This document shows, piece by piece, positions 1 to 64,000 of a stretch of 64,000 bases of DNA. The stretch is from Lautropia sp. (lineage in GTDB: Bacteria; Pseudomonadota; Gammaproteobacteria; Burkholderiales; Burkholderiaceae_E). Below the pieces are notes generated by a model. The model was not told the DNA's origin and made no database searches. It saw nothing but the letters and a program-made list of their open reading frames with translations. Location: the NCBI GenBank assembly GCA_030530775.1, contig JAUMUG010000007.1, positions 10,690 through 74,689 of the forward strand, given 5' to 3'. The stretch's first letter is position 1, and each line of letters starts with the position of its first letter. The position numbers and the translations under genes are program-made.

Positions 1-618
1 CGCCACATAATCCTTCTGCTTCTCGACCATGACGGCACCACGAACCGTGCGAGCATATTGCACCCAGTCAGACAGCGCGATGGCAAGGATGATGATGTAG
101 ACCGCTGCTTCATCGCGGTAGCCATCGGGCAGCACGGAACGTGCCAGTCCGAAGATCAGCAGTGCCACGAGCAGCACCGGGAAAGTCAGCTGCACATCGG
201 CCAGGCGAGTGATCAGCGCATCGATCCAGCCGCCGACGTAACCGGCCAGCAGGCCCAGCGACACGCCGATCAGCATCGAGCCACAGACAGCCGCCAACCC
301 GACCAGCACCGACATCCGCAAGCCATACAGAATGGCCGAAAACACATCGCGCCCCTGATCATCGGCGCCCAGCCAATAGCGTTGGCCGGACAGCCCCTGC
401 TCACCCGGTGGCGTGAAGGCATCCATCAGCTCGAGCTCGGCCGGTGAAAACGGATTCTGCGGCGCCAGCCACGGCCCGATGACGGCGGCCAGCATGCAAA
501 GCAGCAAAACGAGCACAGCGCACTGCGTCAGGCTCGACGAAGCCAGCGTACGCAGCGCCGCCGAATCGGACTGACGCCAGCTGCGAAGCGGTGGTTCGGA
601 TGAAGGACTGGAATCCAT
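1..618 (-). CDS. ABC peptide transporter permease, DppC/OppC-like (N-terminal part; gene runs off the window edge)
   Basis: Manual minus-strand translation from the ATG at 618: MDSSPSS...GQRYWLGADDQGRDVFSAILYGLRMSVLVGLAAV... is a typical DppC N-terminus. No stop before position 1. Sits immediately downstream of the dppB-like gene. Confidence 0.6.
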   Translation of the reverse strand, partial: MDSSPSSEPPLRSWRQSDSAALRTLASSSLTQCAVLVLLLCMLAAVIGPWLAPQNPFSPAELELMDAFTPPGEQGLSGQRYWLGADDQGRDVFSAILYGLRMSVLVGLAAVCGSMLIGVSLGLLAGYVGGWIDALITRLADVQLTFPVLLVALLIFGLARSVLPDGYRDEAAVYIIILAIALSDWVQYARTVRGAVMVEKQKDYVA

Positions 619-653
619 GAACGAAGCAATCAGGGGGCTGGTGAGCTGTGTGC

Positions 654-1619
654 CTAGCTCAGCCTCAATCGGGGATTCGCCCAAGCATACAGCAGATCGA
701 CCAGCAGATTGATGACCACATAGAGCAGTGCGATCAGCAACAGGTAGGCGGCGATCACCGGCACGTCCACTCCCTGGATCGAGGAGATGAACAGCAATCC
801 GAGCCCCGGCCACTGAAAGACCGTTTCGGTGACGATGGCGAAGGCGATCAATGAGCCGATCTGCAGGCCGACGATGGTAATGACCGGCACCAGCGTATTG
901 CGCAATGCATGACCATAGTAAAGCGAACGCTCACGCAAGCCGCGGGCACGACCGAAACGAATGTAATCGCTGCCCAGCACATCCAGCATCTCGGCACGCA
1001 CCAGCCGCATGATCAGGGTCAGCTTGTAGAAACCCAACGTGATGGCCGGCAGTACCAGCGCTTTCAGACCGGTTGCCGTCAACAGCCCCGTGTCCCAGCC
1101 ACCGAGTCTGACCAGATCACCCCGGCCAAAGGACGGGAACCAACGCAGCTCGACGGCAAACAGGTAGATCAGACCGATACCGATCAGAAATGTGGGCAGG
1201 GACACACCGATCAGCGACAGCGCCATGACCAGGCGGCTGCACAGCGTCTGCGGCCGAATGGCGGTCATCACACCCAGCAGCACCCCACCCAGTACGGCAA
1301 ACAGCGCCGCTGCCGCAGCCAGCTCGATCGTCGCCGGCAGACGCGCCGCAATCACGTCGACCACTGGCTGCTTGAAGCGGTAGGAAATACCCAGATCGCC
1401 CTGCAGCACCTGCTGCAGATAGTGCGCGTACTGCACCGGCACCGGCTGGTTGAAGCCGAGGCTGTCCAACAGTGCTTCGCGCTGCTGGACCGAGGCGTCC
1501 TCGCCCAACAGGCTGACGGTCGGATCCCCCAGATACCGGAAGACCAGGAATGAAACCAGCGACACCATCAACAGGACCAGAATCGACTGGCCCAAGCGCC
1601 GCAACAGATACGCACTCAT
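654..1619 (-). CDS. ABC peptide transporter permease, DppB/OppB-like
   Basis: 321-aa ORF with about 6 TM segments; the conserved BPD-transport core (...LKALVLPAITLG... and ...GLQIGSLIAFAIVTETVFQWPGLG...) matches DppB/OppB-family permeases. Confidence 0.8.
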   Translation of the reverse strand: MSAYLLRRLGQSILVLLMVSLVSFLVFRYLGDPTVSLLGEDASVQQREALLDSLGFNQPVPVQYAHYLQQVLQGDLGISYRFKQPVVDVIAARLPATIELAAAAALFAVLGGVLLGVMTAIRPQTLCSRLVMALSLIGVSLPTFLIGIGLIYLFAVELRWFPSFGRGDLVRLGGWDTGLLTATGLKALVLPAITLGFYKLTLIMRLVRAEMLDVLGSDYIRFGRARGLRERSLYYGHALRNTLVPVITIVGLQIGSLIAFAIVTETVFQWPGLGLLFISSIQGVDVPVIAAYLLLIALLYVVINLLVDLLYAWANPRLRLS

Positions 1620-1625
1620 CGCAGA

Positions 1626-3215
1626 TCAGGGCCTGGCAAGCTTCAGCAGTTTGAAATAGGTGATGTCGTTGGCATGGACCGGCATCTCGATACGGGGCGT
1701 AGAGGCGTAGCTGATCATCTGATCATGCAGGGGGATGTAGAACCGCTCCTTCCGCACCACCTCCCAGATACTGCGGATGGCGGCGTTGCGCGCGCTCCGG
1801 TCGGCTTCAGCCGACAGAGACAGAATCTGAGCATCGACCTGCGGGTTGCTGTAGCCGGTCACATTCCAAGTACCACGGTCGTTCTTGCCCCGGGTATTGA
1901 CCAGATAATCGAAGATGTAGGCGGAATCGTGAGTCGGCACGCCCCAGCCATACAGGTAGAAATCGGTCTCGCCCTTGCTGAGGATGGCGTTGTGCAGGGC
2001 GATGGGACGCGGCGCCACGTTGACCTTTACGCCGATGCGCCCCAGAAAGCCGGCGATGGCGGTGGCAATCGCTTCGTCATTGACATAACGATCGTTCGGG
2101 GTGTCGAGGGTCAACGTGAATCCGTCCGGATAGCCTGCATCGGCCAGCAGCTTCTTGGCCCGCTTCAGATCGGGTCTGGAATAAACAGCCAGCTCCTTCT
2201 CGTAACCATTGACGAAGGGAGCGGCCAGCATGCCAGTCGGCTCCGACATGCCTCTCATCACAGCCCGCTTGATGACGTCACGGTCGATGGCCAGATCGAA
2301 AGCCTCCCGCACGCGGATATCGGATAGCGGGTTCCTGTCCTTGATATCGGACTGGCGCAACGTCTTCGAACCAATGTTCAGGCCCAGAAAGATCGTGCGA
2401 TTCTCCAAGCCGTCGACGACCCTCAGGCGGCCGTCGGCCTTCAACCGAGCCACATCCTGTGCCGGCACATCCTGCAGAAAATCGACCTCACCCGACAGCA
2501 AAGCGGCCACACGGGTGGCGGGTGACTTGATCGGCAAGTAGATCAGCTCGGTGACATCGAGCGGAAACTCGCCCTTGCCCCAGTAACCATCGAATTGCTT
2601 CATGACGGTGCGGGCATCGACCTCACGCGAAGCCAGCCGATAGGGACCGGTGCCATTGACATGGCGGGTCGAAAAGTTCTCGGTCTTCGAGGCCACATCC
2701 TGCGGCACCTCGGCCCCGTTGGCTTTGGCCCACTGCTCGCTCATGATGAACAGATTGGTCAAATTGTCAGGAAAGACCAGATCCGCCCCGTTGGTCTTGA
2801 CCAATACGGTCAAAGCATCCACCGCAACGACCTCGCGCATCGAGGACAACAGCGATTTCATCTGCGACGAAGGTGCCTGGGCACGCTTGAGCGAGAACAC
2901 GACATCGTCTGCGGTGAAAGGCGTGCCATCATGGAAGCGGACATTCGGACGCAGCTTGAACTCCCAGACGGTGGGATCGTCGGTGAGACGCCAGGAGGTG
3001 GCCAGCGCGCCCTGCAGGGAATGGTCGGCCAGACGGATGATCAGCGGCTCGTAGAGCTGATGCAGCATATTGAAATTGGTACCGACGTTGACAGCGTGTG
3101 GATCGAGCGTGGCGGGGTCTGCCGAACGCGCCCAGCGCACGGTTTCGGCATGTGCGGCGGAGGCATGCATCAGAGGAATCGACACCAGCAAAGCGGCGAG
3201 CGTTTTTTTGATCAT
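1626..3215 (-). CDS. ABC transporter substrate-binding protein, family 5 (DppA/OppA-like)
   Basis: Start moved to the internal MIKKTLAALLVSIPLMHASAAHA signal peptide. SBP_bac_5-like sequence follows (VRWARSADPATLDPH..., LGLNIGSK...). Operon with the two permeases. Confidence 0.8.
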   Translation of the reverse strand: MIKKTLAALLVSIPLMHASAAHAETVRWARSADPATLDPHAVNVGTNFNMLHQLYEPLIIRLADHSLQGALATSWRLTDDPTVWEFKLRPNVRFHDGTPFTADDVVFSLKRAQAPSSQMKSLLSSMREVVAVDALTVLVKTNGADLVFPDNLTNLFIMSEQWAKANGAEVPQDVASKTENFSTRHVNGTGPYRLASREVDARTVMKQFDGYWGKGEFPLDVTELIYLPIKSPATRVAALLSGEVDFLQDVPAQDVARLKADGRLRVVDGLENRTIFLGLNIGSKTLRQSDIKDRNPLSDIRVREAFDLAIDRDVIKRAVMRGMSEPTGMLAAPFVNGYEKELAVYSRPDLKRAKKLLADAGYPDGFTLTLDTPNDRYVNDEAIATAIAGFLGRIGVKVNVAPRPIALHNAILSKGETDFYLYGWGVPTHDSAYIFDYLVNTRGKNDRGTWNVTGYSNPQVDAQILSLSAEADRSARNAAIRSIWEVVRKERFYIPLHDQMISYASTPRIEMPVHANDITYFKLLKLARP

Positions 3216-4184
3216 GGCAGAAAGGGATCGTGACGGGCGGCCAGAAAAGCCATCGAGGTCAGACAAGGATAAGACCAAAAGGGGCTGCCGCGTATGTCTC
3301 AGCAACCGGCCATCCGAATATCAACGAATGCTGATAGAAAAAAATCCTATAGGAAGCGTCCGGAGCGACATAGCAAGCCGTTTGATACAACTATGAAATA
3401 TTAGGGTTTCAAGCCTTTCTGGCATGATGGCCCGGTGCTTTGGACAAGGCGGAAAACAGCGCCGCCAAAGATACAAATTGGCATCCATTGACGCCAAATT
3501 TCATAAAAAAGAGCCTGAAAAGACCAGAATTAACGGCAAATCGCCGCTCACACTCTTCCCAGCCAGATTCCTGGAAAGAGTGGCAGACAAGCCCCGAGAG
3601 AAACATTTGGTATGCCTTGAACAACTTTTATTTAAAAATCGTTATATTTAACATTTTTTATCCCTCTACTGTTGTATCTATGTATCAAAGACTAAATTTT
3701 TTGTCCGATTTGGGGTCTACAGTTATGCCTGCCTGCAGTTTGATACAAAGAAGACAGCCAACCAGCCGCTCGTCGGCACAGGTCAACCGACCGCCGGCAA
3801 ATCTTTGAAAAACATATGAATTCCCCCGCCGCCCCATGCCATCACGCGAAGGCTGGACTTTGGTTTCCATGAATCCCGGGTGTGTTCTTTCAGGCAGGCA
3901 TCGCAGCCGGTCCAACTGAGCCCTGGCTGTCGATTGCCAAGCTGCTTCCCTCTCGCGTTTGCCATGACCGGAAGCTCCCGCGAGGAGCACGGGAGGGTTC
4001 TGGAGTCGATTTCGTAACAAAAGGTAATTAGGGAACATTTTCCAGCGGATTTCCAAGCCGTTTCGCCCGGGGATCTCAGAGTTTGATTTCGTCTCACTAC
4101 TCCCTCCCTCGACACCGATTGATTGCCTGTGATCGACCGCCTCCATTTTTCCAACTACTTTTCAACTCTGATCGCCCCGTCCTT

Positions 4185-5012
4185 ATGAGCAAGCCTTCTT
4201 TCAAAGCTAAATCCCTGATCGCAGCAGCAGGCCTGGCCCTGTTCACCATGGCATCCCCTCTCAACGCCCAATCCACCGATGCTGTCTGCGCCACACCGGC
4301 ACGGATGATTGCGGACCAGGGCGAAGGTGATGCGTATATGGCCGGTGCCAATCCGGAGTGGACGTGGTCCCACGCCGGATTCGCAACCAGTGCCCTGGGC
4401 GGTTGGGATCATTGGCCCGCCTGGGAGAAAGCCCGTCTGCCCCAGTTCCAACACGTCCATGGTGATTGGAGCCGCCTGATGCCTTGGTTCACGGTGGGGG
4501 GGCCGGCTGGCAGCTACAGTCCGGCAACCGTCGAAATCGGTCGGATGTCGGTGTTCTATTTCTCGCGCAACACCCAGCGCTGGCAATTGCTTTCCCAGGA
4601 CGTCTTCCCTGAAATCGGCACCTGCGGTGCCTACACCGCTCTGACCGATTGCACGCTGACCAGTTCGCCGATCGCCACCGCCTATTCGCCGAATCTGCTG
4701 CATGGCTGGTTCGACTTCGTCCGTATTCCGTCCGACGCACAGGCACTCAGCGTCAGCATCCAGGCCCGTTCGGTCAGTGGCGGCCGCGCCATGCTGTCGG
4801 TCGGTGCCGACTACTACCCACCGGATTCCAACAACCTGAACGGTGTGGCCATCACGGCTGCCGGCAACTCGGCACCGCGCTACATCAGCTCGGGGGCATG
4901 GACCACGGTGACCTTCACCACGCTGGCCGACCAGACCGTGGATGACACCGGCATCTCGCGCGATCAGCTGATGTCGAATGCCCCGGCCTGCGCCAACCCG
5001 GCCAACAGTTGA
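4185..5012 (+). CDS. secreted hypothetical protein, paralogous to the C-terminal domain of the lipoprotein at 39356-42043
   Basis: Start placed at MSKPSFKAKSLIAAAGLALFTMASPLNAQS, a Sec signal. Shares ...VEIGRMSVFYFSRNTQRWQLL... and ...LLHGWFDF...QARSVSGGRAMLSVGADYYP... with the C-terminus of the 39356-42043 product. Preceded by a ~400-nt leader and an AT-rich patch. Confidence 0.55.
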   Translation: MSKPSFKAKSLIAAAGLALFTMASPLNAQSTDAVCATPARMIADQGEGDAYMAGANPEWTWSHAGFATSALGGWDHWPAWEKARLPQFQHVHGDWSRLMPWFTVGGPAGSYSPATVEIGRMSVFYFSRNTQRWQLLSQDVFPEIGTCGAYTALTDCTLTSSPIATAYSPNLLHGWFDFVRIPSDAQALSVSIQARSVSGGRAMLSVGADYYPPDSNNLNGVAITAAGNSAPRYISSGAWTTVTFTTLADQTVDDTGISRDQLMSNAPACANPANS

Positions 5013-5086
5013 TCGAAGATCATCGGTCATCGCCCGGGACGAGCACGCCCCGGGCCCCGATCACCGCACCGTTCTGTAGACAATAT

Positions 5087-6592
5087 TCAGCTCTCTCCGC
5101 CGAGGCCGCTTTCGACCATCTCGGCAGCCCGCAGCACGGCACGAGCCTTGACCTCGGTTTCCTGCCATTCGTTTTCCAGCACCGAATCGAAGACGATACC
5201 GGCCGCAGCCTGCACATTGAGCATGCCATCCTTCAGCACACCGGTACGGATGGCGATGGCCACATCCATTTCGCCGGAATAGCTGAGATAGCCGCAAGCG
5301 CCACCGTAGATGCCACGCTTGACCGGCTCCATCTCCTCAATCAGCTCCATAGCCCGCACTTTCGGTGCACCAGTCAGCGTGCCGGCCGGGAATGTAGCGC
5401 GCAGCACATCGATGGCATCCATCTCCTGTTCCAACTCACCCTCGACATTGGAAACGATATGGATGACATGCGAATACTTTTCGATCGCCATCTGCTCGGT
5501 GACACGGACGCTGCCGGTGCGAGCCAGCCTGCCGATGTCGTTACGCGCCAGATCGATCAGCATCAGATGCTCGGCCCGTTCCTTGGGATCGGCCAGCAGC
5601 TCAGCGGCGGCGGCCTCGTCTTCGGCCAGCGTCAGACCTCGCTTGCGGGTGCCAGCAATCGGACGCAGCGTCACCTTCGGATGTTCACCCCTTTCCTGGC
5701 GCACCAGAATTTCGGGCGATGCCCCGGCCACATGGAAGTCCCCGAAATCGTAGTAGTACATATAAGGCGATGGGTTGATCGAGCGCAGCGCCCGATACAG
5801 CGACAGCGGCGAATGCCCGAAGGGCTTGCGCAGCACCTGCCCGATCTGCACCTGCATCAGATCACCGGCGATGATGTGCTCCTTTGCCTTGGCGATGGTC
5901 TTGAGATAATCCTCACGGGCAAAAGGCCGCTCGATCGGCGTGTGCACCACCTCGCCCCGCCCCGCCACCGGGAAGTCCTCCGGTGCCAGCGCCGCACGCC
6001 GCATCCGCTGCTCCAGCTGACGCAGGCGGCTTCGGGCCCGGCCATAAGCTTCGGGCTCGGATGGATCGGCATAGACCATCAGATAAATCATGCCGCTCAG
6101 GTTGTCGATGATGGCCAGTTCATCGACAACCAGCAGCAACAGGTCGGGCACACCGATCAAATCGGGTTTGGGCTTCTTGCCCACCTTGGGCTCGATGAAG
6201 TGCACCACGTCATAACCGAAGTATCCGGCCAGACCTCCACAGAAACGGGGCAAGCCCGGACGCAGATGCACACGATAGCGTTTCTGGAACTGCTGCACGA
6301 AGACGAGTGGATCGCCCTGGGTGGTTTCGATCACCTGACCATCGCGCACCACCTCGATATGGTCGCCGCTGGCACGCAGCAGCGTGCGTGCCGGCAGTCC
6401 GATGAATGAATAGCGGCCAAAACGCTCGCCACCAACCACCGATTCGAGCAAAAAGGAATTGCGCCGGTCGGCCGGCTCCGTCAGTTTCAGATACAGCCCG
6501 AGCGGGCTGTCCAGATCGGCCAGAGCCTGGGTCAGCAGGGGAATGCGGTTGTAGCCTTGAGCCGCGAGGGCCTTGAACTCGAGTTCGGTCAT
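5087..6592 (-). CDS. trpE: anthranilate synthase component I
   Basis: N-terminus MTELEFKALAAQGYNRIPLLTQALADLDSP and chorismate-binding C-terminus (...LMLIDLARNDIGR..., GAPKVRAMELIEEMEPVKRGIYGGACGY...). Start trimmed from the tool ORF to the canonical Met at 6592. Confidence 0.9.
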   Translation of the reverse strand: MTELEFKALAAQGYNRIPLLTQALADLDSPLGLYLKLTEPADRRNSFLLESVVGGERFGRYSFIGLPARTLLRASGDHIEVVRDGQVIETTQGDPLVFVQQFQKRYRVHLRPGLPRFCGGLAGYFGYDVVHFIEPKVGKKPKPDLIGVPDLLLLVVDELAIIDNLSGMIYLMVYADPSEPEAYGRARSRLRQLEQRMRRAALAPEDFPVAGRGEVVHTPIERPFAREDYLKTIAKAKEHIIAGDLMQVQIGQVLRKPFGHSPLSLYRALRSINPSPYMYYYDFGDFHVAGASPEILVRQERGEHPKVTLRPIAGTRKRGLTLAEDEAAAAELLADPKERAEHLMLIDLARNDIGRLARTGSVRVTEQMAIEKYSHVIHIVSNVEGELEQEMDAIDVLRATFPAGTLTGAPKVRAMELIEEMEPVKRGIYGGACGYLSYSGEMDVAIAIRTGVLKDGMLNVQAAAGIVFDSVLENEWQETEVKARAVLRAAEMVESGLGGES

Positions 6593-6765
6593 ATCAATAT
6601 AGGAAAGTCCGCGCCGACGCAGGGGCCCGGAGGATGTACGGTCTGCCTGTTCGGACCGGCTGGCTCGACGAATGGCGTCGGCTGCCGGGTTTGGGGGTAC
6701 CCAGAGGCGTGCACGATGAATGATACGTCGATGCGATGGACACCCCCGCCCGCAGGGTGCCTGCG

Positions 6766-7455
6766 TCAGTGCACAGGACGCTTCGACTGCTGCAACCAAA
6801 GCGCCACGTACTCGATGGAAGGCACCACTGCATCGGCATCCACCGATGCCAGCGACTTGCCCTCGTTATAGCCATAGGGAAGCATGACGATGGGCATGGC
6901 CGCCGCGCGGGCCGCTTCGGCATCGTTGAGAGAATCCCCCACCATCAGAACCTCGGCAGGCGGCAGACACCACCGGCGACAGGCCTCCAGCAACGGACCG
7001 GGATGGGGCTTACGCACCGGCAGGGAATCGCCACCGATCAAGAAATCAAAATAATCCAACAGCCCGAAATGAGTCAACAGAGGAGCAATGTAGACCTCTG
7101 GTTTATTGGTGACACAAGCCATGGGCAGCTGCAGTGTCCGCATGATGGCCAACCCCTCGGCCACTCCGGGATAGATGCGGGCAGCCTGTCCATTGACCCG
7201 GGCATAATTGGCATGAAAGCGTTCGCGGGCCAACGCAAAAGCCTGGCTGTCCATCGAGGCCGGACTACCGCCAGCGGCCAGCATCCGCTCGATCAGACGA
7301 TCGGCCCCCTTGCCGACGAAGGTCGCCACCCGTTCCAACGGGATGGTCGGCAATCCCAGATCGATCATCATGCCGTTGGCACCGGCTGCCAGATCGGGAA
7401 TGGTGTCGAGCAAAGTCCCGTCGAGATCGAAGCAAACCGCACGGATCGAGGGCAT
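6766..7455 (-). CDS. gph: phosphoglycolate phosphatase (HAD family)
   Basis: MPSIRAVCFDLDGTLLDT HAD motif I, ...VTNKP..., ...MVGDSLNDAEAARAAAM... motif III. Lies between rpe and trpE, as in many beta-/gammaproteobacteria. An alternative upstream start at 7542 is possible. Confidence 0.75.
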   Translation of the reverse strand: MPSIRAVCFDLDGTLLDTIPDLAAGANGMMIDLGLPTIPLERVATFVGKGADRLIERMLAAGGSPASMDSQAFALARERFHANYARVNGQAARIYPGVAEGLAIMRTLQLPMACVTNKPEVYIAPLLTHFGLLDYFDFLIGGDSLPVRKPHPGPLLEACRRWCLPPAEVLMVGDSLNDAEAARAAAMPIVMLPYGYNEGKSLASVDADAVVPSIEYVALWLQQSKRPVH

Positions 7456-7585
7456 GGAAAGCGCCAGACCAGAAGGAACGGGCGGCCATGCACCCGACGG
7501 GACAACCGTCGACCTGGAAAGAGGAGAGGATGAGTCGTTCATGACGAGTGTCGGAACCAGTGGCCTGTCTCGGCCATTGTTGTGA

Positions 7586-8278
7586 TCAAGGTTTTGCCAC
7601 TGCCAGTGCCTGTCGCAACCGGGCGATGACACCATGGTAGCCACCATCGGGATCGGGTGCGCCGAAAACGGCCGAGCCCGCCACGAAGGTGTCGGCACCG
7701 GCGGCAGCGATTTCGGCAATGTTGTCGACCTTGACGCCCCCGTCGATCTCCAACCAGATTTCCCGGCCGGTACGCTCTTTGGCCTCGTCGATGCGCTGCC
7801 GGGCTTCGCGCAGTTTGGGCAGCACGCCGTTGATGAAACGCTGGCCTCCAAAACCCGGGTTGACCGACATCAGCAACACGATATCGAGCTGATCGAGGGT
7901 GTGGTCGAGCCAGTGCAGCGGCGTGGCTGGATTGAAGACCAGCCCGGCCTTGCAGCCACGGTCGCGGATCAGCTGCAATGTACGGTCGACATGTCGACTG
8001 GCTTCGGGATGAAAAGTGATCAGATCGGCACCGGCGTCGGCAAAGGCCATGGCCATCGCATCGACCGGCTGTACCATCAGGTGTACATCGATCGGCATTC
8101 TGATGTGCGGACGCAACGCCTGACAGACCATCGGTCCGACCGTCAGATTGGGTACGTAATGGTTGTCCATCACATCGAAATGCAGCAGGTCGGCCCCGGC
8201 CGCCTCGATCGCCTGGACCTCCTCTTTCAAACGACCGAAATCGGCCGACAGCATGCTGGGAGCGATCCGGTACATCAT
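7586..8278 (-). CDS. rpe: ribulose-phosphate 3-epimerase
   Basis: [46 protein letters not shown]... is full-length Rpe. Confidence 0.9.
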
Positions 8279-8371
8279 GATGAATCCTCTCTTCTGCCCT
8301 GATATTGGCTGTTGACTAAAATCATCCGATTGTATTCATGCTTTCGGGCAGCCGATCACGAGGAAACGCCG

Positions 8372-8755
8372 ATGACAGACGACCACCACTATGCCATCGA
8401 CATCACCGTCGCAAGCCACTATATCGAAGAACAGTCGATGCCGGCGGAAAAGGTGTACTCCTTCGCCTACACCGTCACCATCACCAACCGGGGTACCGTG
8501 CCCACCCAGCTGATCAGCCGGCACTGGATCATTCAGGACGACCACGGCTACTGCCGTGAGATCAAGGGACTCGGGGTCGTGGGGCACCAGCCACTGCTGA
8601 AGCCCGGCGAGAGCTTTCAGTACACTAGCGCCAGCCAGTTGCCCACCCCTGGTGGCACAATGCAGGGAAGCTATTTCTTCGTGACCGAAGATGGTCAGCG
8701 CTTCGACGCCGAAATTCCACAGTTTCCGCTGAACATGCCACGCACACTGCACTGA
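8372..8755 (+). CDS. apaG: ApaG (DUF525) protein
   Basis: MTDDHHYAIDITVASHYIEEQS...YSFAYTVTITNRG...QLISRHWIIQDDHGYCREIKGLGVVGHQPLLKPGESFQYTS is canonical ApaG. AGGAA RBS precedes the ATG at 8372. Confidence 0.8.
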   Translation: MTDDHHYAIDITVASHYIEEQSMPAEKVYSFAYTVTITNRGTVPTQLISRHWIIQDDHGYCREIKGLGVVGHQPLLKPGESFQYTSASQLPTPGGTMQGSYFFVTEDGQRFDAEIPQFPLNMPRTLH

Positions 8756-8965
8756 ACGCCCCTGCGGCAGCCACTGCCCCAGATACCGAGGCTGGAGCAC
8801 GGTCCGATCCCCTCTGCCGTACCAAGATGCTCGATCCCCTGGAGCCCGGATCATGAAAGTCGCGCAGCAAATCACCCCATCGAACGCCGTATACGCACTG
8901 GTCGCTGCCATCGGTCTTCATCCGGCACCCTATCCTGTTCCTCCGCTTCTTTGCCCTTTGTTTCG

Positions 8966-10117
8966 ATGACCTCCTGGTTTTCCGCCCGCCACGGGCTGCG
9001 CTTCCTTCTGCTGGCCGCAGCCGTCTCGCTTGCCGCCTGCCAGAGTACCCCTGACATCGAACCGACGGTGCCCGCACCGCCGGCCACGCTTGCGGTCGAC
9101 CAACTTCCAGGTATCGGCAACGATGATCTGCGCGGCCTGGATCAGGCGATCAATCGTCAATGCCGACTGCCCCGACCGCCGGCTCGTTGGCCCCAGCTAT
9201 GCGCCGAGTTCGCCCGATTGCATGATTATCCGTCGCTGCGCCAATGGCTGAACCAACGCTTCGAAGCCCGGGAACTGCTGAATGACAACCTGCCGGAAGG
9301 CCTGCTGACCGGCTATTACGAGCCACTGCTGACCGGCAGCCGAGAACGCGAGCATTCCGGCCAAGTGCCACTGCGCGCGCTGCCCCCCGACCTGCTGACC
9401 ATCGAACTCAGCTCCGTGGCGCCACAGCTCAAGGGCCTGCGCCTGCGTGGCCGGCTGGATGGACAAAAGGTGATCCCCTACGCCAACCGGCAGCAAATCG
9501 AAGACTACGAGAGCCAATACGGTATCGGCAACCAACCGGTGATCGCCTGGGCCGACGATCCGGTCGATGCCTTCTTTCTGGAAATACAGGGCTCGGGCCG
9601 GGTGCAGTTGCGCGATGGCAGCCAGATTCGCGTCGGCTACGCCGACCAAAACGGACACCCCTATCAGGCAATCGGCAATACATTGGTCAGACGGGGGGCA
9701 CTGAAACGCGAAGAAGTGACGGCACCTGCCATTCAGGCCTGGCTGCGAGAAAATCCGGCCGAGGGCCGCAAAGTGATGCAGACGAACCCCGGCGTGGTGT
9801 TCTTCCGGGAACTGGCCACCGATCAGAACGATCCGAATGCGGGTCCGGTAGGTGCAATGGGGGTACCGCTGACACCCGAGCGCTCACTGGCTGTGGACCG
9901 CAATAAAATCCCGCTGGGTTCCCCTGTCTTCATCCAAAGCACCCATCCGATCAGCCAACAGCCGATCAGCCGGGTGATGCTCGCCCAAGATACCGGCGGC
10001 GCCATCCGTGGTGCCCGACGGGCCGATTATTTCTGGGGCTTTGGCAATCAAGCCGGCATGGCCGCCGGACTGATGAAAGCACCGGTGCGGATGTGGGTGC
10101 TGGTACCGAAGCGCTGA
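8966..10117 (+). CDS. mltA: membrane-bound lytic murein transglycosylase A family lipoprotein
   Basis: Lipoprotein signal ...LLLAAAVSLAACQS. MltA-specific region (...LTGYYEPLL..., ...AWADDPVDAFFLEIQGSGRVQLRDGSQIRVGYADQNGHPYQAIG..., DTGGAIRG...). Confidence 0.8.
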   Translation: MTSWFSARHGLRFLLLAAAVSLAACQSTPDIEPTVPAPPATLAVDQLPGIGNDDLRGLDQAINRQCRLPRPPARWPQLCAEFARLHDYPSLRQWLNQRFEARELLNDNLPEGLLTGYYEPLLTGSREREHSGQVPLRALPPDLLTIELSSVAPQLKGLRLRGRLDGQKVIPYANRQQIEDYESQYGIGNQPVIAWADDPVDAFFLEIQGSGRVQLRDGSQIRVGYADQNGHPYQAIGNTLVRRGALKREEVTAPAIQAWLRENPAEGRKVMQTNPGVVFFRELATDQNDPNAGPVGAMGVPLTPERSLAVDRNKIPLGSPVFIQSTHPISQQPISRVMLAQDTGGAIRGARRADYFWGFGNQAGMAAGLMKAPVRMWVLVPKR

Positions 10118-10132
10118 CCCCCACCGGCACCA

Positions 10133-11023
10133 TCAGCTCCCCTTCTGCTCGGCCAGCATCTGCTCCAGGCGCTCGGCCGGAATGGCACCCGGCACGCGCT
10201 TCCCATCCGGGAAGAACAGAGTCGGCGTGCCTGTCACCTGCAGTTTGCGCCCCAGTTCGAGGAACTCATCGACCACGGCCGTGTCGCAGCTACCGTCATT
10301 GTCGGGCACCTTACCGGTCGACATCATCTCGCTCCAGGCCGCGGCCCGATCCTTTGCACACCATGCCTGGCGCGACTTGGTGAACGAGGACTGTGACAGA
10401 ATCGGATAGGGAAAGGTATAGAGCGTCAGATTGTCGATACCGCCCAGCGTGGTGCGCATCCGACGACAATACGAACAGTTAGGATCCTCGAAAATGGCCA
10501 GGACTCGCTCGCCCTTGCCATAGACCTGCTTGATGGCCTTGTCCAGCGGCAGATCTTTCTTGAAGTCGACCCGTTGCAGGTCATCCATGCGCTCCTGCGT
10601 CAAGTTGCGCTTGTTCTTCAGATCGAGCAGATTGGCCTCCAGAAAGGCGTACTCACCCTTGCCATCCATATAGAGCAGATGCTGTGCCACCCGGACCTCG
10701 TAGATGCCGGGGATCGGCGAAAGACGGATATCGTCGACCTTGGCATCGGCTCCAGCAGGCAGCAGCCCCTGTACCGCCTGACGGATCGCATCCCGATGCG
10801 CCTTGGGCACTCCGGCTCCTGCTCCGCCTCGAGCGGTTTGGTCTGTACGGGTCGTTACTGTTGTCCCGGCTGCATCCGCGGCCTTGGCACTATCCGAAGC
10901 GCCAGCTGCTTCCTGTGCCAGCGCAGTGCCCATCCACATGGCGGTAGCCGTCGCCAACACGGTACGACCGATGATCTCGGAAACACGGGTAGGTTGCCCC
11001 TCGGGGCGCATCATTTCGAGCAT
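10133..11023 (-). CDS. thiol:disulfide interchange protein, DsbC/DsbG family
   Basis: N-terminal dimerisation domain and thioredoxin-fold C-terminus with a CSYC active site (...IFEDPNCSYCRRM...); signal peptide present. Confidence 0.7.
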   Translation of the reverse strand: MLEMMRPEGQPTRVSEIIGRTVLATATAMWMGTALAQEAAGASDSAKAADAAGTTVTTRTDQTARGGAGAGVPKAHRDAIRQAVQGLLPAGADAKVDDIRLSPIPGIYEVRVAQHLLYMDGKGEYAFLEANLLDLKNKRNLTQERMDDLQRVDFKKDLPLDKAIKQVYGKGERVLAIFEDPNCSYCRRMRTTLGGIDNLTLYTFPYPILSQSSFTKSRQAWCAKDRAAAWSEMMSTGKVPDNDGSCDTAVVDEFLELGRKLQVTGTPTLFFPDGKRVPGAIPAERLEQMLAEQKGS

Positions 11024-11259
11024 GAGTAGTTAGCTCTCTCTGAAAAGTTCTCTAAAAACTGGACAAAACTGCGGACAAAACTCCGCCCTTCAGGCAGGAG
11101 GTTGCCCGGAGCACACGGAAGCCTGGAGCGATTCCGTATACTACCGGGACCTTCCAACACCAATGGCACGGGACTTCCGACTCGCCACTCTGGAGCGGGT
11201 CATGCCTTTGGCCTGGCCCGGAGCGTCTTTCGTGAGCATGATCCGGTGCATCACACGCT

Positions 11260-12591
11260 CTAACGAATGGCATGGCCGATCAGCAGACGCTTGAGCAGAC
11301 CGGATGCGGACACCGCCTGCCAGCCGACGTTGCGCAACGAGGCCACTGCTGACGGCAGCCCGGGACCGAACACCCGATGTAGACCGGTCATCGTCGCCTG
11401 CATCAGGGCCACCGGCTCGCGCCGTGCCCGCTCGTAACGGCGCAACAGCAGACGGGACGGAGACCCTTTGTGCCAAGCTTGCGCCGCTCCCGGCATCAGC
11501 AGTGCATCGACCAGTGCCTGCACATCGCCAAAGCCGAGGTTGAGTCCCTGCCCGGCCATCGGATGCACGACATGGGCTGCATCGCCGATCATGACGAAAC
11601 CCGGCGCCATCACTTGCGGGCAACTGATCGAACACAGCGGGAAACTGGCGGCCGGAGTGATCTGCCGCAACTTCCCCAAAGCTCCACGGGCCTGTGCTGC
11701 AACGGTCTCGGCCAGCGCCCCTCCCGACATCGCCAACAATTCATTCGACCGGGCCGAGGGGGCGGACCAGACCAGACTGACCCGGCCCGTGCCGGCCGGC
11801 CGATCTTGCGCAGGCAAAGGCAACAGAGCCATCACCCCTTGATCGCGATCGAACCACTGCCAGGCCGCATCCCGGTGCGACAATTCGCTGTCGAAATTGG
11901 CCACCACCGCCGTCTGCCGGTAATCCAGCACCCGATGGGCCAGTCCCGCCAATTCGCGCAGCGGCGAGCGCGCGCCATCGGCCGCCACTACCAACCCGGT
12001 CCGCCAGATTTCGCCGTTGGCCAGTGTCAGCCTGGCCCCGGCCCGCAGATCGGCTTCGGCCGGCAATTCGAGCCCCACCACCGTACCGACCAGCCGTTGC
12101 AACCGCATCACCCTCGAAGCATCGGCCACAGCAGCGTCCAGCGCCCCCTGCAGATGGCGCCCCTCGACGATCTGTGCCAGCGACTCGATCTGCCCCTGAT
12201 AAGCCTCGAGCCGCAGGCTTTCCTGCCGACCGCCACCATCGGCATCATGAAAGAGCCGCATATCGTAGACCGGCGCCAGCCGGCTGCCCGCCATCCTCGG
12301 CCAGACCCCCAGCTGGCCGAGCAAGCGGCAGCTGGCCGGCGACAGAGCGAACACGCGCATATCCCAGTCGTCCGGATCGATCGGCAGCACCTCGGGCGGC
12401 AGGGCAAACACCCCCGGCCCGGACGACAGCGCGGAACCGGGCAATGAAAAACCGCTGCCGACCGCCACCGATGGAAACGGATCCGGCCGCGGGTCGATCA
12501 GCACCACATGCTTGCCGGCATGCGCAAAAGCCAATGCCGCAGCGGCGCCCACGCTTCCTGCCCCAACAACGACCACGTCACAAGTATTCAT
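11260..12591 (-). CDS. FAD-dependent ubiquinone-biosynthesis hydroxylase, UbiH/UbiF/VisC family
   Basis: Start at MNTCDVVVVGAGSVGAAAALAFAHAGKHVVLID (GxGxxG). UbiH-family flavin-monooxygenase body and conserved ...GDAAHVVHPMAGQGLNLGFGD... motif. Confidence 0.8.
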   Translation of the reverse strand: MNTCDVVVVGAGSVGAAAALAFAHAGKHVVLIDPRPDPFPSVAVGSGFSLPGSALSSGPGVFALPPEVLPIDPDDWDMRVFALSPASCRLLGQLGVWPRMAGSRLAPVYDMRLFHDADGGGRQESLRLEAYQGQIESLAQIVEGRHLQGALDAAVADASRVMRLQRLVGTVVGLELPAEADLRAGARLTLANGEIWRTGLVVAADGARSPLRELAGLAHRVLDYRQTAVVANFDSELSHRDAAWQWFDRDQGVMALLPLPAQDRPAGTGRVSLVWSAPSARSNELLAMSGGALAETVAAQARGALGKLRQITPAASFPLCSISCPQVMAPGFVMIGDAAHVVHPMAGQGLNLGFGDVQALVDALLMPGAAQAWHKGSPSRLLLRRYERARREPVALMQATMTGLHRVFGPGLPSAVASLRNVGWQAVSASGLLKRLLIGHAIR

Positions 12592-12771
12592 GGCAACAGT
12601 ATATAAAGGCTCGACCCCGACGAGGTGCCATGCCAGCAAGCAACCCACGGTCCAGGCAGCAGCGAAAGCCGTTTGCGTTTGCCTATCTTCATCGAATATA
12701 CTCACCGCTCAACAAGAGCGCGGCGTTCGTTGTTTCATTGTCTTCGCTTTCGACAGCGCCCGTTACGCTTG

Positions 12772-12847
<76 letters not shown>

Positions 12848-12857
12848 CATATTTCAC

Positions 12858-12883
12858 GCCCAACCCCGGTGGTTGGGCGTTTT
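12858..12883 (+). terminator. rho-independent terminator after tRNA-Phe
   Basis: GCCCAACC-ccggt-GGTTGGGC, an 8-bp GC-rich stem followed by GTTTT. Confidence 0.6.
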
Positions 12884-13320
12884 CGTATGCTCCCAGCATG
12901 GAGGCCCCTCTGAAGGAGCAGGTCCTCCCACAAGTCGATCACGACGAATAGTTGCGTACAAAGTCCGGCTGCACGCCATCGACCCGGACGGAGCGCCAGA
13001 CCAGCCTCTCACCACCTGGCGCTGGACAGATATTCCTGGCCTTTCATCACGACGATGAACATCGCTTGTCTTGATCGATACATCGAATCGCCGAATGAAC
13101 GGGCGGCGTTCAAATGAATGACAAGAAGTCTCGCCCCATCGTTCCTCTCAAAAATTGTCCCCTGCAAACCAGGGAAGGGGCACTTGACAGGTCATTCGGG
13201 AACATACGCTGAAGGCGTCCAAGTCGACGCTTTCGTCTCGGCAAGTCTCTGCCAGCAGCACGCCTGAATCCGACCCTTCTCCTGCACCTCCGACTCCTCA
13301 TTGAGCACACTTTTTTCACA

Positions 13321-13334
13321 TTGATAAACGTCAA
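13321..13334 (+). promoter_or_regulatory. candidate FNR/DNR/NnrR-type box upstream of nosZ
   Basis: TTGATaaacGTCAA matches the TTGAT-N4-ATCAA consensus at 9 of 10 positions. Centred about 95 bp upstream of the nosZ ATG. Confidence 0.4.
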
Positions 13335-13421
13335 CGCGATGTCCACAGTCCGTGGTTTACGCTTGACAAGTCAGGTGTGTCAGTTGGGTGCGCGTGCGCG
13401 CCCACGAAAGGAGAGAGAGAA

Positions 13422-15374
13422 ATGAGAGAACATGGCCATGACGCCGCCCCGGGCGAAGAATCCCGTGGGGTAGGACGGCGCCGCTTCCTCAATACCGCTG
13501 CCCTGCTGGGGATCACCAGCGTGGGCCTGGCGGCCTGCAAGAAAGAAGAAGCAGCACCCGCTGCCGGTGCAGGAGAAGCCCCCGTGGGCGCTCCTGCGGC
13601 TGCTTCGCACGTCGGTGGTGCAGGTTCGGTCGAGGTCAAGCCCGGCGAGCTGGATACCCACTATGGTCTGTGGAGCAGCGGCCATACCGGTGATGTCCGT
13701 ATTCTCGGCATTCCCTCCGGCCGCGAATTGCTGCGTATCCCCTGCTTCGTGCCGGATGCGCTGGTCGGCTGGGGTCAGACCAACTCATCCAAGGCCATCA
13801 TGGGCACCAACCCGGATGGTTCGCTGCGCTACACGGTCGGCGACACCCACCACATCCATGCCTCTTACAAGGATGGCATCTACGACGGCAAGTATGCCTG
13901 GATCAACGACAAGCTCAATGCCCGGCTGGCCCGTCTGCGGCTGGACTACATGCTGTGCGACAAGATCACCAAGCTGCCGAACGTCCAAGGCTTCCACGGC
14001 ATCTTCCCCGATCGTCGTGATCCGGTCGACCCCAACATAAACTACACCACACGTGTCTTCTGCGGCCAAGAGTTCCATGTACCGATGCCGAACACCGGCA
14101 AAGACCTCCACGATCCCGAGAAGTACCGTTGTCTGTTCACCTGCGTCGATGCCGAGAGCATGGATGTCCGCTGGCAGGCGCTGATCGACGGCAACTGTGA
14201 TCTGGTGGCCACGTCCTTCGATGGCAAGCTCGCAGCCAGCAACCAATACAATACCGAAAACGGCGCCGACTACACCGACATGATGTCGGTCGAGCGCGAT
14301 GCCTGCCTGTTTTTCAATATCGCGCGTATCGAACAAGCCGTCAAAGATGGCAAGTTCACGACGATCGGCGAGTCGAAAGTCCCGGTTGTCGATTGCCGGG
14401 AAGAAGCCAACAAAGACCCACAAACGGCGCTGGCCGTTCGAGTCTCGGTCCCCAAGAACCCGCACGGTGTCAATGCTTCACCGGACGGTAAGTATTTCAT
14501 CTGCTCAGGCAAGCTCTCGCCCACTTGCACGGTGATCGAGCTGCAGAAAGTGCTCGACTGGTTCGACGGCAAGCTCGACGACCCGGACAAAGCCATCGTG
14601 GCCGAGCCGGAAGTGGGTCTTGGCCCACTTCACACAACCTTCGACGGCCGTGGCAACGCCTACACCACCCTGTTCCTCGACAGCCAGGTCTGCAAATGGA
14701 ACATCGACAAGGCGATCCAGAAATACAGCGGCGACAAGAGTGTCAATCCGATCGTCCACAAACTGGACGTGATGTACCAGCCAGGACACATCAATGCCAC
14801 CAACGCAGAAACCAGGGAAGCCGACGGCATCTGGATGGCAGTGGGTAACAAGTTCTCGAAAGACCGCTTCCTGCCGGTCGGCCCCTTCCACGCGGAGAAC
14901 GACCAGCTGGTCGACATCACCGGCGAGCAAATGATTCTGGCGCACGACAACGCCGTCCGCCCCGAACCACACGACTTCGTTATCTTCAAGCGTGACTGGC
15001 TGCATCCGAAGCAAGTCTATGAAATGTCCGACTTCCCGGATGCCGTCAAGAGCGCCGAAGAAGCCGGCGTGACCCGCAACGGCAACAAGGTGACGGTCAA
15101 GATGGTGTCGTTTGCCCCGACCTACGATCCGTCAGAGTTCACGGTCAAGGTGGGCGATGAAGTGACGCTGATTCTGACCAATCTCGACAAGGTCGAAGAT
15201 CTGACCCATGGCATGGGCATTCCCGAGTACAACATCCAGTTCGTGGTCAATCCGCAGGAAACCCAATCGGTCACCTTCAAGGCCGATCGACCGGGAGTGT
15301 TCTGGTACTACTGCACCAACTTCTGCCACGCACTGCACCTGGAGATGCGCGGCCGAATGATCGTCGAACCCTGA
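13422..15374 (+). CDS. nosZ: nitrous-oxide reductase, Tat-exported, predicted lipoprotein
   Basis: GGAGAG RBS. Twin-arginine motif GRRRFLNTAALLG followed by lipobox LAAC. Seven-bladed propeller body and C-terminal CuA site ...YYCTNFCHALHLEMRGRMIVEP. Confidence 0.9.
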   Translation: MREHGHDAAPGEESRGVGRRRFLNTAALLGITSVGLAACKKEEAAPAAGAGEAPVGAPAAASHVGGAGSVEVKPGELDTHYGLWSSGHTGDVRILGIPSGRELLRIPCFVPDALVGWGQTNSSKAIMGTNPDGSLRYTVGDTHHIHASYKDGIYDGKYAWINDKLNARLARLRLDYMLCDKITKLPNVQGFHGIFPDRRDPVDPNINYTTRVFCGQEFHVPMPNTGKDLHDPEKYRCLFTCVDAESMDVRWQALIDGNCDLVATSFDGKLAASNQYNTENGADYTDMMSVERDACLFFNIARIEQAVKDGKFTTIGESKVPVVDCREEANKDPQTALAVRVSVPKNPHGVNASPDGKYFICSGKLSPTCTVIELQKVLDWFDGKLDDPDKAIVAEPEVGLGPLHTTFDGRGNAYTTLFLDSQVCKWNIDKAIQKYSGDKSVNPIVHKLDVMYQPGHINATNAETREADGIWMAVGNKFSKDRFLPVGPFHAENDQLVDITGEQMILAHDNAVRPEPHDFVIFKRDWLHPKQVYEMSDFPDAVKSAEEAGVTRNGNKVTVKMVSFAPTYDPSEFTVKVGDEVTLILTNLDKVEDLTHGMGIPEYNIQFVVNPQETQSVTFKADRPGVFWYYCTNFCHALHLEMRGRMIVEP

Positions 15375-15469
15375 GTCACTCCAGCACTTCCGCCAGCCGT
15401 ACGACATGACGAATGTGCGGCTGGCGTTTTCGTTTGTCATGATGAATTCCGTTTGCTTCGGTGCAAGAC

Positions 15470-18112
15470 ATGAAATGGACCTTCTTTAGGAAGGGGTTGC
15501 TGGCTGCCATCCTGGGCAGTTTGCTGATGCTGTCGGCAGCCTTGGCAGCCCCGCACGGCAAGGGCGCGGGCGGCGCACAGGCCTACGAGGCGGAATTGCC
15601 GGCAGAACTGGCCAGCACCCGGGACATGTGTTCGCTGCTGCCCTGCCAGGATGTCTTTCCCGGTGCCACCGCGTTTTCCGAACGCAAAGGCCAGCCCCCC
15701 TATGTCGAAGCGTTGGGCGGAGCAGATGGCAAAGAGGTGCTCGGCTACGTGATGCTGTCCACCGATATCACTGACACCCCGGCCTACTCGGGCAAGCCCG
15801 TCGTCACGCTGATCGGCATGGACCGCGAAGGCAAGTTCGTCGGCATCAAGATTCTCAAGCACTCTGAACCGATCCTGCTGCTGGGCATTCCCGAGTCGGC
15901 CCTGCTGAATTTCAACAACCAGTACATCGGCCGCTCAGTCAAGGACAATATCGAAGTCGGCCAGTCCCGCCCTGACGAAGAAGTGATCGGCGTGGACGCC
16001 ATTTCGGGCGCTACGGTCACAGTCATCGCGCAAAATCAGGTCATCATGACCTCGGCCGCTGCCGTAGCAAAACAGACCGGCATCATCGAACCCGTGGTAC
16101 GCAAACCGGTCGATTATGTCCAACCGGCCGCCGACGTCCAGCCCCCAACCTGGGATGAGCTGGTCAAACAGGGAGCCATACGCAGGCTGCTGATTCAGCC
16201 GCAGCAGGTTGGTCTACCCGCTTCGCCCGATCCTTTCATCGAACTCTGGTTCGGCGCACTCAATTCACCGATCGTCGGTCCGACCATCCTGGGCGAAAGC
16301 AGCTGGCGCCATCTGATGAGCCAGCTCAAGGAAGGCGAAAACGCCATTTTCGTGGTACGCACGGCAGGCCGCGAATCCTTCAAGGGATCCGGCTTCGTGC
16401 GCGGCGGTATCTACGACCGTATCCAGGTTCGGCAGGACGGCGACACATTCACCTTCCGCGATACCGATGCGCTGAACCTGTACGGGATCAACGCCAAGGG
16501 CGCGCCGCGCATCACCGAGTCAGGCATCTTCATGATCCGCTCGACCGCCTTTTCGGCAGCCTATCCATGGAAACTCAGTTTTCTGGGCAACAAGGTCGAC
16601 CGCAACACCGGCGCCAAGACCTTTCTGGCCTTCGACACCGAATACTGGTTGCCTGCACAATATCTGACAGGTGGTCGCCCGGAGATCGTCCGCCCGGACC
16701 CCTCTTGGCTGAAGATCTGGAAAAGCCGCTGGATACAGATCGCGCTGTTTGCCACACTATTGGTTTCGGTTGCGGTCGTCTACGCATTTCGCGAGAAGCT
16801 GACCCGCCGCTCGACCCACAAGAACAAATGGCCGGTCAATGCCTTCAAGTACAGTTTCTGGATGATCTTCACTGTCTGGGTCGGCTTCGGTCTTCTGGCG
16901 CAGCCCTCGATCACACAAGTGCTGACCTGGTTCCACTCGATTCTGTTCAAATGGGAGTGGGCGCTGTTTCTCAGTGACCCCTTCATCTTCCTGTACTGGA
17001 TCTTCATCATCATCACGGTGTTCGTGTTCGGACGCGGGCTGTTCTGTGGCTGGACCTGCCCCTTCGGTTCGATTCAGGAAGGCCTGCACAAACTGACCCA
17101 CCGCTTTGGCCTGGCACGCTACCAGTTCCAGCTGCCGGTGGTCTGGCACGACCGTCTGAAATGGATCAAATACGCGGTCTTCTTCGGTTTGCTGGTGGTA
17201 TCGCTGTTCTCGATGGTCGAAGCAGAACATCTGGCCGAGATCGAACCCTTCAAGACCACCTTTCTGATCGGCATCTTCAACCGCAGCTGGCCTTTCGGTA
17301 CCTTCGTGATCGCGATCCTTGCCCTGTCGCTATTCATCGAACGGCCTTACTGCAAATACGTCTGTCCGCTGGGCGCCTCGCTGGCCATGCCCAGCACCTT
17401 CAGGTGGTTCGGGCTCAAGCGCAAACCCGACTGCAACAAATGCAAAGCCTGCGCCAAGGGCTGCGGAGCCCAAGCCATCAACAAGGATGGCCAGATCGAT
17501 CATCGCGAGTGCCTACACTGTCTGGACTGCATGATTCTGTATACCGACATGGCAGGCTGCCCACCTTTGGCCAAGGAGCGCAAACTGCGCGAACGCAATG
17601 GCCAGCCGCTGACAGCCATCGGCAAGGACGGCTATTTCATACCAATCATTCCGGAAGTCCTGACGCCGGCCCGGCTACCGGTCGATGGAGTCGACCCTCG
17701 TCTACCCACCGACCCGGCCTCACCACCGGTGGCTGCCCTGTCGGGCTTCAGGCGCCTGTTCGGCGAAATCTTCGATCATCTCTGGCCCTTCAGCCGCAGC
17801 GCTTGGGGCAGCAGCCATCTGCTGGTGGCCCTGTGTGCGGCTGCCGCCGTGGGTGCATCGCTGGCCTGGATACTGGCAGCCCAGGGCAGTGCGTCGCCGC
17901 TGACTGTGATCGGTGCCTGGTTTGGCTGGAGCGTGTTCGAGGTGTTGGTGCGGCTCAAAGGCAAGCGTTATGTCAAGGATGGCCCTTGGTGGGGCAAGGT
18001 CTACCGCCACGCCAACATCATGGACATGCTCAGCTATGTATCTTTCAAAAACCTGCTGGTCGGTGCCATGCTGTTCTGGGTGCTGATGCAGACGGGAGCC
18101 TTCCCCCTCTGA
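15470..18112 (+). CDS. nosR: NosR, membrane FMN-binding/ferredoxin-type regulator of N2O reductase, with C-terminal extension
   Basis: FMN-binding ...DAISGATVT..., poly-TM region, two 4Fe-4S motifs (CPFGSIQEG; CKYVCPLG; CNKCKACAKGCGAQAI...CLHCLDCM). About 170 extra C-terminal residues carry additional hydrophobic helices. The tool ORF starts at GTG 15461; the ATG at 15470 is preferred. Confidence 0.85.
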   Translation: MKWTFFRKGLLAAILGSLLMLSAALAAPHGKGAGGAQAYEAELPAELASTRDMCSLLPCQDVFPGATAFSERKGQPPYVEALGGADGKEVLGYVMLSTDITDTPAYSGKPVVTLIGMDREGKFVGIKILKHSEPILLLGIPESALLNFNNQYIGRSVKDNIEVGQSRPDEEVIGVDAISGATVTVIAQNQVIMTSAAAVAKQTGIIEPVVRKPVDYVQPAADVQPPTWDELVKQGAIRRLLIQPQQVGLPASPDPFIELWFGALNSPIVGPTILGESSWRHLMSQLKEGENAIFVVRTAGRESFKGSGFVRGGIYDRIQVRQDGDTFTFRDTDALNLYGINAKGAPRITESGIFMIRSTAFSAAYPWKLSFLGNKVDRNTGAKTFLAFDTEYWLPAQYLTGGRPEIVRPDPSWLKIWKSRWIQIALFATLLVSVAVVYAFREKLTRRSTHKNKWPVNAFKYSFWMIFTVWVGFGLLAQPSITQVLTWFHSILFKWEWALFLSDPFIFLYWIFIIITVFVFGRGLFCGWTCPFGSIQEGLHKLTHRFGLARYQFQLPVVWHDRLKWIKYAVFFGLLVVSLFSMVEAEHLAEIEPFKTTFLIGIFNRSWPFGTFVIAILALSLFIERPYCKYVCPLGASLAMPSTFRWFGLKRKPDCNKCKACAKGCGAQAINKDGQIDHRECLHCLDCMILYTDMAGCPPLAKERKLRERNGQPLTAIGKDGYFIPIIPEVLTPARLPVDGVDPRLPTDPASPPVAALSGFRRLFGEIFDHLWPFSRSAWGSSHLLVALCAAAAVGASLAWILAAQGSASPLTVIGAWFGWSVFEVLVRLKGKRYVKDGPWWGKVYRHANIMDMLSYVSFKNLLVGAMLFWVLMQTGAFPL

Positions 18113-18184
18113 TGACGCACGCAGATGCCACACAGCCATCGATCATGCACACTGGACCGACGACAGTACCGGCGACCAACCCTC

Positions 18185-19453
18185 ATGACATGGTGGCTTA
18201 TCGTCGCCTGCCTGACCGGCACTCCCGCCGTCTGGGCTGCTTCCTGGGCCGTTTCCCCTGGTGAGAGAATCCAGGATGCCATCGACAGGGCGGCACCGGG
18301 TGATGTGATCGAAATCCAGCGTGGCCGTTATGTCGAAAACCTGCTGATCGAAAAAAGCCTGACACTGCGGGGCATAGACCGCCCCACCATCAGTGGAGGC
18401 GACAAGGACGACACCATCCGTGTGACCGCACCCGATGTGGTGCTGGAAGGGTTGATCGTGTCGGATTCGGGCGGCAGCCTGCGCAAGCAGAATGCCGGCA
18501 TCTACATTCAGCCCGGAGCGCACCGTGCCGTCGTGCGCAATTGTTTCCTCAGCTACAACCTGTTCGGACTGTGGATCGAGAAAGCCGATGATGTGCAGAT
18601 CATCGGCAACAACATCACCGGCAAGCGCGACTTCGACAGTGCCCAGCGCGGTAACGGTGTGCAGCTCTACAACACCAAGGGAGCACGCATCACTGGTAAC
18701 GAGATCAGCTTCGTTCGCGACGCGCTCTACATCGATGTATCGCACCATGCGATCTTCAAGCAGAACAGGCTGCATCACAGTCGCTACGGCACTCACTACA
18801 TGAATTCCTACTACAACCTGTGGGAAGACAACGATACCTGGGAGAACCGAGGCGGCCTGGCGCTGATGGAAGTGCGTGATCAGGTGATCCGTAACAATCG
18901 TGCCTGGAACAACAGCGATCACGGCATCATGCTGCGCACCCTTCAGGATGCGGAAGTGGACGACAATCTGGTCGTCGGCAACGGCCGCGGTCTGTTCGTC
19001 TACGATGTCGAGTATGTGAAGCTACGCGGCAACATCGTGGCCGACAACCGGATCGGTGTGCATCTGTCGGGTTCGGCCCGCAACGAAGTCGACGGCAACG
19101 ACTTCATCAACAACCGCGAACAGATCAAGTACGCCGGGACCCGCGACACGAGCTGGGGTGGCCCGGTCGGCAATTACTGGAGCAACTACCGGGGCTGGGA
19201 CCGCAACGACGACGGCCGCGGCGACATTCCCTACGAAGCCAATGATGTGGTCGACCGGCTGATCTGGCGCTATCCGACGGTGCGTCTGTTGCTGGCCAGT
19301 CCTGCCGTACAGGCACTGCGTGTGGTTGGCCAGCAGTTTCCGGTGCTTCGCGTACCCAGCGTGGTCGAGCAGCAGCCCAGAATGCAGCCAAGCTCCCGCG
19401 AATGGCAGCAATGGCGTCAACGAACTCGAGAGAACCTGTACCATGCCCCCTGA
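18185..19453 (+). CDS. nosD: NosD, periplasmic copper-processing beta-helix protein
   Basis: Signal peptide, then right-handed beta-helix repeats typical of NosD (...NITGKRDFDSAQRGNGVQLYNTKGARITGNEIS...). Gene order after nosR. Confidence 0.85.
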   Translation: MTWWLIVACLTGTPAVWAASWAVSPGERIQDAIDRAAPGDVIEIQRGRYVENLLIEKSLTLRGIDRPTISGGDKDDTIRVTAPDVVLEGLIVSDSGGSLRKQNAGIYIQPGAHRAVVRNCFLSYNLFGLWIEKADDVQIIGNNITGKRDFDSAQRGNGVQLYNTKGARITGNEISFVRDALYIDVSHHAIFKQNRLHHSRYGTHYMNSYYNLWEDNDTWENRGGLALMEVRDQVIRNNRAWNNSDHGIMLRTLQDAEVDDNLVVGNGRGLFVYDVEYVKLRGNIVADNRIGVHLSGSARNEVDGNDFINNREQIKYAGTRDTSWGGPVGNYWSNYRGWDRNDDGRGDIPYEANDVVDRLIWRYPTVRLLLASPAVQALRVVGQQFPVLRVPSVVEQQPRMQPSSREWQQWRQRTRENLYHAP

Positions 19454-20615
19454 TTCCACTGCATTGCCGAACGGCCCTGGGCACGACCGTGATGCTGGCG
19501 TAGCAGAAACAGCGCCCGGCAACGACCCCCAAACCCTCATCCGCCTGCAAGGTGTCAGCAAACACTTCGGCAGCTTTGCCGCCGTCGACGATGTATCGTT
19601 CGACATCCATCGCGGCGAAGTCTTCGGACTGATCGGCCACAACGGTGCCGGTAAAAGCACTCTGTTCAAGATGATGCTGGGGCTGTTGGCACCCACTGAA
19701 GGCCGGATCGACATTGCAGGTGAATCGGTGGCGGGACCGCAGGCACGCAACGTACGCCAGAAAATCGGCTACCTGCCCGAGAACATCGCGCTGTGGGACA
19801 ATCTGAGCGGCCTGGAAACCCTGCGTTTCTTTGCCCGGCTCAAACACATCGATACCGCGGACTGCCCTGCCCTGCTGGAAAAAGTCGGTCTGGGTCATGC
19901 CGGCGACCGTCCGGTGCGTGCCTATTCCAAGGGCATGCGCCAGCGCCTGGGTTTTGCACAGGCGCTGCAGGGTAACCCGCACGTGCTGTTTCTGGATGAA
20001 CCGACCACTGGCCTTGACCCGAGAGCGATTCATTTCTTTTGGGACACACTGGCCGAGCTGCGTGAACAGGGACTGACGATCGTTCTGACCTCGCACATTC
20101 TGGCCGAACTGCAGCATCGCGTCGACCGGGTGGCGGTGATGACCAATGGCCGCGTCGAAGCAATGGGCTCACTTGCGCAGCTGCGCGAACGCTTCGACCT
20201 ACCGCTGCGGGTCGAAGTAAAGTTTCGACAGCCGGCCGACACAACCGGCCAACCGCGTATGCCGGCTGCGACCTTGGTCGATACCGCCGTCCCCCCCCCT
20301 CCTGGCACATCCGGACTCGAGACCACGCGACAAGGTGCGGATGCCGATCTGATCGAATCGCTCATCGCCCGGCTCATCGACACCTTGCCTGCCCCGCTGG
20401 AAAAGCTGCGCTTTCAGCGCCTGCCCGATGAAGACCATCGCACCACGCTGCTGATCGCAGTGCCCCGACCACAGAAGATGCTGCTGATGCAGCATCTGAT
20501 GCAAGCATCTCTGTTGATCGCCGATATCCATGTCGAAGAACCTTCGCTGGAAGACATGTTCTTTTCCGACGATGGCGATACAACCTTGCATCCCCCCGAC
20601 AGGAGACCTGCATGA
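19443..20615 (+). CDS. nosF: NosF, ABC ATPase, with ~95-aa C-terminal extension
   Basis: Walker A GHNGAGKST, signature YSKGMRQRLGFAQAL, Walker B VLFLDEPTTGLD. Start overlaps the nosD stop by 11 nt. A non-canonical C-terminal tail follows the ABC domain. Confidence 0.85.
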   Translation: MPPDSTALPNGPGHDRDAGVAETAPGNDPQTLIRLQGVSKHFGSFAAVDDVSFDIHRGEVFGLIGHNGAGKSTLFKMMLGLLAPTEGRIDIAGESVAGPQARNVRQKIGYLPENIALWDNLSGLETLRFFARLKHIDTADCPALLEKVGLGHAGDRPVRAYSKGMRQRLGFAQALQGNPHVLFLDEPTTGLDPRAIHFFWDTLAELREQGLTIVLTSHILAELQHRVDRVAVMTNGRVEAMGSLAQLRERFDLPLRVEVKFRQPADTTGQPRMPAATLVDTAVPPPPGTSGLETTRQGADADLIESLIARLIDTLPAPLEKLRFQRLPDEDHRTTLLIAVPRPQKMLLMQHLMQASLLIADIHVEEPSLEDMFFSDDGDTTLHPPDRRPA

Positions 20616-21430
20616 TTCAGATGCGACAGGTGGCCACACTGGCCTCCAAGGAATTCCACGACCGACTGCGCAATCGCTGGGTGCTGGCGGTGGCGCTGGT
20701 GTTTGCCGTGTTCTCATTGGTCATCACCTATGCCGGCGGTGCCCAGCAGGGCACGGTCGGATTGCGTTCGCTCGAATTCACCATCACCAGTCTGGTCAGC
20801 CTCGTCATCTATCTGGTGCCGCTGATCGCCTTGCTGCTCGGCTTCGATGCCGTCGTCGGTGAAAAGGAACGCGGCTCGCTCGATCTGCTGCTGGCCTACC
20901 CGGTCACGCGCAGTGAATTGCTGCTGGGCAAATACTGCGGACTGGCGCTGGCACTGGCGCTGGCCATGCTGGCGGGACTGGCCACCGTCGGGGTGGTACT
21001 CGTCATCCAGTTCGGCAACGATGCGTTGTTCCATTACGTCGGCTTCGTAATCAGCGCACTGCTGATGGGGCTTGCCTTCCTGAGTCTGGCGGTGCTGGTG
21101 TCGGTACTGGCCCGCGACAGAACCCGGGCCTCGGGCGCCGCTATCATCCTGTGGTTTCTGTTCGTGCTGGTCTTCGATCTGGTATTGCTGGGCGTCCTGG
21201 TGGCAACCGCCGGCCATTACGGCGGGGATATCTTCCCCTATCTGTTGCTGCTCAACCCCACCGATGTGTTCCGCATTCTCAATGTCTTTTCGACCGAAGA
21301 CGTGAAAAGCGCCTACGGTCTGATCAATGTGATGCCGCCCACGCTCTCGAACATCGGTGTTCTGAGCACTGTGATGCTGGCTTGGATCGTTGCCCCCCTG
21401 ATGCTTGCCAATTGGAGATTCAAACCATGA
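20612..21430 (+). CDS. nosY: NosY, ABC-2 type permease
   Basis: Six TM helices; ATGA overlap with the nosF stop; position within the nos operon. Confidence 0.85.
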   Translation: MIQMRQVATLASKEFHDRLRNRWVLAVALVFAVFSLVITYAGGAQQGTVGLRSLEFTITSLVSLVIYLVPLIALLLGFDAVVGEKERGSLDLLLAYPVTRSELLLGKYCGLALALALAMLAGLATVGVVLVIQFGNDALFHYVGFVISALLMGLAFLSLAVLVSVLARDRTRASGAAIILWFLFVLVFDLVLLGVLVATAGHYGGDIFPYLLLLNPTDVFRILNVFSTEDVKSAYGLINVMPPTLSNIGVLSTVMLAWIVAPLMLANWRFKP

Positions 21431-22020
21431 TGACTCATCAGCCTTACGCCTGCCAATGTAACCACTGTGATACTTCAAGAGATGAATCCTGGCTGAATCG
21501 GCGGCGCATGATGCTGGGCCTGATGGTGCTGGCCTCACTGCCCGTGCTATCGGCCTGCAAGTCCGAAGAGCAAAAGGCAGCCAACACCGAACCAGTCGAA
21601 ATCACCCGCGACACCGCCTGCGAACTGGACGGCATGCTGCTGGCGGACTACCCCGGCCCCAAGGGGCAGATTCATTACGCCGGTCAGGAAGAACCCGTCT
21701 TCTATTGCGACACGGTGGAGGTTTTGAACGCGTTGCTGGTACCCGAACAGGTCCGCAAGGTCAACGCAGTCTATGTGCAAGACATGGGCAAGACCGATTG
21801 GGATGATCCCAAGGGTGCCTGGATCGATGCACGCAAGGCCCTCTACGTGCATGGCAGCAAACGCAAAGGATCAATGGGGCCGACGTTGGCCAGTTTCAGT
21901 GAAGAAGCCGATGCACAGGCCTTCATCCAGGAATACGGCGGCAAACTGCTGCGCATGGAAGAGATCACACCGGAAATGGTCGACCTGCGCGGTGGCGCCC
22001 ACCGGGACCACAGCATGTAG
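21427..22020 (+). CDS. nosL: NosL, copper-chaperone lipoprotein
   Basis: Lipoprotein signal MMLGLMVLASLPVLSAC; conserved NosL body (...IHYAGQEEPVFYCDTVEVLNALL...). ATGATGA overlap with nosY. An alternative start at 21508 (MMLGL...) would give a conventional signal peptide. Confidence 0.75.
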   Translation: MMTHQPYACQCNHCDTSRDESWLNRRRMMLGLMVLASLPVLSACKSEEQKAANTEPVEITRDTACELDGMLLADYPGPKGQIHYAGQEEPVFYCDTVEVLNALLVPEQVRKVNAVYVQDMGKTDWDDPKGAWIDARKALYVHGSKRKGSMGPTLASFSEEADAQAFIQEYGGKLLRMEEITPEMVDLRGGAHRDHSM

Positions 22021-22247
22021 TCAGTGGCCATGGTCATCGCACCCATGGCGTGAACCCGCGCACAAAGCAACACTCGGCCCGGCTGCTGACGGCAGACAGG
22101 CAGGTCCTGGCCAGGATCGCAGACATGGCAGGACCTCCGGTCATTGTCATTCAACGATCGCCCTCCGGTCGTCTCCCACAATGTCTGGGGTGCATCGACG
22201 CATCCCGTGCGTCAAGCACCCGGACCACTTCTGAACAACGATACGCC

Positions 22248-23141
22248 ATGAAAAAAACAATCATCGGTGTCACACGTCCCCTCGCTGCACAACCGGTTGG
22301 CAACGCCTGGCAGGAGCAGCTCTTCTTTGGCTATCAGGGCCTGGGTCGTCAGACCAACCCCGCCATCCTGGCCAGCCACGTACCAGCACAGCCGATGGCC
22401 ACCGATGCCGAACCGCGCAGCACCGGTGTGCAGGCCCGGGCTGGTTTCGAATGTGTCACGCTGCTGCTACAGGGTGAGCTGCTGTGCCGGGACTCGGCCG
22501 ACACCGACCAGCGACTGAGCACCGGTGACGTGCTGTGGCAGGGCGCAGGCCGGGGCGCACTGTATGAAGATCTGCCAGCCCCACTCGACACCGGACGCCA
22601 GAGTGATGACGACGGGCAAACCCGGGATGACACGCTGCAACTGCTGCGTTTCTGGATCAATCTGCCAGCCGATTACAAAGGAACGGATCCCCATAGCCAG
22701 TTCATACCCGCGGCGCAGATTCCAACGTTGGAATTGCCCGGCGGCGCCGGCAACTTGCGTGTGATCGCCGGCGAATGGAATGATCGACTGGGGCCGGCCG
22801 AAACGGTCACGCCACTGCAGCTGTGGGAGATTCAGGCGTGTGCCGGTCACAGCATCACCTTGCCCCTGCCACGCCGCTGGTACGCACTGCTGCTGGTGCT
22901 GGAAGGGCAAGTCCGCCATCACTATTGGCCAACCCTGATCAACGGACCGCAACTGGCGCTGCTGGATGCCGCAGGCGACGAGTTGTCGATCGACGTCCTA
23001 CAGGATACGCGGCTGGTGCTGCTGAGCTGCGAACCACTCGACGAGCCGATCATGGGTCACGACACACTGGTGATGAACACCGCAGAACAGCTTCAGACCT
23101 GCGAAACGAAGTTGGCAGCCGGAGAATTCGGAACGCTTTGA
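22248..23141 (+). CDS. pirin-family bicupin protein lacking the canonical metal-binding histidines
   Basis: Bicupin architecture. ...QARAGFECVTLLLQGELLCRDS... aligns to the pirin HPHRGFETVTY..GE..HRDS block, but with His->Gln/Ala substitutions. Confidence 0.55.
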   Translation: MKKTIIGVTRPLAAQPVGNAWQEQLFFGYQGLGRQTNPAILASHVPAQPMATDAEPRSTGVQARAGFECVTLLLQGELLCRDSADTDQRLSTGDVLWQGAGRGALYEDLPAPLDTGRQSDDDGQTRDDTLQLLRFWINLPADYKGTDPHSQFIPAAQIPTLELPGGAGNLRVIAGEWNDRLGPAETVTPLQLWEIQACAGHSITLPLPRRWYALLLVLEGQVRHHYWPTLINGPQLALLDAAGDELSIDVLQDTRLVLLSCEPLDEPIMGHDTLVMNTAEQLQTCETKLAAGEFGTL

Positions 23142-23372
23142 GCAGGCGGCTCCACGCGAGCTTCCATACCACTTCACGACATCCGTCGCGCGGGCCGCAT
23201 GCCAATGCGTCTTCGACAACCTGCTCTGACCGTGTTCCACGCGGCAAGACCGTTTGCCGGCATAAACGCCGGAGCCTGGCCTGCAACTGGGAGGATCATC
23301 CGATCGAACGGACGGACACCATTGCCGCTGGAAACTGATCCGACCGGATGGCTCGTCTTGGCACTTGAGAAG

Positions 23373-24398
23373 TCATTCGATCGAGTGGATCGTCTGCAGG
23401 ATCAGCCGGATCGTCAGTGCATTGGCTTCCCAATGCGGCATGTGCCCCGTGTCGGGCAGCAGATGCAGCGCCGTCTGCGGCGGCGCATCGAGAACATGCC
23501 GCCAGGGTAACACCGCATCGGCACGCCCTTGCACGATGCGTTGCGGCCCCTCGAAAGCCTGCAGGCAATCGAGGATACGGTAACGCACCCGACCACTGGC
23601 ATCGAACAGCTGCCGCACCAGCGCCGTCAGCTGTGGCCGCCCCTCGTCCAGCCGATCGAGCATCGCCCGCAGATAGCTGGTTGATGCCCGATAATGCCTC
23701 ACCGTCAGATAGGCCAGCGCCTCGGCCAATGACGCCTCATCGGTGGCCGACAGAATACCCTCGATGAAACGCCGGCGGATTTCGGCCCCCATACCCAACG
23801 GTGCCAACAGCACCAACGCTTCGGCAGCAAACAAGTGTTGCGTCAGCAATCGCGCGGCTATCAGGCTACCAAAGGAATGCGCGACCAGCACCGGATGCAA
23901 AGGCTGCTCTGCCACCAACACATCGGCCACCGCCTCGACCACTGCATCCACCGAACGAACCTGAGCACGACTGTCGCCGTGCCCGGGCAGATCGATGGCC
24001 AGCACATTCAAACCCGCCCGACTGAGATTCAAAGCCGTCGCCGACCAAACGTCGATGCTGCCGAACATACCGTGCAACAACACCGCCGTACGCGTGCGTG
24101 ATGGAGCGCCCCATACATCCCTGGTTTCCGCGACCGGTTCGGTATTCGCCGATGCGCCCACGGCATCGACATTCCGTCCATACGCACCAGCATCCGGCGT
24201 GACGAGTTGGACACCTTCGCCGGACAGGCAGTTGCCGAAACCCATGCCGATATCGGTGTTGGTGTTGGTGTTGGTGTTGGCAGACCAGTATTTCAGATGT
24301 ATCTGACCATGCCGGGTCCGACACCAACGTGAAATGCCGACCTGTGCCGGCTGGCGTGCAGTCATCGTCTCGACCATACCCCCATACCCGTCGTTCAT
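23373..24398 (-). CDS. alpha/beta-fold hydrolase with internal (Asn-Thr)4 repeat
   Basis: ...VLLHGMFGS...VAHSFGSLIAARLL... nucleophile elbow and ...LLPDTGHMPHWE catalytic His region. The N-terminal ~110 residues and the true start are uncertain. Confidence 0.6.
   Translation of the reverse strand: MNDGYGGMVETMTARQPAQVGISRWCRTRHGQIHLKYWSANTNTNTNTDIGMGFGNCLSGEGVQLVTPDAGAYGRNVDAVGASANTEPVAETRDVWGAPSRTRTAVLLHGMFGSIDVWSATALNLSRAGLNVLAIDLPGHGDSRAQVRSVDAVVEAVADVLVAEQPLHPVLVAHSFGSLIAARLLTQHLFAAEALVLLAPLGMGAEIRRRFIEGILSATDEASLAEALAYLTVRHYRASTSYLRAMLDRLDEGRPQLTALVRQLFDASGRVRYRILDCLQAFEGPQRIVQGRADAVLPWRHVLDAPPQTALHLLPDTGHMPHWEANALTIRLILQTIHSIE
24255..24280. repeat. hexanucleotide microsatellite (GGTGTT)x4.3 inside the hydrolase CDS
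   Basis: Direct reading: cGGTGTTGGTGTTGGTGTTGGTGTTGGc. In frame, encoding NTNTNTNT on the minus strand. Confidence 0.8.
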
Positions 24399-24500
24399 CG
24401 ATCTCTGTCAGCGAGCTGCCCTGCAGATCGAAACTGCCTACGACCGCCCGCACCCATCGAGCACCACGGCAGCCATGCCATCGCCTGGAAGCCCGGACTA

Positions 24501-24575
24501 CAACTGGGTATTCCGATAATCGTGACCGCTGGATTCCGGCATCGTGACCGCCAATTCCGGTGATCGTGACCGCAG
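24501..24575. repeat. three-and-a-half tandem copies of a ~21-22 bp unit (TTCCGg..ATCGTGACCGC)
   Basis: attccgataATCGTGACCGC / tggattccggcATCGTGACCGC / caattccggtgATCGTGACCGC / aggaccgataagc, read directly. Iteron-like array in a non-coding, lower-GC patch. Confidence 0.7.
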
Positions 24576-24723
24576 GACCGATAAGCAAGAGCAAAGCGCC
24601 TCCGGAATTGTACGTTTTTTGGACAATGAGTCGGATATGAGCCCCATTGCCCAGGCCTTCGTGGGTCGTGCTCATGCTGGTTCGGGCACCTCGGTTTCTT
24701 CATGAGCGCTGGGATGCCTTCGA

Positions 24724-25038
24724 TCAGCGCCAGTCGCTCGGTACGCAGCAGCCGATCCTGTATAGCCAGCTCCGGCTCATCGATCCAGGCATACCAGTGT
24801 CCGACGGGCAACTGATTGGTGACGATGGTGGCACGGCCACACCAGTCCGGTCGTCAAGGATTTCCATGAGTTCCTGGCAGAATCGACATCGAGAACCTGG
24901 GCTTTTATCCTTCTGAAAAACGAGATCACCGACACATTGCTCGGCTGCTATCGCCGCAATCAGTGTGAAGTGGCACCGGAAAACGACCCGGGCGGTGACG
25001 CCCTGATCGATCACCTGCTGCTCCTGGGTAACGGACAT
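24724..25038 (-). pseudogene. possible remnant of a PIN-like / Mut7-C (DUF82/DUF5615) family gene
   Basis: Translation ...LIAAIAAEQCVGDLVFQKDK...SRCRFCQELMEILDDRTGVAVPP resembles the middle and first zinc-ribbon half of Mut7-C RNase-domain proteins. The N-terminus and second zinc knuckle are missing or out of frame. Surrounded by ORF-poor, lower-GC sequence. Confidence 0.25.
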
Positions 25039-25554
25039 TTCGTCGCAGGTGACAGCCCCTGCGATCTCGCCCCCCGGAAGCCGCCATTTATGGACCGCGT
25101 CTCAGCGCTACCTCGATACCCTGACCGGCCATCAGGCATAGCCTTTCCTTATGCGAGAATATCTTGGTCCGAACAGTCAGGAAGCTTGCAACCAGACCAA
25201 ATCGAATACCGGCAATCTCATTACCTCACTGTATCAGTATCGGATCAAGCTCAAGAAATGTCTTCCTGTACTGGGCTGACTGGACGGTCTTGGTGGAAAC
25301 GAATTCTTTACAAAAGAATCCAGGCGCAAACTAAGTGTCAGGCCCGGTATCAGGATCACAACGGCAGGACAGTCGAAGGATCAACACACTGGCCAGGTTC
25401 CAACCGAAAGAACAGGAATAAGATCAGAAGCGGATCAAAAGATCGGATCACAAGCAACGGCCGATCGAGAAACGAAAATGGGAACGACCGAAACGAAGAA
25501 CACAATCCAATCGATCTTGAAGACGAGAACCGATTTCGATGACGAACTCAGTGC

Positions 25555-25582
25555 AAAAAGCCGCGCTTCGACGCGGCGTTTT
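25555..25582. terminator. bidirectional rho-independent terminator downstream of the OmpA-family gene
   Basis: AAAAAG-CCGCG-cttcga-CGCGG-CGTTTT: perfect GC stem flanked by A-run and T-run, so U-tract on both strands. Lies 25 nt beyond the stop of the minus-strand gene that ends at 25607. Confidence 0.7.
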
Positions 25583-25606
25583 ACCCCAGTGCATTCGAAG
25601 ACAAGA

Positions 25607-26647
25607 TCAAGGCTTCCTGACCCCCACGACTTCGATGCTGACTCGGCGATCCGGCTGCAGACACTGCAAAACATCGTCCCGATCACGTGGATTCAGCTCC
25701 TGACAAGCGGAAGGTTCGACCGGAACCGCACCCATCGGCACCATCGCCATCGGATGCGTCACGCCCAAGCGTTGCAGCTCGTCTCGAACAGTCATCGCAC
25801 GCTGCATCGACAGACGAGTATTGTAGTTGGCATTACCCATACGATCGGCATAACCGATCAGATTCAGACTGTCGATACGGACATACTGTGCCTTCAGTTC
25901 CTCGGCAAAGGAGCGCAGCTGTGCCAAATCTGACGGCAGGATATCATTGACGCCGTACTGATCAAAGAGGAAACGCACCTCCAAATTCGCCACCGAAGTA
26001 GCGATCTCAGCAACTGATGCTCCACCCGTCTGGCATTGTTTGGCCGCCTGTTCCGCTTCTGCCGTCAAGTCCTCGGCAATCTGAATATAGGGGCTGGCAT
26101 GCCGCCACCCACCCTGACGAATCTCATTTCCGGCATGTACCAGCTCGACTTCGGCACATGCCAACCGAGCCGCCGCGCAGCTCAGACCTTCCGAATTGCG
26201 GATCTGGACGTGGCGAGACCACAGATCATCGCGCAGGCGACGAGCTTTGTTGACCAGCGGTGTTTCGCTGACATCAGGCATCACACCACGCTCAAGTTGC
26301 GTCAGGATATCCTGCGCCTGATGCAAGGCAGCCTTCGGAAACCCGCCCCGGTCATTACGGCTGTACTCATGAAAGCTTACATCCAGCCAGCACTGTGCCT
26401 TGGCCAAGGCATAGTTGTCGAGTCTGATGCCCTGTTTGGAATTCAAATTGGCAATGCGAGCCTGAGTTTCACGATAGACCCCCTGGTCACGAGCGACCTG
26501 TGCCTCTTCGATTTTTTCAAAAGAAGATGCTGCCGTCGACGACTGTCCATCCGTGCTACTGTCTTTGACTGCGGAGGAATTGGCGCATGCCCCCAGCAAC
26601 ACCGACAGTAGAACTGCTGTAGACGTTGTTCGAATGGCTCTTTTCAT
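25607..26647 (-). CDS. OmpA-family lipoprotein with DUF4398-like N-terminal domain
   Basis: Start at MKRAIRTTSTAVLLSVLLGAC (lipobox). C-terminal OmpA peptidoglycan-binding domain (...NLIGYADRMGNANYNTRLSMQRAMTVRDEL...PDRRVSIEVVG). Confidence 0.8.
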   Translation of the reverse strand: MKRAIRTTSTAVLLSVLLGACANSSAVKDSSTDGQSSTAASSFEKIEEAQVARDQGVYRETQARIANLNSKQGIRLDNYALAKAQCWLDVSFHEYSRNDRGGFPKAALHQAQDILTQLERGVMPDVSETPLVNKARRLRDDLWSRHVQIRNSEGLSCAAARLACAEVELVHAGNEIRQGGWRHASPYIQIAEDLTAEAEQAAKQCQTGGASVAEIATSVANLEVRFLFDQYGVNDILPSDLAQLRSFAEELKAQYVRIDSLNLIGYADRMGNANYNTRLSMQRAMTVRDELQRLGVTHPMAMVPMGAVPVEPSACQELNPRDRDDVLQCLQPDRRVSIEVVGVRKP

Positions 26648-26892
26648 GGTTCTGATCGTCGACCGGCAGGATGGATAGACGCTGTCCGCTAAATAAGGTT
26701 GGAACACTCCTCAAATTAAAGGAAGCGACAGAACTTGCCTGCAGCATACCGACAAAAGGCAAAGTAAGGCCGATACACAGCGCCTGAATATGTCGGTAAC
26801 CATCAACATACCAACAGCACACGGCTCCGCCCCAAAGTCGGATCCATTCATCCAGCTCCTCATACACTTCGTCGAGTGTCACATTGGCCAGC

Positions 26893-26943
26893 GTGCGCCC
26901 ATGCTGGGCGCACCCAAAAAAAACCCCAGCCCAAAGGCTGGGG
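26893..26943 (-). terminator. tandem hairpins / rho-independent terminator downstream of the galactose-oxidase-like gene
   Basis: GTGCGCCC-atgct-GGGCGCAC, then CCCCAGCC-caaa-GGCTGGGG preceded by A8 on the plus strand (a T8 tract on the minus strand). Confidence 0.65.
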
Positions 26944-26996
26944 TTCGTCCCTATCCCAACAATCGGCCGATACTCTGACCGGTTGATGGATCAAGG

Positions 26997-28880
26997 TCAG
27001 GGATTGGTGGTCGGGTTGATCCGAATCATCCGAGCCTTCGAAGGCACACCGGCCTTATTGAAAGCGAACACCATGTAGTAGCCCGGAGGCGTCAGGTACT
27101 TATTGGCTGGCAACTGGATTTCCAGCGCGTTGCCGTTGACCTTGAAGTCCACCTGCTGATAACGCTGTTCCATGTCGAAGGCGTGGGTCACGGCACCAGT
27201 CTTGATCAGCGTCACCTTCCCGATATCCGCAGCATTCGGCGAATTCACACTGAAGGCAGCGGCCGGATCGACGACCAGCGGTAGGCCACCATCGGCCCCT
27301 TCCAACACCGGGCGTTCTGCCAGCGTACCATCATCATTGAACAGATAGGGCGGACGATAGATCTGAGCATTCAGGTTCTGGACCGGCCCCGGCGCCCCTC
27401 CACCCGAAGACAGCACCGTACCATCCGGCAACAGCAGTGTCACGCTGTGATAGATGCGGATGGCATCAAACTTGGCAGCAGTCGTGAACTGACGGGTTTC
27501 GGGATTGAAGATCAGCGCATCGTAATTGATCTCGCCAGCGTCCTGGTTGATCGGCTCAATGGTGTCGAGAAGCACGTTCTTGGTCGAACCACCGGAAACC
27601 AGCACATTGCCGTCAGCCATCACGGTAGAGCTGGCCCAATAGTAGTTCTTCGACAATTTGGGCAGATCGATCAGCTCGGGCTTGCCGCTGTTGATGTCGA
27701 TCAGCGTGGCACGGGGCTCCATGCCACCAAACTGCAGAATCAAGCCTGGACGAATCAACGCAGCGGTGGAAGCACCCGACCAGCCACGATAAAAATTCGT
27801 TTCCTTGGCACGTTCGACCGGATCACTGTGCGGAATGTCCCAGTGAGCGCCGAACATCTTGATACTGCCAGTGCCCTTGGGATCGATCTCGTACATGTAG
27901 TGCGGGTCGAAGCCGAAGATCTTGCCGTTCGGAGCGACGAAGTTGCGCGGGTAATTATTGTCGAAGTACCGGTTTTCACCGTTGACCGACATGAAAGTCT
28001 CGTTCGTCTTGATGCTGGTCAACGGACGCGAGGTGCCATCCAGGTGACGAACCTCGGGATATTCTTCACCGCTGGTTCCACCCTGGATATAGATCTCGCC
28101 ACTGGGCAGCGTCGTGGCCGAACCGTACCAGCGAGGCAGCTGCATCGGGTTGGCATCACGCTTCAGCGAGTTGTCAGCCGGATTGAACAGGTTGACATCG
28201 CGCACACCGGTACTGGTGGGACGACCACCGCGGATCAGGTCTCCGCCCAGCACCAGCATTTCGCCCGTCGTTGGGATCAGGATCTGCGCGGAGCAGAACA
28301 GGAAGGTGCCGGTCGTGTTTTCCAGCAGCGTGTGGGAATCGTCCGCAATGCCCAGCGTCGGATCCCAGACGTCATAATAGAACTTCCAATCCCCCTTGGC
28401 GCTGTAGTCGACACCAAAACTCATCACCCGGCCATCCGGCGTCAGGGCGGCATGAATCGCCATGACCGGCCAATCGAACAGCGGAGTCCAGCTGCCCATG
28501 GTCTTCAGCGTCGGGCTGGGGGTCGGCGCATCGATCCGAGTTATACCGCTGCCGGTGGTGGCCTGGGCATCATCCGGCACGACGCCACCCAGTCCCGGTG
28601 CAGGTTTGCCATCACCTTCGGCAGCCACTTGAGCCGGAGGCGCCCCCAATGTCATGGTCGAGCCGGCAGCAGTGCCACCGGTGGCAGCCGTGCCGGCGCC
28701 GGCCGTACCGGCCGTACCAGTCGTTGCTATCGTACTGGTGGTATTGGTCGTGCCCGATGTCTGGGCATTGGACGAGACGTTCGTATCGCCGCTGTCGGAA
28801 CCGCCGCCACCACCGCATGCGGCGAGCAAGGTCAGCAGGGCGAGCGAAGCGAGCGGGAAGGATGGAGTAGATACTCTCAT
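26997..28880 (-). CDS. galactose-oxidase / glyoxal-oxidase-like lipoprotein (kelch propeller + DUF1929 E-set C-terminus)
   Basis: Lipobox LLAACGG, then a Gly/Thr/Ser-rich linker. Kelch-type blades (...LVLGGD..., ...IYIQGGTSG..., ...VLVSGGS..., ...VLSSGGG...). C-terminal ...GYYMVFAFNKAGVPSKARMIRI is typical of the DUF1929 domain of radical copper oxidases. Confidence 0.7.
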   Translation of the reverse strand: MRVSTPSFPLASLALLTLLAACGGGGGSDSGDTNVSSNAQTSGTTNTTSTIATTGTAGTAGAGTAATGGTAAGSTMTLGAPPAQVAAEGDGKPAPGLGGVVPDDAQATTGSGITRIDAPTPSPTLKTMGSWTPLFDWPVMAIHAALTPDGRVMSFGVDYSAKGDWKFYYDVWDPTLGIADDSHTLLENTTGTFLFCSAQILIPTTGEMLVLGGDLIRGGRPTSTGVRDVNLFNPADNSLKRDANPMQLPRWYGSATTLPSGEIYIQGGTSGEEYPEVRHLDGTSRPLTSIKTNETFMSVNGENRYFDNNYPRNFVAPNGKIFGFDPHYMYEIDPKGTGSIKMFGAHWDIPHSDPVERAKETNFYRGWSGASTAALIRPGLILQFGGMEPRATLIDINSGKPELIDLPKLSKNYYWASSTVMADGNVLVSGGSTKNVLLDTIEPINQDAGEINYDALIFNPETRQFTTAAKFDAIRIYHSVTLLLPDGTVLSSGGGAPGPVQNLNAQIYRPPYLFNDDGTLAERPVLEGADGGLPLVVDPAAAFSVNSPNAADIGKVTLIKTGAVTHAFDMEQRYQQVDFKVNGNALEIQLPANKYLTPPGYYMVFAFNKAGVPSKARMIRINPTTNP

Positions 28881-29693
28881 GGCTACCTATCTGATTCTGA
28901 AAATGTGAAACGTCCCACCAGACCCATCGACAGGAATGTGAAGGGCTTGCCACACACAATCTATGCCCCGACGGCTGGGAGCCTGCAGTTCCAAGACCTG
29001 CAACACATCCAGGGCGTCATCTGGTTCAGTTCCACAAAGGATCTTCCGCTCTCTTGACGACCAACGCATTTAAATAATGCACAGTTCTACGTCATCGGGA
29101 AGGCTGTCGATGACAAAAATTCTAACGAAAGATGGTGTAATCAAGGAGCGCCCCACACAAACCCTTCACAAACCACATAAAGTTCGCTTACAGCAGCCGA
29201 TATCAATGCGTTAAATTTAATAATTTTTACATATACGCACTTTTACTCACATATGAGAAATGAGGTCTTACTGAAGCTTCGCGATTCAGGGCATCGATAT
29301 CCTCAACACCGTACTCCTGTCTCCCACGAACTTCGACAAAGCGTAACTTACGTCAGTTTATCGACGACTTTTGAAGAAAGCCGCCGGCCCTCTTCCGAAG
29401 CATCCAATGCGGAATTTCCCGGTCTCGCCTGGCCCACCGACTCATTTGCCGGCTTCGGAAAAGGCGAAGCCATCGTTCTGGCCGGCATACAGAGAGTTGC
29501 GATTGCCAGGAACCGCAGATACGGAGTCCAAGAATAGATGCCTGTATTCGATACCCAGTGGACTGCGGAAACATTCCGATTTCTGCTCCGCGCGGGTATC
29601 TTTCAGAGGCGCCCCGAGGCCAGGGCCGGAGCGTCACTACTTGCACGCTTCGGATCACAGCCCCCCGGGGGAGGATGTCCAGACTGCGAAGAA

Positions 29694-31400
29694 TCAGGCA
29701 GCGGCTGGCTCGGGGCTGTGCGCCTCGGGCACCGGCTGATTGGCCGGTATGGCGTTGTTCTCACGCCGGGAAGCGGCAATCAGCCGATCCGACAGCCGAA
29801 GCGCCAGCGCCACGAGAGTCATGGTCGGATGGTTGGACGAAGATGTCGGAAACACGGAAGAGCCGGCAACGTACAGGTTGGCCATGCCATGCACCTGGCA
29901 ATTGCGATCCACCACGCCATGGCGCGGCGAATCATGCATCCGGGTCGTGCCCATGTGGTGATAGGTGCCTTCCATGTCAGTAGGCCAACCAGTGTCGTTG
30001 ATAGCGGGCCCCAGCTTCACCCGGGCGATGTTCTTGTCCTCGAGTTCACGGGCGATCAGATCGAAAGTAGTGTCGACGGTGTCTCGCACCCGCTGTGTCA
30101 GTCGCCAGTCGACCTTGGCGCGCCGCATGCCCAGCGCATCGATATCGTCACCCAACATGACCCGGCTGTTATAGTCCGGTTCCGGCTCGGCGATCATTTC
30201 CATCGTAACTGAACGCACCATGCGCCGCGAGCTGCAGGTATGGGCGATCACATATTCCAGCGAATCCATCGGGTGCCCGAAAAGATGGCCGAGGTCAGTG
30301 CCTAGACCGACGATCGGCGACCATTTGCCTAGCACTCGTTGGCGCATCCGGTAGAGCGCCCGCGAAATATGTCCGCCTTCACCTGCATAGAGCGAACGGA
30401 ACCAGACCTGGGCATCCAGCAAGCCATGCTGCTTTTGGACAGCCAACGGCAGGCGCAACTGGCCAGAAATCTTGTTGTCACCGATGATCAGGTCATCCAC
30501 GATGATGTGAAACTTGATGTCATACAGTGGATTGAAGCGATAGGGCTCGTTGAATTCGACCACCCCGTTCATGAATCGGGGGTGATCCTGAAAATAGCGG
30601 CCGACCAGATCGTAGCGGTTGCCGATGCCGTTGCTGTGCTGGCGGTTGGAGGCCAACATCAGCCGCGCGTTCTCGATACCCCCCGCGGCCAAAATGAAGG
30701 TCTTTGCACGCACAGTGGCGCTCACGCCCTTGAGCGTCCGAATCCGCACGCTTTCCACCGCCCCACCCCAGGGATTGCACTGGATGTCGACGACGTTGGC
30801 TTTCAGGTAAAGCTTGACATGACGGGAACTTTTCAGTCCATTGCGGTGTGCTTCCCCCATCCGCAAAGGCGGGCTGAACTGGGAAACGATCTCTTCGACC
30901 CGTTCATGGTCTACAGGTAAACGGGTGGCATTGACCGGAAAATCTTTGCCGATACCCTGTGCAGGCTCGTCCCCCATGCCCACCCATTGCTCGGGCCGGT
31001 ATTCCTGCACCGGGATGTTGAGCACCTCATGGGAACGAGCGTAGTACTCGTCGAGATCTTCCCGCCCGATGGGCCAACCACTGGCATTGACCCAGGAGCG
31101 GTGCTCGAAGGCGCTTTGATCCCAGGGGCGGCAGAACCCCCCCCAGCAGTTGGTACTGCCGCCCAGAAAGCGGCTACGTGTTCCATCAGCAAAATCGTAA
31201 GGAATGCCGACACTACTGCCACGATAGAGATCCGAGGTCGCTTCGTCCCGGGAAAAGCCTCCGCTTTCCAGAATGGCGCAGTCGATACCGGCCTTCTCGA
31301 ACTCAAGTGCCATCGTGATCCCGGCGGCCCCTCCACCGATGATGCAAATTTCAGTTTGAATGATGGAACCCGTATCAATCTCGTTGGTATCGATAAGCAT
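29694..31400 (-). CDS. GMC-family FAD oxidoreductase (choline-dehydrogenase-like)
   Basis: Start moved to MLIDTNEIDTGSIIQTEICIIGGGAAGITMALEF (Rossmann GxGxxG). GMC signatures ...ILAAGGIENARLM... and ...GTTRMHDSPRHGVVDRNCQVHGMANLYVAGSSVFPT... Confidence 0.8.
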   Translation of the reverse strand: MLIDTNEIDTGSIIQTEICIIGGGAAGITMALEFEKAGIDCAILESGGFSRDEATSDLYRGSSVGIPYDFADGTRSRFLGGSTNCWGGFCRPWDQSAFEHRSWVNASGWPIGREDLDEYYARSHEVLNIPVQEYRPEQWVGMGDEPAQGIGKDFPVNATRLPVDHERVEEIVSQFSPPLRMGEAHRNGLKSSRHVKLYLKANVVDIQCNPWGGAVESVRIRTLKGVSATVRAKTFILAAGGIENARLMLASNRQHSNGIGNRYDLVGRYFQDHPRFMNGVVEFNEPYRFNPLYDIKFHIIVDDLIIGDNKISGQLRLPLAVQKQHGLLDAQVWFRSLYAGEGGHISRALYRMRQRVLGKWSPIVGLGTDLGHLFGHPMDSLEYVIAHTCSSRRMVRSVTMEMIAEPEPDYNSRVMLGDDIDALGMRRAKVDWRLTQRVRDTVDTTFDLIARELEDKNIARVKLGPAINDTGWPTDMEGTYHHMGTTRMHDSPRHGVVDRNCQVHGMANLYVAGSSVFPTSSSNHPTMTLVALALRLSDRLIAASRRENNAIPANQPVPEAHSPEPAAA

Positions 31401-31613
31401 GTAGAGCCCCCAAGGGCAGCAGACGAGAGAACCACATGATGGACTGGTCCGGATACATGGTCCGGATACACACAAGACACACAAGGCTCCCGATGAACCG
31501 CAGATCTGTTTCGGAAAACTGTTCAACAAGGGGAAAGTATAAGCGTGGTGTTGTAGGTGAGCGACTGTCAGTCTACTGCCATATTGATGAAATGCACGCT
31601 TTGGCACATTCCG

Positions 31614-32354
31614 TCATGACCAACCCCTTTGGCATTGCAAAGCATTGCATACTTCCCACAGATCCTGAAAAACTACTGAAGAAAGACCGCTTATTTTACT
31701 CGGAATTGTTTCGAAAAGGGAATCCAGATCGGGACGGCGCATCCAGGCCACTTGCATGCCCAGTCCCCGGGCTGGTTCCACGTCAAAGCGCCAGTCGTCG
31801 CCGATATGCAATGTCGCTGCAGGCGGCACGTCCAATGCCTCACAAGCGGCCAAAAAGATAGCTGGATCTGGCTTGGCAGCGCCGAATTCATGTGCGTTCA
31901 GTGCTACGCTGAAATATTTGCCCAACGGCGTGCGACGGACATCCGCATTGCCATTGGAGATGACGGCCAAGCGATAGTGTTTCGACCAGAGTGCCAGCAC
32001 CGCCTCCACCTCGGGATAAGGCTGGACCTGCTGACGTGCGTGATAAAAACACTCGAAAGCCGGTTCTGCCAATCGGGGATCTTCTCCATTCATTTGCAGA
32101 TTCTGACGCAGGTACTGCAGGCGCAGCCAGCTGACGTCATGGGCATGTTCGGGAAAGGATGCCTTCAGCTCGCGGATTCTGGCTGCCATCGGCGGGCATT
32201 CGGCGGTGCGTGGCGCCCTGGGGCGCAACCATTCCGTGAGGCGCTGTTCGGCGGCGATCAGTACGGGCGCCACCGGCCACAGGGTGTCGTCGAGATCGAC
32301 GGTGATGGCCTGAATCCCTTCAAAGATGCGGGGTACACGGGTGCCGGGTGTCAT
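31614..32354 (-). CDS. HAD-IA family hydrolase
   Basis: ITVDLDDTLW motif I, ...VISNGN... motif II, ...LHIGDDWRFDVEPARGLGM... motif III. Start set at MTPGTRVPRIF. Confidence 0.7.
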   Translation of the reverse strand: MTPGTRVPRIFEGIQAITVDLDDTLWPVAPVLIAAEQRLTEWLRPRAPRTAECPPMAARIRELKASFPEHAHDVSWLRLQYLRQNLQMNGEDPRLAEPAFECFYHARQQVQPYPEVEAVLALWSKHYRLAVISNGNADVRRTPLGKYFSVALNAHEFGAAKPDPAIFLAACEALDVPPAATLHIGDDWRFDVEPARGLGMQVAWMRRPDLDSLFETIPSKISGLSSVVFQDLWEVCNALQCQRGWS

Positions 32355-32705
32355 GACGTATCCTGTTGGTTGGCATCCTCCGACGCACGTGCACGGCATG
32401 GCGCAAACGAGGAAAGCAGACAACTCCTGTGCGCATGGGTGCTCTACGCCTGCGAACGGGTAACGATAGCATCCACCGAAGACTGCCGGCAGGTCACGTT
32501 CCCCTCCGTGGTCTGAAAACGCGGGCCTCGGGCATTTCGGAAGCCACGGATTCATACCAGCTGTACTCATGGCGGGGAACGTTTTCCCACGAAGCGCTCT
32601 CCATGATCCCGACCGACGTTCACGTCGGGAAGACGGACCCCGCCTGTGGCAGGGCAGGAAGTCGCCATCGGGCTTCGGCCCGGCAGAACGGGTTGCCCGG
32701 AAGCT

Positions 32706-33938
32706 TCAGAACCTGACGCCGAGCTCGCGGTAGACAGTCTGGATGCCGTCGATATAGCGTGCCCGACTGAAATTGCCGGCGCAACGCTCGCGGGCATGCC
32801 GCCCCATCTCCGCGATGTCGGAGTCCGGACGGGCAAAAACATCGGTCAGCACCTCCGCCAGCTTGTCGGCATCGCCACTGGGGAAGACCCAACCGGTTTC
32901 GGGAGTGATCATTTCAGGGATACCGCCGATATCGGCCCCTACGACCGGCGTACCACTGGCAAAGGCTTCGAGGATGCTCATCGGTGCGTTCTCATACCAC
33001 TCGCTGGGCAGCACCAGTGCACGTGCACCACGAACCTGCTGCCACAGGGCATCACCCGAACAGTAACCGAGCCATTCGATTCTGTCTGCGCCCGGCAATG
33101 CCTTGAGTTCGGCTTCGAGCGGACCGGTTCCAGCAATACGCAATTTGACTCCGGCCTTGGTGGCAGCCTTGACCAGAGTGGCAACCCCCTTCTCGACGAC
33201 CATGCGACCGGCAAACAGCACGTAGTCCCCCGGCTCGTAGGAAGGCTGGAAGATGCCGGCGTCGACGTAGTTGGGCACATAGGTGATCTGCTCTGCCGAC
33301 CAGCCCCACTCGATCAGCTTGTCACGATAGAACTGGGAAGGTGCGACGACCCGGTTGACGTTTTTCTTCCAGACGTCCATGAAACGGCTCAGCCCCGACT
33401 CGACCGCCACGATGATACTGGGCGCAAGCGAGTCGCGGATGCAGCGATGCTTGATCACGTTGACGACCGAGCCGGTCTTACATCGTTCACAGACCCCTTC
33501 GCTGTTCAGCATCTTGTAGGCCGGACAGGCGATCTTCAGGTCATGGGCGGTCAGGACGACCGGAATCCCTTCCTGGCGCAGAACCGGCAGCACCGACGGA
33601 GAGATGTGGTGATAGATGCCGTGCACATGCGCCACATCGGCAGGAAACACCGACAGCAGGCTGCGCAGTTTTTTCTGCGCTTCGAAGGAATAGATCGATT
33701 TGCAGGCTTTGACCACCTTGTCCTTCAGGCCATAGGAGTGGCCGAACTCCACTTCCTCGACGAAATACTGACTCCAGGGCGAAGGCAGGTTCTTGGGATG
33801 ATGCATCGACATCACCGCCGTTTCCCAACCCAGTTCCTTGAACAGAGCATCGTGCTCCAGGAACACGACGTCGGCTCCCCCACGTCGGTAATGGTAGGAA
33901 TTGAACGACAGCAGATGAGGGCGTGGTGATGATTTCAT
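32706..33938 (-). CDS. glycosyltransferase, GT4 (group 1) family
   Basis: GT-B fold: N-terminal ...VVLTAHDL... and C-terminal ...FAGRMVVEKGV...LVLPSEWYENAPMSILEAFASGTPVVGADIGGIPEMI... (EX7E region). Confidence 0.8.
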   Translation of the reverse strand: MKSSPRPHLLSFNSYHYRRGGADVVFLEHDALFKELGWETAVMSMHHPKNLPSPWSQYFVEEVEFGHSYGLKDKVVKACKSIYSFEAQKKLRSLLSVFPADVAHVHGIYHHISPSVLPVLRQEGIPVVLTAHDLKIACPAYKMLNSEGVCERCKTGSVVNVIKHRCIRDSLAPSIIVAVESGLSRFMDVWKKNVNRVVAPSQFYRDKLIEWGWSAEQITYVPNYVDAGIFQPSYEPGDYVLFAGRMVVEKGVATLVKAATKAGVKLRIAGTGPLEAELKALPGADRIEWLGYCSGDALWQQVRGARALVLPSEWYENAPMSILEAFASGTPVVGADIGGIPEMITPETGWVFPSGDADKLAEVLTDVFARPDSDIAEMGRHARERCAGNFSRARYIDGIQTVYRELGVRF

Positions 33939-34367
33939 AAGAATGCAATTCTATCGGTACTCACAGCCCATCGCCCCCTAATCCGCCTGCCTCTCGATCA
34001 ACGGACCGGAGGATGCGACGAACACCCGGTGTAACCTGCAACTCATGCCTGAAGCCGCTTTTACACAGTTGAACGTGGTATTACCACAACAGAAGCCAAG
34101 GTTTCCCTTAGAGTCTTGCATTTACTCACAATGTAGCGATAAAACAAGTTAAACAGCCAGTATCCGCGCTGCCGGGGAGCGTCGCTGACGCATCGAAACT
34201 GCTGAGTTGCCCATCGATCAGCCATCCATAGCCAATCAACGGGTAGCATAAGTACCGAACGCGATCCCTTTAGCCCCCCATGAGACACTTCTGAGCCAAG
34301 GCCAGCAGGATCCAAAGATGCACCGGAGCGGGCGCAGCCCGCTGGCCCAAGCCGTTTTGCGGAAGTC

Positions 34368-35417
34368 ATGAAGCCCAAAATCGTTTTCGTGGTGATGTCC
34401 GCGATCCACAGTGTCGAGTCAGTTGCACAGCTTGCACGTGCACTGGCTCCTCATACCGTGGTGGTACATCACGACTTTAGTCAGACAGCCGAGTTCCCTC
34501 TGAACGAACCGAACGTCATTTTCGTGCCCAATCCAAAGCGCACGGGGTGGGCTATTTGGGGCTTCACCGAGGGGATTTTCCACGCGATTCAGTACGCGGT
34601 GGACAATCTGGAATTCGACTATCTGCAGATCCTGAGTCCGACCTGCCTGCCCATCAAGCCGATGAGCGCTTTCGAGGCGCACGTGGCATCCGGCAAGACC
34701 GATGTGGATTTTTCGTGGATCGACATGCTTGCCGACGAAGACGCGCTGATGTCGGTCGCGTACCGGGGATTCACGGCGGAAGGAACGCTGATTCATCGGG
34801 TGCTGCGGCGCTTGGTGCGCGTCTATTTCAACGATACACCGCTGAGACGGGACATCGCCGGCGTTCAGTTGCGTACCGGCGGTCAGCTGCGCCCGGACGG
34901 CAAGATGCGCTTTGCGGCGCGCGTCGCCCGGGCCGTCACCCGCGCCATGATCAACCCGAAGATCGGCGGTCATGTATTCACCAAGGATTTCCCCCCCTAC
35001 TACGGCTCGACCTGGTTCGGGGCGCATCGACCGGTGATCGAATGGGCGCTGCAACGCTTCGCCCAGCCTGACATCCAGTCGCATTTTCCGAAACTGACGA
35101 TCGCCGATGAATTCTTGATCCCTTCGCTCTTCAAATGCGGGGTGGCACAGCACGGTTTCAAAGATGGACCGATGAACCATTGCATCGTGACCTTCATCGA
35201 GGCCAATCCAGCCTGGCTGACAGACAACGACCTGGATACGTTACGTCAATCACCGGCATTCTTTGCCCGCAAATTTCCGGACGATCTCCACAATTCGACC
35301 CGGCACCGGGTTCTGTCCGAGCTGGTCGGCATGAGCGACGCCGACATCATGGGCAAGCCGACCGGGGCACCAGTCGATGCCCCCGAAGCACGATTGAGCG
35401 CCTCGACCGCAGGTTGA
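34368..35417 (+). CDS. GT14-like (core-2/I-branching-type) glycosyltransferase
   Basis: KIVFVVMSAIHSVESVAQLARALAPHTVVVHHDFSQ... resembles the Branch-domain consensus (ilvhk..eql.rll.aly.p.n.y.iHvD), as does ...RTGWAIWGFTEGIFHAIQYAV...FDYLQILSPTCLPIKP. Assigned by eye, not searched. Confidence 0.5.
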   Translation: MKPKIVFVVMSAIHSVESVAQLARALAPHTVVVHHDFSQTAEFPLNEPNVIFVPNPKRTGWAIWGFTEGIFHAIQYAVDNLEFDYLQILSPTCLPIKPMSAFEAHVASGKTDVDFSWIDMLADEDALMSVAYRGFTAEGTLIHRVLRRLVRVYFNDTPLRRDIAGVQLRTGGQLRPDGKMRFAARVARAVTRAMINPKIGGHVFTKDFPPYYGSTWFGAHRPVIEWALQRFAQPDIQSHFPKLTIADEFLIPSLFKCGVAQHGFKDGPMNHCIVTFIEANPAWLTDNDLDTLRQSPAFFARKFPDDLHNSTRHRVLSELVGMSDADIMGKPTGAPVDAPEARLSASTAG

Positions 35418-35668
35418 ACTTCTGCCCATTGCATACGGTACTGGCGCCGACGCCAGCCCGCACTGGTGCGGACGCGGGCAATGACGACAAACAGCACGCT
35501 GTTGCACAGGCCGTTGCCGATTGAGTTGCGTGGGTGACTGGCGCCGGTGCGGACTGCTGCTCACCGTGATTGGCGCCGTCGACCGCGGTGCATGCCGGCT
35601 CTGGCGTAGACCGGCGCCTCGTCTCAGGTGCCTGCTCCGTGGGGCGCCATGACGAAAAAACAACCGCT

Positions 35669-35719
35669 TTGTCGCAAAAGAAATACCCGGTGCGCAATAA
35701 AGCCTGTGTCGCAAAAGAC
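35669..35719 (+). promoter_or_regulatory. direct repeats TGTCGCAAAAGA(A/C) about 40 bp upstream of the GT2 gene
   Basis: tTGTCGCAAAAGAa ...24 nt... TGTCGCAAAAGAC, read directly. Lies in the 358-bp gap before the 35775 start. Candidate site for a direct-repeat-binding regulator. Confidence 0.3.
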
Positions 35720-35774
35720 GAAAAACATATAAAACACAATCACTTGGGCAACGGTAGTATCATCTTCGAGCACC

Positions 35775-36911
35775 ATGGGACAGTACTCATCGGCATGGTT
35801 ACAACGATCCGTCCATCGCCGATTACAAAGTGCTTTCCCTTTCATAACGTTTCATTACAGGAAGCCGACCCTGCTCTCCATCATCGTCATCTCCCGCAAT
35901 CAGATCAAGACGATCGATATCTGCCTGGACAACATTCTGGCCGCGACCAAGGCCAGCGGTATCGACCGTCATGGATATGAGATCGTCTTCGTCGATTCCC
36001 GCTCTACCGATGGCACACCCGAACGAGTCAGGCGGCGGCAGGACGACCGGATCAGGATTGTTCACGTCACCGGTCACACGAACGCCGCCATTGCCCGCAA
36101 TGCAGGTGCTGCGGTGGCCAGGGGGGATGTATTCTTCTTCATCGATGGCGACATGGAAATCGGTGCCGACTTCTTGCGCCAAGCCTTCGATGCGGAGGGC
36201 AAACCCATCGCCCCCGTCATCATGGGCCAACTGCCCGAGAAGTTTTACGATACCAACTGGAAGCTGCTCTCCGAGGGGCCAGACCGTTACAAGGCCGATC
36301 ACGACCATTACCGGACCGAAATGGGTGGCAGTGCGATCATCCGACGGGATGTGTTCGAGGAAGTCGGCGGCTATCGTCCCGAATTGCGGGTCAATGAGGA
36401 TATCGACATCGGTCTGCGTCTGTCCGAAGCCGGTTACAAGACACGCATTCTGCCGGTGGTCATGGCCGTCCATCACACGATCGAATACTTCGACTGGTCC
36501 CGCCAGGGCCGGATGCTCTGGGATGGCAGCATGTGCTTTCCGGGCGCCGTCTGGCGTCGACATTGGAAGTACGCAGGCTATTGGCCGATTCTGATCTCTC
36601 ATCAGCGCCCGACGGTCGTGCTGTTGCTGTCGCTATTGCTGTCGGTCTTCGTCAGCCCGTGGTGGCTGCTCCTGTACTTGGGCTACATCGTCGCCAAAAA
36701 CCTGCGCCGGCCTGGCATCAGTCTGCTGCAAGATCTGGCGGGCACCACCGCTCGCAGTGTGGGCTTCCTGTTCGGCATGGTGTTCTTCTACCCCAAGCAC
36801 ATCCCTGCAGACAGAATCAGTTTCCGCGAAGAGCCGCCTTCTGCTGCCACACCCAAACCGAAACAGGTACAGGCCGAAAGCACACCGCCAGCCAAACCCC
36901 GCGCCGCCTGA
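35775..36911 (+). CDS. glycosyltransferase family 2 with C-terminal membrane domain
   Basis: GT-A signatures: ...LSIIVISRNQ..., ...VFVDSRSTDGT..., DGD (...FFFIDGDMEI...). C-terminal TM helices. Exact start uncertain. Confidence 0.75.
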   Translation: MGQYSSAWLQRSVHRRLQSAFPFITFHYRKPTLLSIIVISRNQIKTIDICLDNILAATKASGIDRHGYEIVFVDSRSTDGTPERVRRRQDDRIRIVHVTGHTNAAIARNAGAAVARGDVFFFIDGDMEIGADFLRQAFDAEGKPIAPVIMGQLPEKFYDTNWKLLSEGPDRYKADHDHYRTEMGGSAIIRRDVFEEVGGYRPELRVNEDIDIGLRLSEAGYKTRILPVVMAVHHTIEYFDWSRQGRMLWDGSMCFPGAVWRRHWKYAGYWPILISHQRPTVVLLLSLLLSVFVSPWWLLLYLGYIVAKNLRRPGISLLQDLAGTTARSVGFLFGMVFFYPKHIPADRISFREEPPSAATPKPKQVQAESTPPAKPRAA

Positions 36912-37065
36912 ACCGTTGGCCAGATGCCGTGCCGACCCTCAAGCCGCCCGCCGGCGCGTTCGATGCGTCGCAGGCGGCTTTTTCCGTGGCACTGACAGCC
37001 TTTTGGATCAAGGAACGACCGAAGCTGGCTTCCGCTTCAGGTGGCTACCAAGACGAAAGTCAAGC

Positions 37066-38652
37066 TCAAGACGACACGGCCGATGAGGATCGTCGCGCCT
37101 TTTCCGGCGAACCACCCCTCCGACGTTTCAGGACCGCTTTGAAGATTTTGACCTCTTCGGCGCGTGGACGCAGGGTCAAGGCACAGATCAGCAGATAGGC
37201 CAACGACCCGAGTGCGACACGCCACCACCATTGGTCGACGACGTCCTGCAGCAGTACCGCTGCCAGCAGGCCGATACAGGTGGCAAAAAGGCAGGCAAAT
37301 ACATGTTCGAGACTGCTCTTGTAGGGATAGCCGGTGCGGCCCAGCCAATAAATCACCATGATGTTGGCAAACACCAGGCCGACACAGTTGGCCGCAGGCA
37401 AGGCGATGATGCCGAACCGGGGGGCCATGGCCACCCCCAATAACAGAGAAAGCCCCAGGAAGGTATTGCTGAAAACCAGAAAGCCATAGCGCTCGACCGT
37501 ATGGCAGAGGTTGTCCAGCGTGTGACGCCAGGATTCGAGCACCATCACCAGACACATCAGCATGATCAGAGGGGCGGCATCGACGCCGTATTTGCCTTTC
37601 GACAGCCAGAGATAAATATCCCCGCCCCCCGAGGCAAAGACCGTGACCGCCCAGCCGATCAAGAACAGGTTGACCGTCAGTGCGGCGTTGGCCACGGTTT
37701 CCGCCTCTTTGAAGGAGCCGTTGGCCGAAAAACGCGCCGCCATCACCGGACGTACCATGCCATTGAACAGCTGTGCCGGCAGATAGCGCTGGAACTGATC
37801 GAAAATAGATTGCGCAAAACCGAACAATGCAACCTGCATCGGTGCAAACTGGTTGCCAGCCACCAGCCGGTTGACCACCCCGCCATAAGGCAGAATGATC
37901 AGCCCCTGTACGTGCCCCTTGATGCCGAAATCGATCATCCGGCGAATGTTGTTGCCCAGCCATTCACGTTGCACATCGACGTTCTCGACATCGCCCGGAG
38001 CTGGCCGGGTGGCACGATTGATACCCCAGCTCATCAGCACGGCGCCGATCACTTCACAGCCCACTTCCGAGAGAATCAGGTTGAACAACGTCATCTGGTC
38101 AACCCACAGCAAGACCAAGATGCAGATGAACTTGCTCACCGTCACGGCAGCGAAGGCGCTCTGTCCACGGGCCTGTTCCAGCATGGCCTCGAGCACCTGG
38201 AACTGGGAATTGGAAGCAGTCCGGAACAGCACCACCAACAGGTACAGCTGCAATTCGACCAGCCAGTTCCCGAGACTGAGCCAATCCGCCAGCCACAGCG
38301 GGAAGATGATCAGTACGACGACCGTCACCAAGATCAGCATCAGCCTCAAACCCATGGTGACGCCGATGACCCGGCGCAACGCCCAGCGATAGCGCAGGTT
38401 GAAGATTTCCGGCACGAAACGGGTCAGGATCTGCCCGGTGCCCACCGACGTCAGGGTCAACAGCACTTCGGTCAGCCCCAACAGCACCGAATACGCCGCA
38501 AATTCCGCAATCGGCAGATTCTGCACGATCAGGAACAGGGCTCCGACACCCGCGACCGAAGTCAGCGCCTTGCCCATCAGAAAGTGCTTCATACCAGCGG
38601 CGATCCGTCGGGCACTGTAAGGATTGTGGTCGGCGTTCTGAGACATCAGCAA
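37066..38652 (-). CDS. polysaccharide flippase (Wzx / MOP-superfamily 'polysaccharide biosynthesis protein')
   Basis: About 14 predicted TM helices with no soluble domain. Sits in the EPS locus between glycosyltransferase genes and the polymerase. Alternative start at 38592 (MKHFLMG...). Confidence 0.7.
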   Translation of the reverse strand: MLMSQNADHNPYSARRIAAGMKHFLMGKALTSVAGVGALFLIVQNLPIAEFAAYSVLLGLTEVLLTLTSVGTGQILTRFVPEIFNLRYRWALRRVIGVTMGLRLMLILVTVVVLIIFPLWLADWLSLGNWLVELQLYLLVVLFRTASNSQFQVLEAMLEQARGQSAFAAVTVSKFICILVLLWVDQMTLFNLILSEVGCEVIGAVLMSWGINRATRPAPGDVENVDVQREWLGNNIRRMIDFGIKGHVQGLIILPYGGVVNRLVAGNQFAPMQVALFGFAQSIFDQFQRYLPAQLFNGMVRPVMAARFSANGSFKEAETVANAALTVNLFLIGWAVTVFASGGGDIYLWLSKGKYGVDAAPLIMLMCLVMVLESWRHTLDNLCHTVERYGFLVFSNTFLGLSLLLGVAMAPRFGIIALPAANCVGLVFANIMVIYWLGRTGYPYKSSLEHVFACLFATCIGLLAAVLLQDVVDQWWWRVALGSLAYLLICALTLRPRAEEVKIFKAVLKRRRGGSPEKARRSSSAVSS

Positions 38653-39355
38653 ATTAGGTACAAGCGGACAAACGGCGGGAAAGCCACCCGTGCACGACAG
38701 ACGGCAATGACCTGTCTCGATACTCTGTGCGAGCTCAAGATATTGCGCGCCGCTCCTTTGCCAGCAAAAGACAAATCGATGGCCTGTCGATCAGGACCGA
38801 CCACGACCAGTTCCTCGTTGTTATCCATGGTGGCGGACATGCCACCCAGAGCTCCGAGCATCGCCCCGCCCTGCCAATGTTGAAGCCAACCGCCTGTGTG
38901 CATCTGCCGGCGGTCCGGAGGGCCCAAAGCTCATGTCGAGCTTGCCATTGTAGGCGGAGCGTCGCACCCACACCACTTTTGTACCTGCGTCAGCGTGTGA
39001 TTTGCCGCAAGAGCCTGCGGTCCTCAAGCAACAGCCCGGATCTTGACAAAACGTTGCAGCAAAGAAGGGCTTTTTTCCTCTCCTATTCTGAGCACCAATC
39101 TCACGCAATGAAAATTCTGAGCGAGCACTCGAATACAACCCCTTGAAAAGACACGTCAAAAATAGTGTCACGTGATTTTTCTCGCATTCCATCCCATGGG
39201 GGCAACCGCCCATCCTGTTGGCGTATCGCATCGTTCTGTAAGCCACTTAGAGTTCGTGTCGCCAAAAGAAGACACACCGACGCAACTCAGCAACAGTGAC
39301 GTTCTGCCGTTATTCGGAGATTCGTCTGTTTTGCACAACACAACGGACTCTAAGC

Positions 39356-42043
39356 ATGAATAAATACGATTTGACACATGATCAGATGCTGTCCACCGGG
39401 ACACCGACCTTCAATCCGCTCCAGGCGCCCCGGACACTGGTGGCCGTGTGCCTGAGCGCCGGTCTGCTGGCCGCCTGTGGCGGCAACGGCGGCAACGATC
39501 AAAGCGGGGCCAGCAACAATGCTGCCGGCCCGTCGACACTGGCTGTCGACACCAATGCGCTGACCGTCGCACAAGTTTTCCAGGACGAGCCGGCCGCTGG
39601 TCCAGTCATGCCTGCAGCCGACCATGAATCCATGTTCCATCCCGAGAAACTGACGCCGGCCGTCAACGTCACCGAAACGCAGCCCACCATCATCACCCCT
39701 CCTTCGGTCGTCACGGATGGTGGCACGGTGCGCGTCGGTAAAGCCGTCAACCGGACATTCGGCCAGTATCGCAATGGTTTCATCGTCTCCGTAAGCCGTA
39801 CGCTGGATGGCGTGGCCGTTCTGGACGGTGATCAGGAAAGCTATACACCGACCGAGGCCGACATCGGCAAGAAACTGGTCTATCACGAAACGGTGCTGAA
39901 CCCCGACACCAACGAGCGTATCGTGGCTTCCAGTGAGGCCATCACCGTAATCGGCGCCAGCACACCTGCGGCCATCAAGGCCCCGCAATTCTCGGTATCC
40001 GGCTCGATGGTCAAGGTCGGCACCCCGGTCACCCGGGTCAGCGGCACCTATGAACAGGGCGAACCGGTCGAACGCTTCCGTCTGCGAAACGGTGTCCGCA
40101 TCGAAAACAGCGGTGAAGACAGCTATACCCCCGTCGAAGCCGATATCGGCCAGCGCCTGATCTATGCAGAACGGGTTCAGAACCCGGTGACCGGCGAAAC
40201 CATTACAGTCTACAGCCAGGAAGTCATCGTTGCCGACGTCGACGGTTCGATTCCGCAAGCAGCCATCAGCCTGCCCAGCAGCCATACGACGGCCAACAAC
40301 ACTGCCACGGCAAAGAACAGCACATCCACCCGTCCGGTCGTGACCACCGCTCCCCGCTTTGCGCCGGCCAATACGATCATCATGGTCGGCACGCCGGTCA
40401 CCCGGGTGTCCGGCACCTATCAAAACGGTGTGGCCTATCAGGGCTTCCGTCTGCGCAACGGTGTGGAAATCCACAACGGCTACGGTGCAACCTACACCCC
40501 GGTTGCTGCCGATGTCGGGCAGAAGCTCGTCTACGGCGAACGCGTGCGCAACCCGCAGACCGGCGAAACCATCACCGTCTACAGCGCCGAAGTGACAGTC
40601 GTCGACGCAAAGGCGCCTTCGGTACGCAAAGCTCCGATCATCGCACTGGCCAGTCGTATCCGTCTGGGCAACACCCTGACCCCCACCACCGGTACTTATC
40701 GTGACGGCCAGGTGTACGAACGGCTGTGGATGCGTGACGGTGTGGCCATCGCTGGCGCCACCGGCACCAGCTACCGTCCAGTCCAGGCCGATGTCGGCAA
40801 GAATCTGACCTATGGCGAACGGGTCCGCAACACAGCCAACGGCAAGACGGCAACCTTCTACAGCGCTCCTGTCCGGATCGTGGGTCTCGACTTCCCGTCG
40901 ATGCACAGCCAGCCGAAAATGTCGGTCGGCACCGGCAATGCAGTCGTCGGCCAAACCGTGACCCGCACGATGGGCGTCTACAAGAACGGTACCGTGGCGC
41001 ATGCCCGCTGGTATGTCAATGGCGAAGAGCTCGGCTGGGGCCCCAGGTATACTCCGAAAGCCGCAGATGTGGGCAAAAGATTGGTGTATCGCGAGGAAGT
41101 GCACAGCCCGAGTGGCGAGATCGTCACTTTCTCGACGCCTGCTGCCACGGTGGTAGCAGCCCCTGCCAGTACCTCCACGGCATCGACCACTACCAACAGC
41201 ACATCGAGCAGCCAGAGCGCAGCCACGGGCAGCACCAGCGCCTCGTCTTCGCGCACCATCAACTCGGTGCAGACCATCATCGACGACATGCGTCTGGCCA
41301 ACGACAGCAAACTGGCCGGTGTGAATCAGAGCTACGGCTGGGCCAAGGGTCCGGGTCACGTGGTCATGGGCAACAATCCGCGCGGCAGCAACACGCCGAG
41401 CTACTGGAGCCCCTACAACACCGCCTATAAGAGCGATGCCTACTGGAAGGCGGTCATCCCCTGGGTCGTGGTGTTCGACGGCGAAGGCAATCAGGCCACC
41501 AACACCCGGGTTCAGATGCGCAATCTGAAGCTGTACATCAAACGCAAATCCACCAACAAGTGGGACAAACTGGTCGACGAGCGCGTTTCCGGCGCGAACT
41601 ATCCGAAATCCCTGCAAGGAGATAACGTCACAACCCCTGATCTGCGATACGAAACTGATGGAACCCGCTCGGTTCTGCCGAGCGGAGGCAACAACCTCTT
41701 CCACGGCTGGGGCAATATCGCCAACCTGGACGGATGGGATGTGCAGGCTGTATTCGTGACGATGCAGGCCCGGCTGGTGGTGAATGACACCAGCAAACCG
41801 GACGATCGCTCGAAGGCCCGCTACCTGATCCACATCGGTGGTGACTACTACCCCGAAACGTGGACCCGGGTCAGCCATCTGGCGCCGTCATACTACTTCC
41901 CGGGCATTGGCCTGTCCCGCGCGAAGTTTGTGACGAACGAATGGCAGTCCTACAACTTCGCCAACCTGGATATCGCTGTCCAGGAACCCGGCGGCTCGAT
42001 CACCACGCAGGAACTGCGCAGCAACCCGCCGCCGTTGGAATGA
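39356..42043 (+). CDS. large repeat-containing lipoprotein: five ~95-aa tandem repeats, Ser/Thr linker, C-terminal domain paralogous to the 4185-5012 product
   Basis: Lipobox LLAACGG. Five repeats of pattern VGtPVTRvSGTY..G....FRLRNGV.I....g.sYTPv.ADvG..LvY.ErV.NP.TGETItvYS.ev.Vv. Linker ASTSTASTTTNSTSSSQSAATGSTSASSS. The C-terminal ~260 aa share ...VQMRNLKLYIKRKSTNKWDKL... and ...LFHGWGNIANLDGWDVQAVFVTMQARLVV...HIGGDYYPE with the 4185-5012 protein. Confidence 0.7.
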   Translation: MNKYDLTHDQMLSTGTPTFNPLQAPRTLVAVCLSAGLLAACGGNGGNDQSGASNNAAGPSTLAVDTNALTVAQVFQDEPAAGPVMPAADHESMFHPEKLTPAVNVTETQPTIITPPSVVTDGGTVRVGKAVNRTFGQYRNGFIVSVSRTLDGVAVLDGDQESYTPTEADIGKKLVYHETVLNPDTNERIVASSEAITVIGASTPAAIKAPQFSVSGSMVKVGTPVTRVSGTYEQGEPVERFRLRNGVRIENSGEDSYTPVEADIGQRLIYAERVQNPVTGETITVYSQEVIVADVDGSIPQAAISLPSSHTTANNTATAKNSTSTRPVVTTAPRFAPANTIIMVGTPVTRVSGTYQNGVAYQGFRLRNGVEIHNGYGATYTPVAADVGQKLVYGERVRNPQTGETITVYSAEVTVVDAKAPSVRKAPIIALASRIRLGNTLTPTTGTYRDGQVYERLWMRDGVAIAGATGTSYRPVQADVGKNLTYGERVRNTANGKTATFYSAPVRIVGLDFPSMHSQPKMSVGTGNAVVGQTVTRTMGVYKNGTVAHARWYVNGEELGWGPRYTPKAADVGKRLVYREEVHSPSGEIVTFSTPAATVVAAPASTSTASTTTNSTSSSQSAATGSTSASSSRTINSVQTIIDDMRLANDSKLAGVNQSYGWAKGPGHVVMGNNPRGSNTPSYWSPYNTAYKSDAYWKAVIPWVVVFDGEGNQATNTRVQMRNLKLYIKRKSTNKWDKLVDERVSGANYPKSLQGDNVTTPDLRYETDGTRSVLPSGGNNLFHGWGNIANLDGWDVQAVFVTMQARLVVNDTSKPDDRSKARYLIHIGGDYYPETWTRVSHLAPSYYFPGIGLSRAKFVTNEWQSYNFANLDIAVQEPGGSITTQELRSNPPPLE

Positions 42044-42811
42044 CACGGCGGACCTGAAAGCTCGACACGAGCAATGACCGGCCACGGCTGGTCCGTCCGT
42101 GACCCGAGCCAGTCTCGTCTGCAGAGCATTCAGGCGTAACCTCCCAGGGGGAACCGGCCAGCCGGTTCCCCCTTTCTTTTCGAATGGGACCCGGTAAGCA
42201 AAGCGCCTGCTGCCGGCGCCCCGAATATGCCGGGCCAACCACTGGCACGGCTCGAGCAATGCGCACTTTCACGACGATTGCCCCACAGCAGCCGCTCGAT
42301 CTGACGGCAGTGTGGATATCCAGCGGCGATGAATCCACGACGCAAATGCCATGAAATCCATGCCCATAACTTCGACAGCCGGCAGCGACGGCCTGCAACG
42401 CGCCTCAGCCCGCCAAGAAAGCGGGAAAACGCCATACAACCGAAACGGATCGAGCACAAACCATGTCATGCAGCAGCATGGTCGGCGGTGATGGCTCCAC
42501 TGCCTGGCCGATACGCGTCCGCAGAACCAGGCCAGCAAACCAAACGCTCGAAGCATCGAGAAGCTGAAGACGGAAGTCCCTGCCCGACGCAGTTCATGAC
42601 CGATACAGCCCACGGCTGTTCGCTACTTCCTGGCAACAGCCCCGTATCGTTGCGCTTTGCGTCTCTCCCAGCGCCCACCATCTCATTCCATGCGTGCCAG
42701 AGGGATGCAAATCGCAAAGCGCGGATACGTGGTGAGAACGTATCCGCGCCATTGCATGTCCCGGACGTTGCCGGGCCTATCGTGCCGGAGAAAGCACCGG
42801 GACACCGGTAC

Positions 42812-45064
42812 TCAGAACTTCGTGGGCTTGATCCTCGGTTCGGTGCGCTGACCACTGCGATGCCGCTGCTGTTCAGCCAGATCGTCATCCGCGAACATCG
42901 GCCGCGTTTCCGGGCCGGAAACATCGATATTCGGCTCGCGCGGTCCTGGTGGCTGCACGGCAGCCGTCCGGGCGGGAGCCGACGCTGGACGGAAGGCGGT
43001 CTGCGACCGGGAAGCTACGGTGTTCCTTTGAGCCGTCATGCCGGCTATCGCCGCTCCCCGCCGTCCCCCGGCGCCAAAAGCTGCACCACGCGGGAAAGCC
43101 GACCGAGGTTGCTGTTCCGGTGTGCTGCCCTGGGCAGTTGCAGCCAGTCCTGGAACCGGTGCTCCGGATGCTCCGGGTACTCCCGGCGCGGCTGCCGACA
43201 CATCGGCGGCAGCCGTCGTATCATGGCCAGGGTCCGAACCCGCAAAGGAGCGTTTGATGCCCCCCGGTACACTCCCTTTGGGAAACGCCGAGCGGGCCGT
43301 TTCACCTGCAGCCACAGTATTCGGAACCGAAGGCACATCCTGCCCGGCTACGGTCGGTGCCATTTGACCGGCCCCCTCCGCCCCCCCCGGCAACAGACGC
43401 TGTGCACCGCGTTGGGCCGCCAGTTGAGCAGCCGGCAGAACTCCGTCGGTCGGGAATTCGACCTTACCGCCCCATTTGCTGGCAAAGCCACTGCCTGCAA
43501 AGCCCGGCCGCAAGGGAGCTCCTCCCCCGCCCCGACCCAATTCGGCAGCCGTCGGTGCCAACGGGCCATGGCGATAACGCCAGGCCACCAGACCCAGGGT
43601 GAAGAACATCAGGAAACCATGGCTGACCAGGATGACACCCGTATTGGAATACACCGACAGCAGCAGCGTAACCGCCAGACTGGCCATCAACGTGCGGCAC
43701 AGCACCCGATCCCATGCAGACTGGATTTCGCCGAAGCACTTGAGCACGATGCGGATGGCACCAAAAATCATGCTGTAGTACAACAGAGCACCGACAAGGC
43801 CAAAGTCCCACAGAATGGTCGAAGCCGACAACAGATCGATGTGCATCCCGGGATGAGCCACGAACATATGGCCCGGATCCGGCACCAGCGCATCCACACC
43901 GTAGGAGGAGCCCAGCCCCGTCCCAAACAGCGTGTGCATCGGGTTGTTCCAGGATTGGGACTCGAACCAATAGGGAATCGCTGTCAGACGGTTGACCCCG
44001 GTGGCGTAGTAGCTGCCGGAACCGAAGTTGTATTCGATGGTGTTCCGGATATTGTCAGCCGCGTTCATCTCGGCGATGTCACCCGCCACCTGCACGATGA
44101 AGTAGAAATATCCCAGGACCGCTCCAACGACAAGCGTGGCCACGACGATACCCAGAAAGGCCAGCGGCCGTTTGGACACCATGTCGAAATAAGCCGAGAA
44201 CAGAATGACCGGCACCAGGGCCATCACCACCTTGGTTTCACCCAGGCCCAGCGGCACGAGGAAGGCAGCCGCAAGCAACAGGGTGACGAAACCATTGAGC
44301 AGCCGCTCGCGCCAGGCGCAGAACACGCCGAATAGCATCAGCAGCTGGAACATGGCCATGATGGAGCTGGCGCCACCACCCGTCATCGACCCCTCGAAAG
44401 TGCCCACGATGATGTCGAAAGGCACGAAACCGGGTCGGTCGAAGGACATGACCTGCGGCACCAGTACGACCCGTTGGTACAGCGTGAACGGCAACTGAAC
44501 CAACGCCATACCAACCAGGAACAGCATCCAGCCCCTGACCTGACGTTCGGTGAACGGCACGACTGCCAGCAGGAACATCACGCCCCAGAACTGAAAGTGC
44601 CGCTTGGCACCACCCGCCAGCTCGTTCAGCGAGCCTTCCGAGAAAAAACTGGTGATGATGGCCAGCAGGATGAACGCAATGGCAGTGAAGATGAACGGTG
44701 GCAACGGCCGTTGGAAACGCTTGTTGCCAACGGCCGAATACAGCACGGCCGCCCCGGCCATGAAAATGCCCAGCAGCGAGAACAGCCACGAAATCCGCGC
44801 CATCCCTGGTGAAAAGAAGCCGACCGGGCCATTGATCAGCATGACGCCGATCAGCAGGATCCAGACAGCGATCGGCAAAGCATTGAGCAGCAGCAAACCG
44901 GCGATGCCCCCGAGAGCGAGGGCGATCAGGATCAGGTCGCCGGTGGCCACCACCAATCCGACGGCAGCACCTGCCGCCAGGAAAGCAGCCCCCATCATGA
45001 TCGGCAACCAGGGCTGATCACCATTGAGCAGGGGGATGCGGTTCAACAGGGATGAGTTCGACAT
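42812..45064 (-). CDS. Wzy-type polysaccharide polymerase / O-antigen-ligase-domain protein with ~270-aa Gly/Ala/Pro-rich C-terminal tail
   Basis: N-terminal ~480 aa have 10-12 TM helices plus the large periplasmic loop typical of Wzy_C proteins. The tail is low-complexity (RGGGGAPLRPGFAGSGFASK..., SAFPKGSVPGG..., SAFPRGAAFGAGG...). Adjacent to the chain-length determinant. Confidence 0.6.
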   Translation of the reverse strand: MSNSSLLNRIPLLNGDQPWLPIMMGAAFLAAGAAVGLVVATGDLILIALALGGIAGLLLLNALPIAVWILLIGVMLINGPVGFFSPGMARISWLFSLLGIFMAGAAVLYSAVGNKRFQRPLPPFIFTAIAFILLAIITSFFSEGSLNELAGGAKRHFQFWGVMFLLAVVPFTERQVRGWMLFLVGMALVQLPFTLYQRVVLVPQVMSFDRPGFVPFDIIVGTFEGSMTGGGASSIMAMFQLLMLFGVFCAWRERLLNGFVTLLLAAAFLVPLGLGETKVVMALVPVILFSAYFDMVSKRPLAFLGIVVATLVVGAVLGYFYFIVQVAGDIAEMNAADNIRNTIEYNFGSGSYYATGVNRLTAIPYWFESQSWNNPMHTLFGTGLGSSYGVDALVPDPGHMFVAHPGMHIDLLSASTILWDFGLVGALLYYSMIFGAIRIVLKCFGEIQSAWDRVLCRTLMASLAVTLLLSVYSNTGVILVSHGFLMFFTLGLVAWRYRHGPLAPTAAELGRGGGGAPLRPGFAGSGFASKWGGKVEFPTDGVLPAAQLAAQRGAQRLLPGGAEGAGQMAPTVAGQDVPSVPNTVAAGETARSAFPKGSVPGGIKRSFAGSDPGHDTTAAADVSAAAPGVPGASGAPVPGLAATAQGSTPEQQPRSAFPRGAAFGAGGRRGAAIAGMTAQRNTVASRSQTAFRPASAPARTAAVQPPGPREPNIDVSGPETRPMFADDDLAEQQRHRSGQRTEPRIKPTKF

Positions 45065-45076
45065 GCCGACAGGGGC

Positions 45077-46522
45077 TTAGTTACCAAGCCGCAGAGAAGG
45101 CGGGGTCACGGACGGGCCTGTACCACCGATGAGACGCTGGGCACGAGTCGACTGCGACGGCGGTAACACGGCCAACACAGGAATACCGGCAGCCTGCAGC
45201 AGATCGTCGGCATTGCGCAATGGACGCTGCGCGGCCTCGAGAGCAAAGGCAGCCAGAAGACCAATGAACAGACCCAGGAACAAGCCGACAGCCGTATTCA
45301 GGACCAGATTGGGGCGGCTGGGCAGCAACGGAGTGACGGCCGGTGTGATGACGCTGATATTGGAATAACCTGCGCTCATCCCCACGGTGGTTTCGGTCAG
45401 CCGGCGTGCCACCAAATCATAGGCTTTCTGCGCGCTGGCCAGATCCTGTTGCAGGATGGCGACCTGATCGCGCTTGCCACGCAGGCTGAGCACCTTGGCT
45501 TTCTGAGCTTCGACGGCAGCAACCAACTCTTTCTCGCGCTGCTGGTTGACGGTGTTGGCCGTACGGATGCTGGACTTGACGCGAGCCACCTCTGTCTGCA
45601 GGCGGGTGCGCAGTTCCTGCACTTCGGCCTGAGCCTGTAGACGAACCGGATGATTGGCACCATATTGAGCCGATGTCTGACCCAATTTGGCTTCGGCTTT
45701 GCCCAGCTCGGACGTCAGCGCCTGGATCAGCTCATTGGCAACGACTTCGGGAATGGCCATGTCCCCCCCGCGGCCGGCCACCGCACTGCGCGAACGGCTT
45801 TCCGACAGAGCGGCCTGCACCTGAACCAGCTGGGTGGACAGTTCCTGCAGACGCTGGTTTTCGACGTCGATGCGTTCATCACTGGTGATGATGCCACTCT
45901 CGCGCTGATAGTCGGTCAGCTTCTTCTGCGCTTCCTCGACGCGGATCTTGTATTCCTTGGCCTGTTCACCGAAGCGTTGGGCATATTCCTGGGCTGGCCT
46001 GGTCTTCAGATCGAGAGCGGCTGCCTTGTAGGCATTGGCAAAGCCGTTGGCGATCTGGGAGGCACGCTCGGCACCGGTCCACTCGGCCCGGATGGTGATC
46101 GTGGTGCCATCCGTGGAGGACGTGACCTTGATCGCCTTGAGCAAGTTGGTGGACAACCACTGGCTGATATCGCCACGGCCTTTGGTGGCACTCTGCCACT
46201 GGGCCCGGATATCTGCATCCTGATCCAGCTTCAGATCGCGGATGACACGGGAGACCACCTGATCACTTTGAATCAGCTCGGTCTGGCTTGCCAACATGTT
46301 ACGAATGGTCTCGCGCGAAAATGCCGGCGCTCCGGATACCTGATCGACCGTGTTGGCATCGACATAGACGGTGGTGGCGGCACTGTAGCGCTTGCTCATC
46401 AGCAGGCTGCCGGTAATGGCTGTCAGGGTCGTGACGGCCACGATGGCAGCAACCAGCCAAAACCGGGATCTAAGAATTCCAAAAAGCAAATCGAAACGCA
46501 TGGGGCTACCTGGAAAAGGCAC
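45077..46522 (-). CDS. polysaccharide chain-length determinant protein (Wzz / GumC / EpsF family)
   Basis: N-terminal TM helix, Wzz domain, long coiled-coil periplasmic region (...QRLQELSTQLVQVQAALSE..., ...VQELRTRLQTEVARVKSSI...), C-terminal TM helix, then Pro-rich tail. No fused kinase domain. Confidence 0.8.
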   Translation of the reverse strand: MPFPGSPMRFDLLFGILRSRFWLVAAIVAVTTLTAITGSLLMSKRYSAATTVYVDANTVDQVSGAPAFSRETIRNMLASQTELIQSDQVVSRVIRDLKLDQDADIRAQWQSATKGRGDISQWLSTNLLKAIKVTSSTDGTTITIRAEWTGAERASQIANGFANAYKAAALDLKTRPAQEYAQRFGEQAKEYKIRVEEAQKKLTDYQRESGIITSDERIDVENQRLQELSTQLVQVQAALSESRSRSAVAGRGGDMAIPEVVANELIQALTSELGKAEAKLGQTSAQYGANHPVRLQAQAEVQELRTRLQTEVARVKSSIRTANTVNQQREKELVAAVEAQKAKVLSLRGKRDQVAILQQDLASAQKAYDLVARRLTETTVGMSAGYSNISVITPAVTPLLPSRPNLVLNTAVGLFLGLFIGLLAAFALEAAQRPLRNADDLLQAAGIPVLAVLPPSQSTRAQRLIGGTGPSVTPPSLRLGN

Positions 46523-46934
46523 AGAAGTGCCGATTGTCGGACGGGCGACGGATTAAAGCGATGAGATACTGCACATCGATGCGCATCAACCGATCAACGC
46601 ATGACGGCAGGCGGCCGTGGAACGCAAATCGGCACACCAACGCGATGCCGCAACCACGATTGTTCAGGCACGGCATTCTGACGCAACGAAGGGTCGAATG
46701 GGTGGGCAGGCATCGCATTCGCCCGCTATTATCCCAGTTTCCGGCCAAAGGCGGGCCCGAATTGTCATATCGACCGACAGTCGGGCATCGGGACTGCCAC
46801 GATCTCCCGGCCAGCAGCCGTTCATCGGCGCCCACGGGTCCCATCGTCCCCGACCGGGGCGGCACTGGCCGATACGGAAACAGAGGCTTCGATACGCCTG
46901 CACACAACCTGGCTCACAAAGAGTGGAATTTGCC

Positions 46935-46977
46935 TGTAAAAATGCGCCCGCAACGTAGCGCTTTTGTAAAAAACGCC
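46935..46977. repeat. imperfect palindrome plus direct TGTAAAAA repeats in the 1-kb EPS leader
   Basis: TGTAAAAATGCGCccgcaacgtaGCGCTTTTGTAAAAAACGCC, read directly. AT-rich island inside an otherwise GC-rich non-coding region. Confidence 0.3.
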
Positions 46978-47535
46978 ATTTCCACGCTGCTCAAATATGG
47001 AAATCAGTCAAATCCTGAATGGGTACCCCGACCCTCCTGGCTTGTGCAAGGATATTACCCGTTCCGTCGTCCCTGATGCCTGGTCCACGGAAATCGCAAA
47101 GGCCAGAGACGGCTCCTCCCCCGGGAAACGATGTCCTGGCACAACAGTCCGGCCCTCGTCTGCCCTGGATCGATGGAATCCTCCGTACCGACGCCCGGAC
47201 GGCGGGCATCGCCTCCAGCCCCTCGAATGCTGCCGGGGCCCCGGAAAGATGGCCTGCATCGGCACCGGGGGCCTCACTGCACTTCCCTCGCCCCAAAGAA
47301 GAGCGCCTTTGTGCAGAATTGCCTCGAACAAATCGTGCCAATGTTTCAAGATCCGGCATCGTCCAGCCCGCTTCCCCATGTCTACACGGGGCTGTTCGTC
47401 GAGAATTTTCCCCATTTTCGGCGGTAAACGCTGCGCGGTCGACGAGAATCAGGGACAATCCCCGATGACCGCCCCGAGCCATTGCCGGGTGCTTGACCGT
47501 GTTTCACCCGTTTTCATCGAGACTCTCCAGCCAAC

Positions 47536-48495
47536 ATGAACAACCCGATCGACCAAAACCCGACTGGCACTCCTTCGACCCATCCCGATGGTGGTCAGAC
47601 AGCGGGCAATGCTCTGATCAGCGAAAGCGCAAAACTGCCTGCCTTCAATGCAGCCAACCGCAAGACGCTGATGATGGGCGGTATTCTGGTTGCCAACGGC
47701 AAATTGCGACAGGACCAGATCGATCTGGTGCTGAATGAGCAGCGGGTCACCAACCTGCGCTTTGGTGAAACGGCCATCCGGATGCGCCTGGTTTCCCACG
47801 CAGATGTGGAAGAGGCGCTGGCCATCCAGTTCGGCTATTCGTCCTCCCGCGCCTCTGCCCTGGCACTACCCGACAAAGTGACCAGCGCCGTCAACCCCTA
47901 TTCGCCCTTTGCCGAGGCCCTGCGGGGCCTGCGCAGCCAGCTGATGACCCGCTGGTTCGACGGTACCCCCGAACGCTCGACCCTGTCGATCACCAGTGTG
48001 GACCGTGGCGATGGCAAGAGCTTCGTCTGTGCCAACCTGGGCGTGGCTTTTTCGCAGATCGGCCAGCGTACGCTGATCATCGACGGCGACCTGCGCCATC
48101 CCACCCAACACCTGAACTTCGGTCTGCGCAATCAGATGGGTCTGTCCGGCATTCTGAGTGGCCGAGCCGGTCTAGAAGAAGTGATGGAGTTCCCGACACT
48201 GCCGAACCTGTCGGTGCTACCCTCTGGCCCGCAGCCGCCGAATCCCCAGGAGCTTCTGGGCCGCGATATCTTCGCGGATCTGCTGCAAACCCTGTCGCAG
48301 CACTACGATGTGATCCTGATCGACACGCCCTCGGCTCAGGAAGCCTCGGACGCCATGGTGATCGGCCAGCGCGCCGGAGCAGCGCTGATCGTCGGCCGCA
48401 AGAACAAGACCAAAGCCACGGAAATCGCCCAGTTGGCCTCCGTGATGGCCAGCTCGCACATTGCGCTGCTGGGCGCATCCTTGAACGAGTACTGA
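47536..48495 (+). CDS. BY-kinase-type protein-tyrosine kinase, cytoplasmic subunit, PEP-CTERM-locus EpsG-like
   Basis: N-terminal GspE_N-like domain (...GGILVANGKLRQDQIDLVLNEQRV...LVSHADVEEALAIQFGY). P-loop SVDRGDGKSFVCANLG (Walker A), Walker A' ...IIDGDLRHP, Walker B ...VILIDTP. No TM segments, so it needs the separate Wzz-like partner. Confidence 0.8.
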   Translation: MNNPIDQNPTGTPSTHPDGGQTAGNALISESAKLPAFNAANRKTLMMGGILVANGKLRQDQIDLVLNEQRVTNLRFGETAIRMRLVSHADVEEALAIQFGYSSSRASALALPDKVTSAVNPYSPFAEALRGLRSQLMTRWFDGTPERSTLSITSVDRGDGKSFVCANLGVAFSQIGQRTLIIDGDLRHPTQHLNFGLRNQMGLSGILSGRAGLEEVMEFPTLPNLSVLPSGPQPPNPQELLGRDIFADLLQTLSQHYDVILIDTPSAQEASDAMVIGQRAGAALIVGRKNKTKATEIAQLASVMASSHIALLGASLNEY

Positions 48496-49155
48496 TCGCA
48501 GCAGAGATCCCGCTGCGACCCGAGGCACTTGGCGCCTGGGCCGCAGAAATGGTGAAAGCGCACCCGCCGATACACACAGCAGGCTCCGTTCCGGAGGCCC
48601 TGCTCCGGACGGGGCCACCGTCTTTTGGAAACCGGGTTTCGTTTCAGACCGTGCTCGGTTCCATCGATCAAGGCCGTGAATCGAGGATCACGCCAGCCGA
48701 ACCGCATGTGCCTGCCCACGCCAGCGCACCGCACCAGACGCTCATTTGGCATGCAGACGATGCCTTTCCCCTGGACAATGCGAAAACCGCATCGATGCCG
48801 GCCGATACGGTGAGGATTTGCCTCCGTCCGACCGTCCCGTGCACGATCCAGACGCCTGATCCGTGGAAACCACATTGGCAGAAAAAGCGCTCCCGGCGGT
48901 GAGCGCACGTCCTCCCGTTCTGCCTGCCAACACCCACACTCATGCCTGCCTTTCATCCAGTTTCTGCCCTCGATGCCCGCGGTTGCCGGTATAGTTCATG
49001 ACCAGCCCGCTTTTTCCTGCCTCTACGTGCGAAGAGCCTCGAGACACGCTCTCGGCATCCGACGCCCCCTCGGCCAGGACGGTGCAGACATGGCCTGACG
49101 CGGAGACGAAGTAGATTCAAACGGAGCCGCCGGGTCTTTTCCTCGCTTTCGATCG

Positions 49156-50310
49156 TTGTTCCCCATCGTGCCGATGTCGTCTTTTCCCAACTTGATTCCC
49201 ATACTGGGCCTGCTGCTGACGGCCATGGCCTCGTTGATCATCGTCTGGAAAGGGCTGGTCATCCCGGTACTGCTGGCCCTGCTGGTCTATGCGTGGAGCT
49301 GCCTGCTGGCCGATCGCATCGCCCGGGCCTACCGGCCGGATGCAGTGGCACTCGGTTATTCCAGCGAGCGCTGGCCTGCGCTCATCGCCGGGGTGCTGAT
49401 CAGCGTGTTGGTGATCACGGCCTTTGTACTGCTGTCTTTCTGGACTTTCCGGCTGGCAGCCTCGAACGATTTGCGTATCTTTCTGATGCGGATCGAGAAC
49501 TCGCTGGACATTCTGCGCCAGGCATTGCCCGAGGCGATGGCCAGCGCCATCCCAGAAGACTGGGCCGAACTGAAAAGCCAGCTGTTCAATGTGCTGCGCA
49601 GCAAGGCCGCCGAACTGAGTAGCCTGGGCGGCACCGTAGCACACACCATCATTCAGGCGCTGTTCGCCATCATGGTCGGCGCACTGGCCGTCGTCACCAC
49701 TTGGCAGCCGATGCGGCTGCATTCGGACAAGCTGTTCCTGGGCCGCCTGCTGGTGGTGCTGGAGCGCGTCGTGATCGCACAGATGCGGATCGCCTTGTTC
49801 AACACGTCGATGACTGCACTCTATCTGTTCGTGATTCTGCCGGCCTTCGGTGTGCACAACTTTCCGTTCCGCGGGCTTCTGTGCATGTTCACGCTGCTGA
49901 CGGGGGTTCTGCCGGTATTGGGCAATCTGATGGCCAATACCGTGCTGTCGCTGATTTCCTTTGCGATCTCGCCGTGGCTGGCCGTGGCTTCATTGGTCTA
50001 CCTGATACTGATCCACAAGACCGAATACGTGATCAACGCACGCACGGTCGGCTCGAAGATCTCGATGAACTCCTGGGAAATCCTGGCTGCCATGTTGACG
50101 GGCGAGGCGCTGTTCGGTGTGCGCGGGCTGGTGACGGCCCCCCTGCTCTACCCCTTCTTCAAGCGGGAGATCCAGCGTATCTGGCCGGCCGAACCTTCGG
50201 TGGCACATCTGCCAGCCATTCTGCCCAGGCCGGCCCACGCCCGACCGGTCATGGACACCGATGCGGCAACGGGTGACGAGGCGGTGTCATCACGGACGGC
50301 CGACAGCTGA
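49156..50310 (+). CDS. AI-2E family transporter (PerM/TqsA/YhhT-like)
   Basis: Eight TM helices with the conserved C-terminal ...GEALFGVRGLVTAPLLYPFFKREIQ block of UPF0118/AI-2E proteins. Confidence 0.75.
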   Translation: MFPIVPMSSFPNLIPILGLLLTAMASLIIVWKGLVIPVLLALLVYAWSCLLADRIARAYRPDAVALGYSSERWPALIAGVLISVLVITAFVLLSFWTFRLAASNDLRIFLMRIENSLDILRQALPEAMASAIPEDWAELKSQLFNVLRSKAAELSSLGGTVAHTIIQALFAIMVGALAVVTTWQPMRLHSDKLFLGRLLVVLERVVIAQMRIALFNTSMTALYLFVILPAFGVHNFPFRGLLCMFTLLTGVLPVLGNLMANTVLSLISFAISPWLAVASLVYLILIHKTEYVINARTVGSKISMNSWEILAAMLTGEALFGVRGLVTAPLLYPFFKREIQRIWPAEPSVAHLPAILPRPAHARPVMDTDAATGDEAVSSRTADS

Positions 50311-50324
50311 TCGGGGCTCGCCGA

Positions 50325-52307
50325 TCAGCGCCCACGGCTGGCGTTGACTTCGGCCTCCCGGTCCAGCAGCACTTCCCAGCGCGCCATCATCTCCGCCAGC
50401 TGCGCTTCCAGTTCCGCGACCTTGGCCTGAAAGGCCTTGATCGCTACGGCATCCTGCCTGAAAAACTCGGCCGACGACATGGTTGCCATGGCCTGCTCGT
50501 GCTCGAGCTCCAACGCTTCGATCCGTCCGGGAAGTTCGGCCAGCTCGCGGCTTTCCTTGTTGGAAAGCGTCAGCCGACCACCTGAGCGACCGGCCTTCCG
50601 ATCAACGCTCTCGACAGCGCTTTTGTCGGCCCCCGTGTCCACCCCTGCATCATTCCCCTTTTCCGTTGCTGGACCACTGGCCAGACCAGGCCCTTTTCCC
50701 CTCGCTTTCTCGGCACTATTCTTTGCCACGCCCTTGGTGCCAGCGGCCTCACCCATGACCGACCGCTCACCGCCGGACAGAGCTTCCATCCGACTCTCGC
50801 GCCAGTTCAGCCAGTCTGAATAGCCGCCGACCAGCTCCAGCCAACTCCCCCCGCCACGGGCCACCAGCACCGAAGTGACGACGTTGTCGAGAAAGCGCCG
50901 GTCGTGACTGACCAGCAGCAAGGTGCCGGGATACGACTGCAACATGCTCTCCAGAAGGTCGATCGATTCGAGATCGAGGTCGTTGGTTGGTTCGTCGAGC
51001 ACCAGCATGTTGGCCGGCCGTGCAAACAGACGGGCCAGCAGCAGGCGGTTACGTTCACCGCCGGACAGCATGCGCACCGGCGAATTGATCCGATTGGGCG
51101 GGAAGAGCAAATCCTGCAGGTAGCTGATGATGTGACGGCGGGTGCCGTTGATTTCGACATGATCCGAGCCGGGACTGACGGTATCGGCCACGCTGCGCTC
51201 GCCATCGAGCTGTTCACGTAGCTGGTCGAAATAGGCCACCTGCAGGTTGCTGCCGAGCCGGACCGTACCACTGTCGGGCGGATATTCGCCCAAAATCAGT
51301 TTCAGTAGCGAGGATTTGCCGACACCATTCGGGCCGATCAGGCCAATGCGATCACCACGCATGATAGTGAGATCGAGCCGGTCGACCAGACATCGGCCAC
51401 CGAGTGTCAGGCTGGCCTGCTGCATTTCGCAGACCAGTTTACCGGAGCGCTCACCGGCATCGACTTCCAGCTTGATCTGGCCGGCCCGTTCACGCCGCGC
51501 CGCCCGGGCCTGGCGCAGCGCTTCCAGCCGCCGTACTCTGCCCTCATTGCGGGTACGACGTGCCTCGATACCTTTGCGAATCCATACCTCCTCCTGCGCC
51601 CAGAACTTGTCGAAGCGGCGATTGGCGACGGTTTCGGCTTCGAGCTGTTCACCACGCACTTTTTCATAGGTGGAGAAGCTGCCGGGAAAGCTGCGCAGCA
51701 GCCCACGATCCAGTTCGATGATACGGGTGGCGACCTGATCCAGAAAACGGCGGTCATGCGTGATGACGACCAGCGCCGGGCCGGCGTTGATCACCTGTTC
51801 CAGAGATTCGATGCCCTCGATGTCGAGATGGTTGGTCGGCTCGTCGAGCAGCATCAGCTCGGGCTCCAGTGCAAAGGCCAGTGCCAGCGCCGCCCGCTTG
51901 GACTGCCCTCCTGACAGCCCGGCCGGGTCGAGTTCCGGATCGATGCCGAAACGGCTCATTTCGGCTCGCAAACGGGTCTGGGTCGCCCAGTAACGGCGCT
52001 CATCGTTTTCATCGATCGAGCCACTGTCGACGCCACGTTTCAACAGAGCATCGAACAAGGTGTCGGCCACGGGTAGCTTCGGCTCCTGTTCGACCAGCAC
52101 CACCCGCAAGCCGTCACGGCGTACCTGGCGGCCGTCATCGAGCATGATCCGGCCGGCAATCACGTTCAGTAGGCTGGATTTACCGGTGCCGTTGCGGCCG
52201 ATCAGGCCCAGACGTTCGCCGGTCGTCACGGTCAGAGCGGCTCCATCCAGCAACGGATGTGAACCAAAGGCAAGGCTGGCATCGATCAGGCTGTAGAGGA
52301 CACTCAC
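50325..52307 (-). CDS. uup: ABC-F family ATPase (Uup-like, with C-terminal coiled-coil/DNA-binding tail)
   Basis: Two ABC cassettes (GRNGTGKSSLL / LSGGQSKRAALA... and GPNGVGKSSLL / LSGGERNRL...LVLDEPTNDLD). No TM domain. C-terminal Glu/Ala-rich coiled coil. Confidence 0.85.
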   Translation of the reverse strand: MSVLYSLIDASLAFGSHPLLDGAALTVTTGERLGLIGRNGTGKSSLLNVIAGRIMLDDGRQVRRDGLRVVLVEQEPKLPVADTLFDALLKRGVDSGSIDENDERRYWATQTRLRAEMSRFGIDPELDPAGLSGGQSKRAALALAFALEPELMLLDEPTNHLDIEGIESLEQVINAGPALVVITHDRRFLDQVATRIIELDRGLLRSFPGSFSTYEKVRGEQLEAETVANRRFDKFWAQEEVWIRKGIEARRTRNEGRVRRLEALRQARAARRERAGQIKLEVDAGERSGKLVCEMQQASLTLGGRCLVDRLDLTIMRGDRIGLIGPNGVGKSSLLKLILGEYPPDSGTVRLGSNLQVAYFDQLREQLDGERSVADTVSPGSDHVEINGTRRHIISYLQDLLFPPNRINSPVRMLSGGERNRLLLARLFARPANMLVLDEPTNDLDLESIDLLESMLQSYPGTLLLVSHDRRFLDNVVTSVLVARGGGSWLELVGGYSDWLNWRESRMEALSGGERSVMGEAAGTKGVAKNSAEKARGKGPGLASGPATEKGNDAGVDTGADKSAVESVDRKAGRSGGRLTLSNKESRELAELPGRIEALELEHEQAMATMSSAEFFRQDAVAIKAFQAKVAELEAQLAEMMARWEVLLDREAEVNASRGR

Positions 52308-52322
52308 GAGGGACTCACGTCA

Positions 52323-55300
52323 TTGATGATTGATGGCAACCAGCAGTGTAAAGCGTGCCGCCCATACCGCAGTCATGCATTCTCGGGTACTCTGTCACTT
52401 GTGAAGAATCGGCTCCCTTTATCCCATCAGCAGCAGGCGATCATCAGTACACCCCGTCATCGGCTGCACCAACTGTTCCGACCCGACTCCATTGCGGTGT
52501 TCGGGGTATCGGAAGAGCCCGGTGCGCTCGGCTGGCGGATTTTCGAGAACCTGCAACAGTCCAACTTCACCGGTAAGGTGGCAGCGATCAACCCGGCGCT
52601 CGAGGCCGTATTCGGTCAACCCTGTCACGCCGGAGTATCTGCTTTGCCCAAGGCGCCCGATCTGGCGGTGTTTGCCGTACCCTGTGCCGAGGTGGCAGGT
52701 CATCTGCCGGCGTTGGCGGCTGCCGGCACCCGGCATGCGATCTGGTTACTGGACTTTGCCGGTGCGACACCGCCCGAAGTGGCACGTGAAACCGCAGCCC
52801 AGGCCCGCGCCCTCGGCATCAATCTGCTGGGGGCCGACAGTCTGGGCCTCGGCCATCCGGCCGTGCGGCTGAATTTGCTGGCTTCGGACGCTCAGATCAA
52901 GGCGGGTGGCGTGGCGGTGATTTCGCAATCCTCGGCAATCTGCTCGGCGTTGCTCGATTTCGCACAGGGAAATGGGATCGGCTTGGCCTCGGTGGTAGAC
53001 ACCGGCACCGAGAGCGATATCGACCTGGCCGATCTGCTCGATTACCTGACCTTCGACGGCAATGCCCGCAGCATCGCCATGTTCGTGGGCGGCGTGCGCA
53101 ATCCCCGCCGTTTTCTGGGTGCTTTACGAGCTGCGGCACGCACCAAGCCGGTCGTGATCCTGCGTGGCGGACGCCATGAATCGTACAGCCGGATCGGCCA
53201 GCCCCGGGCCCGGTTGACCCATACCGAGAATCTGGCCTCGAATGACCGGACCCTGCTGAGTGCACTGGAGCGCAGCGGTGCCGTGATCGTCGACAGCTTC
53301 GGCGAGCTGTTTGCTACGCTGGAATGGCTGAACGACAACAAGAACGTGCAGGGCAACCGCCTGGCCATCGTCAGCAATGGTGGCGGCCTGGCACTGCTGG
53401 CCAACGATGCCTGCCACCGCCATGGTGTCGAGGTCGTACAGCCCAAGGACGAGACGCTGGCGAAGCTGACGCTTCCGGTGACGGCCTCCAGCTCGCTCTA
53501 TCGTTACAGTCTCAGTTCGCCCTATACCCCGGGCAACCAGACGGTGACCGACAGGCGCTTGCCGATGGTGAATCTGGGTGTGGCCTGCACGCCGGCACTG
53601 GCGGCCGAAACGCTGCGCACGATCGCCGCGGACAAAGAGGCCGATGCGGTGCTGGGCATCTTCCATTCGACGCTGGCCTGTGATGCCAGCAGCTTGGCCG
53701 GGGAGCTGCTGGCCGGCAAGGCTCCCTCCCCCATGCTGCTGGCGCTGGTGGGTGAGGCCGACGCCCGGCGTGGCGCCGAACTGCTCAATACCAAAGGTTT
53801 CAGCGTCTTCCGGACCCCCGAAGACGCGGTACGCGCCTTTTCGGTGGTGGCACAGTATCAGCGCGGCCAGCAGCGGCTTCTGGAAACGCCGGGACCATCA
53901 CGCGAGGCAGTGCGTTTCGACGAGAACAGGATCGCAGCCCTGCTGGCACGTGCCAGGGAGGCCGGCGATACGATGCTGAATCAGCTGGCCAGCAATGAGG
54001 TGTTGGCTGCCTGTGGCATTCCGGTGCCGCGCACCCATATCGCCGCCGACATCGAAACTGCCGCCGTGCTGGCTGCTGAAATCGGCTATCCGGTCGTGAT
54101 GAAGCTGCAGTCGCGCGACGTGGTCCACAAGAGCGACGTCGGCGGCGTCTGGCTCGATATCCGCAACGAGGATGAACTGCGCAATGCGGCCCGCTCGATG
54201 CGTAGTCGCCTGGCCGCCCTGGATCCGGCCCCCCGGTTGGACGGTTTTCTGCTGCAACCGATGATTCCGAGGCTGCACAGCCGCGAAGTGCTGATCGGTG
54301 CCAGCCACGACCCCACATTCGGGCCGATCGTGCACTTCGGAGCAGGAGGCGTCACGGTGGAGATGATCGATGACACCGCTTTGGCACTGCCACCGTTGAG
54401 CCACGCTCTGGCGCGCGAGCTGATCGCCAGGACACGAATCTCCAGGCTGCTGAAAGGCCATCACGATGTGCCGGCAGCCGACATCGAAGGCATCGTCGAT
54501 GTACTGCTGGCGGTGTCGGCGCTTCTGACCCGGTTCCCGATGGTACACGCGCTCGACATCAATCCGCTGCTGGCCAGCCCGGGAGGAGTGATCGCGCTGG
54601 ATGCGCGCATCCGTCTCGATCCCAAGGCGCCGGCCCTCGACAGCCGCTATTCACATCTGGCGATCCACCCCTACCCAGTCGAAGTCGAGCGGCATTTTCT
54701 GGCCAAACCGCCACGACCACCGGTACCGGCGGCCGTCAGCGGCACGGCGGCCCCTGCCGAGGTGGCCCCGGAGGAACGTACACCGCCCATCCCGCCGACG
54801 ATGATGCTGATGCGTCCGATCCGGCCCGACGATGCCACCCGGCTCTCGACTTTTTTCGATGGTCTGACGGCCGAAACCAGGCTGTGGCGTTTCCTGCACC
54901 CCATCCGGGTGATGTCACCACAGATGGTGGCGCGTTTCACGCAGGTCGACTACGACCGGGACATGGCGCTGGTGGCCGTCGAGGCGGACAAGGGACCCGA
55001 CGCGCCGCTGATCGGGGTGGCGCGTTATATCCGTGAGCCCAATGAATCGCGCTGTGAATACGCCATCGTGGTGACGGATTCGTGGCAGGGACGCGGTGTG
55101 GCACGGGTGCTGATGGAGCATCTGATCGAGCTGGCCCGCGCCAACGGGCTGGATACGATGATCGGGCTGGTCCATGGCAACAACACGAAGATGCTGAACT
55201 TCATGCGGGGACTGGGTTTTCAGGTCACCAAGGATCCGGACGAGCCCGAGCTACGACAGACGACGCTGTATATCGAGCCCTTGCCGCCGAGCGGTAAAGC

Positions 55301-55331
55301 GCCGGAGGAGGCCGACGCGCAGAAACTCTGA
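52323..55331 (+). CDS. bifunctional acetyl-CoA-synthetase (ADP-forming)-like / GNAT protein-lysine acetyltransferase (Pat/PatZ family)
   Basis: CoA-binding N-terminus (SIAVFGVSEEPGALG), succinyl-CoA-synthetase-like and ATP-grasp domains, C-terminal GNAT (...YAIVVTDSWQGRGVARVLMEHLIELARANGL...). The N-terminal ~40 aa may be over-called. Confidence 0.8.
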   Translation: MMIDGNQQCKACRPYRSHAFSGTLSLVKNRLPLSHQQQAIISTPRHRLHQLFRPDSIAVFGVSEEPGALGWRIFENLQQSNFTGKVAAINPALEAVFGQPCHAGVSALPKAPDLAVFAVPCAEVAGHLPALAAAGTRHAIWLLDFAGATPPEVARETAAQARALGINLLGADSLGLGHPAVRLNLLASDAQIKAGGVAVISQSSAICSALLDFAQGNGIGLASVVDTGTESDIDLADLLDYLTFDGNARSIAMFVGGVRNPRRFLGALRAAARTKPVVILRGGRHESYSRIGQPRARLTHTENLASNDRTLLSALERSGAVIVDSFGELFATLEWLNDNKNVQGNRLAIVSNGGGLALLANDACHRHGVEVVQPKDETLAKLTLPVTASSSLYRYSLSSPYTPGNQTVTDRRLPMVNLGVACTPALAAETLRTIAADKEADAVLGIFHSTLACDASSLAGELLAGKAPSPMLLALVGEADARRGAELLNTKGFSVFRTPEDAVRAFSVVAQYQRGQQRLLETPGPSREAVRFDENRIAALLARAREAGDTMLNQLASNEVLAACGIPVPRTHIAADIETAAVLAAEIGYPVVMKLQSRDVVHKSDVGGVWLDIRNEDELRNAARSMRSRLAALDPAPRLDGFLLQPMIPRLHSREVLIGASHDPTFGPIVHFGAGGVTVEMIDDTALALPPLSHALARELIARTRISRLLKGHHDVPAADIEGIVDVLLAVSALLTRFPMVHALDINPLLASPGGVIALDARIRLDPKAPALDSRYSHLAIHPYPVEVERHFLAKPPRPPVPAAVSGTAAPAEVAPEERTPPIPPTMMLMRPIRPDDATRLSTFFDGLTAETRLWRFLHPIRVMSPQMVARFTQVDYDRDMALVAVEADKGPDAPLIGVARYIREPNESRCEYAIVVTDSWQGRGVARVLMEHLIELARANGLDTMIGLVHGNNTKMLNFMRGLGFQVTKDPDEPELRQTTLYIEPLPPSGKAPEEADAQKL

Positions 55332-55360
55332 AGCCGTCTGGCACACGGCCATCCCGATCG

Positions 55361-57157
55361 TCAAAACCACAGCGCTTTGGTACGCTCCATCAGCCAGGCA
55401 TGGGCCGCGCCTTCGGTGCGCGGTGCCAGCCGCTCGCGTACCAGGGCGTGATAGGCATCCAGCCAGCGGACTTCGGCTTCCGTCATCAGGCTACGCTCGA
55501 TCAGACGGGTATCGATCGGACACAGGGTCAGCGGCTCGAAATACAGGTAGTGGCCAAAGGCTGTTTCGCGCGGCTCGGTCACGGGCTGATTGACGACCAG
55601 ATTCTCGATACGGATGCCCCACTGTCCCGGCCGATAGATGCCCGGTTCGATCGAGGAAATCATGCCGACCTTCATGGCGCTTTGGGGCCTCACCGGTGCG
55701 TGGTACGAGATGACCTGCGGGCCTTCATGGACATTGAGAAAATAACCGACACCATGACCGGTGCCGTGGCCGTAATCACTGTGCTGCTGCCACATCGGTT
55801 TGCGGCAGATCGCATCCAGCATAGGTGCTCCGATGTTCTCGGGAAAGACCGTTTCGGCCAGGGCAATGTGTGCCTTCAGCACCAGCGTGTAATCCCGCCG
55901 CTGTGCGTCGGTGCTTTGCCCGACCGGCACCACCCGGGTGATGTCGGTGGTACCGTTCTGGTATTGCCCCCCCGAGTCGATCAGCAACATGCCATCACCT
56001 TCGATCATGCTGAAAGCATCCTGGGTGGCACTGTAATGCGGCAACGCGGCGTTGGCGTTGAAACCGGCAATGGTGCCGAAACTGGGCGATACATAATGCG
56101 GCTGCCGGCTGCGATGTTCAGTCAGCATACGGGCGACGTCCAGTTCGGACATCGGTTTGCCATCGGCCAGATTCTGCTCGAATTCGGCGAAGAATCCGCA
56201 CAGTGCCACCCCATCCTGAATCATCGCTTCGCGAGTATGGGCGATATCGGTCGCCGACTTGGTGGACTTGAACAATGTGCTGGGATTGATGGACTCGACC
56301 AGTGCCACCGAGGCCGGCAGGCGCTGCAGCGTGCTGACCGCCACCTTGGCCGGATCGAGCATCAAAGTCCCAGTCAGAGAAGCCATGTCGGCACCGATCT
56401 GTGCATAAGGCGCCAGTTCGATACCAGCCTGCTGCAAAAGACTGCCGGCCCGCGCATCGAGCCGCGAGACTTCGACGTAGAGACGTGCACTCTCTACTCC
56501 GATCAGCAAGTGCGCCAGGAACACCGGATTGAACGCAACGTCACTGCCACGCAGATTGGTCAGCCAGGCAATGTCGTCCAGTGCCGACAGCAGCAGATGA
56601 GTCGCCGCTTTCTGCTTCATGGCTTCACGAACCCGGCGCAGCTTGTCGGCGGTACTTTCGGATACGAAAGCCGCCTCATGCGGTACGATCGGTTTTGCCG
56701 GCAGGGGCGGTCGATCGGTCCAGATCGGTGCAACCAGATCGGCACCGGGACGCAAGCGCAGTCCCCTTGTGGCAAAAGCCTGTTCCAGCTGCCGGCGGGC
56801 GCTCAGAGACAGCATATCGGCCGCCACCCCAACCACCGCCTGCGCAGGCAGGCAGGCCGCCAGATGCTCGACATGGGTGTGCCCCGGGCCCAGTTTCTGG
56901 AGATGAATACCGGTGCCGGCCAACTGCTGCTCGGCCTGCTCCCAATAGCGGCTGTCGGCCCACAGATCTGCACTGTCGGCCATGACCACCAAGGTGGCAG
57001 CCGAACCCGTAAACCCCGACAGCCAGCGTCGTGCCTGCCAATGTAATGGCAGATATTCCGACAGATGGGGGTCGGCCGAAGGCACGATCCAGGCGCTGAT
57101 CCCTTCGTGCCTCATCAGTTGCCGCAAAGCGGCCAGGCGTTCGGCGGGCGTGTCCAT
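55361..57157 (-). CDS. pepP: Xaa-Pro aminopeptidase (aminopeptidase P, M24B)
   Basis: Start at MDTPAERLAALRQLM with GAGAGGA-type RBS. Pita-bread catalytic domain (...HGTGHGVGYFLNVHEGP..., ...GMISSIEPGIY..., ...GIRIEN...). Confidence 0.85.
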   Translation of the reverse strand: MDTPAERLAALRQLMRHEGISAWIVPSADPHLSEYLPLHWQARRWLSGFTGSAATLVVMADSADLWADSRYWEQAEQQLAGTGIHLQKLGPGHTHVEHLAACLPAQAVVGVAADMLSLSARRQLEQAFATRGLRLRPGADLVAPIWTDRPPLPAKPIVPHEAAFVSESTADKLRRVREAMKQKAATHLLLSALDDIAWLTNLRGSDVAFNPVFLAHLLIGVESARLYVEVSRLDARAGSLLQQAGIELAPYAQIGADMASLTGTLMLDPAKVAVSTLQRLPASVALVESINPSTLFKSTKSATDIAHTREAMIQDGVALCGFFAEFEQNLADGKPMSELDVARMLTEHRSRQPHYVSPSFGTIAGFNANAALPHYSATQDAFSMIEGDGMLLIDSGGQYQNGTTDITRVVPVGQSTDAQRRDYTLVLKAHIALAETVFPENIGAPMLDAICRKPMWQQHSDYGHGTGHGVGYFLNVHEGPQVISYHAPVRPQSAMKVGMISSIEPGIYRPGQWGIRIENLVVNQPVTEPRETAFGHYLYFEPLTLCPIDTRLIERSLMTEAEVRWLDAYHALVRERLAPRTEGAAHAWLMERTKALWF

Positions 57158-57784
57158 TTTTCTATTTTCCTCTCGATTCTCGATTCGGGTGAGGCCCTGG
57201 CCGTTCGGTCGCAGCCCGCAGCACGCCGTCCGCAACCCGGGTTCCGAGCAGCACGACGGGACCGACTGCAGGGGCAGCACGATCGGCACTTCCCCATGTG
57301 TCGCCGATCAGTCGACATCCCTCGGCATCTGGTCCGGAACCGGCATCCGTAGCGATACTCCGCCTGTGGCCAGCCCGCAGACCGTCAACCGCCGGTAAGT
57401 AGAAGCCGGCCGCTTTCCCGATAGTGTAAAACGCCTCGAAAATCCGCCCGCCGACGGTGCCCCCATGACGGCGGCATGAATGAGCGCCAGCACCTGTGTC
57501 TAAAAGGCCGCCGGGGACGATCTCGGTGGCAAAGGACAACACGATCGGCGAGCTCCGCAGTACGGCCCCGGTCACACGGCCATCGCCCGTTTGCGCTGCG
57601 TACCGCTCAGAGAACCGAACGCCGGCCGCCAAGGCAAGGCCGGGCAACCACGCGAGTATTGTCACAGACCGACAGCCATGCCGACGACGGCAGCACCGAA
57701 ACCATAGTGAAAGCCGCTCCCGCTCTACAGTAACCCGGTCAGTGACGGGCCGAAGAAGCCACCAAATCAACTGAACCGTGAGGC

Positions 57785-58933
57785 GTGCAGACTGCTATCA
57801 TCAGAAAAATTTTTATCGTCATGCGCTTTGGCATCCGATTACAGCACCTGCGCAGAGGAACCATCCTGAAACGACTGCTGATCATTGGAACGGGCGGCAC
57901 CATTGCCGGCGTCGCTCCTGCCCCGGGCAACACCGTAGGCTATCGTGCCGGTGACCTGCCCATCGACCAGATTCTGGACACCGTACCGACACTATCCGCA
58001 CTGGGGCAATTGCAGGCCAAGCAATTTTTTTCGATGGCCAGCGAGCGGCTCACGAGTGAACACTGGCTGTTTTTGGCCCACAGGCTGCGCGAGACACTGC
58101 ATGGCGACTCGCCTCCCGATGCCATCGTGTTGACGCACGGCAGCGACACCCTGGAAGAAACCGCTTTCTTTCTGTCTCTGACCCTGCCGGCCAGCCTGCC
58201 GGTCGTGCTGACCGGCGCCATGCGGCCCGCCACGGCGCTGAACGCCGACGGGCCGGGCAATCTGTTCAACGCCTGCCGTTTTGGTCTGGCTGCGCACGAG
58301 ACCGGGATTGGCGGCACCTTCGTCTGTTTCAATGAACATGTGTTCCGTGCCGATCAGGTCATGAAAGTGCATGCCAATCAAAGTGATGCCTTCAAACCCC
58401 GTTTCGGCCGTCCGGTCGGCTGGCTGGAAAATGGCGCTCCCCACTGGGCGCGGCTTCCCCCCGGGCGGCTGGCCGATGTGTTCGCCCAGTTGCCGCTACC
58501 CGAGCCGGCACGGTTGCATGCGGACGGATCGATCGAAGCCCCCCCTACAGGAGTACGTCTGCCGAAGGTCGCGCTGATCCAGCAGCACGTGGATTGCGAC
58601 GAAGCACTGGTCGACTGGCACCTGAGCCGCGGCTGCCAAGGTCTCGTGCTGGCCGGCACCGGCATTGGCACCATGCCGGTCCCCATGCGTGCGGCCTTGG
58701 CGCGAGCCCGGCAACGAGGCTGCCTGATCGTCCGCTCCAGCCGTATCCCAGCCGGACACGTGGGCCGCAACACCGAAGCCGACCCGGCCGACAGTGATGA
58801 AGCACTGAGTTTCATCACCACCGGCTGGCTCGATCCATTGAAAGCACGGATTCTGTTGCAGCTGGGTCTGCATGCCGGTATCCAGGACCCCATCGAGTTT
58901 CAGGCCCTGTTCGACCGTAGCCGCCCGGATTGA
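57785..58933 (+). CDS. L-asparaginase (type II family)
   Basis: ...LLIIGTGGTIAG... threonine-nucleophile motif and ...VLTHGSDTLEETAFFLSL... motif. The N-terminal ~28 aa before the core suggest the true start may be at 57821 or further downstream. Confidence 0.8.
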   Translation: MQTAIIRKIFIVMRFGIRLQHLRRGTILKRLLIIGTGGTIAGVAPAPGNTVGYRAGDLPIDQILDTVPTLSALGQLQAKQFFSMASERLTSEHWLFLAHRLRETLHGDSPPDAIVLTHGSDTLEETAFFLSLTLPASLPVVLTGAMRPATALNADGPGNLFNACRFGLAAHETGIGGTFVCFNEHVFRADQVMKVHANQSDAFKPRFGRPVGWLENGAPHWARLPPGRLADVFAQLPLPEPARLHADGSIEAPPTGVRLPKVALIQQHVDCDEALVDWHLSRGCQGLVLAGTGIGTMPVPMRAALARARQRGCLIVRSSRIPAGHVGRNTEADPADSDEALSFITTGWLDPLKARILLQLGLHAGIQDPIEFQALFDRSRPD

Positions 58934-59102
58934 CGCGGTTTGCAGCCCGCAACTTTTCGCAGCCCAAGCTCCCTGCAGGGGCCAAAGAGCAAGCGCAGCT
59001 CGTGCCCAGGCCACGCCCCCGGGTAGCGGGCCATGGGATGAACGTGGGCAAAAAACGCCGGCAGCCGGGCTCGCCCCCTGAACCGGCGCAGCCCCTGCCT
59101 TT

Positions 59103-59861
59103 TCAGAGCTGGCGCGCTTCCAGCTGCCCCAACCGCTGATTGAGCAGCCTGAGATCGGACACCCATTGCTCGAAGGCGGTACGGGACAGCAACACGCCTT
59201 CGTCATGGCCCAGATGCTGGGCCAGCGCTTCTCGCATCCGATTGCCCGTTTCGCCGGCCTGCTGACGTACCGCACGCCAGGCCATGCCAGCCCGATGCGC
59301 CGCCATATCGCCGACTATCCGGCTGAGGTCTTCCTCGACATCCCAGCTGAGCGAACGTGCCACCTGCCCCAAGGCCGACGCCAGCATCACATCACCTTCG
59401 ATACGCACAGACGCTCCCAACGCATTCGGCCCCTGACGCATCACAGTGAACAGGGCATCGGCAGAAGGTCTGACGGTCAGCACGGCAGCCGGCTGCTCAC
59501 CGGACACCGCCGACAGGGAGCCGTCGCCCCCGATCCGAGCATCGGACTGTAACGATGGCAGCAGCGCAGCCAAGCCGTCCGCCTCCTGCATACCTCCGGC
59601 TCTGGCCTCATCCACAGCCCCCACGCCGGCATTCGCACGGGTATCGACTGAGGCCGGTGATGCAGTACGAGCGGCCGTCTGGCCGGCGGAGTGACCGCCG
59701 CCGGCACCATCGACGCCTGCCGCCAACGGGCTGATCACCTCGATGCGCAAGACACGTCCGGCATGTGCCGACAACGACTCTCGCAGATGGGGCTGCTGCC
59801 GAGTGACGTGATTGAGAGCCGACAGCACCAGCTGGGCAAAGGGCAGAGGAATCTGGAACAT
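59103..59861 (-). CDS. ubiJ: ubiquinone biosynthesis accessory factor UbiJ (SCP2-domain protein)
   Basis: SCP2-like N-terminus and C-terminal amphipathic region (...EQWVSDLRLLNQRLGQLEARQL). Immediately follows the Tim44-like gene and ubiE; 1-nt TGATG overlap with the upstream gene. Confidence 0.6.
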   Translation of the reverse strand: MFQIPLPFAQLVLSALNHVTRQQPHLRESLSAHAGRVLRIEVISPLAAGVDGAGGGHSAGQTAARTASPASVDTRANAGVGAVDEARAGGMQEADGLAALLPSLQSDARIGGDGSLSAVSGEQPAAVLTVRPSADALFTVMRQGPNALGASVRIEGDVMLASALGQVARSLSWDVEEDLSRIVGDMAAHRAGMAWRAVRQQAGETGNRMREALAQHLGHDEGVLLSRTAFEQWVSDLRLLNQRLGQLEARQL

Positions 59862-60772
59862 CAGACCTGCTGAATACCGGCCAGCACCCAGCCGGATGCA
59901 CCGGAGACGGGACGCGTGAAATTCCAGACCTCCTCGAAGCGTTCGGCCGGAGCATCGGCTTCTTCCCGGATCATGCCGGAGAACAGGACACTGGCCGTCT
60001 GCATGACGCCTTCCTGATTCACCCCCAGCAAACGACCATCCAGCTCCACCACATCGGTGGTCTGGGTGGCATCGCCCCGCTGCATCAGGTCGACATTCAG
60101 CTCGGCAAACATCTCCGGCGAGGTGAACTCACGCAAATCGTCGGCATTGCGAGCATCGAAAGCGGCCTGCAGGCGCACGAACTGCACTTTTGCCTGGCGG
60201 ACGAAACCTTCTGCGTCGAAACCAGCCGGCAAAGTACCCGCAGCAGCAGTAGTCACGCCGCCGGCAACCGGTGCAGCAGCCTCCCCCATTTGCGGCACAG
60301 CGGGCCGGGCCACGCCGGCCTCCCGGTTCATGGTGGTGGAGTCGTGGGGCCCATTCTGCTGAAACGCCCCTCCGGCACCGCCGGCACCGGCAGCCGCTGC
60401 CCTGTTGGCCTGATTACGGGCCGCAAACATCCGGAAAGCGACCAGCGCCAGAATACCCATCAACAGGATCAGCAGAAAGACGCCGAAACCTTCACCAAAG
60501 CCCAGCGCCGAAGCCAGAGCGGCCAGACCCAGACCCGCAGCCAACCCGGCCAGGGGGCCTGCCCAACGACGAGCACCACCGTTGGCCGCGGCTGCGCCCT
60601 GTGCACCGGCTGCCGGGGCGGCGCTCTGCGCCGGTGGCGCAGCCTGACGTTGAACCGTGCTGTTCTGTTTACCCACACTGCGGCCACCACCCATACGCCT
60701 GGCATCGGCGTCGTCCATCAGAAACACCGAGCTGCAGAGCACGACCATCAGCATCATCAAAAATCTCTTCAT
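59861..60772 (-). CDS. Tim44-like domain membrane protein
   Basis: Signal/TM segment, Ala/Gly-rich linker, C-terminal Tim44-like NTF2 fold (...FDAEGFVRQAKVQFVRLQAAFDARNADDLREFTSPEMFAEL...). Conserved ubiE–Tim44-like–ubiJ context. Confidence 0.7.
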   Translation of the reverse strand: MKRFLMMLMVVLCSSVFLMDDADARRMGGGRSVGKQNSTVQRQAAPPAQSAAPAAGAQGAAAANGGARRWAGPLAGLAAGLGLAALASALGFGEGFGVFLLILLMGILALVAFRMFAARNQANRAAAAGAGGAGGAFQQNGPHDSTTMNREAGVARPAVPQMGEAAAPVAGGVTTAAAGTLPAGFDAEGFVRQAKVQFVRLQAAFDARNADDLREFTSPEMFAELNVDLMQRGDATQTTDVVELDGRLLGVNQEGVMQTASVLFSGMIREEADAPAERFEEVWNFTRPVSGASGWVLAGIQQV

Positions 60773-60951
60773 CTAGCACCCTCTTGTCAAACAAAGCCTA
60801 TGTTTCGTCAATCTCGCCGGATTTTTCGCTGACCCGCTCGTTTCTGGCGCCCTTGATCCACGTGAATGTAGGGGCAAGTGCCCGGAAAAACAACTGTCGG
60901 GAAACAGAAAACCGCACGACACGGGAGAAACCACGAGCCGTCGGACGATCA

Positions 60952-61692
60952 TCAATTCAAACGAATACCCTGATGCAGCGCTACGACCCCCGCCGTCAGG
61001 TTGAAATACTGAACCTGCGAGAAGCCGGCGGTGCGGAACATGCCGGCCAGGGTTTCCTGATCTGGATGCATACGGATCGATTCGGCCAAATAGCGATAGC
61101 TGTCCGAATCGTTGGCGACCAACTTGCCGATCACCGGCAACACGCCGAAGGAGAAGGCGTCGTAGGGCCGCTTGAGCGGTTCCCAGACCCTGGAGAATTC
61201 GAGAATGAGCGCCTTGCCACCCGATTTGAGCACGCGGTGGATCTCGCTCAACGCCCGGTCCTTGTCGGTCATGTTGCGCAGGCCGAAGGCCAGCGTCACC
61301 CGATCGAAGTACCTGTCCGGAAACGGCAACCTTTCGGCATCGCACTGAACGGTGGGCAGCACCAGCCCGTCATTCAGCGCCCGGTCACGCCCCACCTGCA
61401 GCATGGCGGCGTTGATGTCGGTCATCCAGACTTCGACACCGGTTTTTTTGGCCATGGCACGCGCCAGATCGCCGCTGCCGGTGGCCAGATCGAGCACCCG
61501 CATGCCGGGACGCAACGCTGCCTGTCCCACTGTGAAGTATTTCCAGAGCCGGTGCAAACCGCCCGACATCAGGTCATTCATCAGATCGTAACGGGTCGCC
61601 ACCGAGTCGAAGACGCCGCGAACCTTTCCAGCCTTCTCTGAAGCTTCGACCTGCTGATAACCGAAATGTGTTTGTTTGCGCGCGTCCGACAA
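60952..61692 (-). CDS. ubiE: ubiquinone/menaquinone C-methyltransferase
   Basis: ...[25 protein letters not shown]..., SAM motif [12 protein letters not shown], ...[15 protein letters not shown]... TTG start preceded by AGGGAG RBS. Confidence 0.9.
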
Positions 61693-61715
61693 GACCTTCT
61701 CCCTTTAGCGAAATC

Positions 61716-62084
61716 TCAACGACTCAAACCCCGGCTGGCCAGCACGTCCAGATACTGCTGCCAGAGCTTATCCTTGTCCCGCCCCAGCTGGTACAGATAG
61801 TCCCACGAATACAGACCCGACGAATGCCCATCACTGAACACGGGCCGGATGGCATAGTGACCGACCGGCTCCAGTTCTTCGATCAGCACATCCCGTTTGC
61901 CGATCTGCAGCACGGCCTGCTCGGGAGTATGCCCCTGCACATCCGCCGATGGGGAATGCACGCGCAGGAACTCGAAACTGAAGCGAAAGACCCGGCCATC
62001 ATCGAACTCGATTTCGAGCTCCCGCGAACGCTGATGCATCACGATGTTGATCGGGGTTGGTGTATTTACGTCTAAACCAGCCAT
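61716..62084 (-). CDS. DUF971 (gamma-butyrobetaine-hydroxylase-N-terminal-like) family protein
   Basis: ...LEIEFDDGRVFRFSFEFLRVHSPSA... and ...GHYAIRPVFSDGHSSGLYSWDYLYQLG... are characteristic of DUF971. Start trimmed to MAGLDVN. Confidence 0.6.
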   Translation of the reverse strand: MAGLDVNTPTPINIVMHQRSRELEIEFDDGRVFRFSFEFLRVHSPSADVQGHTPEQAVLQIGKRDVLIEELEPVGHYAIRPVFSDGHSSGLYSWDYLYQLGRDKDKLWQQYLDVLASRGLSR

Positions 62085-62282
62085 GGCCACGGTCTTTGAG
62101 GACGGAGTTTCGCTGCCCTTTTGGCATACTGTGGCTCGACAGGCAACTCGTCGGCCGCTATCCGGCGATAGTAACCGATCCACCTGTCTGACCGCGCAAA
62201 AAGTCGTCATCGCATTGACCCAGTGACGATCAGGGATCAGGGAACGCCTGCCGTCCCGGTCCGTCGCTTTTCTGGAGTCGTT

Positions 62283-62870
62283 ATGTCATCCAACCGCATG
62301 CCCCACCGTTTCATTTCGCTCTCCACGGCCTTGATATCGGGTTTGCTGCTCGCAGCCTGTGGCAGCCTGCCCTCCGACGGCAGCACATCGACCCAAGGTG
62401 CCACCCCTGCTGCGCAGCAGACCACCCGACAGGCCGCCCATGCCCGGACAGAGCCCCAGGTGACCCCGGACGACAGCATCGTCACGGCCTCGGGTACCGG
62501 CAGCCACGCCGTGGTCACGGAGACGTTGAACTGCGTACCCACCAAGGAAGCTCAGGCACAGGGATTGGTCAAGACCGAACGGGTCGTTGCAGCCTATCAG
62601 GTACCGGGCGAACAGGAAGCGGGCGAAGCATCGGTTCGCCTGACCATCGACGGCAAGACCTTCACCCTGCGCGAAGCGCCGTCGGCCTCGGGCTCCCGCT
62701 ATGTCGGAGGCGACAGCCTGATCGCCGGACAGCGGGGGTTTTCGTGGCACACCAAGCGCAACGAAGCCATCCTGTCCGGGCTGCTGGCCGGGGGCAGTGT
62801 CGATTCGGTGATCGACGGTCCGCTGCTCTACCGCTGCACGAGAGCGGCCAGCTCCCCTTCCAGCCAATGA
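62283..62870 (+). CDS. mliC: MliC-family lipoprotein (membrane-bound lysozyme inhibitor of C-type lysozyme)
   Basis: Lipobox LLLAACGS. MliC motif region ...SASGSRYVGGDSLIAGQRGFSWHTKRNEAIL... with a conserved Cys pair. Confidence 0.6.
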   Translation: MSSNRMPHRFISLSTALISGLLLAACGSLPSDGSTSTQGATPAAQQTTRQAAHARTEPQVTPDDSIVTASGTGSHAVVTETLNCVPTKEAQAQGLVKTERVVAAYQVPGEQEAGEASVRLTIDGKTFTLREAPSASGSRYVGGDSLIAGQRGFSWHTKRNEAILSGLLAGGSVDSVIDGPLLYRCTRAASSPSSQ

Positions 62871-63283
62871 CGCAGACTCGGCATCGCCGCCTCGACACGG
62901 GTGGCGATCTGCTGCAAGGCGACCGAGTCCGCCCGGCGTTGCCGGGCGGACCAGGCCGAACCGGGGAACTGCGGATCATCTGCCCAACGGCCGATGACGT
63001 GCCAGTGCAGATGCGGCACCTGATTGCCAAAGCTGGCCAGATTGATCTTGTCTGGTGAAAGAAAACGTCGCATGCCCTGCTCCAACACGGTCAGCACCTG
63101 CCACAAATACTGGCGGTCGGCATCGGCCAGATCGGTCATCTCGGCCAAGTGCCCCTGCCAGATGACCCGGAAGTAAGCGTGCTGACCGGGCTCGTCCTCC
63201 ACCCGGATGATGCGTAGACGCTCATCCGAATGCAGCAGCCGTTCGGCCACCGGATGACAGAGGGGACAAGCGGGACGGCTCAT
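62828..63283 (-). CDS. HIT-family (histidine triad) protein
   Basis: Zn-ribbon-like CPLCH N-terminus and histidine triad ...VPHLHWHVIGR... Confidence 0.75.
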   Translation of the reverse strand: MSRPACPLCHPVAERLLHSDERLRIIRVEDEPGQHAYFRVIWQGHLAEMTDLADADRQYLWQVLTVLEQGMRRFLSPDKINLASFGNQVPHLHWHVIGRWADDPQFPGSAWSARQRRADSVALQQIATRVEAAMPSLRHWLEGELAALVQR

Positions 63284-64000
63284 TTCGGCTCATCCTTGCT
63301 CGCTACGCCTTTGGCCTTGGCCTGCAGCGCATCCCTGGGCAGCACCATCATATAGCTGTCGATGTCCAACTCGCTGCCCGACCCCCAGTTGGAGTTGAAA
63401 AGCACACGGGTGAAGTCCGGATTGACGGTGGCCTGCGGCTCACTCCAATAGCCGTTGAACCGTACATGATGGTAGCCAAGACCACGGATCGACGGATCGG
63501 CCTCCAGGCTCATCGCCATGATTTTTTCGTGCAACCACAGACGCCGACCATCCCGTGCATAGGTCGATACCAGCACCCACCCGGGCCGTCTATGGGCACG
63601 ACCGGAGAAATGCATGGCGGTCGCCGTACCGTCCAGATAGGTCCGGAACAGCACGGTGCGCTTGCCGGTCTCAATGTCGGTCATGAACACATCGCCATGC
63701 TTGCTCTGGTAGTCGATGGAGACATAGACCTCACGACCGTCGGCATCGAAGGCCAGATCGGAATGTTCCGATTTGTGATGCAGCTCGGTGAATCGCTTGA
63801 AGTCCCGCGTCCAGGCCCGAGTGCCGACACCCGGTGTATCGCCCGACACCACACAGCGGCTGCCCGCAGGGCTCATGCTGACGTGATCCGGTCGATCACC
63901 TTTGGTGTCCATCGTGCCCAGAATGCTGTCGGTCTGCATGTCCCAGGTGAACACACCCAGTGAATTCCATTGGGCATCATCGACCATGAAACACCAATAG
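63280..64000 (-). CDS. hypothetical beta-propeller-like protein (C-terminal part; N-terminus beyond window end)
   Basis: ORF continues without a stop past position 64000. Product is rich in W/G/D repeats (...GVFTWDMQTD..., ...VYVSIDYQSKHGDVFMTDIETGK...). ATGA overlap with the HIT gene. Confidence 0.45.
   Translation of the reverse strand, partial: YWCFMVDDAQWNSLGVFTWDMQTDSILGTMDTKGDRPDHVSMSPAGSRCVVSGDTPGVGTRAWTRDFKRFTELHHKSEHSDLAFDADGREVYVSIDYQSKHGDVFMTDIETGKRTVLFRTYLDGTATAMHFSGRAHRRPGWVLVSTYARDGRRLWLHEKIMAMSLEADPSIRGLGYHHVRFNGYWSEPQATVNPDFTRVLFNSNWGSGSELDIDSYMMVLPRDALQAKAKGVASKDEPK

Follow-up and report, generated by a model that had tools for sequence, protein, structure and literature searches.

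A predicted lipid-anchored radical-copper oxidase and a GMC flavoenzyme without an export signal form a conserved gene pair in Lautropia

Adjacent genes in a 64,000-nucleotide stretch of Lautropia DNA (the window) encode a lipoprotein predicted to be a radical-copper oxidase (CRO) of the galactose oxidase/glyoxal oxidase/GlxA superfamily, and a GMC-family FAD oxidoreductase that carries no recognizable export signal. CRO itself is uncharacterised, although the enzyme family to which it belongs is known. We estimate a probability of about 0.6 that the envelope-tethered CRO and the non-exported GMC protein function in one pathway and are not a jointly secreted, H2O2-generating pair. The key lines of evidence are described below.

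Organization of the locus

The source of the window is a Lautropia sp. MAG. In the ORF list, all genes at the locus occupy the minus strand, and transcription proceeds from a GT4 gene (32706-33938; Pfam, gene call) through the genes for a HAD-IA hydrolase and the GMC protein, across an 813-bp gap, to the CRO gene and a double-hairpin terminator. The first-pass annotation had the ORF positions right but read the order as CRO followed by GMC; because all the ORFs are on the minus strand, the GMC gene is transcribed ahead of the oxidase gene. The HAD-IA hydrolase (246 aa, 31614..32354; gene call, Pfam Hydrolase 9e-20, with a sub-threshold YigB-like match) adjoins the pair only in the oral Lautropia context and is missing from the second genomic context described below (context B). 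Downstream of CRO lies a gene for an OmpA-domain lipoprotein with the lipobox LLGAC (25607..26599; gene call, Pfam OmpA 4e-9) which, judging by synteny, is kept solely in the oral Lautropia context. The proposed proximity to an EPS locus holds, with genes for GT4, a Branch-like protein, GT2, Wzz/GNVR and a BY-kinase-like ATPase near the pair.

The intergenic region between GMC and CRO (28881..29693) has a GC content of 0.43-0.45 at 28950-29400 versus ~0.58 nearby, and is AT-rich at ~29040-29290. Alignment with two related loci (L086 and L087) reveals conserved blocks at 29107-29146 (including TAGAAT at 29119-29124), 29065-29084 and 29039-29047, and the gap is a candidate promoter/operator region of CRO. 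Within it, we detected no Rfam family over threshold, no conserved ORF and no conservation with the more distant locus L003. Past the CRO gene, the terminator scan and RNA folding identify the double hairpin (26891..26946), in which a first hairpin with an 11-bp GC-rich stem and T8 (26921-26946) is accompanied by a second, 9-bp one (26891-26915); the fold has an energy of -44.3 kcal/mol (z = -4.76), which none of 200 shuffled sequences equalled. Intrinsic terminators also separate GMC from CRO in two Lautropia loci, L095 and L098. Together with the strong terminator after CRO and the conserved promoter-like block in the gap, these agree with the earlier suggestion that CRO is its own transcription unit, probably with its own promoter and terminator.

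The radical-copper oxidase

The CRO gene (26997..28880; ORF, Pfam and PDB matches) encodes a protein of 627 aa. Residues 1-22 (28815..28880) form a lipoprotein signal peptide with the lipobox LAAC, in which Cys22 is followed by Gly at position +2; after start correction, every member of the CRO clade shows the same L[AT]AC-GGGG lipobox. Next comes a Gly/Thr/Ala-rich tether (residues 23-112, 28545..28814; composition G22 T21 A17), with disorder indicated by AF2 pLDDT below 50 over residues 1-112; the relatives of CRO have Pro-rich linkers of 70-130 aa. The lipoprotein signal and the disordered tether of ~100 residues stand where fungal galactose oxidases have an N-terminal CBM32.

The remainder of the protein consists of a Kelch-type propeller catalytic domain (residues ~125-530, 27291..28508; alignment with galactose oxidase, AF2) and a C-terminal E-set domain (residues 541-621, 27018..27260; Pfam, alignment). 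Pfam identifies the latter as PF09118, GO-like_E_set (formerly DUF1929), at 6e-21, and also reports matches to Kelch and Glyoxal_oxid_N. Among PDB entries, phmmer retrieves galactose oxidases with values between 2e-33 and 8e-31 and GlxA (4unm) at 4e-30, and the AF2 model (pLDDT 80 overall, mostly above 90 in the propeller) matches galactose oxidases and GlxA in Foldseek at 1e-36 to 1e-38, with 2e-38 for galactose oxidases. An NCBI protein 100% identical to CRO is annotated as 'galactose oxidase early set domain-containing protein [Lautropia sp.]'.

The first-pass annotation proposed an alignment check for the Cys-Tyr cross-link and copper ligands that would set an enzyme apart from a kelch-only scaffold. 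All these residues are present: Cys196 (codon 28293-28295), Tyr252 (28125-28130, together with Trp251), Tyr477 and His478 (27447-27452) and His566 (27183-27185, within the E-set domain) align with Cys228, Tyr272, Tyr495, His496 and His581 of FgGalOx. The five are invariant in 29/29 homologues down to 35% identity (alignment A1) and in 23/23 homologues of alignment A5, as is Trp251. The predicted first-shell set is thus complete, with Cys196 and Tyr252 as the putative thioether cross-link and Tyr477, His478 and His566 as copper ligands.

The GMC flavoenzyme

The GMC gene (29694..31400, 568 aa; Pfam GMC_oxred_C 9e-23) lies within an ORF that spans 29694-31607, and the same-contig gene call along with the N-termini of 27 orthologues place its real start at the ATG at 31400. 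The protein contains GGGAAG at residues 22-27, an invariant NCWGGFCRP at residues 84-92, the pair His481/His482 and Asn523. All 27 orthologues begin with ML[IL]D, with the GxGxxG motif starting at residue 22, so that the FAD-binding fold sits right at the N-terminus, and a Sec, Tat or lipoprotein signal is absent from every one of them. In the profile search against PDB, the best matches include the FAD-GDH alpha subunit (6e-39) and the fructose dehydrogenase large subunit (9e-33), and Foldseek with the AF2 model retrieves 8jej at 2e-27. The same profile comparison shows that the GMC protein lacks the 3Fe-4S cysteine cluster of exported FAD-dehydrogenase complexes, and no gene for a Tat-signal small subunit or a cytochrome subunit is called near GMC in the window or in the context-B loci. 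By these features, the GMC protein is a sugar-type flavoenzyme without an export signal, and its closest structures are sugar-acting GMC enzymes.

Conservation of the gene pair

Throughout a Lautropia/Burkholderiaceae clade, GMC precedes CRO in two genomic contexts that are unrelated to each other, so the suggested pairing recurs in other genomes. Context A, at the edge of the EPS locus in oral Lautropia, has the arrangement EPS/HAD/GMC/CRO/OmpA and includes, among the matches listed, the window, L003, L086, L087, L095/L096, L097-L105, L107, L120, L123, L140 and L148. In context B (L088, L089 and L090/L091, relatives of which some are labelled Burkholderiaceae), a divergent Cox-like molybdoenzyme cluster is followed by GMC and CRO, which are, respectively, 64% and 47-55% identical to the window proteins; these contigs contain no EPS genes around the pair. 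The association with EPS genes therefore stands for oral Lautropia only and fails in context B. The gap between GMC and CRO is 110-350 bp in context B (110 bp in L088) and 350-990 bp in context A, where the genes are sometimes separated by terminators, which weakens the case for co-regulation.

Among the metagenome matches listed, GMC lies beside each CRO that is at least 50% identical and has sufficient sequence upstream. The pairing is nevertheless not obligatory. The context-C CROs (L002 and L083-L085; 69% identical), which nest within the oral Lautropia clade and represent one derived lineage without the pairing, have no GMC gene within 10 kb, and GMC was not found at ~75 more distant CRO loci among those listed. 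Conversely, GMC homologues of ~50% identity have no CRO alongside, one example being a Noviherbaspirillum homologue within an EPS cluster. Across the wider CRO family there is no recurrent neighbour, the biggest neighbour cluster being present in 7 of the 80 loci listed, and the pair has no conserved companion that could bridge the two enzymes, such as a transporter gene.

Proposed function and alternative explanations

Lol sorting, given the Gly at +2, would attach CRO to the outer membrane within the cell envelope, where its Cu(II)-tyrosyl radical site would catalyze two-electron oxidation of a primary alcohol or hydrated aldehyde, with O2 reduced to H2O2. Galactose, in the Fusarium sense, is an unlikely substrate because the equivalents of Arg330 and Trp290 are absent; a carbohydrate-like molecule or small hydroxy-aldehyde, as for GlxA, is more probable. 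With neither a signal nor an export partner or a 3Fe-4S cluster, the GMC protein would by default reside in a compartment different from that of CRO, an assignment read solely from whether each protein carries a signal peptide. A shared pathway is plausible, and the conserved pairing would most likely reflect consecutive oxidations on opposite sides of the inner membrane, with a possible link to the neighbouring EPS locus in the case of oral Lautropia.

The original proposal of an extracellular oxidase module, in which both enzymes jointly produce H2O2 while oxidizing extracellular sugars, polyols or EPS glycan ends, is favoured by the alcohol and sugar substrates of both families, the predicted production of H2O2 by CRO, the conserved pairing, the EPS locus next door in oral Lautropia and the periplasmic location of some GMC relatives (FAD-GDH, fructose dehydrogenase). 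Those relatives, however, are exported in complex with a Tat-signal small subunit and transfer electrons via 3Fe-4S to a cytochrome, whereas a signal peptide is missing from every one of the 27 GMC orthologues, the cysteine cluster is absent here, the subunit genes are not called at these loci, and the context-B pair occurs without EPS genes; the module is not supported by these data, and we consider it highly improbable. Still further from credible is the reading of CRO as a kelch/E-set scaffold or adhesin that has no catalytic role: the long tether and lipid anchor do resemble those of surface adhesins, and Glyoxal_oxid_N scores just under its cut-off (35.6 versus 37.5 bits), but all five catalytic residues are retained down to distant homologues.

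A more serious, if doubtful, alternative is that the adjacency is inherited gene order without a functional link, CRO being a stand-alone envelope oxidase and GMC belonging to other metabolism (e.g., that of the Lautropia EPS/HAD genes). The wide gaps and terminators of context A, the parting of the genes in context C, the lack of pairing among the loci listed outside the clade, the Noviherbaspirillum EPS cluster and the absence of a recurrent neighbour in the wider family all fit this explanation. Yet contexts A and B share gene order and orientation despite wholly different flanks and proteins at 64% and ~50% identity, the gap in L088 is very short, and, among the metagenome matches listed, GMC accompanies all CROs at or above 50% identity whose upstream sequence is long enough. 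Somewhat less likely is a GlxA- or FbfB-like role, with the tethered CRO modifying or helping to deposit the neighbouring EPS polysaccharide and GMC incidental. CRO does sit at the edge of the EPS locus in every context-A locus of oral Lautropia, GlxA and FbfB adjoin genes for, respectively, the glycan synthase CslA and a glycosyltransferase (PMC3543389, PMC11611005), and the clade shares a reported feature of GlxA, the Trp-Tyr dyad (Trp288-Tyr289), without the Trp290 of galactose oxidase. Against this role, no glycosyltransferase or EPS export genes occur near CRO in contexts B and C, cslA- or cslZ-like neighbours are not seen, and the NCBIfam GlxA equivalog, whose cut-off is 800 bits, yields 138, over residues 390-621 only. 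The shared-pathway reading, with the two enzymes in separate compartments, is the one we prefer.

Comparison with known systems

GlxA of Streptomyces lividans/coelicolor (SCO2837; PDB 4UNM) is, like CRO, bacterial and membrane-attached, with the same first-shell ligands, and resembles it in structure (Foldseek 5e-36) as well as in sequence (4e-30). The Trp251-Tyr252 pair of CRO, with Trp directly before the putatively cross-linked Tyr, matches the GlxA dyad and appears GlxA-like. GlxA is required for glycan deposition, and its gene, next to polysaccharide-synthesis genes, has a promoter of its own (PMC3543389, PMC11611005). The differences are in the anchor (a lipobox and disordered tether in CRO, an N-terminal helix in GlxA), the host, which is Gram-negative for CRO, the extent of the match (phmmer to 4unm spans CRO residues 224-621 only, whereas galactose-oxidase matches start near 125), the failure of CRO to reach the GlxA equivalog cut-off, and the neighbourhood, where a GMC flavoenzyme and not cslA/cslZ is the conserved partner. 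FbfB of Stigmatella aurantiaca, likened here by description, is a Gram-negative galactose-oxidase-like protein implicated in morphogenesis (PMC3543389); no GMC partner of FbfB is mentioned in that paper.

The Fusarium graminearum galactose 6-oxidase (AA5_2; PDB 1GOF) shares the propeller and E-set with CRO from residue 125 on (Foldseek 8e-38, TM 0.65, ~25% identity) but is freely secreted, not lipid-anchored, and has the CBM32 domain 1 that CRO lacks; its Trp290 corresponds to Ser270 in CRO and to Asp in the family consensus, and in the alignment Phe stands opposite its galactose-binding Arg330. Of the solved structures, the one that matches best in sequence is the bacterial galactose oxidase of Pseudoarthrobacter siccitolerans (PDB 9G43, 9G8H, released 2025), crystallised with galactose (2e-33 with the single CRO sequence, 290 bits with the family profile, ~26% identity), which has 'GRGY' and 'GGSWSGG', the latter with the Trp290-type stacking residue, versus 'PRWY' and 'GGTSGE' in the CRO clade.

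For GMC, the closest solved relatives are the catalytic subunits of Burkholderia cepacia FAD-glucose dehydrogenase (6A2U, 6e-39) and Gluconobacter fructose dehydrogenase (7W2J, 9e-33), along with bacterial pyranose/C-glycoside oxidases (7QF8, 7DVE), all at 16-20% identity (Foldseek 2e-27 to 6e-22). Unlike the two dehydrogenases, GMC lacks the 3Fe-4S cluster and the small-subunit and cytochrome genes, and its invariant NCWGGFCRP sits where FAD-GDH has 'TWHW'. The likeness to the solved relatives extends to the C-terminal motif YHHMGTTRM, invariant in 27/27 orthologues, and to the conserved Asn523.

A predicted lipid-anchored radical-copper oxidase

The galactose-oxidase-like gene of the window (26997-28880, minus strand) encodes a protein of 627 aa, denoted CRO below, that belongs to the radical-copper oxidase superfamily (galactose oxidase, glyoxal oxidase and GlxA; CAZy AA5-like). 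Its C-terminal E-set domain, located after a kelch-type propeller, matches Pfam PF09118 with 75 bits (cut-off 25). In phmmer searches against the PDB, galactose oxidases are matched over residues 125-621 (2e-33 to 8e-31) and GlxA over residues 224-621 (4e-30). The AF2 model is all-beta, confident from residue 113 on and disordered before it, and Foldseek matches it to galactose oxidases and GlxA at ~1e-36 to 1e-38 (best 2e-38, TM 0.65).

The first-pass annotation had made the assignment depend on the copper ligands and the cross-linking Cys, and all of these are in place. Tyr252, Tyr477, His478 and His566 align with Tyr272, Tyr495, His496 and His581, the four copper ligands (an equatorial Tyr, an axial Tyr and two His) of Fusarium galactose oxidase, and Cys196, within the motif FLFCSAQ, aligns with Cys228, whose thioether bond cross-links it to the equatorial Tyr. 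These five residues, as well as the Arg250-Trp251-Tyr252 triad, do not vary among 29 homologues in one alignment and 23 in another. Given the catalytic residues, the alignments and the match of the model to galactose oxidases and GlxA, we reject the alternative that CRO is a kelch-only scaffold.

The N-terminus consists of a signal peptide, MRVSTPSFPLASLALLTLLAAC, that ends in the lipobox LLAAC, in agreement with the pattern [LVI][ASTG][GA]C, with Cys22 followed by Gly23 and then by ~90 residues rich in Gly, Thr and Ala. The lipobox is kept in relatives, including those with seemingly truncated gene calls, where extended ORFs reveal an L[AT]AC-GGGG lipobox and, as linkers, Pro-rich stretches 70-130 residues long. 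CRO would thus be a lipoprotein of the outer membrane, held by a flexible tether, and the prediction from sequence that it is a catalytically competent, lipid-anchored radical-copper oxidase is well supported. CRO is predicted to oxidize a primary alcohol or a hydrated aldehyde and to release H2O2 in the envelope. The substrate would not be galactose in the Fusarium sense; possible substrates are a glycan or, as for GlxA, a small hydroxy-aldehyde.

A signal-less flavoenzyme encoded upstream

The gene upstream of CRO (29694-31400, minus strand) encodes a GMC flavin oxidoreductase of 568 aa, and the conclusion that this is a signal-less, sugar-type flavoenzyme is well supported. The protein scores 81.8 bits against PF05199 (cut-off 24.6) and falls below the cut-off of PF00732 (17.3 vs 23); the GGGAAG segment at residues 22-27 and the invariant His481, His482 and Asn523, together with a structure that matches GMC enzymes, place it in the GMC oxidoreductase family. 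Its nearest solved relatives all act on sugars: FAD-glucose dehydrogenase alpha, the large subunit of fructose dehydrogenase, C-glycoside oxidase and bacterial pyranose oxidases.

The GMC gene starts with the ATG at 31400. A longer, GTG-started ORF (31607) was rejected because none of the orthologues contains an equivalent of its extension; all of them start with ML[IL]D (27/27). With this start, and with the GxGxxG motif beginning at residue 22, the 27 orthologue N-termini have no Sec, Tat or lipoprotein signal. Periplasmic FAD-glucose dehydrogenase and fructose dehydrogenase are exported with a small subunit that carries a Tat signal, and possess a 3Fe-4S cysteine cluster. In contrast to the FAD-glucose dehydrogenase type structure 6A2U, whose TCCGNNNCMPIC segment is matched in the GMC family profile by a stretch devoid of Cys, the 3Fe-4S cluster is absent here, and no small-subunit or cytochrome c genes lie near GMC in any locus context examined. 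The protein does not, then, fall among the exported membrane-bound FAD-dehydrogenase complexes, and export by the Tat 'hitchhiker' route was rejected, there being no partner genes. By default, the enzyme is cytoplasmic.

Residues 84-92 of GMC (31125-31151, minus strand) form the motif NCWGGFCRP, with two Cys, which is invariant in 27/27 orthologues and occupies the place of 'TWHW' in FAD-glucose dehydrogenase and of 'STHW' in pyranose oxidase, an invariant Cys standing at the position of the His that binds FAD covalently in pyranose oxidases. The AF2 confidence is low at this motif; a cysteinyl-FAD link or a redox disulfide is possible.

Organization and transcription of the locus

All genes of the locus are on the minus strand of the window (ORFs), and their family assignments were upheld by Pfam and NCBIfam. 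In the order of transcription, a GT4 glycosyltransferase (32706-33938), a HAD-IA hydrolase (31614-32354) and GMC are followed by a gap of 813 bp, then by CRO and its terminator, past which an OmpA-domain lipoprotein is encoded (25607-26599). The EPS locus extends from ~32.7 kb to ~48.5 kb and includes GT4, Branch-like, GT2 and Wzz/GNVR genes and a BY-kinase-like ATPase. Inside it, between the glycosyltransferases and the Wzz/GNVR gene (39296-45064), very long ORFs overlap on opposite strands (915 + 842 aa; 668 + 750 aa), none with a Pfam match. At 24937-25542 (plus strand) lies a low-complexity ORF of 201 aa, rich in Asn, Arg and Lys, that is a gene call in the public assembly and produced no family match; in its surroundings (25200-25650) the A-over-T skew is unusually strong (0.35-0.41) and GC is lower.

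A second copper-enzyme system, the complete nitrous-oxide reductase cluster (nosZ, nosR, nosD, nosF, nosY and nosL; 13377-22020, plus strand) with its own Cu-chaperone lipoprotein, is located ~5 kb from CRO. In other loci CRO and the nos genes show no synteny; this cluster was therefore rejected as a partner, and its closeness is probably a coincidence.

The suggestion that CRO forms its own transcription unit gains support in oral Lautropia from three observations. The anticipated double hairpin is present at the end of CRO as an 11-bp stem with a T-run followed by a second hairpin (folding z-score -4.8). On two other Lautropia contigs (L095, ~9720-9790; L098, ~5560-5640), GMC and CRO are separated by clear intrinsic terminators, each a GC stem with a T-run, and the gap is ~350-480 bp, compared with 800-990 bp in the window and on the contigs L003, L086 and L087. 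Finally, the gap contains blocks conserved with the closest species at 29107-29146 (including TAGAAT at 29119-29124), 29065-29084 and 29039-29047, and the AT-rich region noted upstream of CRO is apparent as a drop of GC to 0.43-0.45. Only these promoter-proximal blocks are conserved; past the GMC stop, the first ~450 nt show no alignment from one species to another. The block at 29065-29084 (minus strand), CTGTGCATTATTTAAATGCG, which several Lautropia species keep ahead of the oxidase gene as GTGTGC.N.TTTTTAATG, is a possible regulator binding site, to which no known motif was assigned. A consensus scan of the gap found no sigma-70 promoter; with only 14 nt between TTGATT and TAGAAT, a canonical promoter is not established. 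In the window, no terminator was seen after the GMC stop, and read-through from GMC into CRO may occur.

A hidden gene in the gap was rejected, the 101-aa ORF at 29353-29658 being Arg-rich and unconserved, and the matches from an Rfam scan of 24000-35000 were all at chance level. In one other assembly, contig JAUNKF010000011 (L177) stops 298 bp past the GMC gene, and contig JAUNKF010000029 (L082) begins 658 bp ahead of the oxidase gene. The break in this assembly thus falls within the gap, where repeats or sequence that is difficult to assemble may be present.

Conservation of the gene pair

A scan of species-representative genomes placed GMC at most 10 kb from CRO in just one other Lautropia locus (80 loci, among the matches listed). 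The impression of such a limited pairing was overturned by exact-protein look-ups and a metagenome scan, and the recurrence of the pair in other genomes, on which the first-pass annotation had staked its proposal, was borne out in two genomic contexts. Context A, that of oral Lautropia, has the order GT2, Branch, GT4 (with an extra GT4 in some), HAD, GMC, gap, CRO and OmpA; it was found on the contigs L003, L086, L087 and L095/L096 and on metagenome contigs (L097-L105, L107, L120, L123, L140 and L148). Among the matches listed, no metagenome contig with a CRO of 50% identity or more and sufficient sequence upstream lacks GMC. Context B, represented by other MAG and metagenome contigs of the clade (L088, L089 and L090/L091), with named relatives labelled Burkholderiaceae bacterium or Lautropia sp., has GMC followed by CRO (64% and 47-55% identical, respectively, to the window proteins) beside a divergent Cox-like molybdoenzyme cluster. 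There, the gap is only 110-350 bp, the downstream genes are unrelated, and EPS, HAD and OmpA genes are missing.

In context C (L002 and L083-L085, from some Lautropia), a CRO 69% identical to that of the window has no GMC nearby. In a neighbour-joining tree, the context C CROs nest inside the context A clade, so context C is a derived relocation or copy. Its surroundings (L002, 1430-20155; L083, 3365-11220) contain giant ORFs of 1,200 to >2,800 aa, almost without Pfam matches, which may be large surface proteins, and an MNT/HepT toxin-antitoxin pair is also found beside CRO.

Outside this clade, the pair was not detected: among the matches listed, no distant CRO (at most 44% identity) is paired with GMC, and in the loci examined no distant GMC (~50% identity) is paired with CRO. 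One such GMC homologue, 48% identical, belongs to a different EPS cluster in Noviherbaspirillum massiliense (L094, 973-13521) that encodes Wza, Wzc, an epimerase/dehydratase, GH16, UbiA, GtrA and a FAD_binding_4 protein and has no oxidase gene, a hint that the GMC clade may take part in glycan biosynthesis. Clustering of neighbour ORFs revealed no universal neighbour of bacterial CROs, the largest cluster covering 7/80 loci, although with naive ORF calls weak signals could escape. In one Lautropia MAG (L082, 4926-8233), an MbnB/DUF692 - HvfC - DoxX cluster, whose genes are associated with systems for metal-binding peptides, is located downstream of the oxidase-OmpA pair together with an ECF sigma factor; the cluster is not at this position in the window. 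Clade-wide conservation of the pairing is well supported: one clade has retained the GMC-CRO pair from its ancestor as a unit, albeit a breakable one.

Possible functions of the pair

The proposal that both enzymes act in a joint extracellular, H2O2-generating module near the EPS locus does not fit the lack of an export route for GMC or the loci in which the pair has no EPS genes beside it. The link is more probably a shared pathway divided by the inner membrane. In a further, unlikely reading, the pair would be a dedicated, previously undescribed two-compartment oxidation system, in which the surface-tethered CRO turns host, dietary or own-capsule carbohydrate into aldehyde and H2O2 at the cell surface, and the flavoenzyme processes the product inside the cell; we give this reading a probability of roughly 0.12. 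That the adjacency is purely historical is a serious rival, itself rather unlikely. A GlxA/FbfB-like role, in which CRO matures the neighbouring polysaccharide, is possible in oral Lautropia, where context A adjoins glycosyltransferase genes, but leaves contexts B and C unexplained.

If the two-compartment system is real, Lautropia, an abundant human oral commensal, would gain copper-dependent H2O2 and reactive aldehydes in dental plaque. More generally, a functional link between CRO and GMC would exemplify Gram-negative coupling of outside oxidation to inside metabolism and could bear on the H2O2 ecology of the human mouth.

The family annotation of this very CRO is already known: the public assembly includes the same contig, and a 100% identical Lautropia sp. 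MAG protein is labelled by NCBI 'galactose oxidase early set domain-containing protein'. Proteobacteria were likewise already known to hold galactose-oxidase-like genes (PMC3543389). At present, the finding is a well-supported refinement of annotation and no surprise. In the literature searched, the few characterized bacterial radical-copper oxidases are GlxA, FbfB and an enzyme of Pseudoarthrobacter whose structure has been solved; no study of a lipoprotein form from Burkholderiales, or of the pairing with GMC, was found, and searches for proteobacterial enzymes via DUF1929, Lautropia galactose oxidase, 9G8H/9G43 and Pseudoarthrobacter galactose oxidase returned nothing relevant. The locus defines a clade of putatively lipid-anchored CROs with all catalytic residues and a conserved flavoenzyme neighbour, and offers a concrete protein pair for expression and testing.

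Comparison with characterized oxidases

Compared with Fusarium galactose oxidase, CRO lacks the CBM32 domain, the alignment beginning at galactose-oxidase residue 155, and in the AF2 model residues 23-112 are a disordered linker. There is no equivalent of Trp290 (a gap or Ser270; GGTSGE vs GGSWSGG), and the galactose-binding Arg330 aligns with Phe. CRO is accordingly not a galactose 6-oxidase sensu stricto (AA5_2), which is distinguished by CBM32, Trp290 and Arg330.

GlxA has Trp288-Tyr289, with the Trp directly before the cross-linked Tyr (PMC11611005), and Trp251-Tyr252 of CRO may correspond to this pair, as judged from the published numbering, with which the matched 4UNM ranges are consistent. 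CRO scores far below the GlxA equivalog NF052501 of NCBIfam (137.8 bits vs a cut-off of 800), with only residues 390-621 matched. Nor does the window show the linkage to cslA (glycan synthase) or an endoglucanase, the neighbours of CRO being GMC, HAD and OmpA; this linkage of glxA is reported to be Streptomyces-specific (PMC3543389). The best match of CRO in the structural database is the bacterial enzyme from Pseudoarthrobacter (9G43/9G8H), and CRO is about equally distant from all characterized subfamilies.
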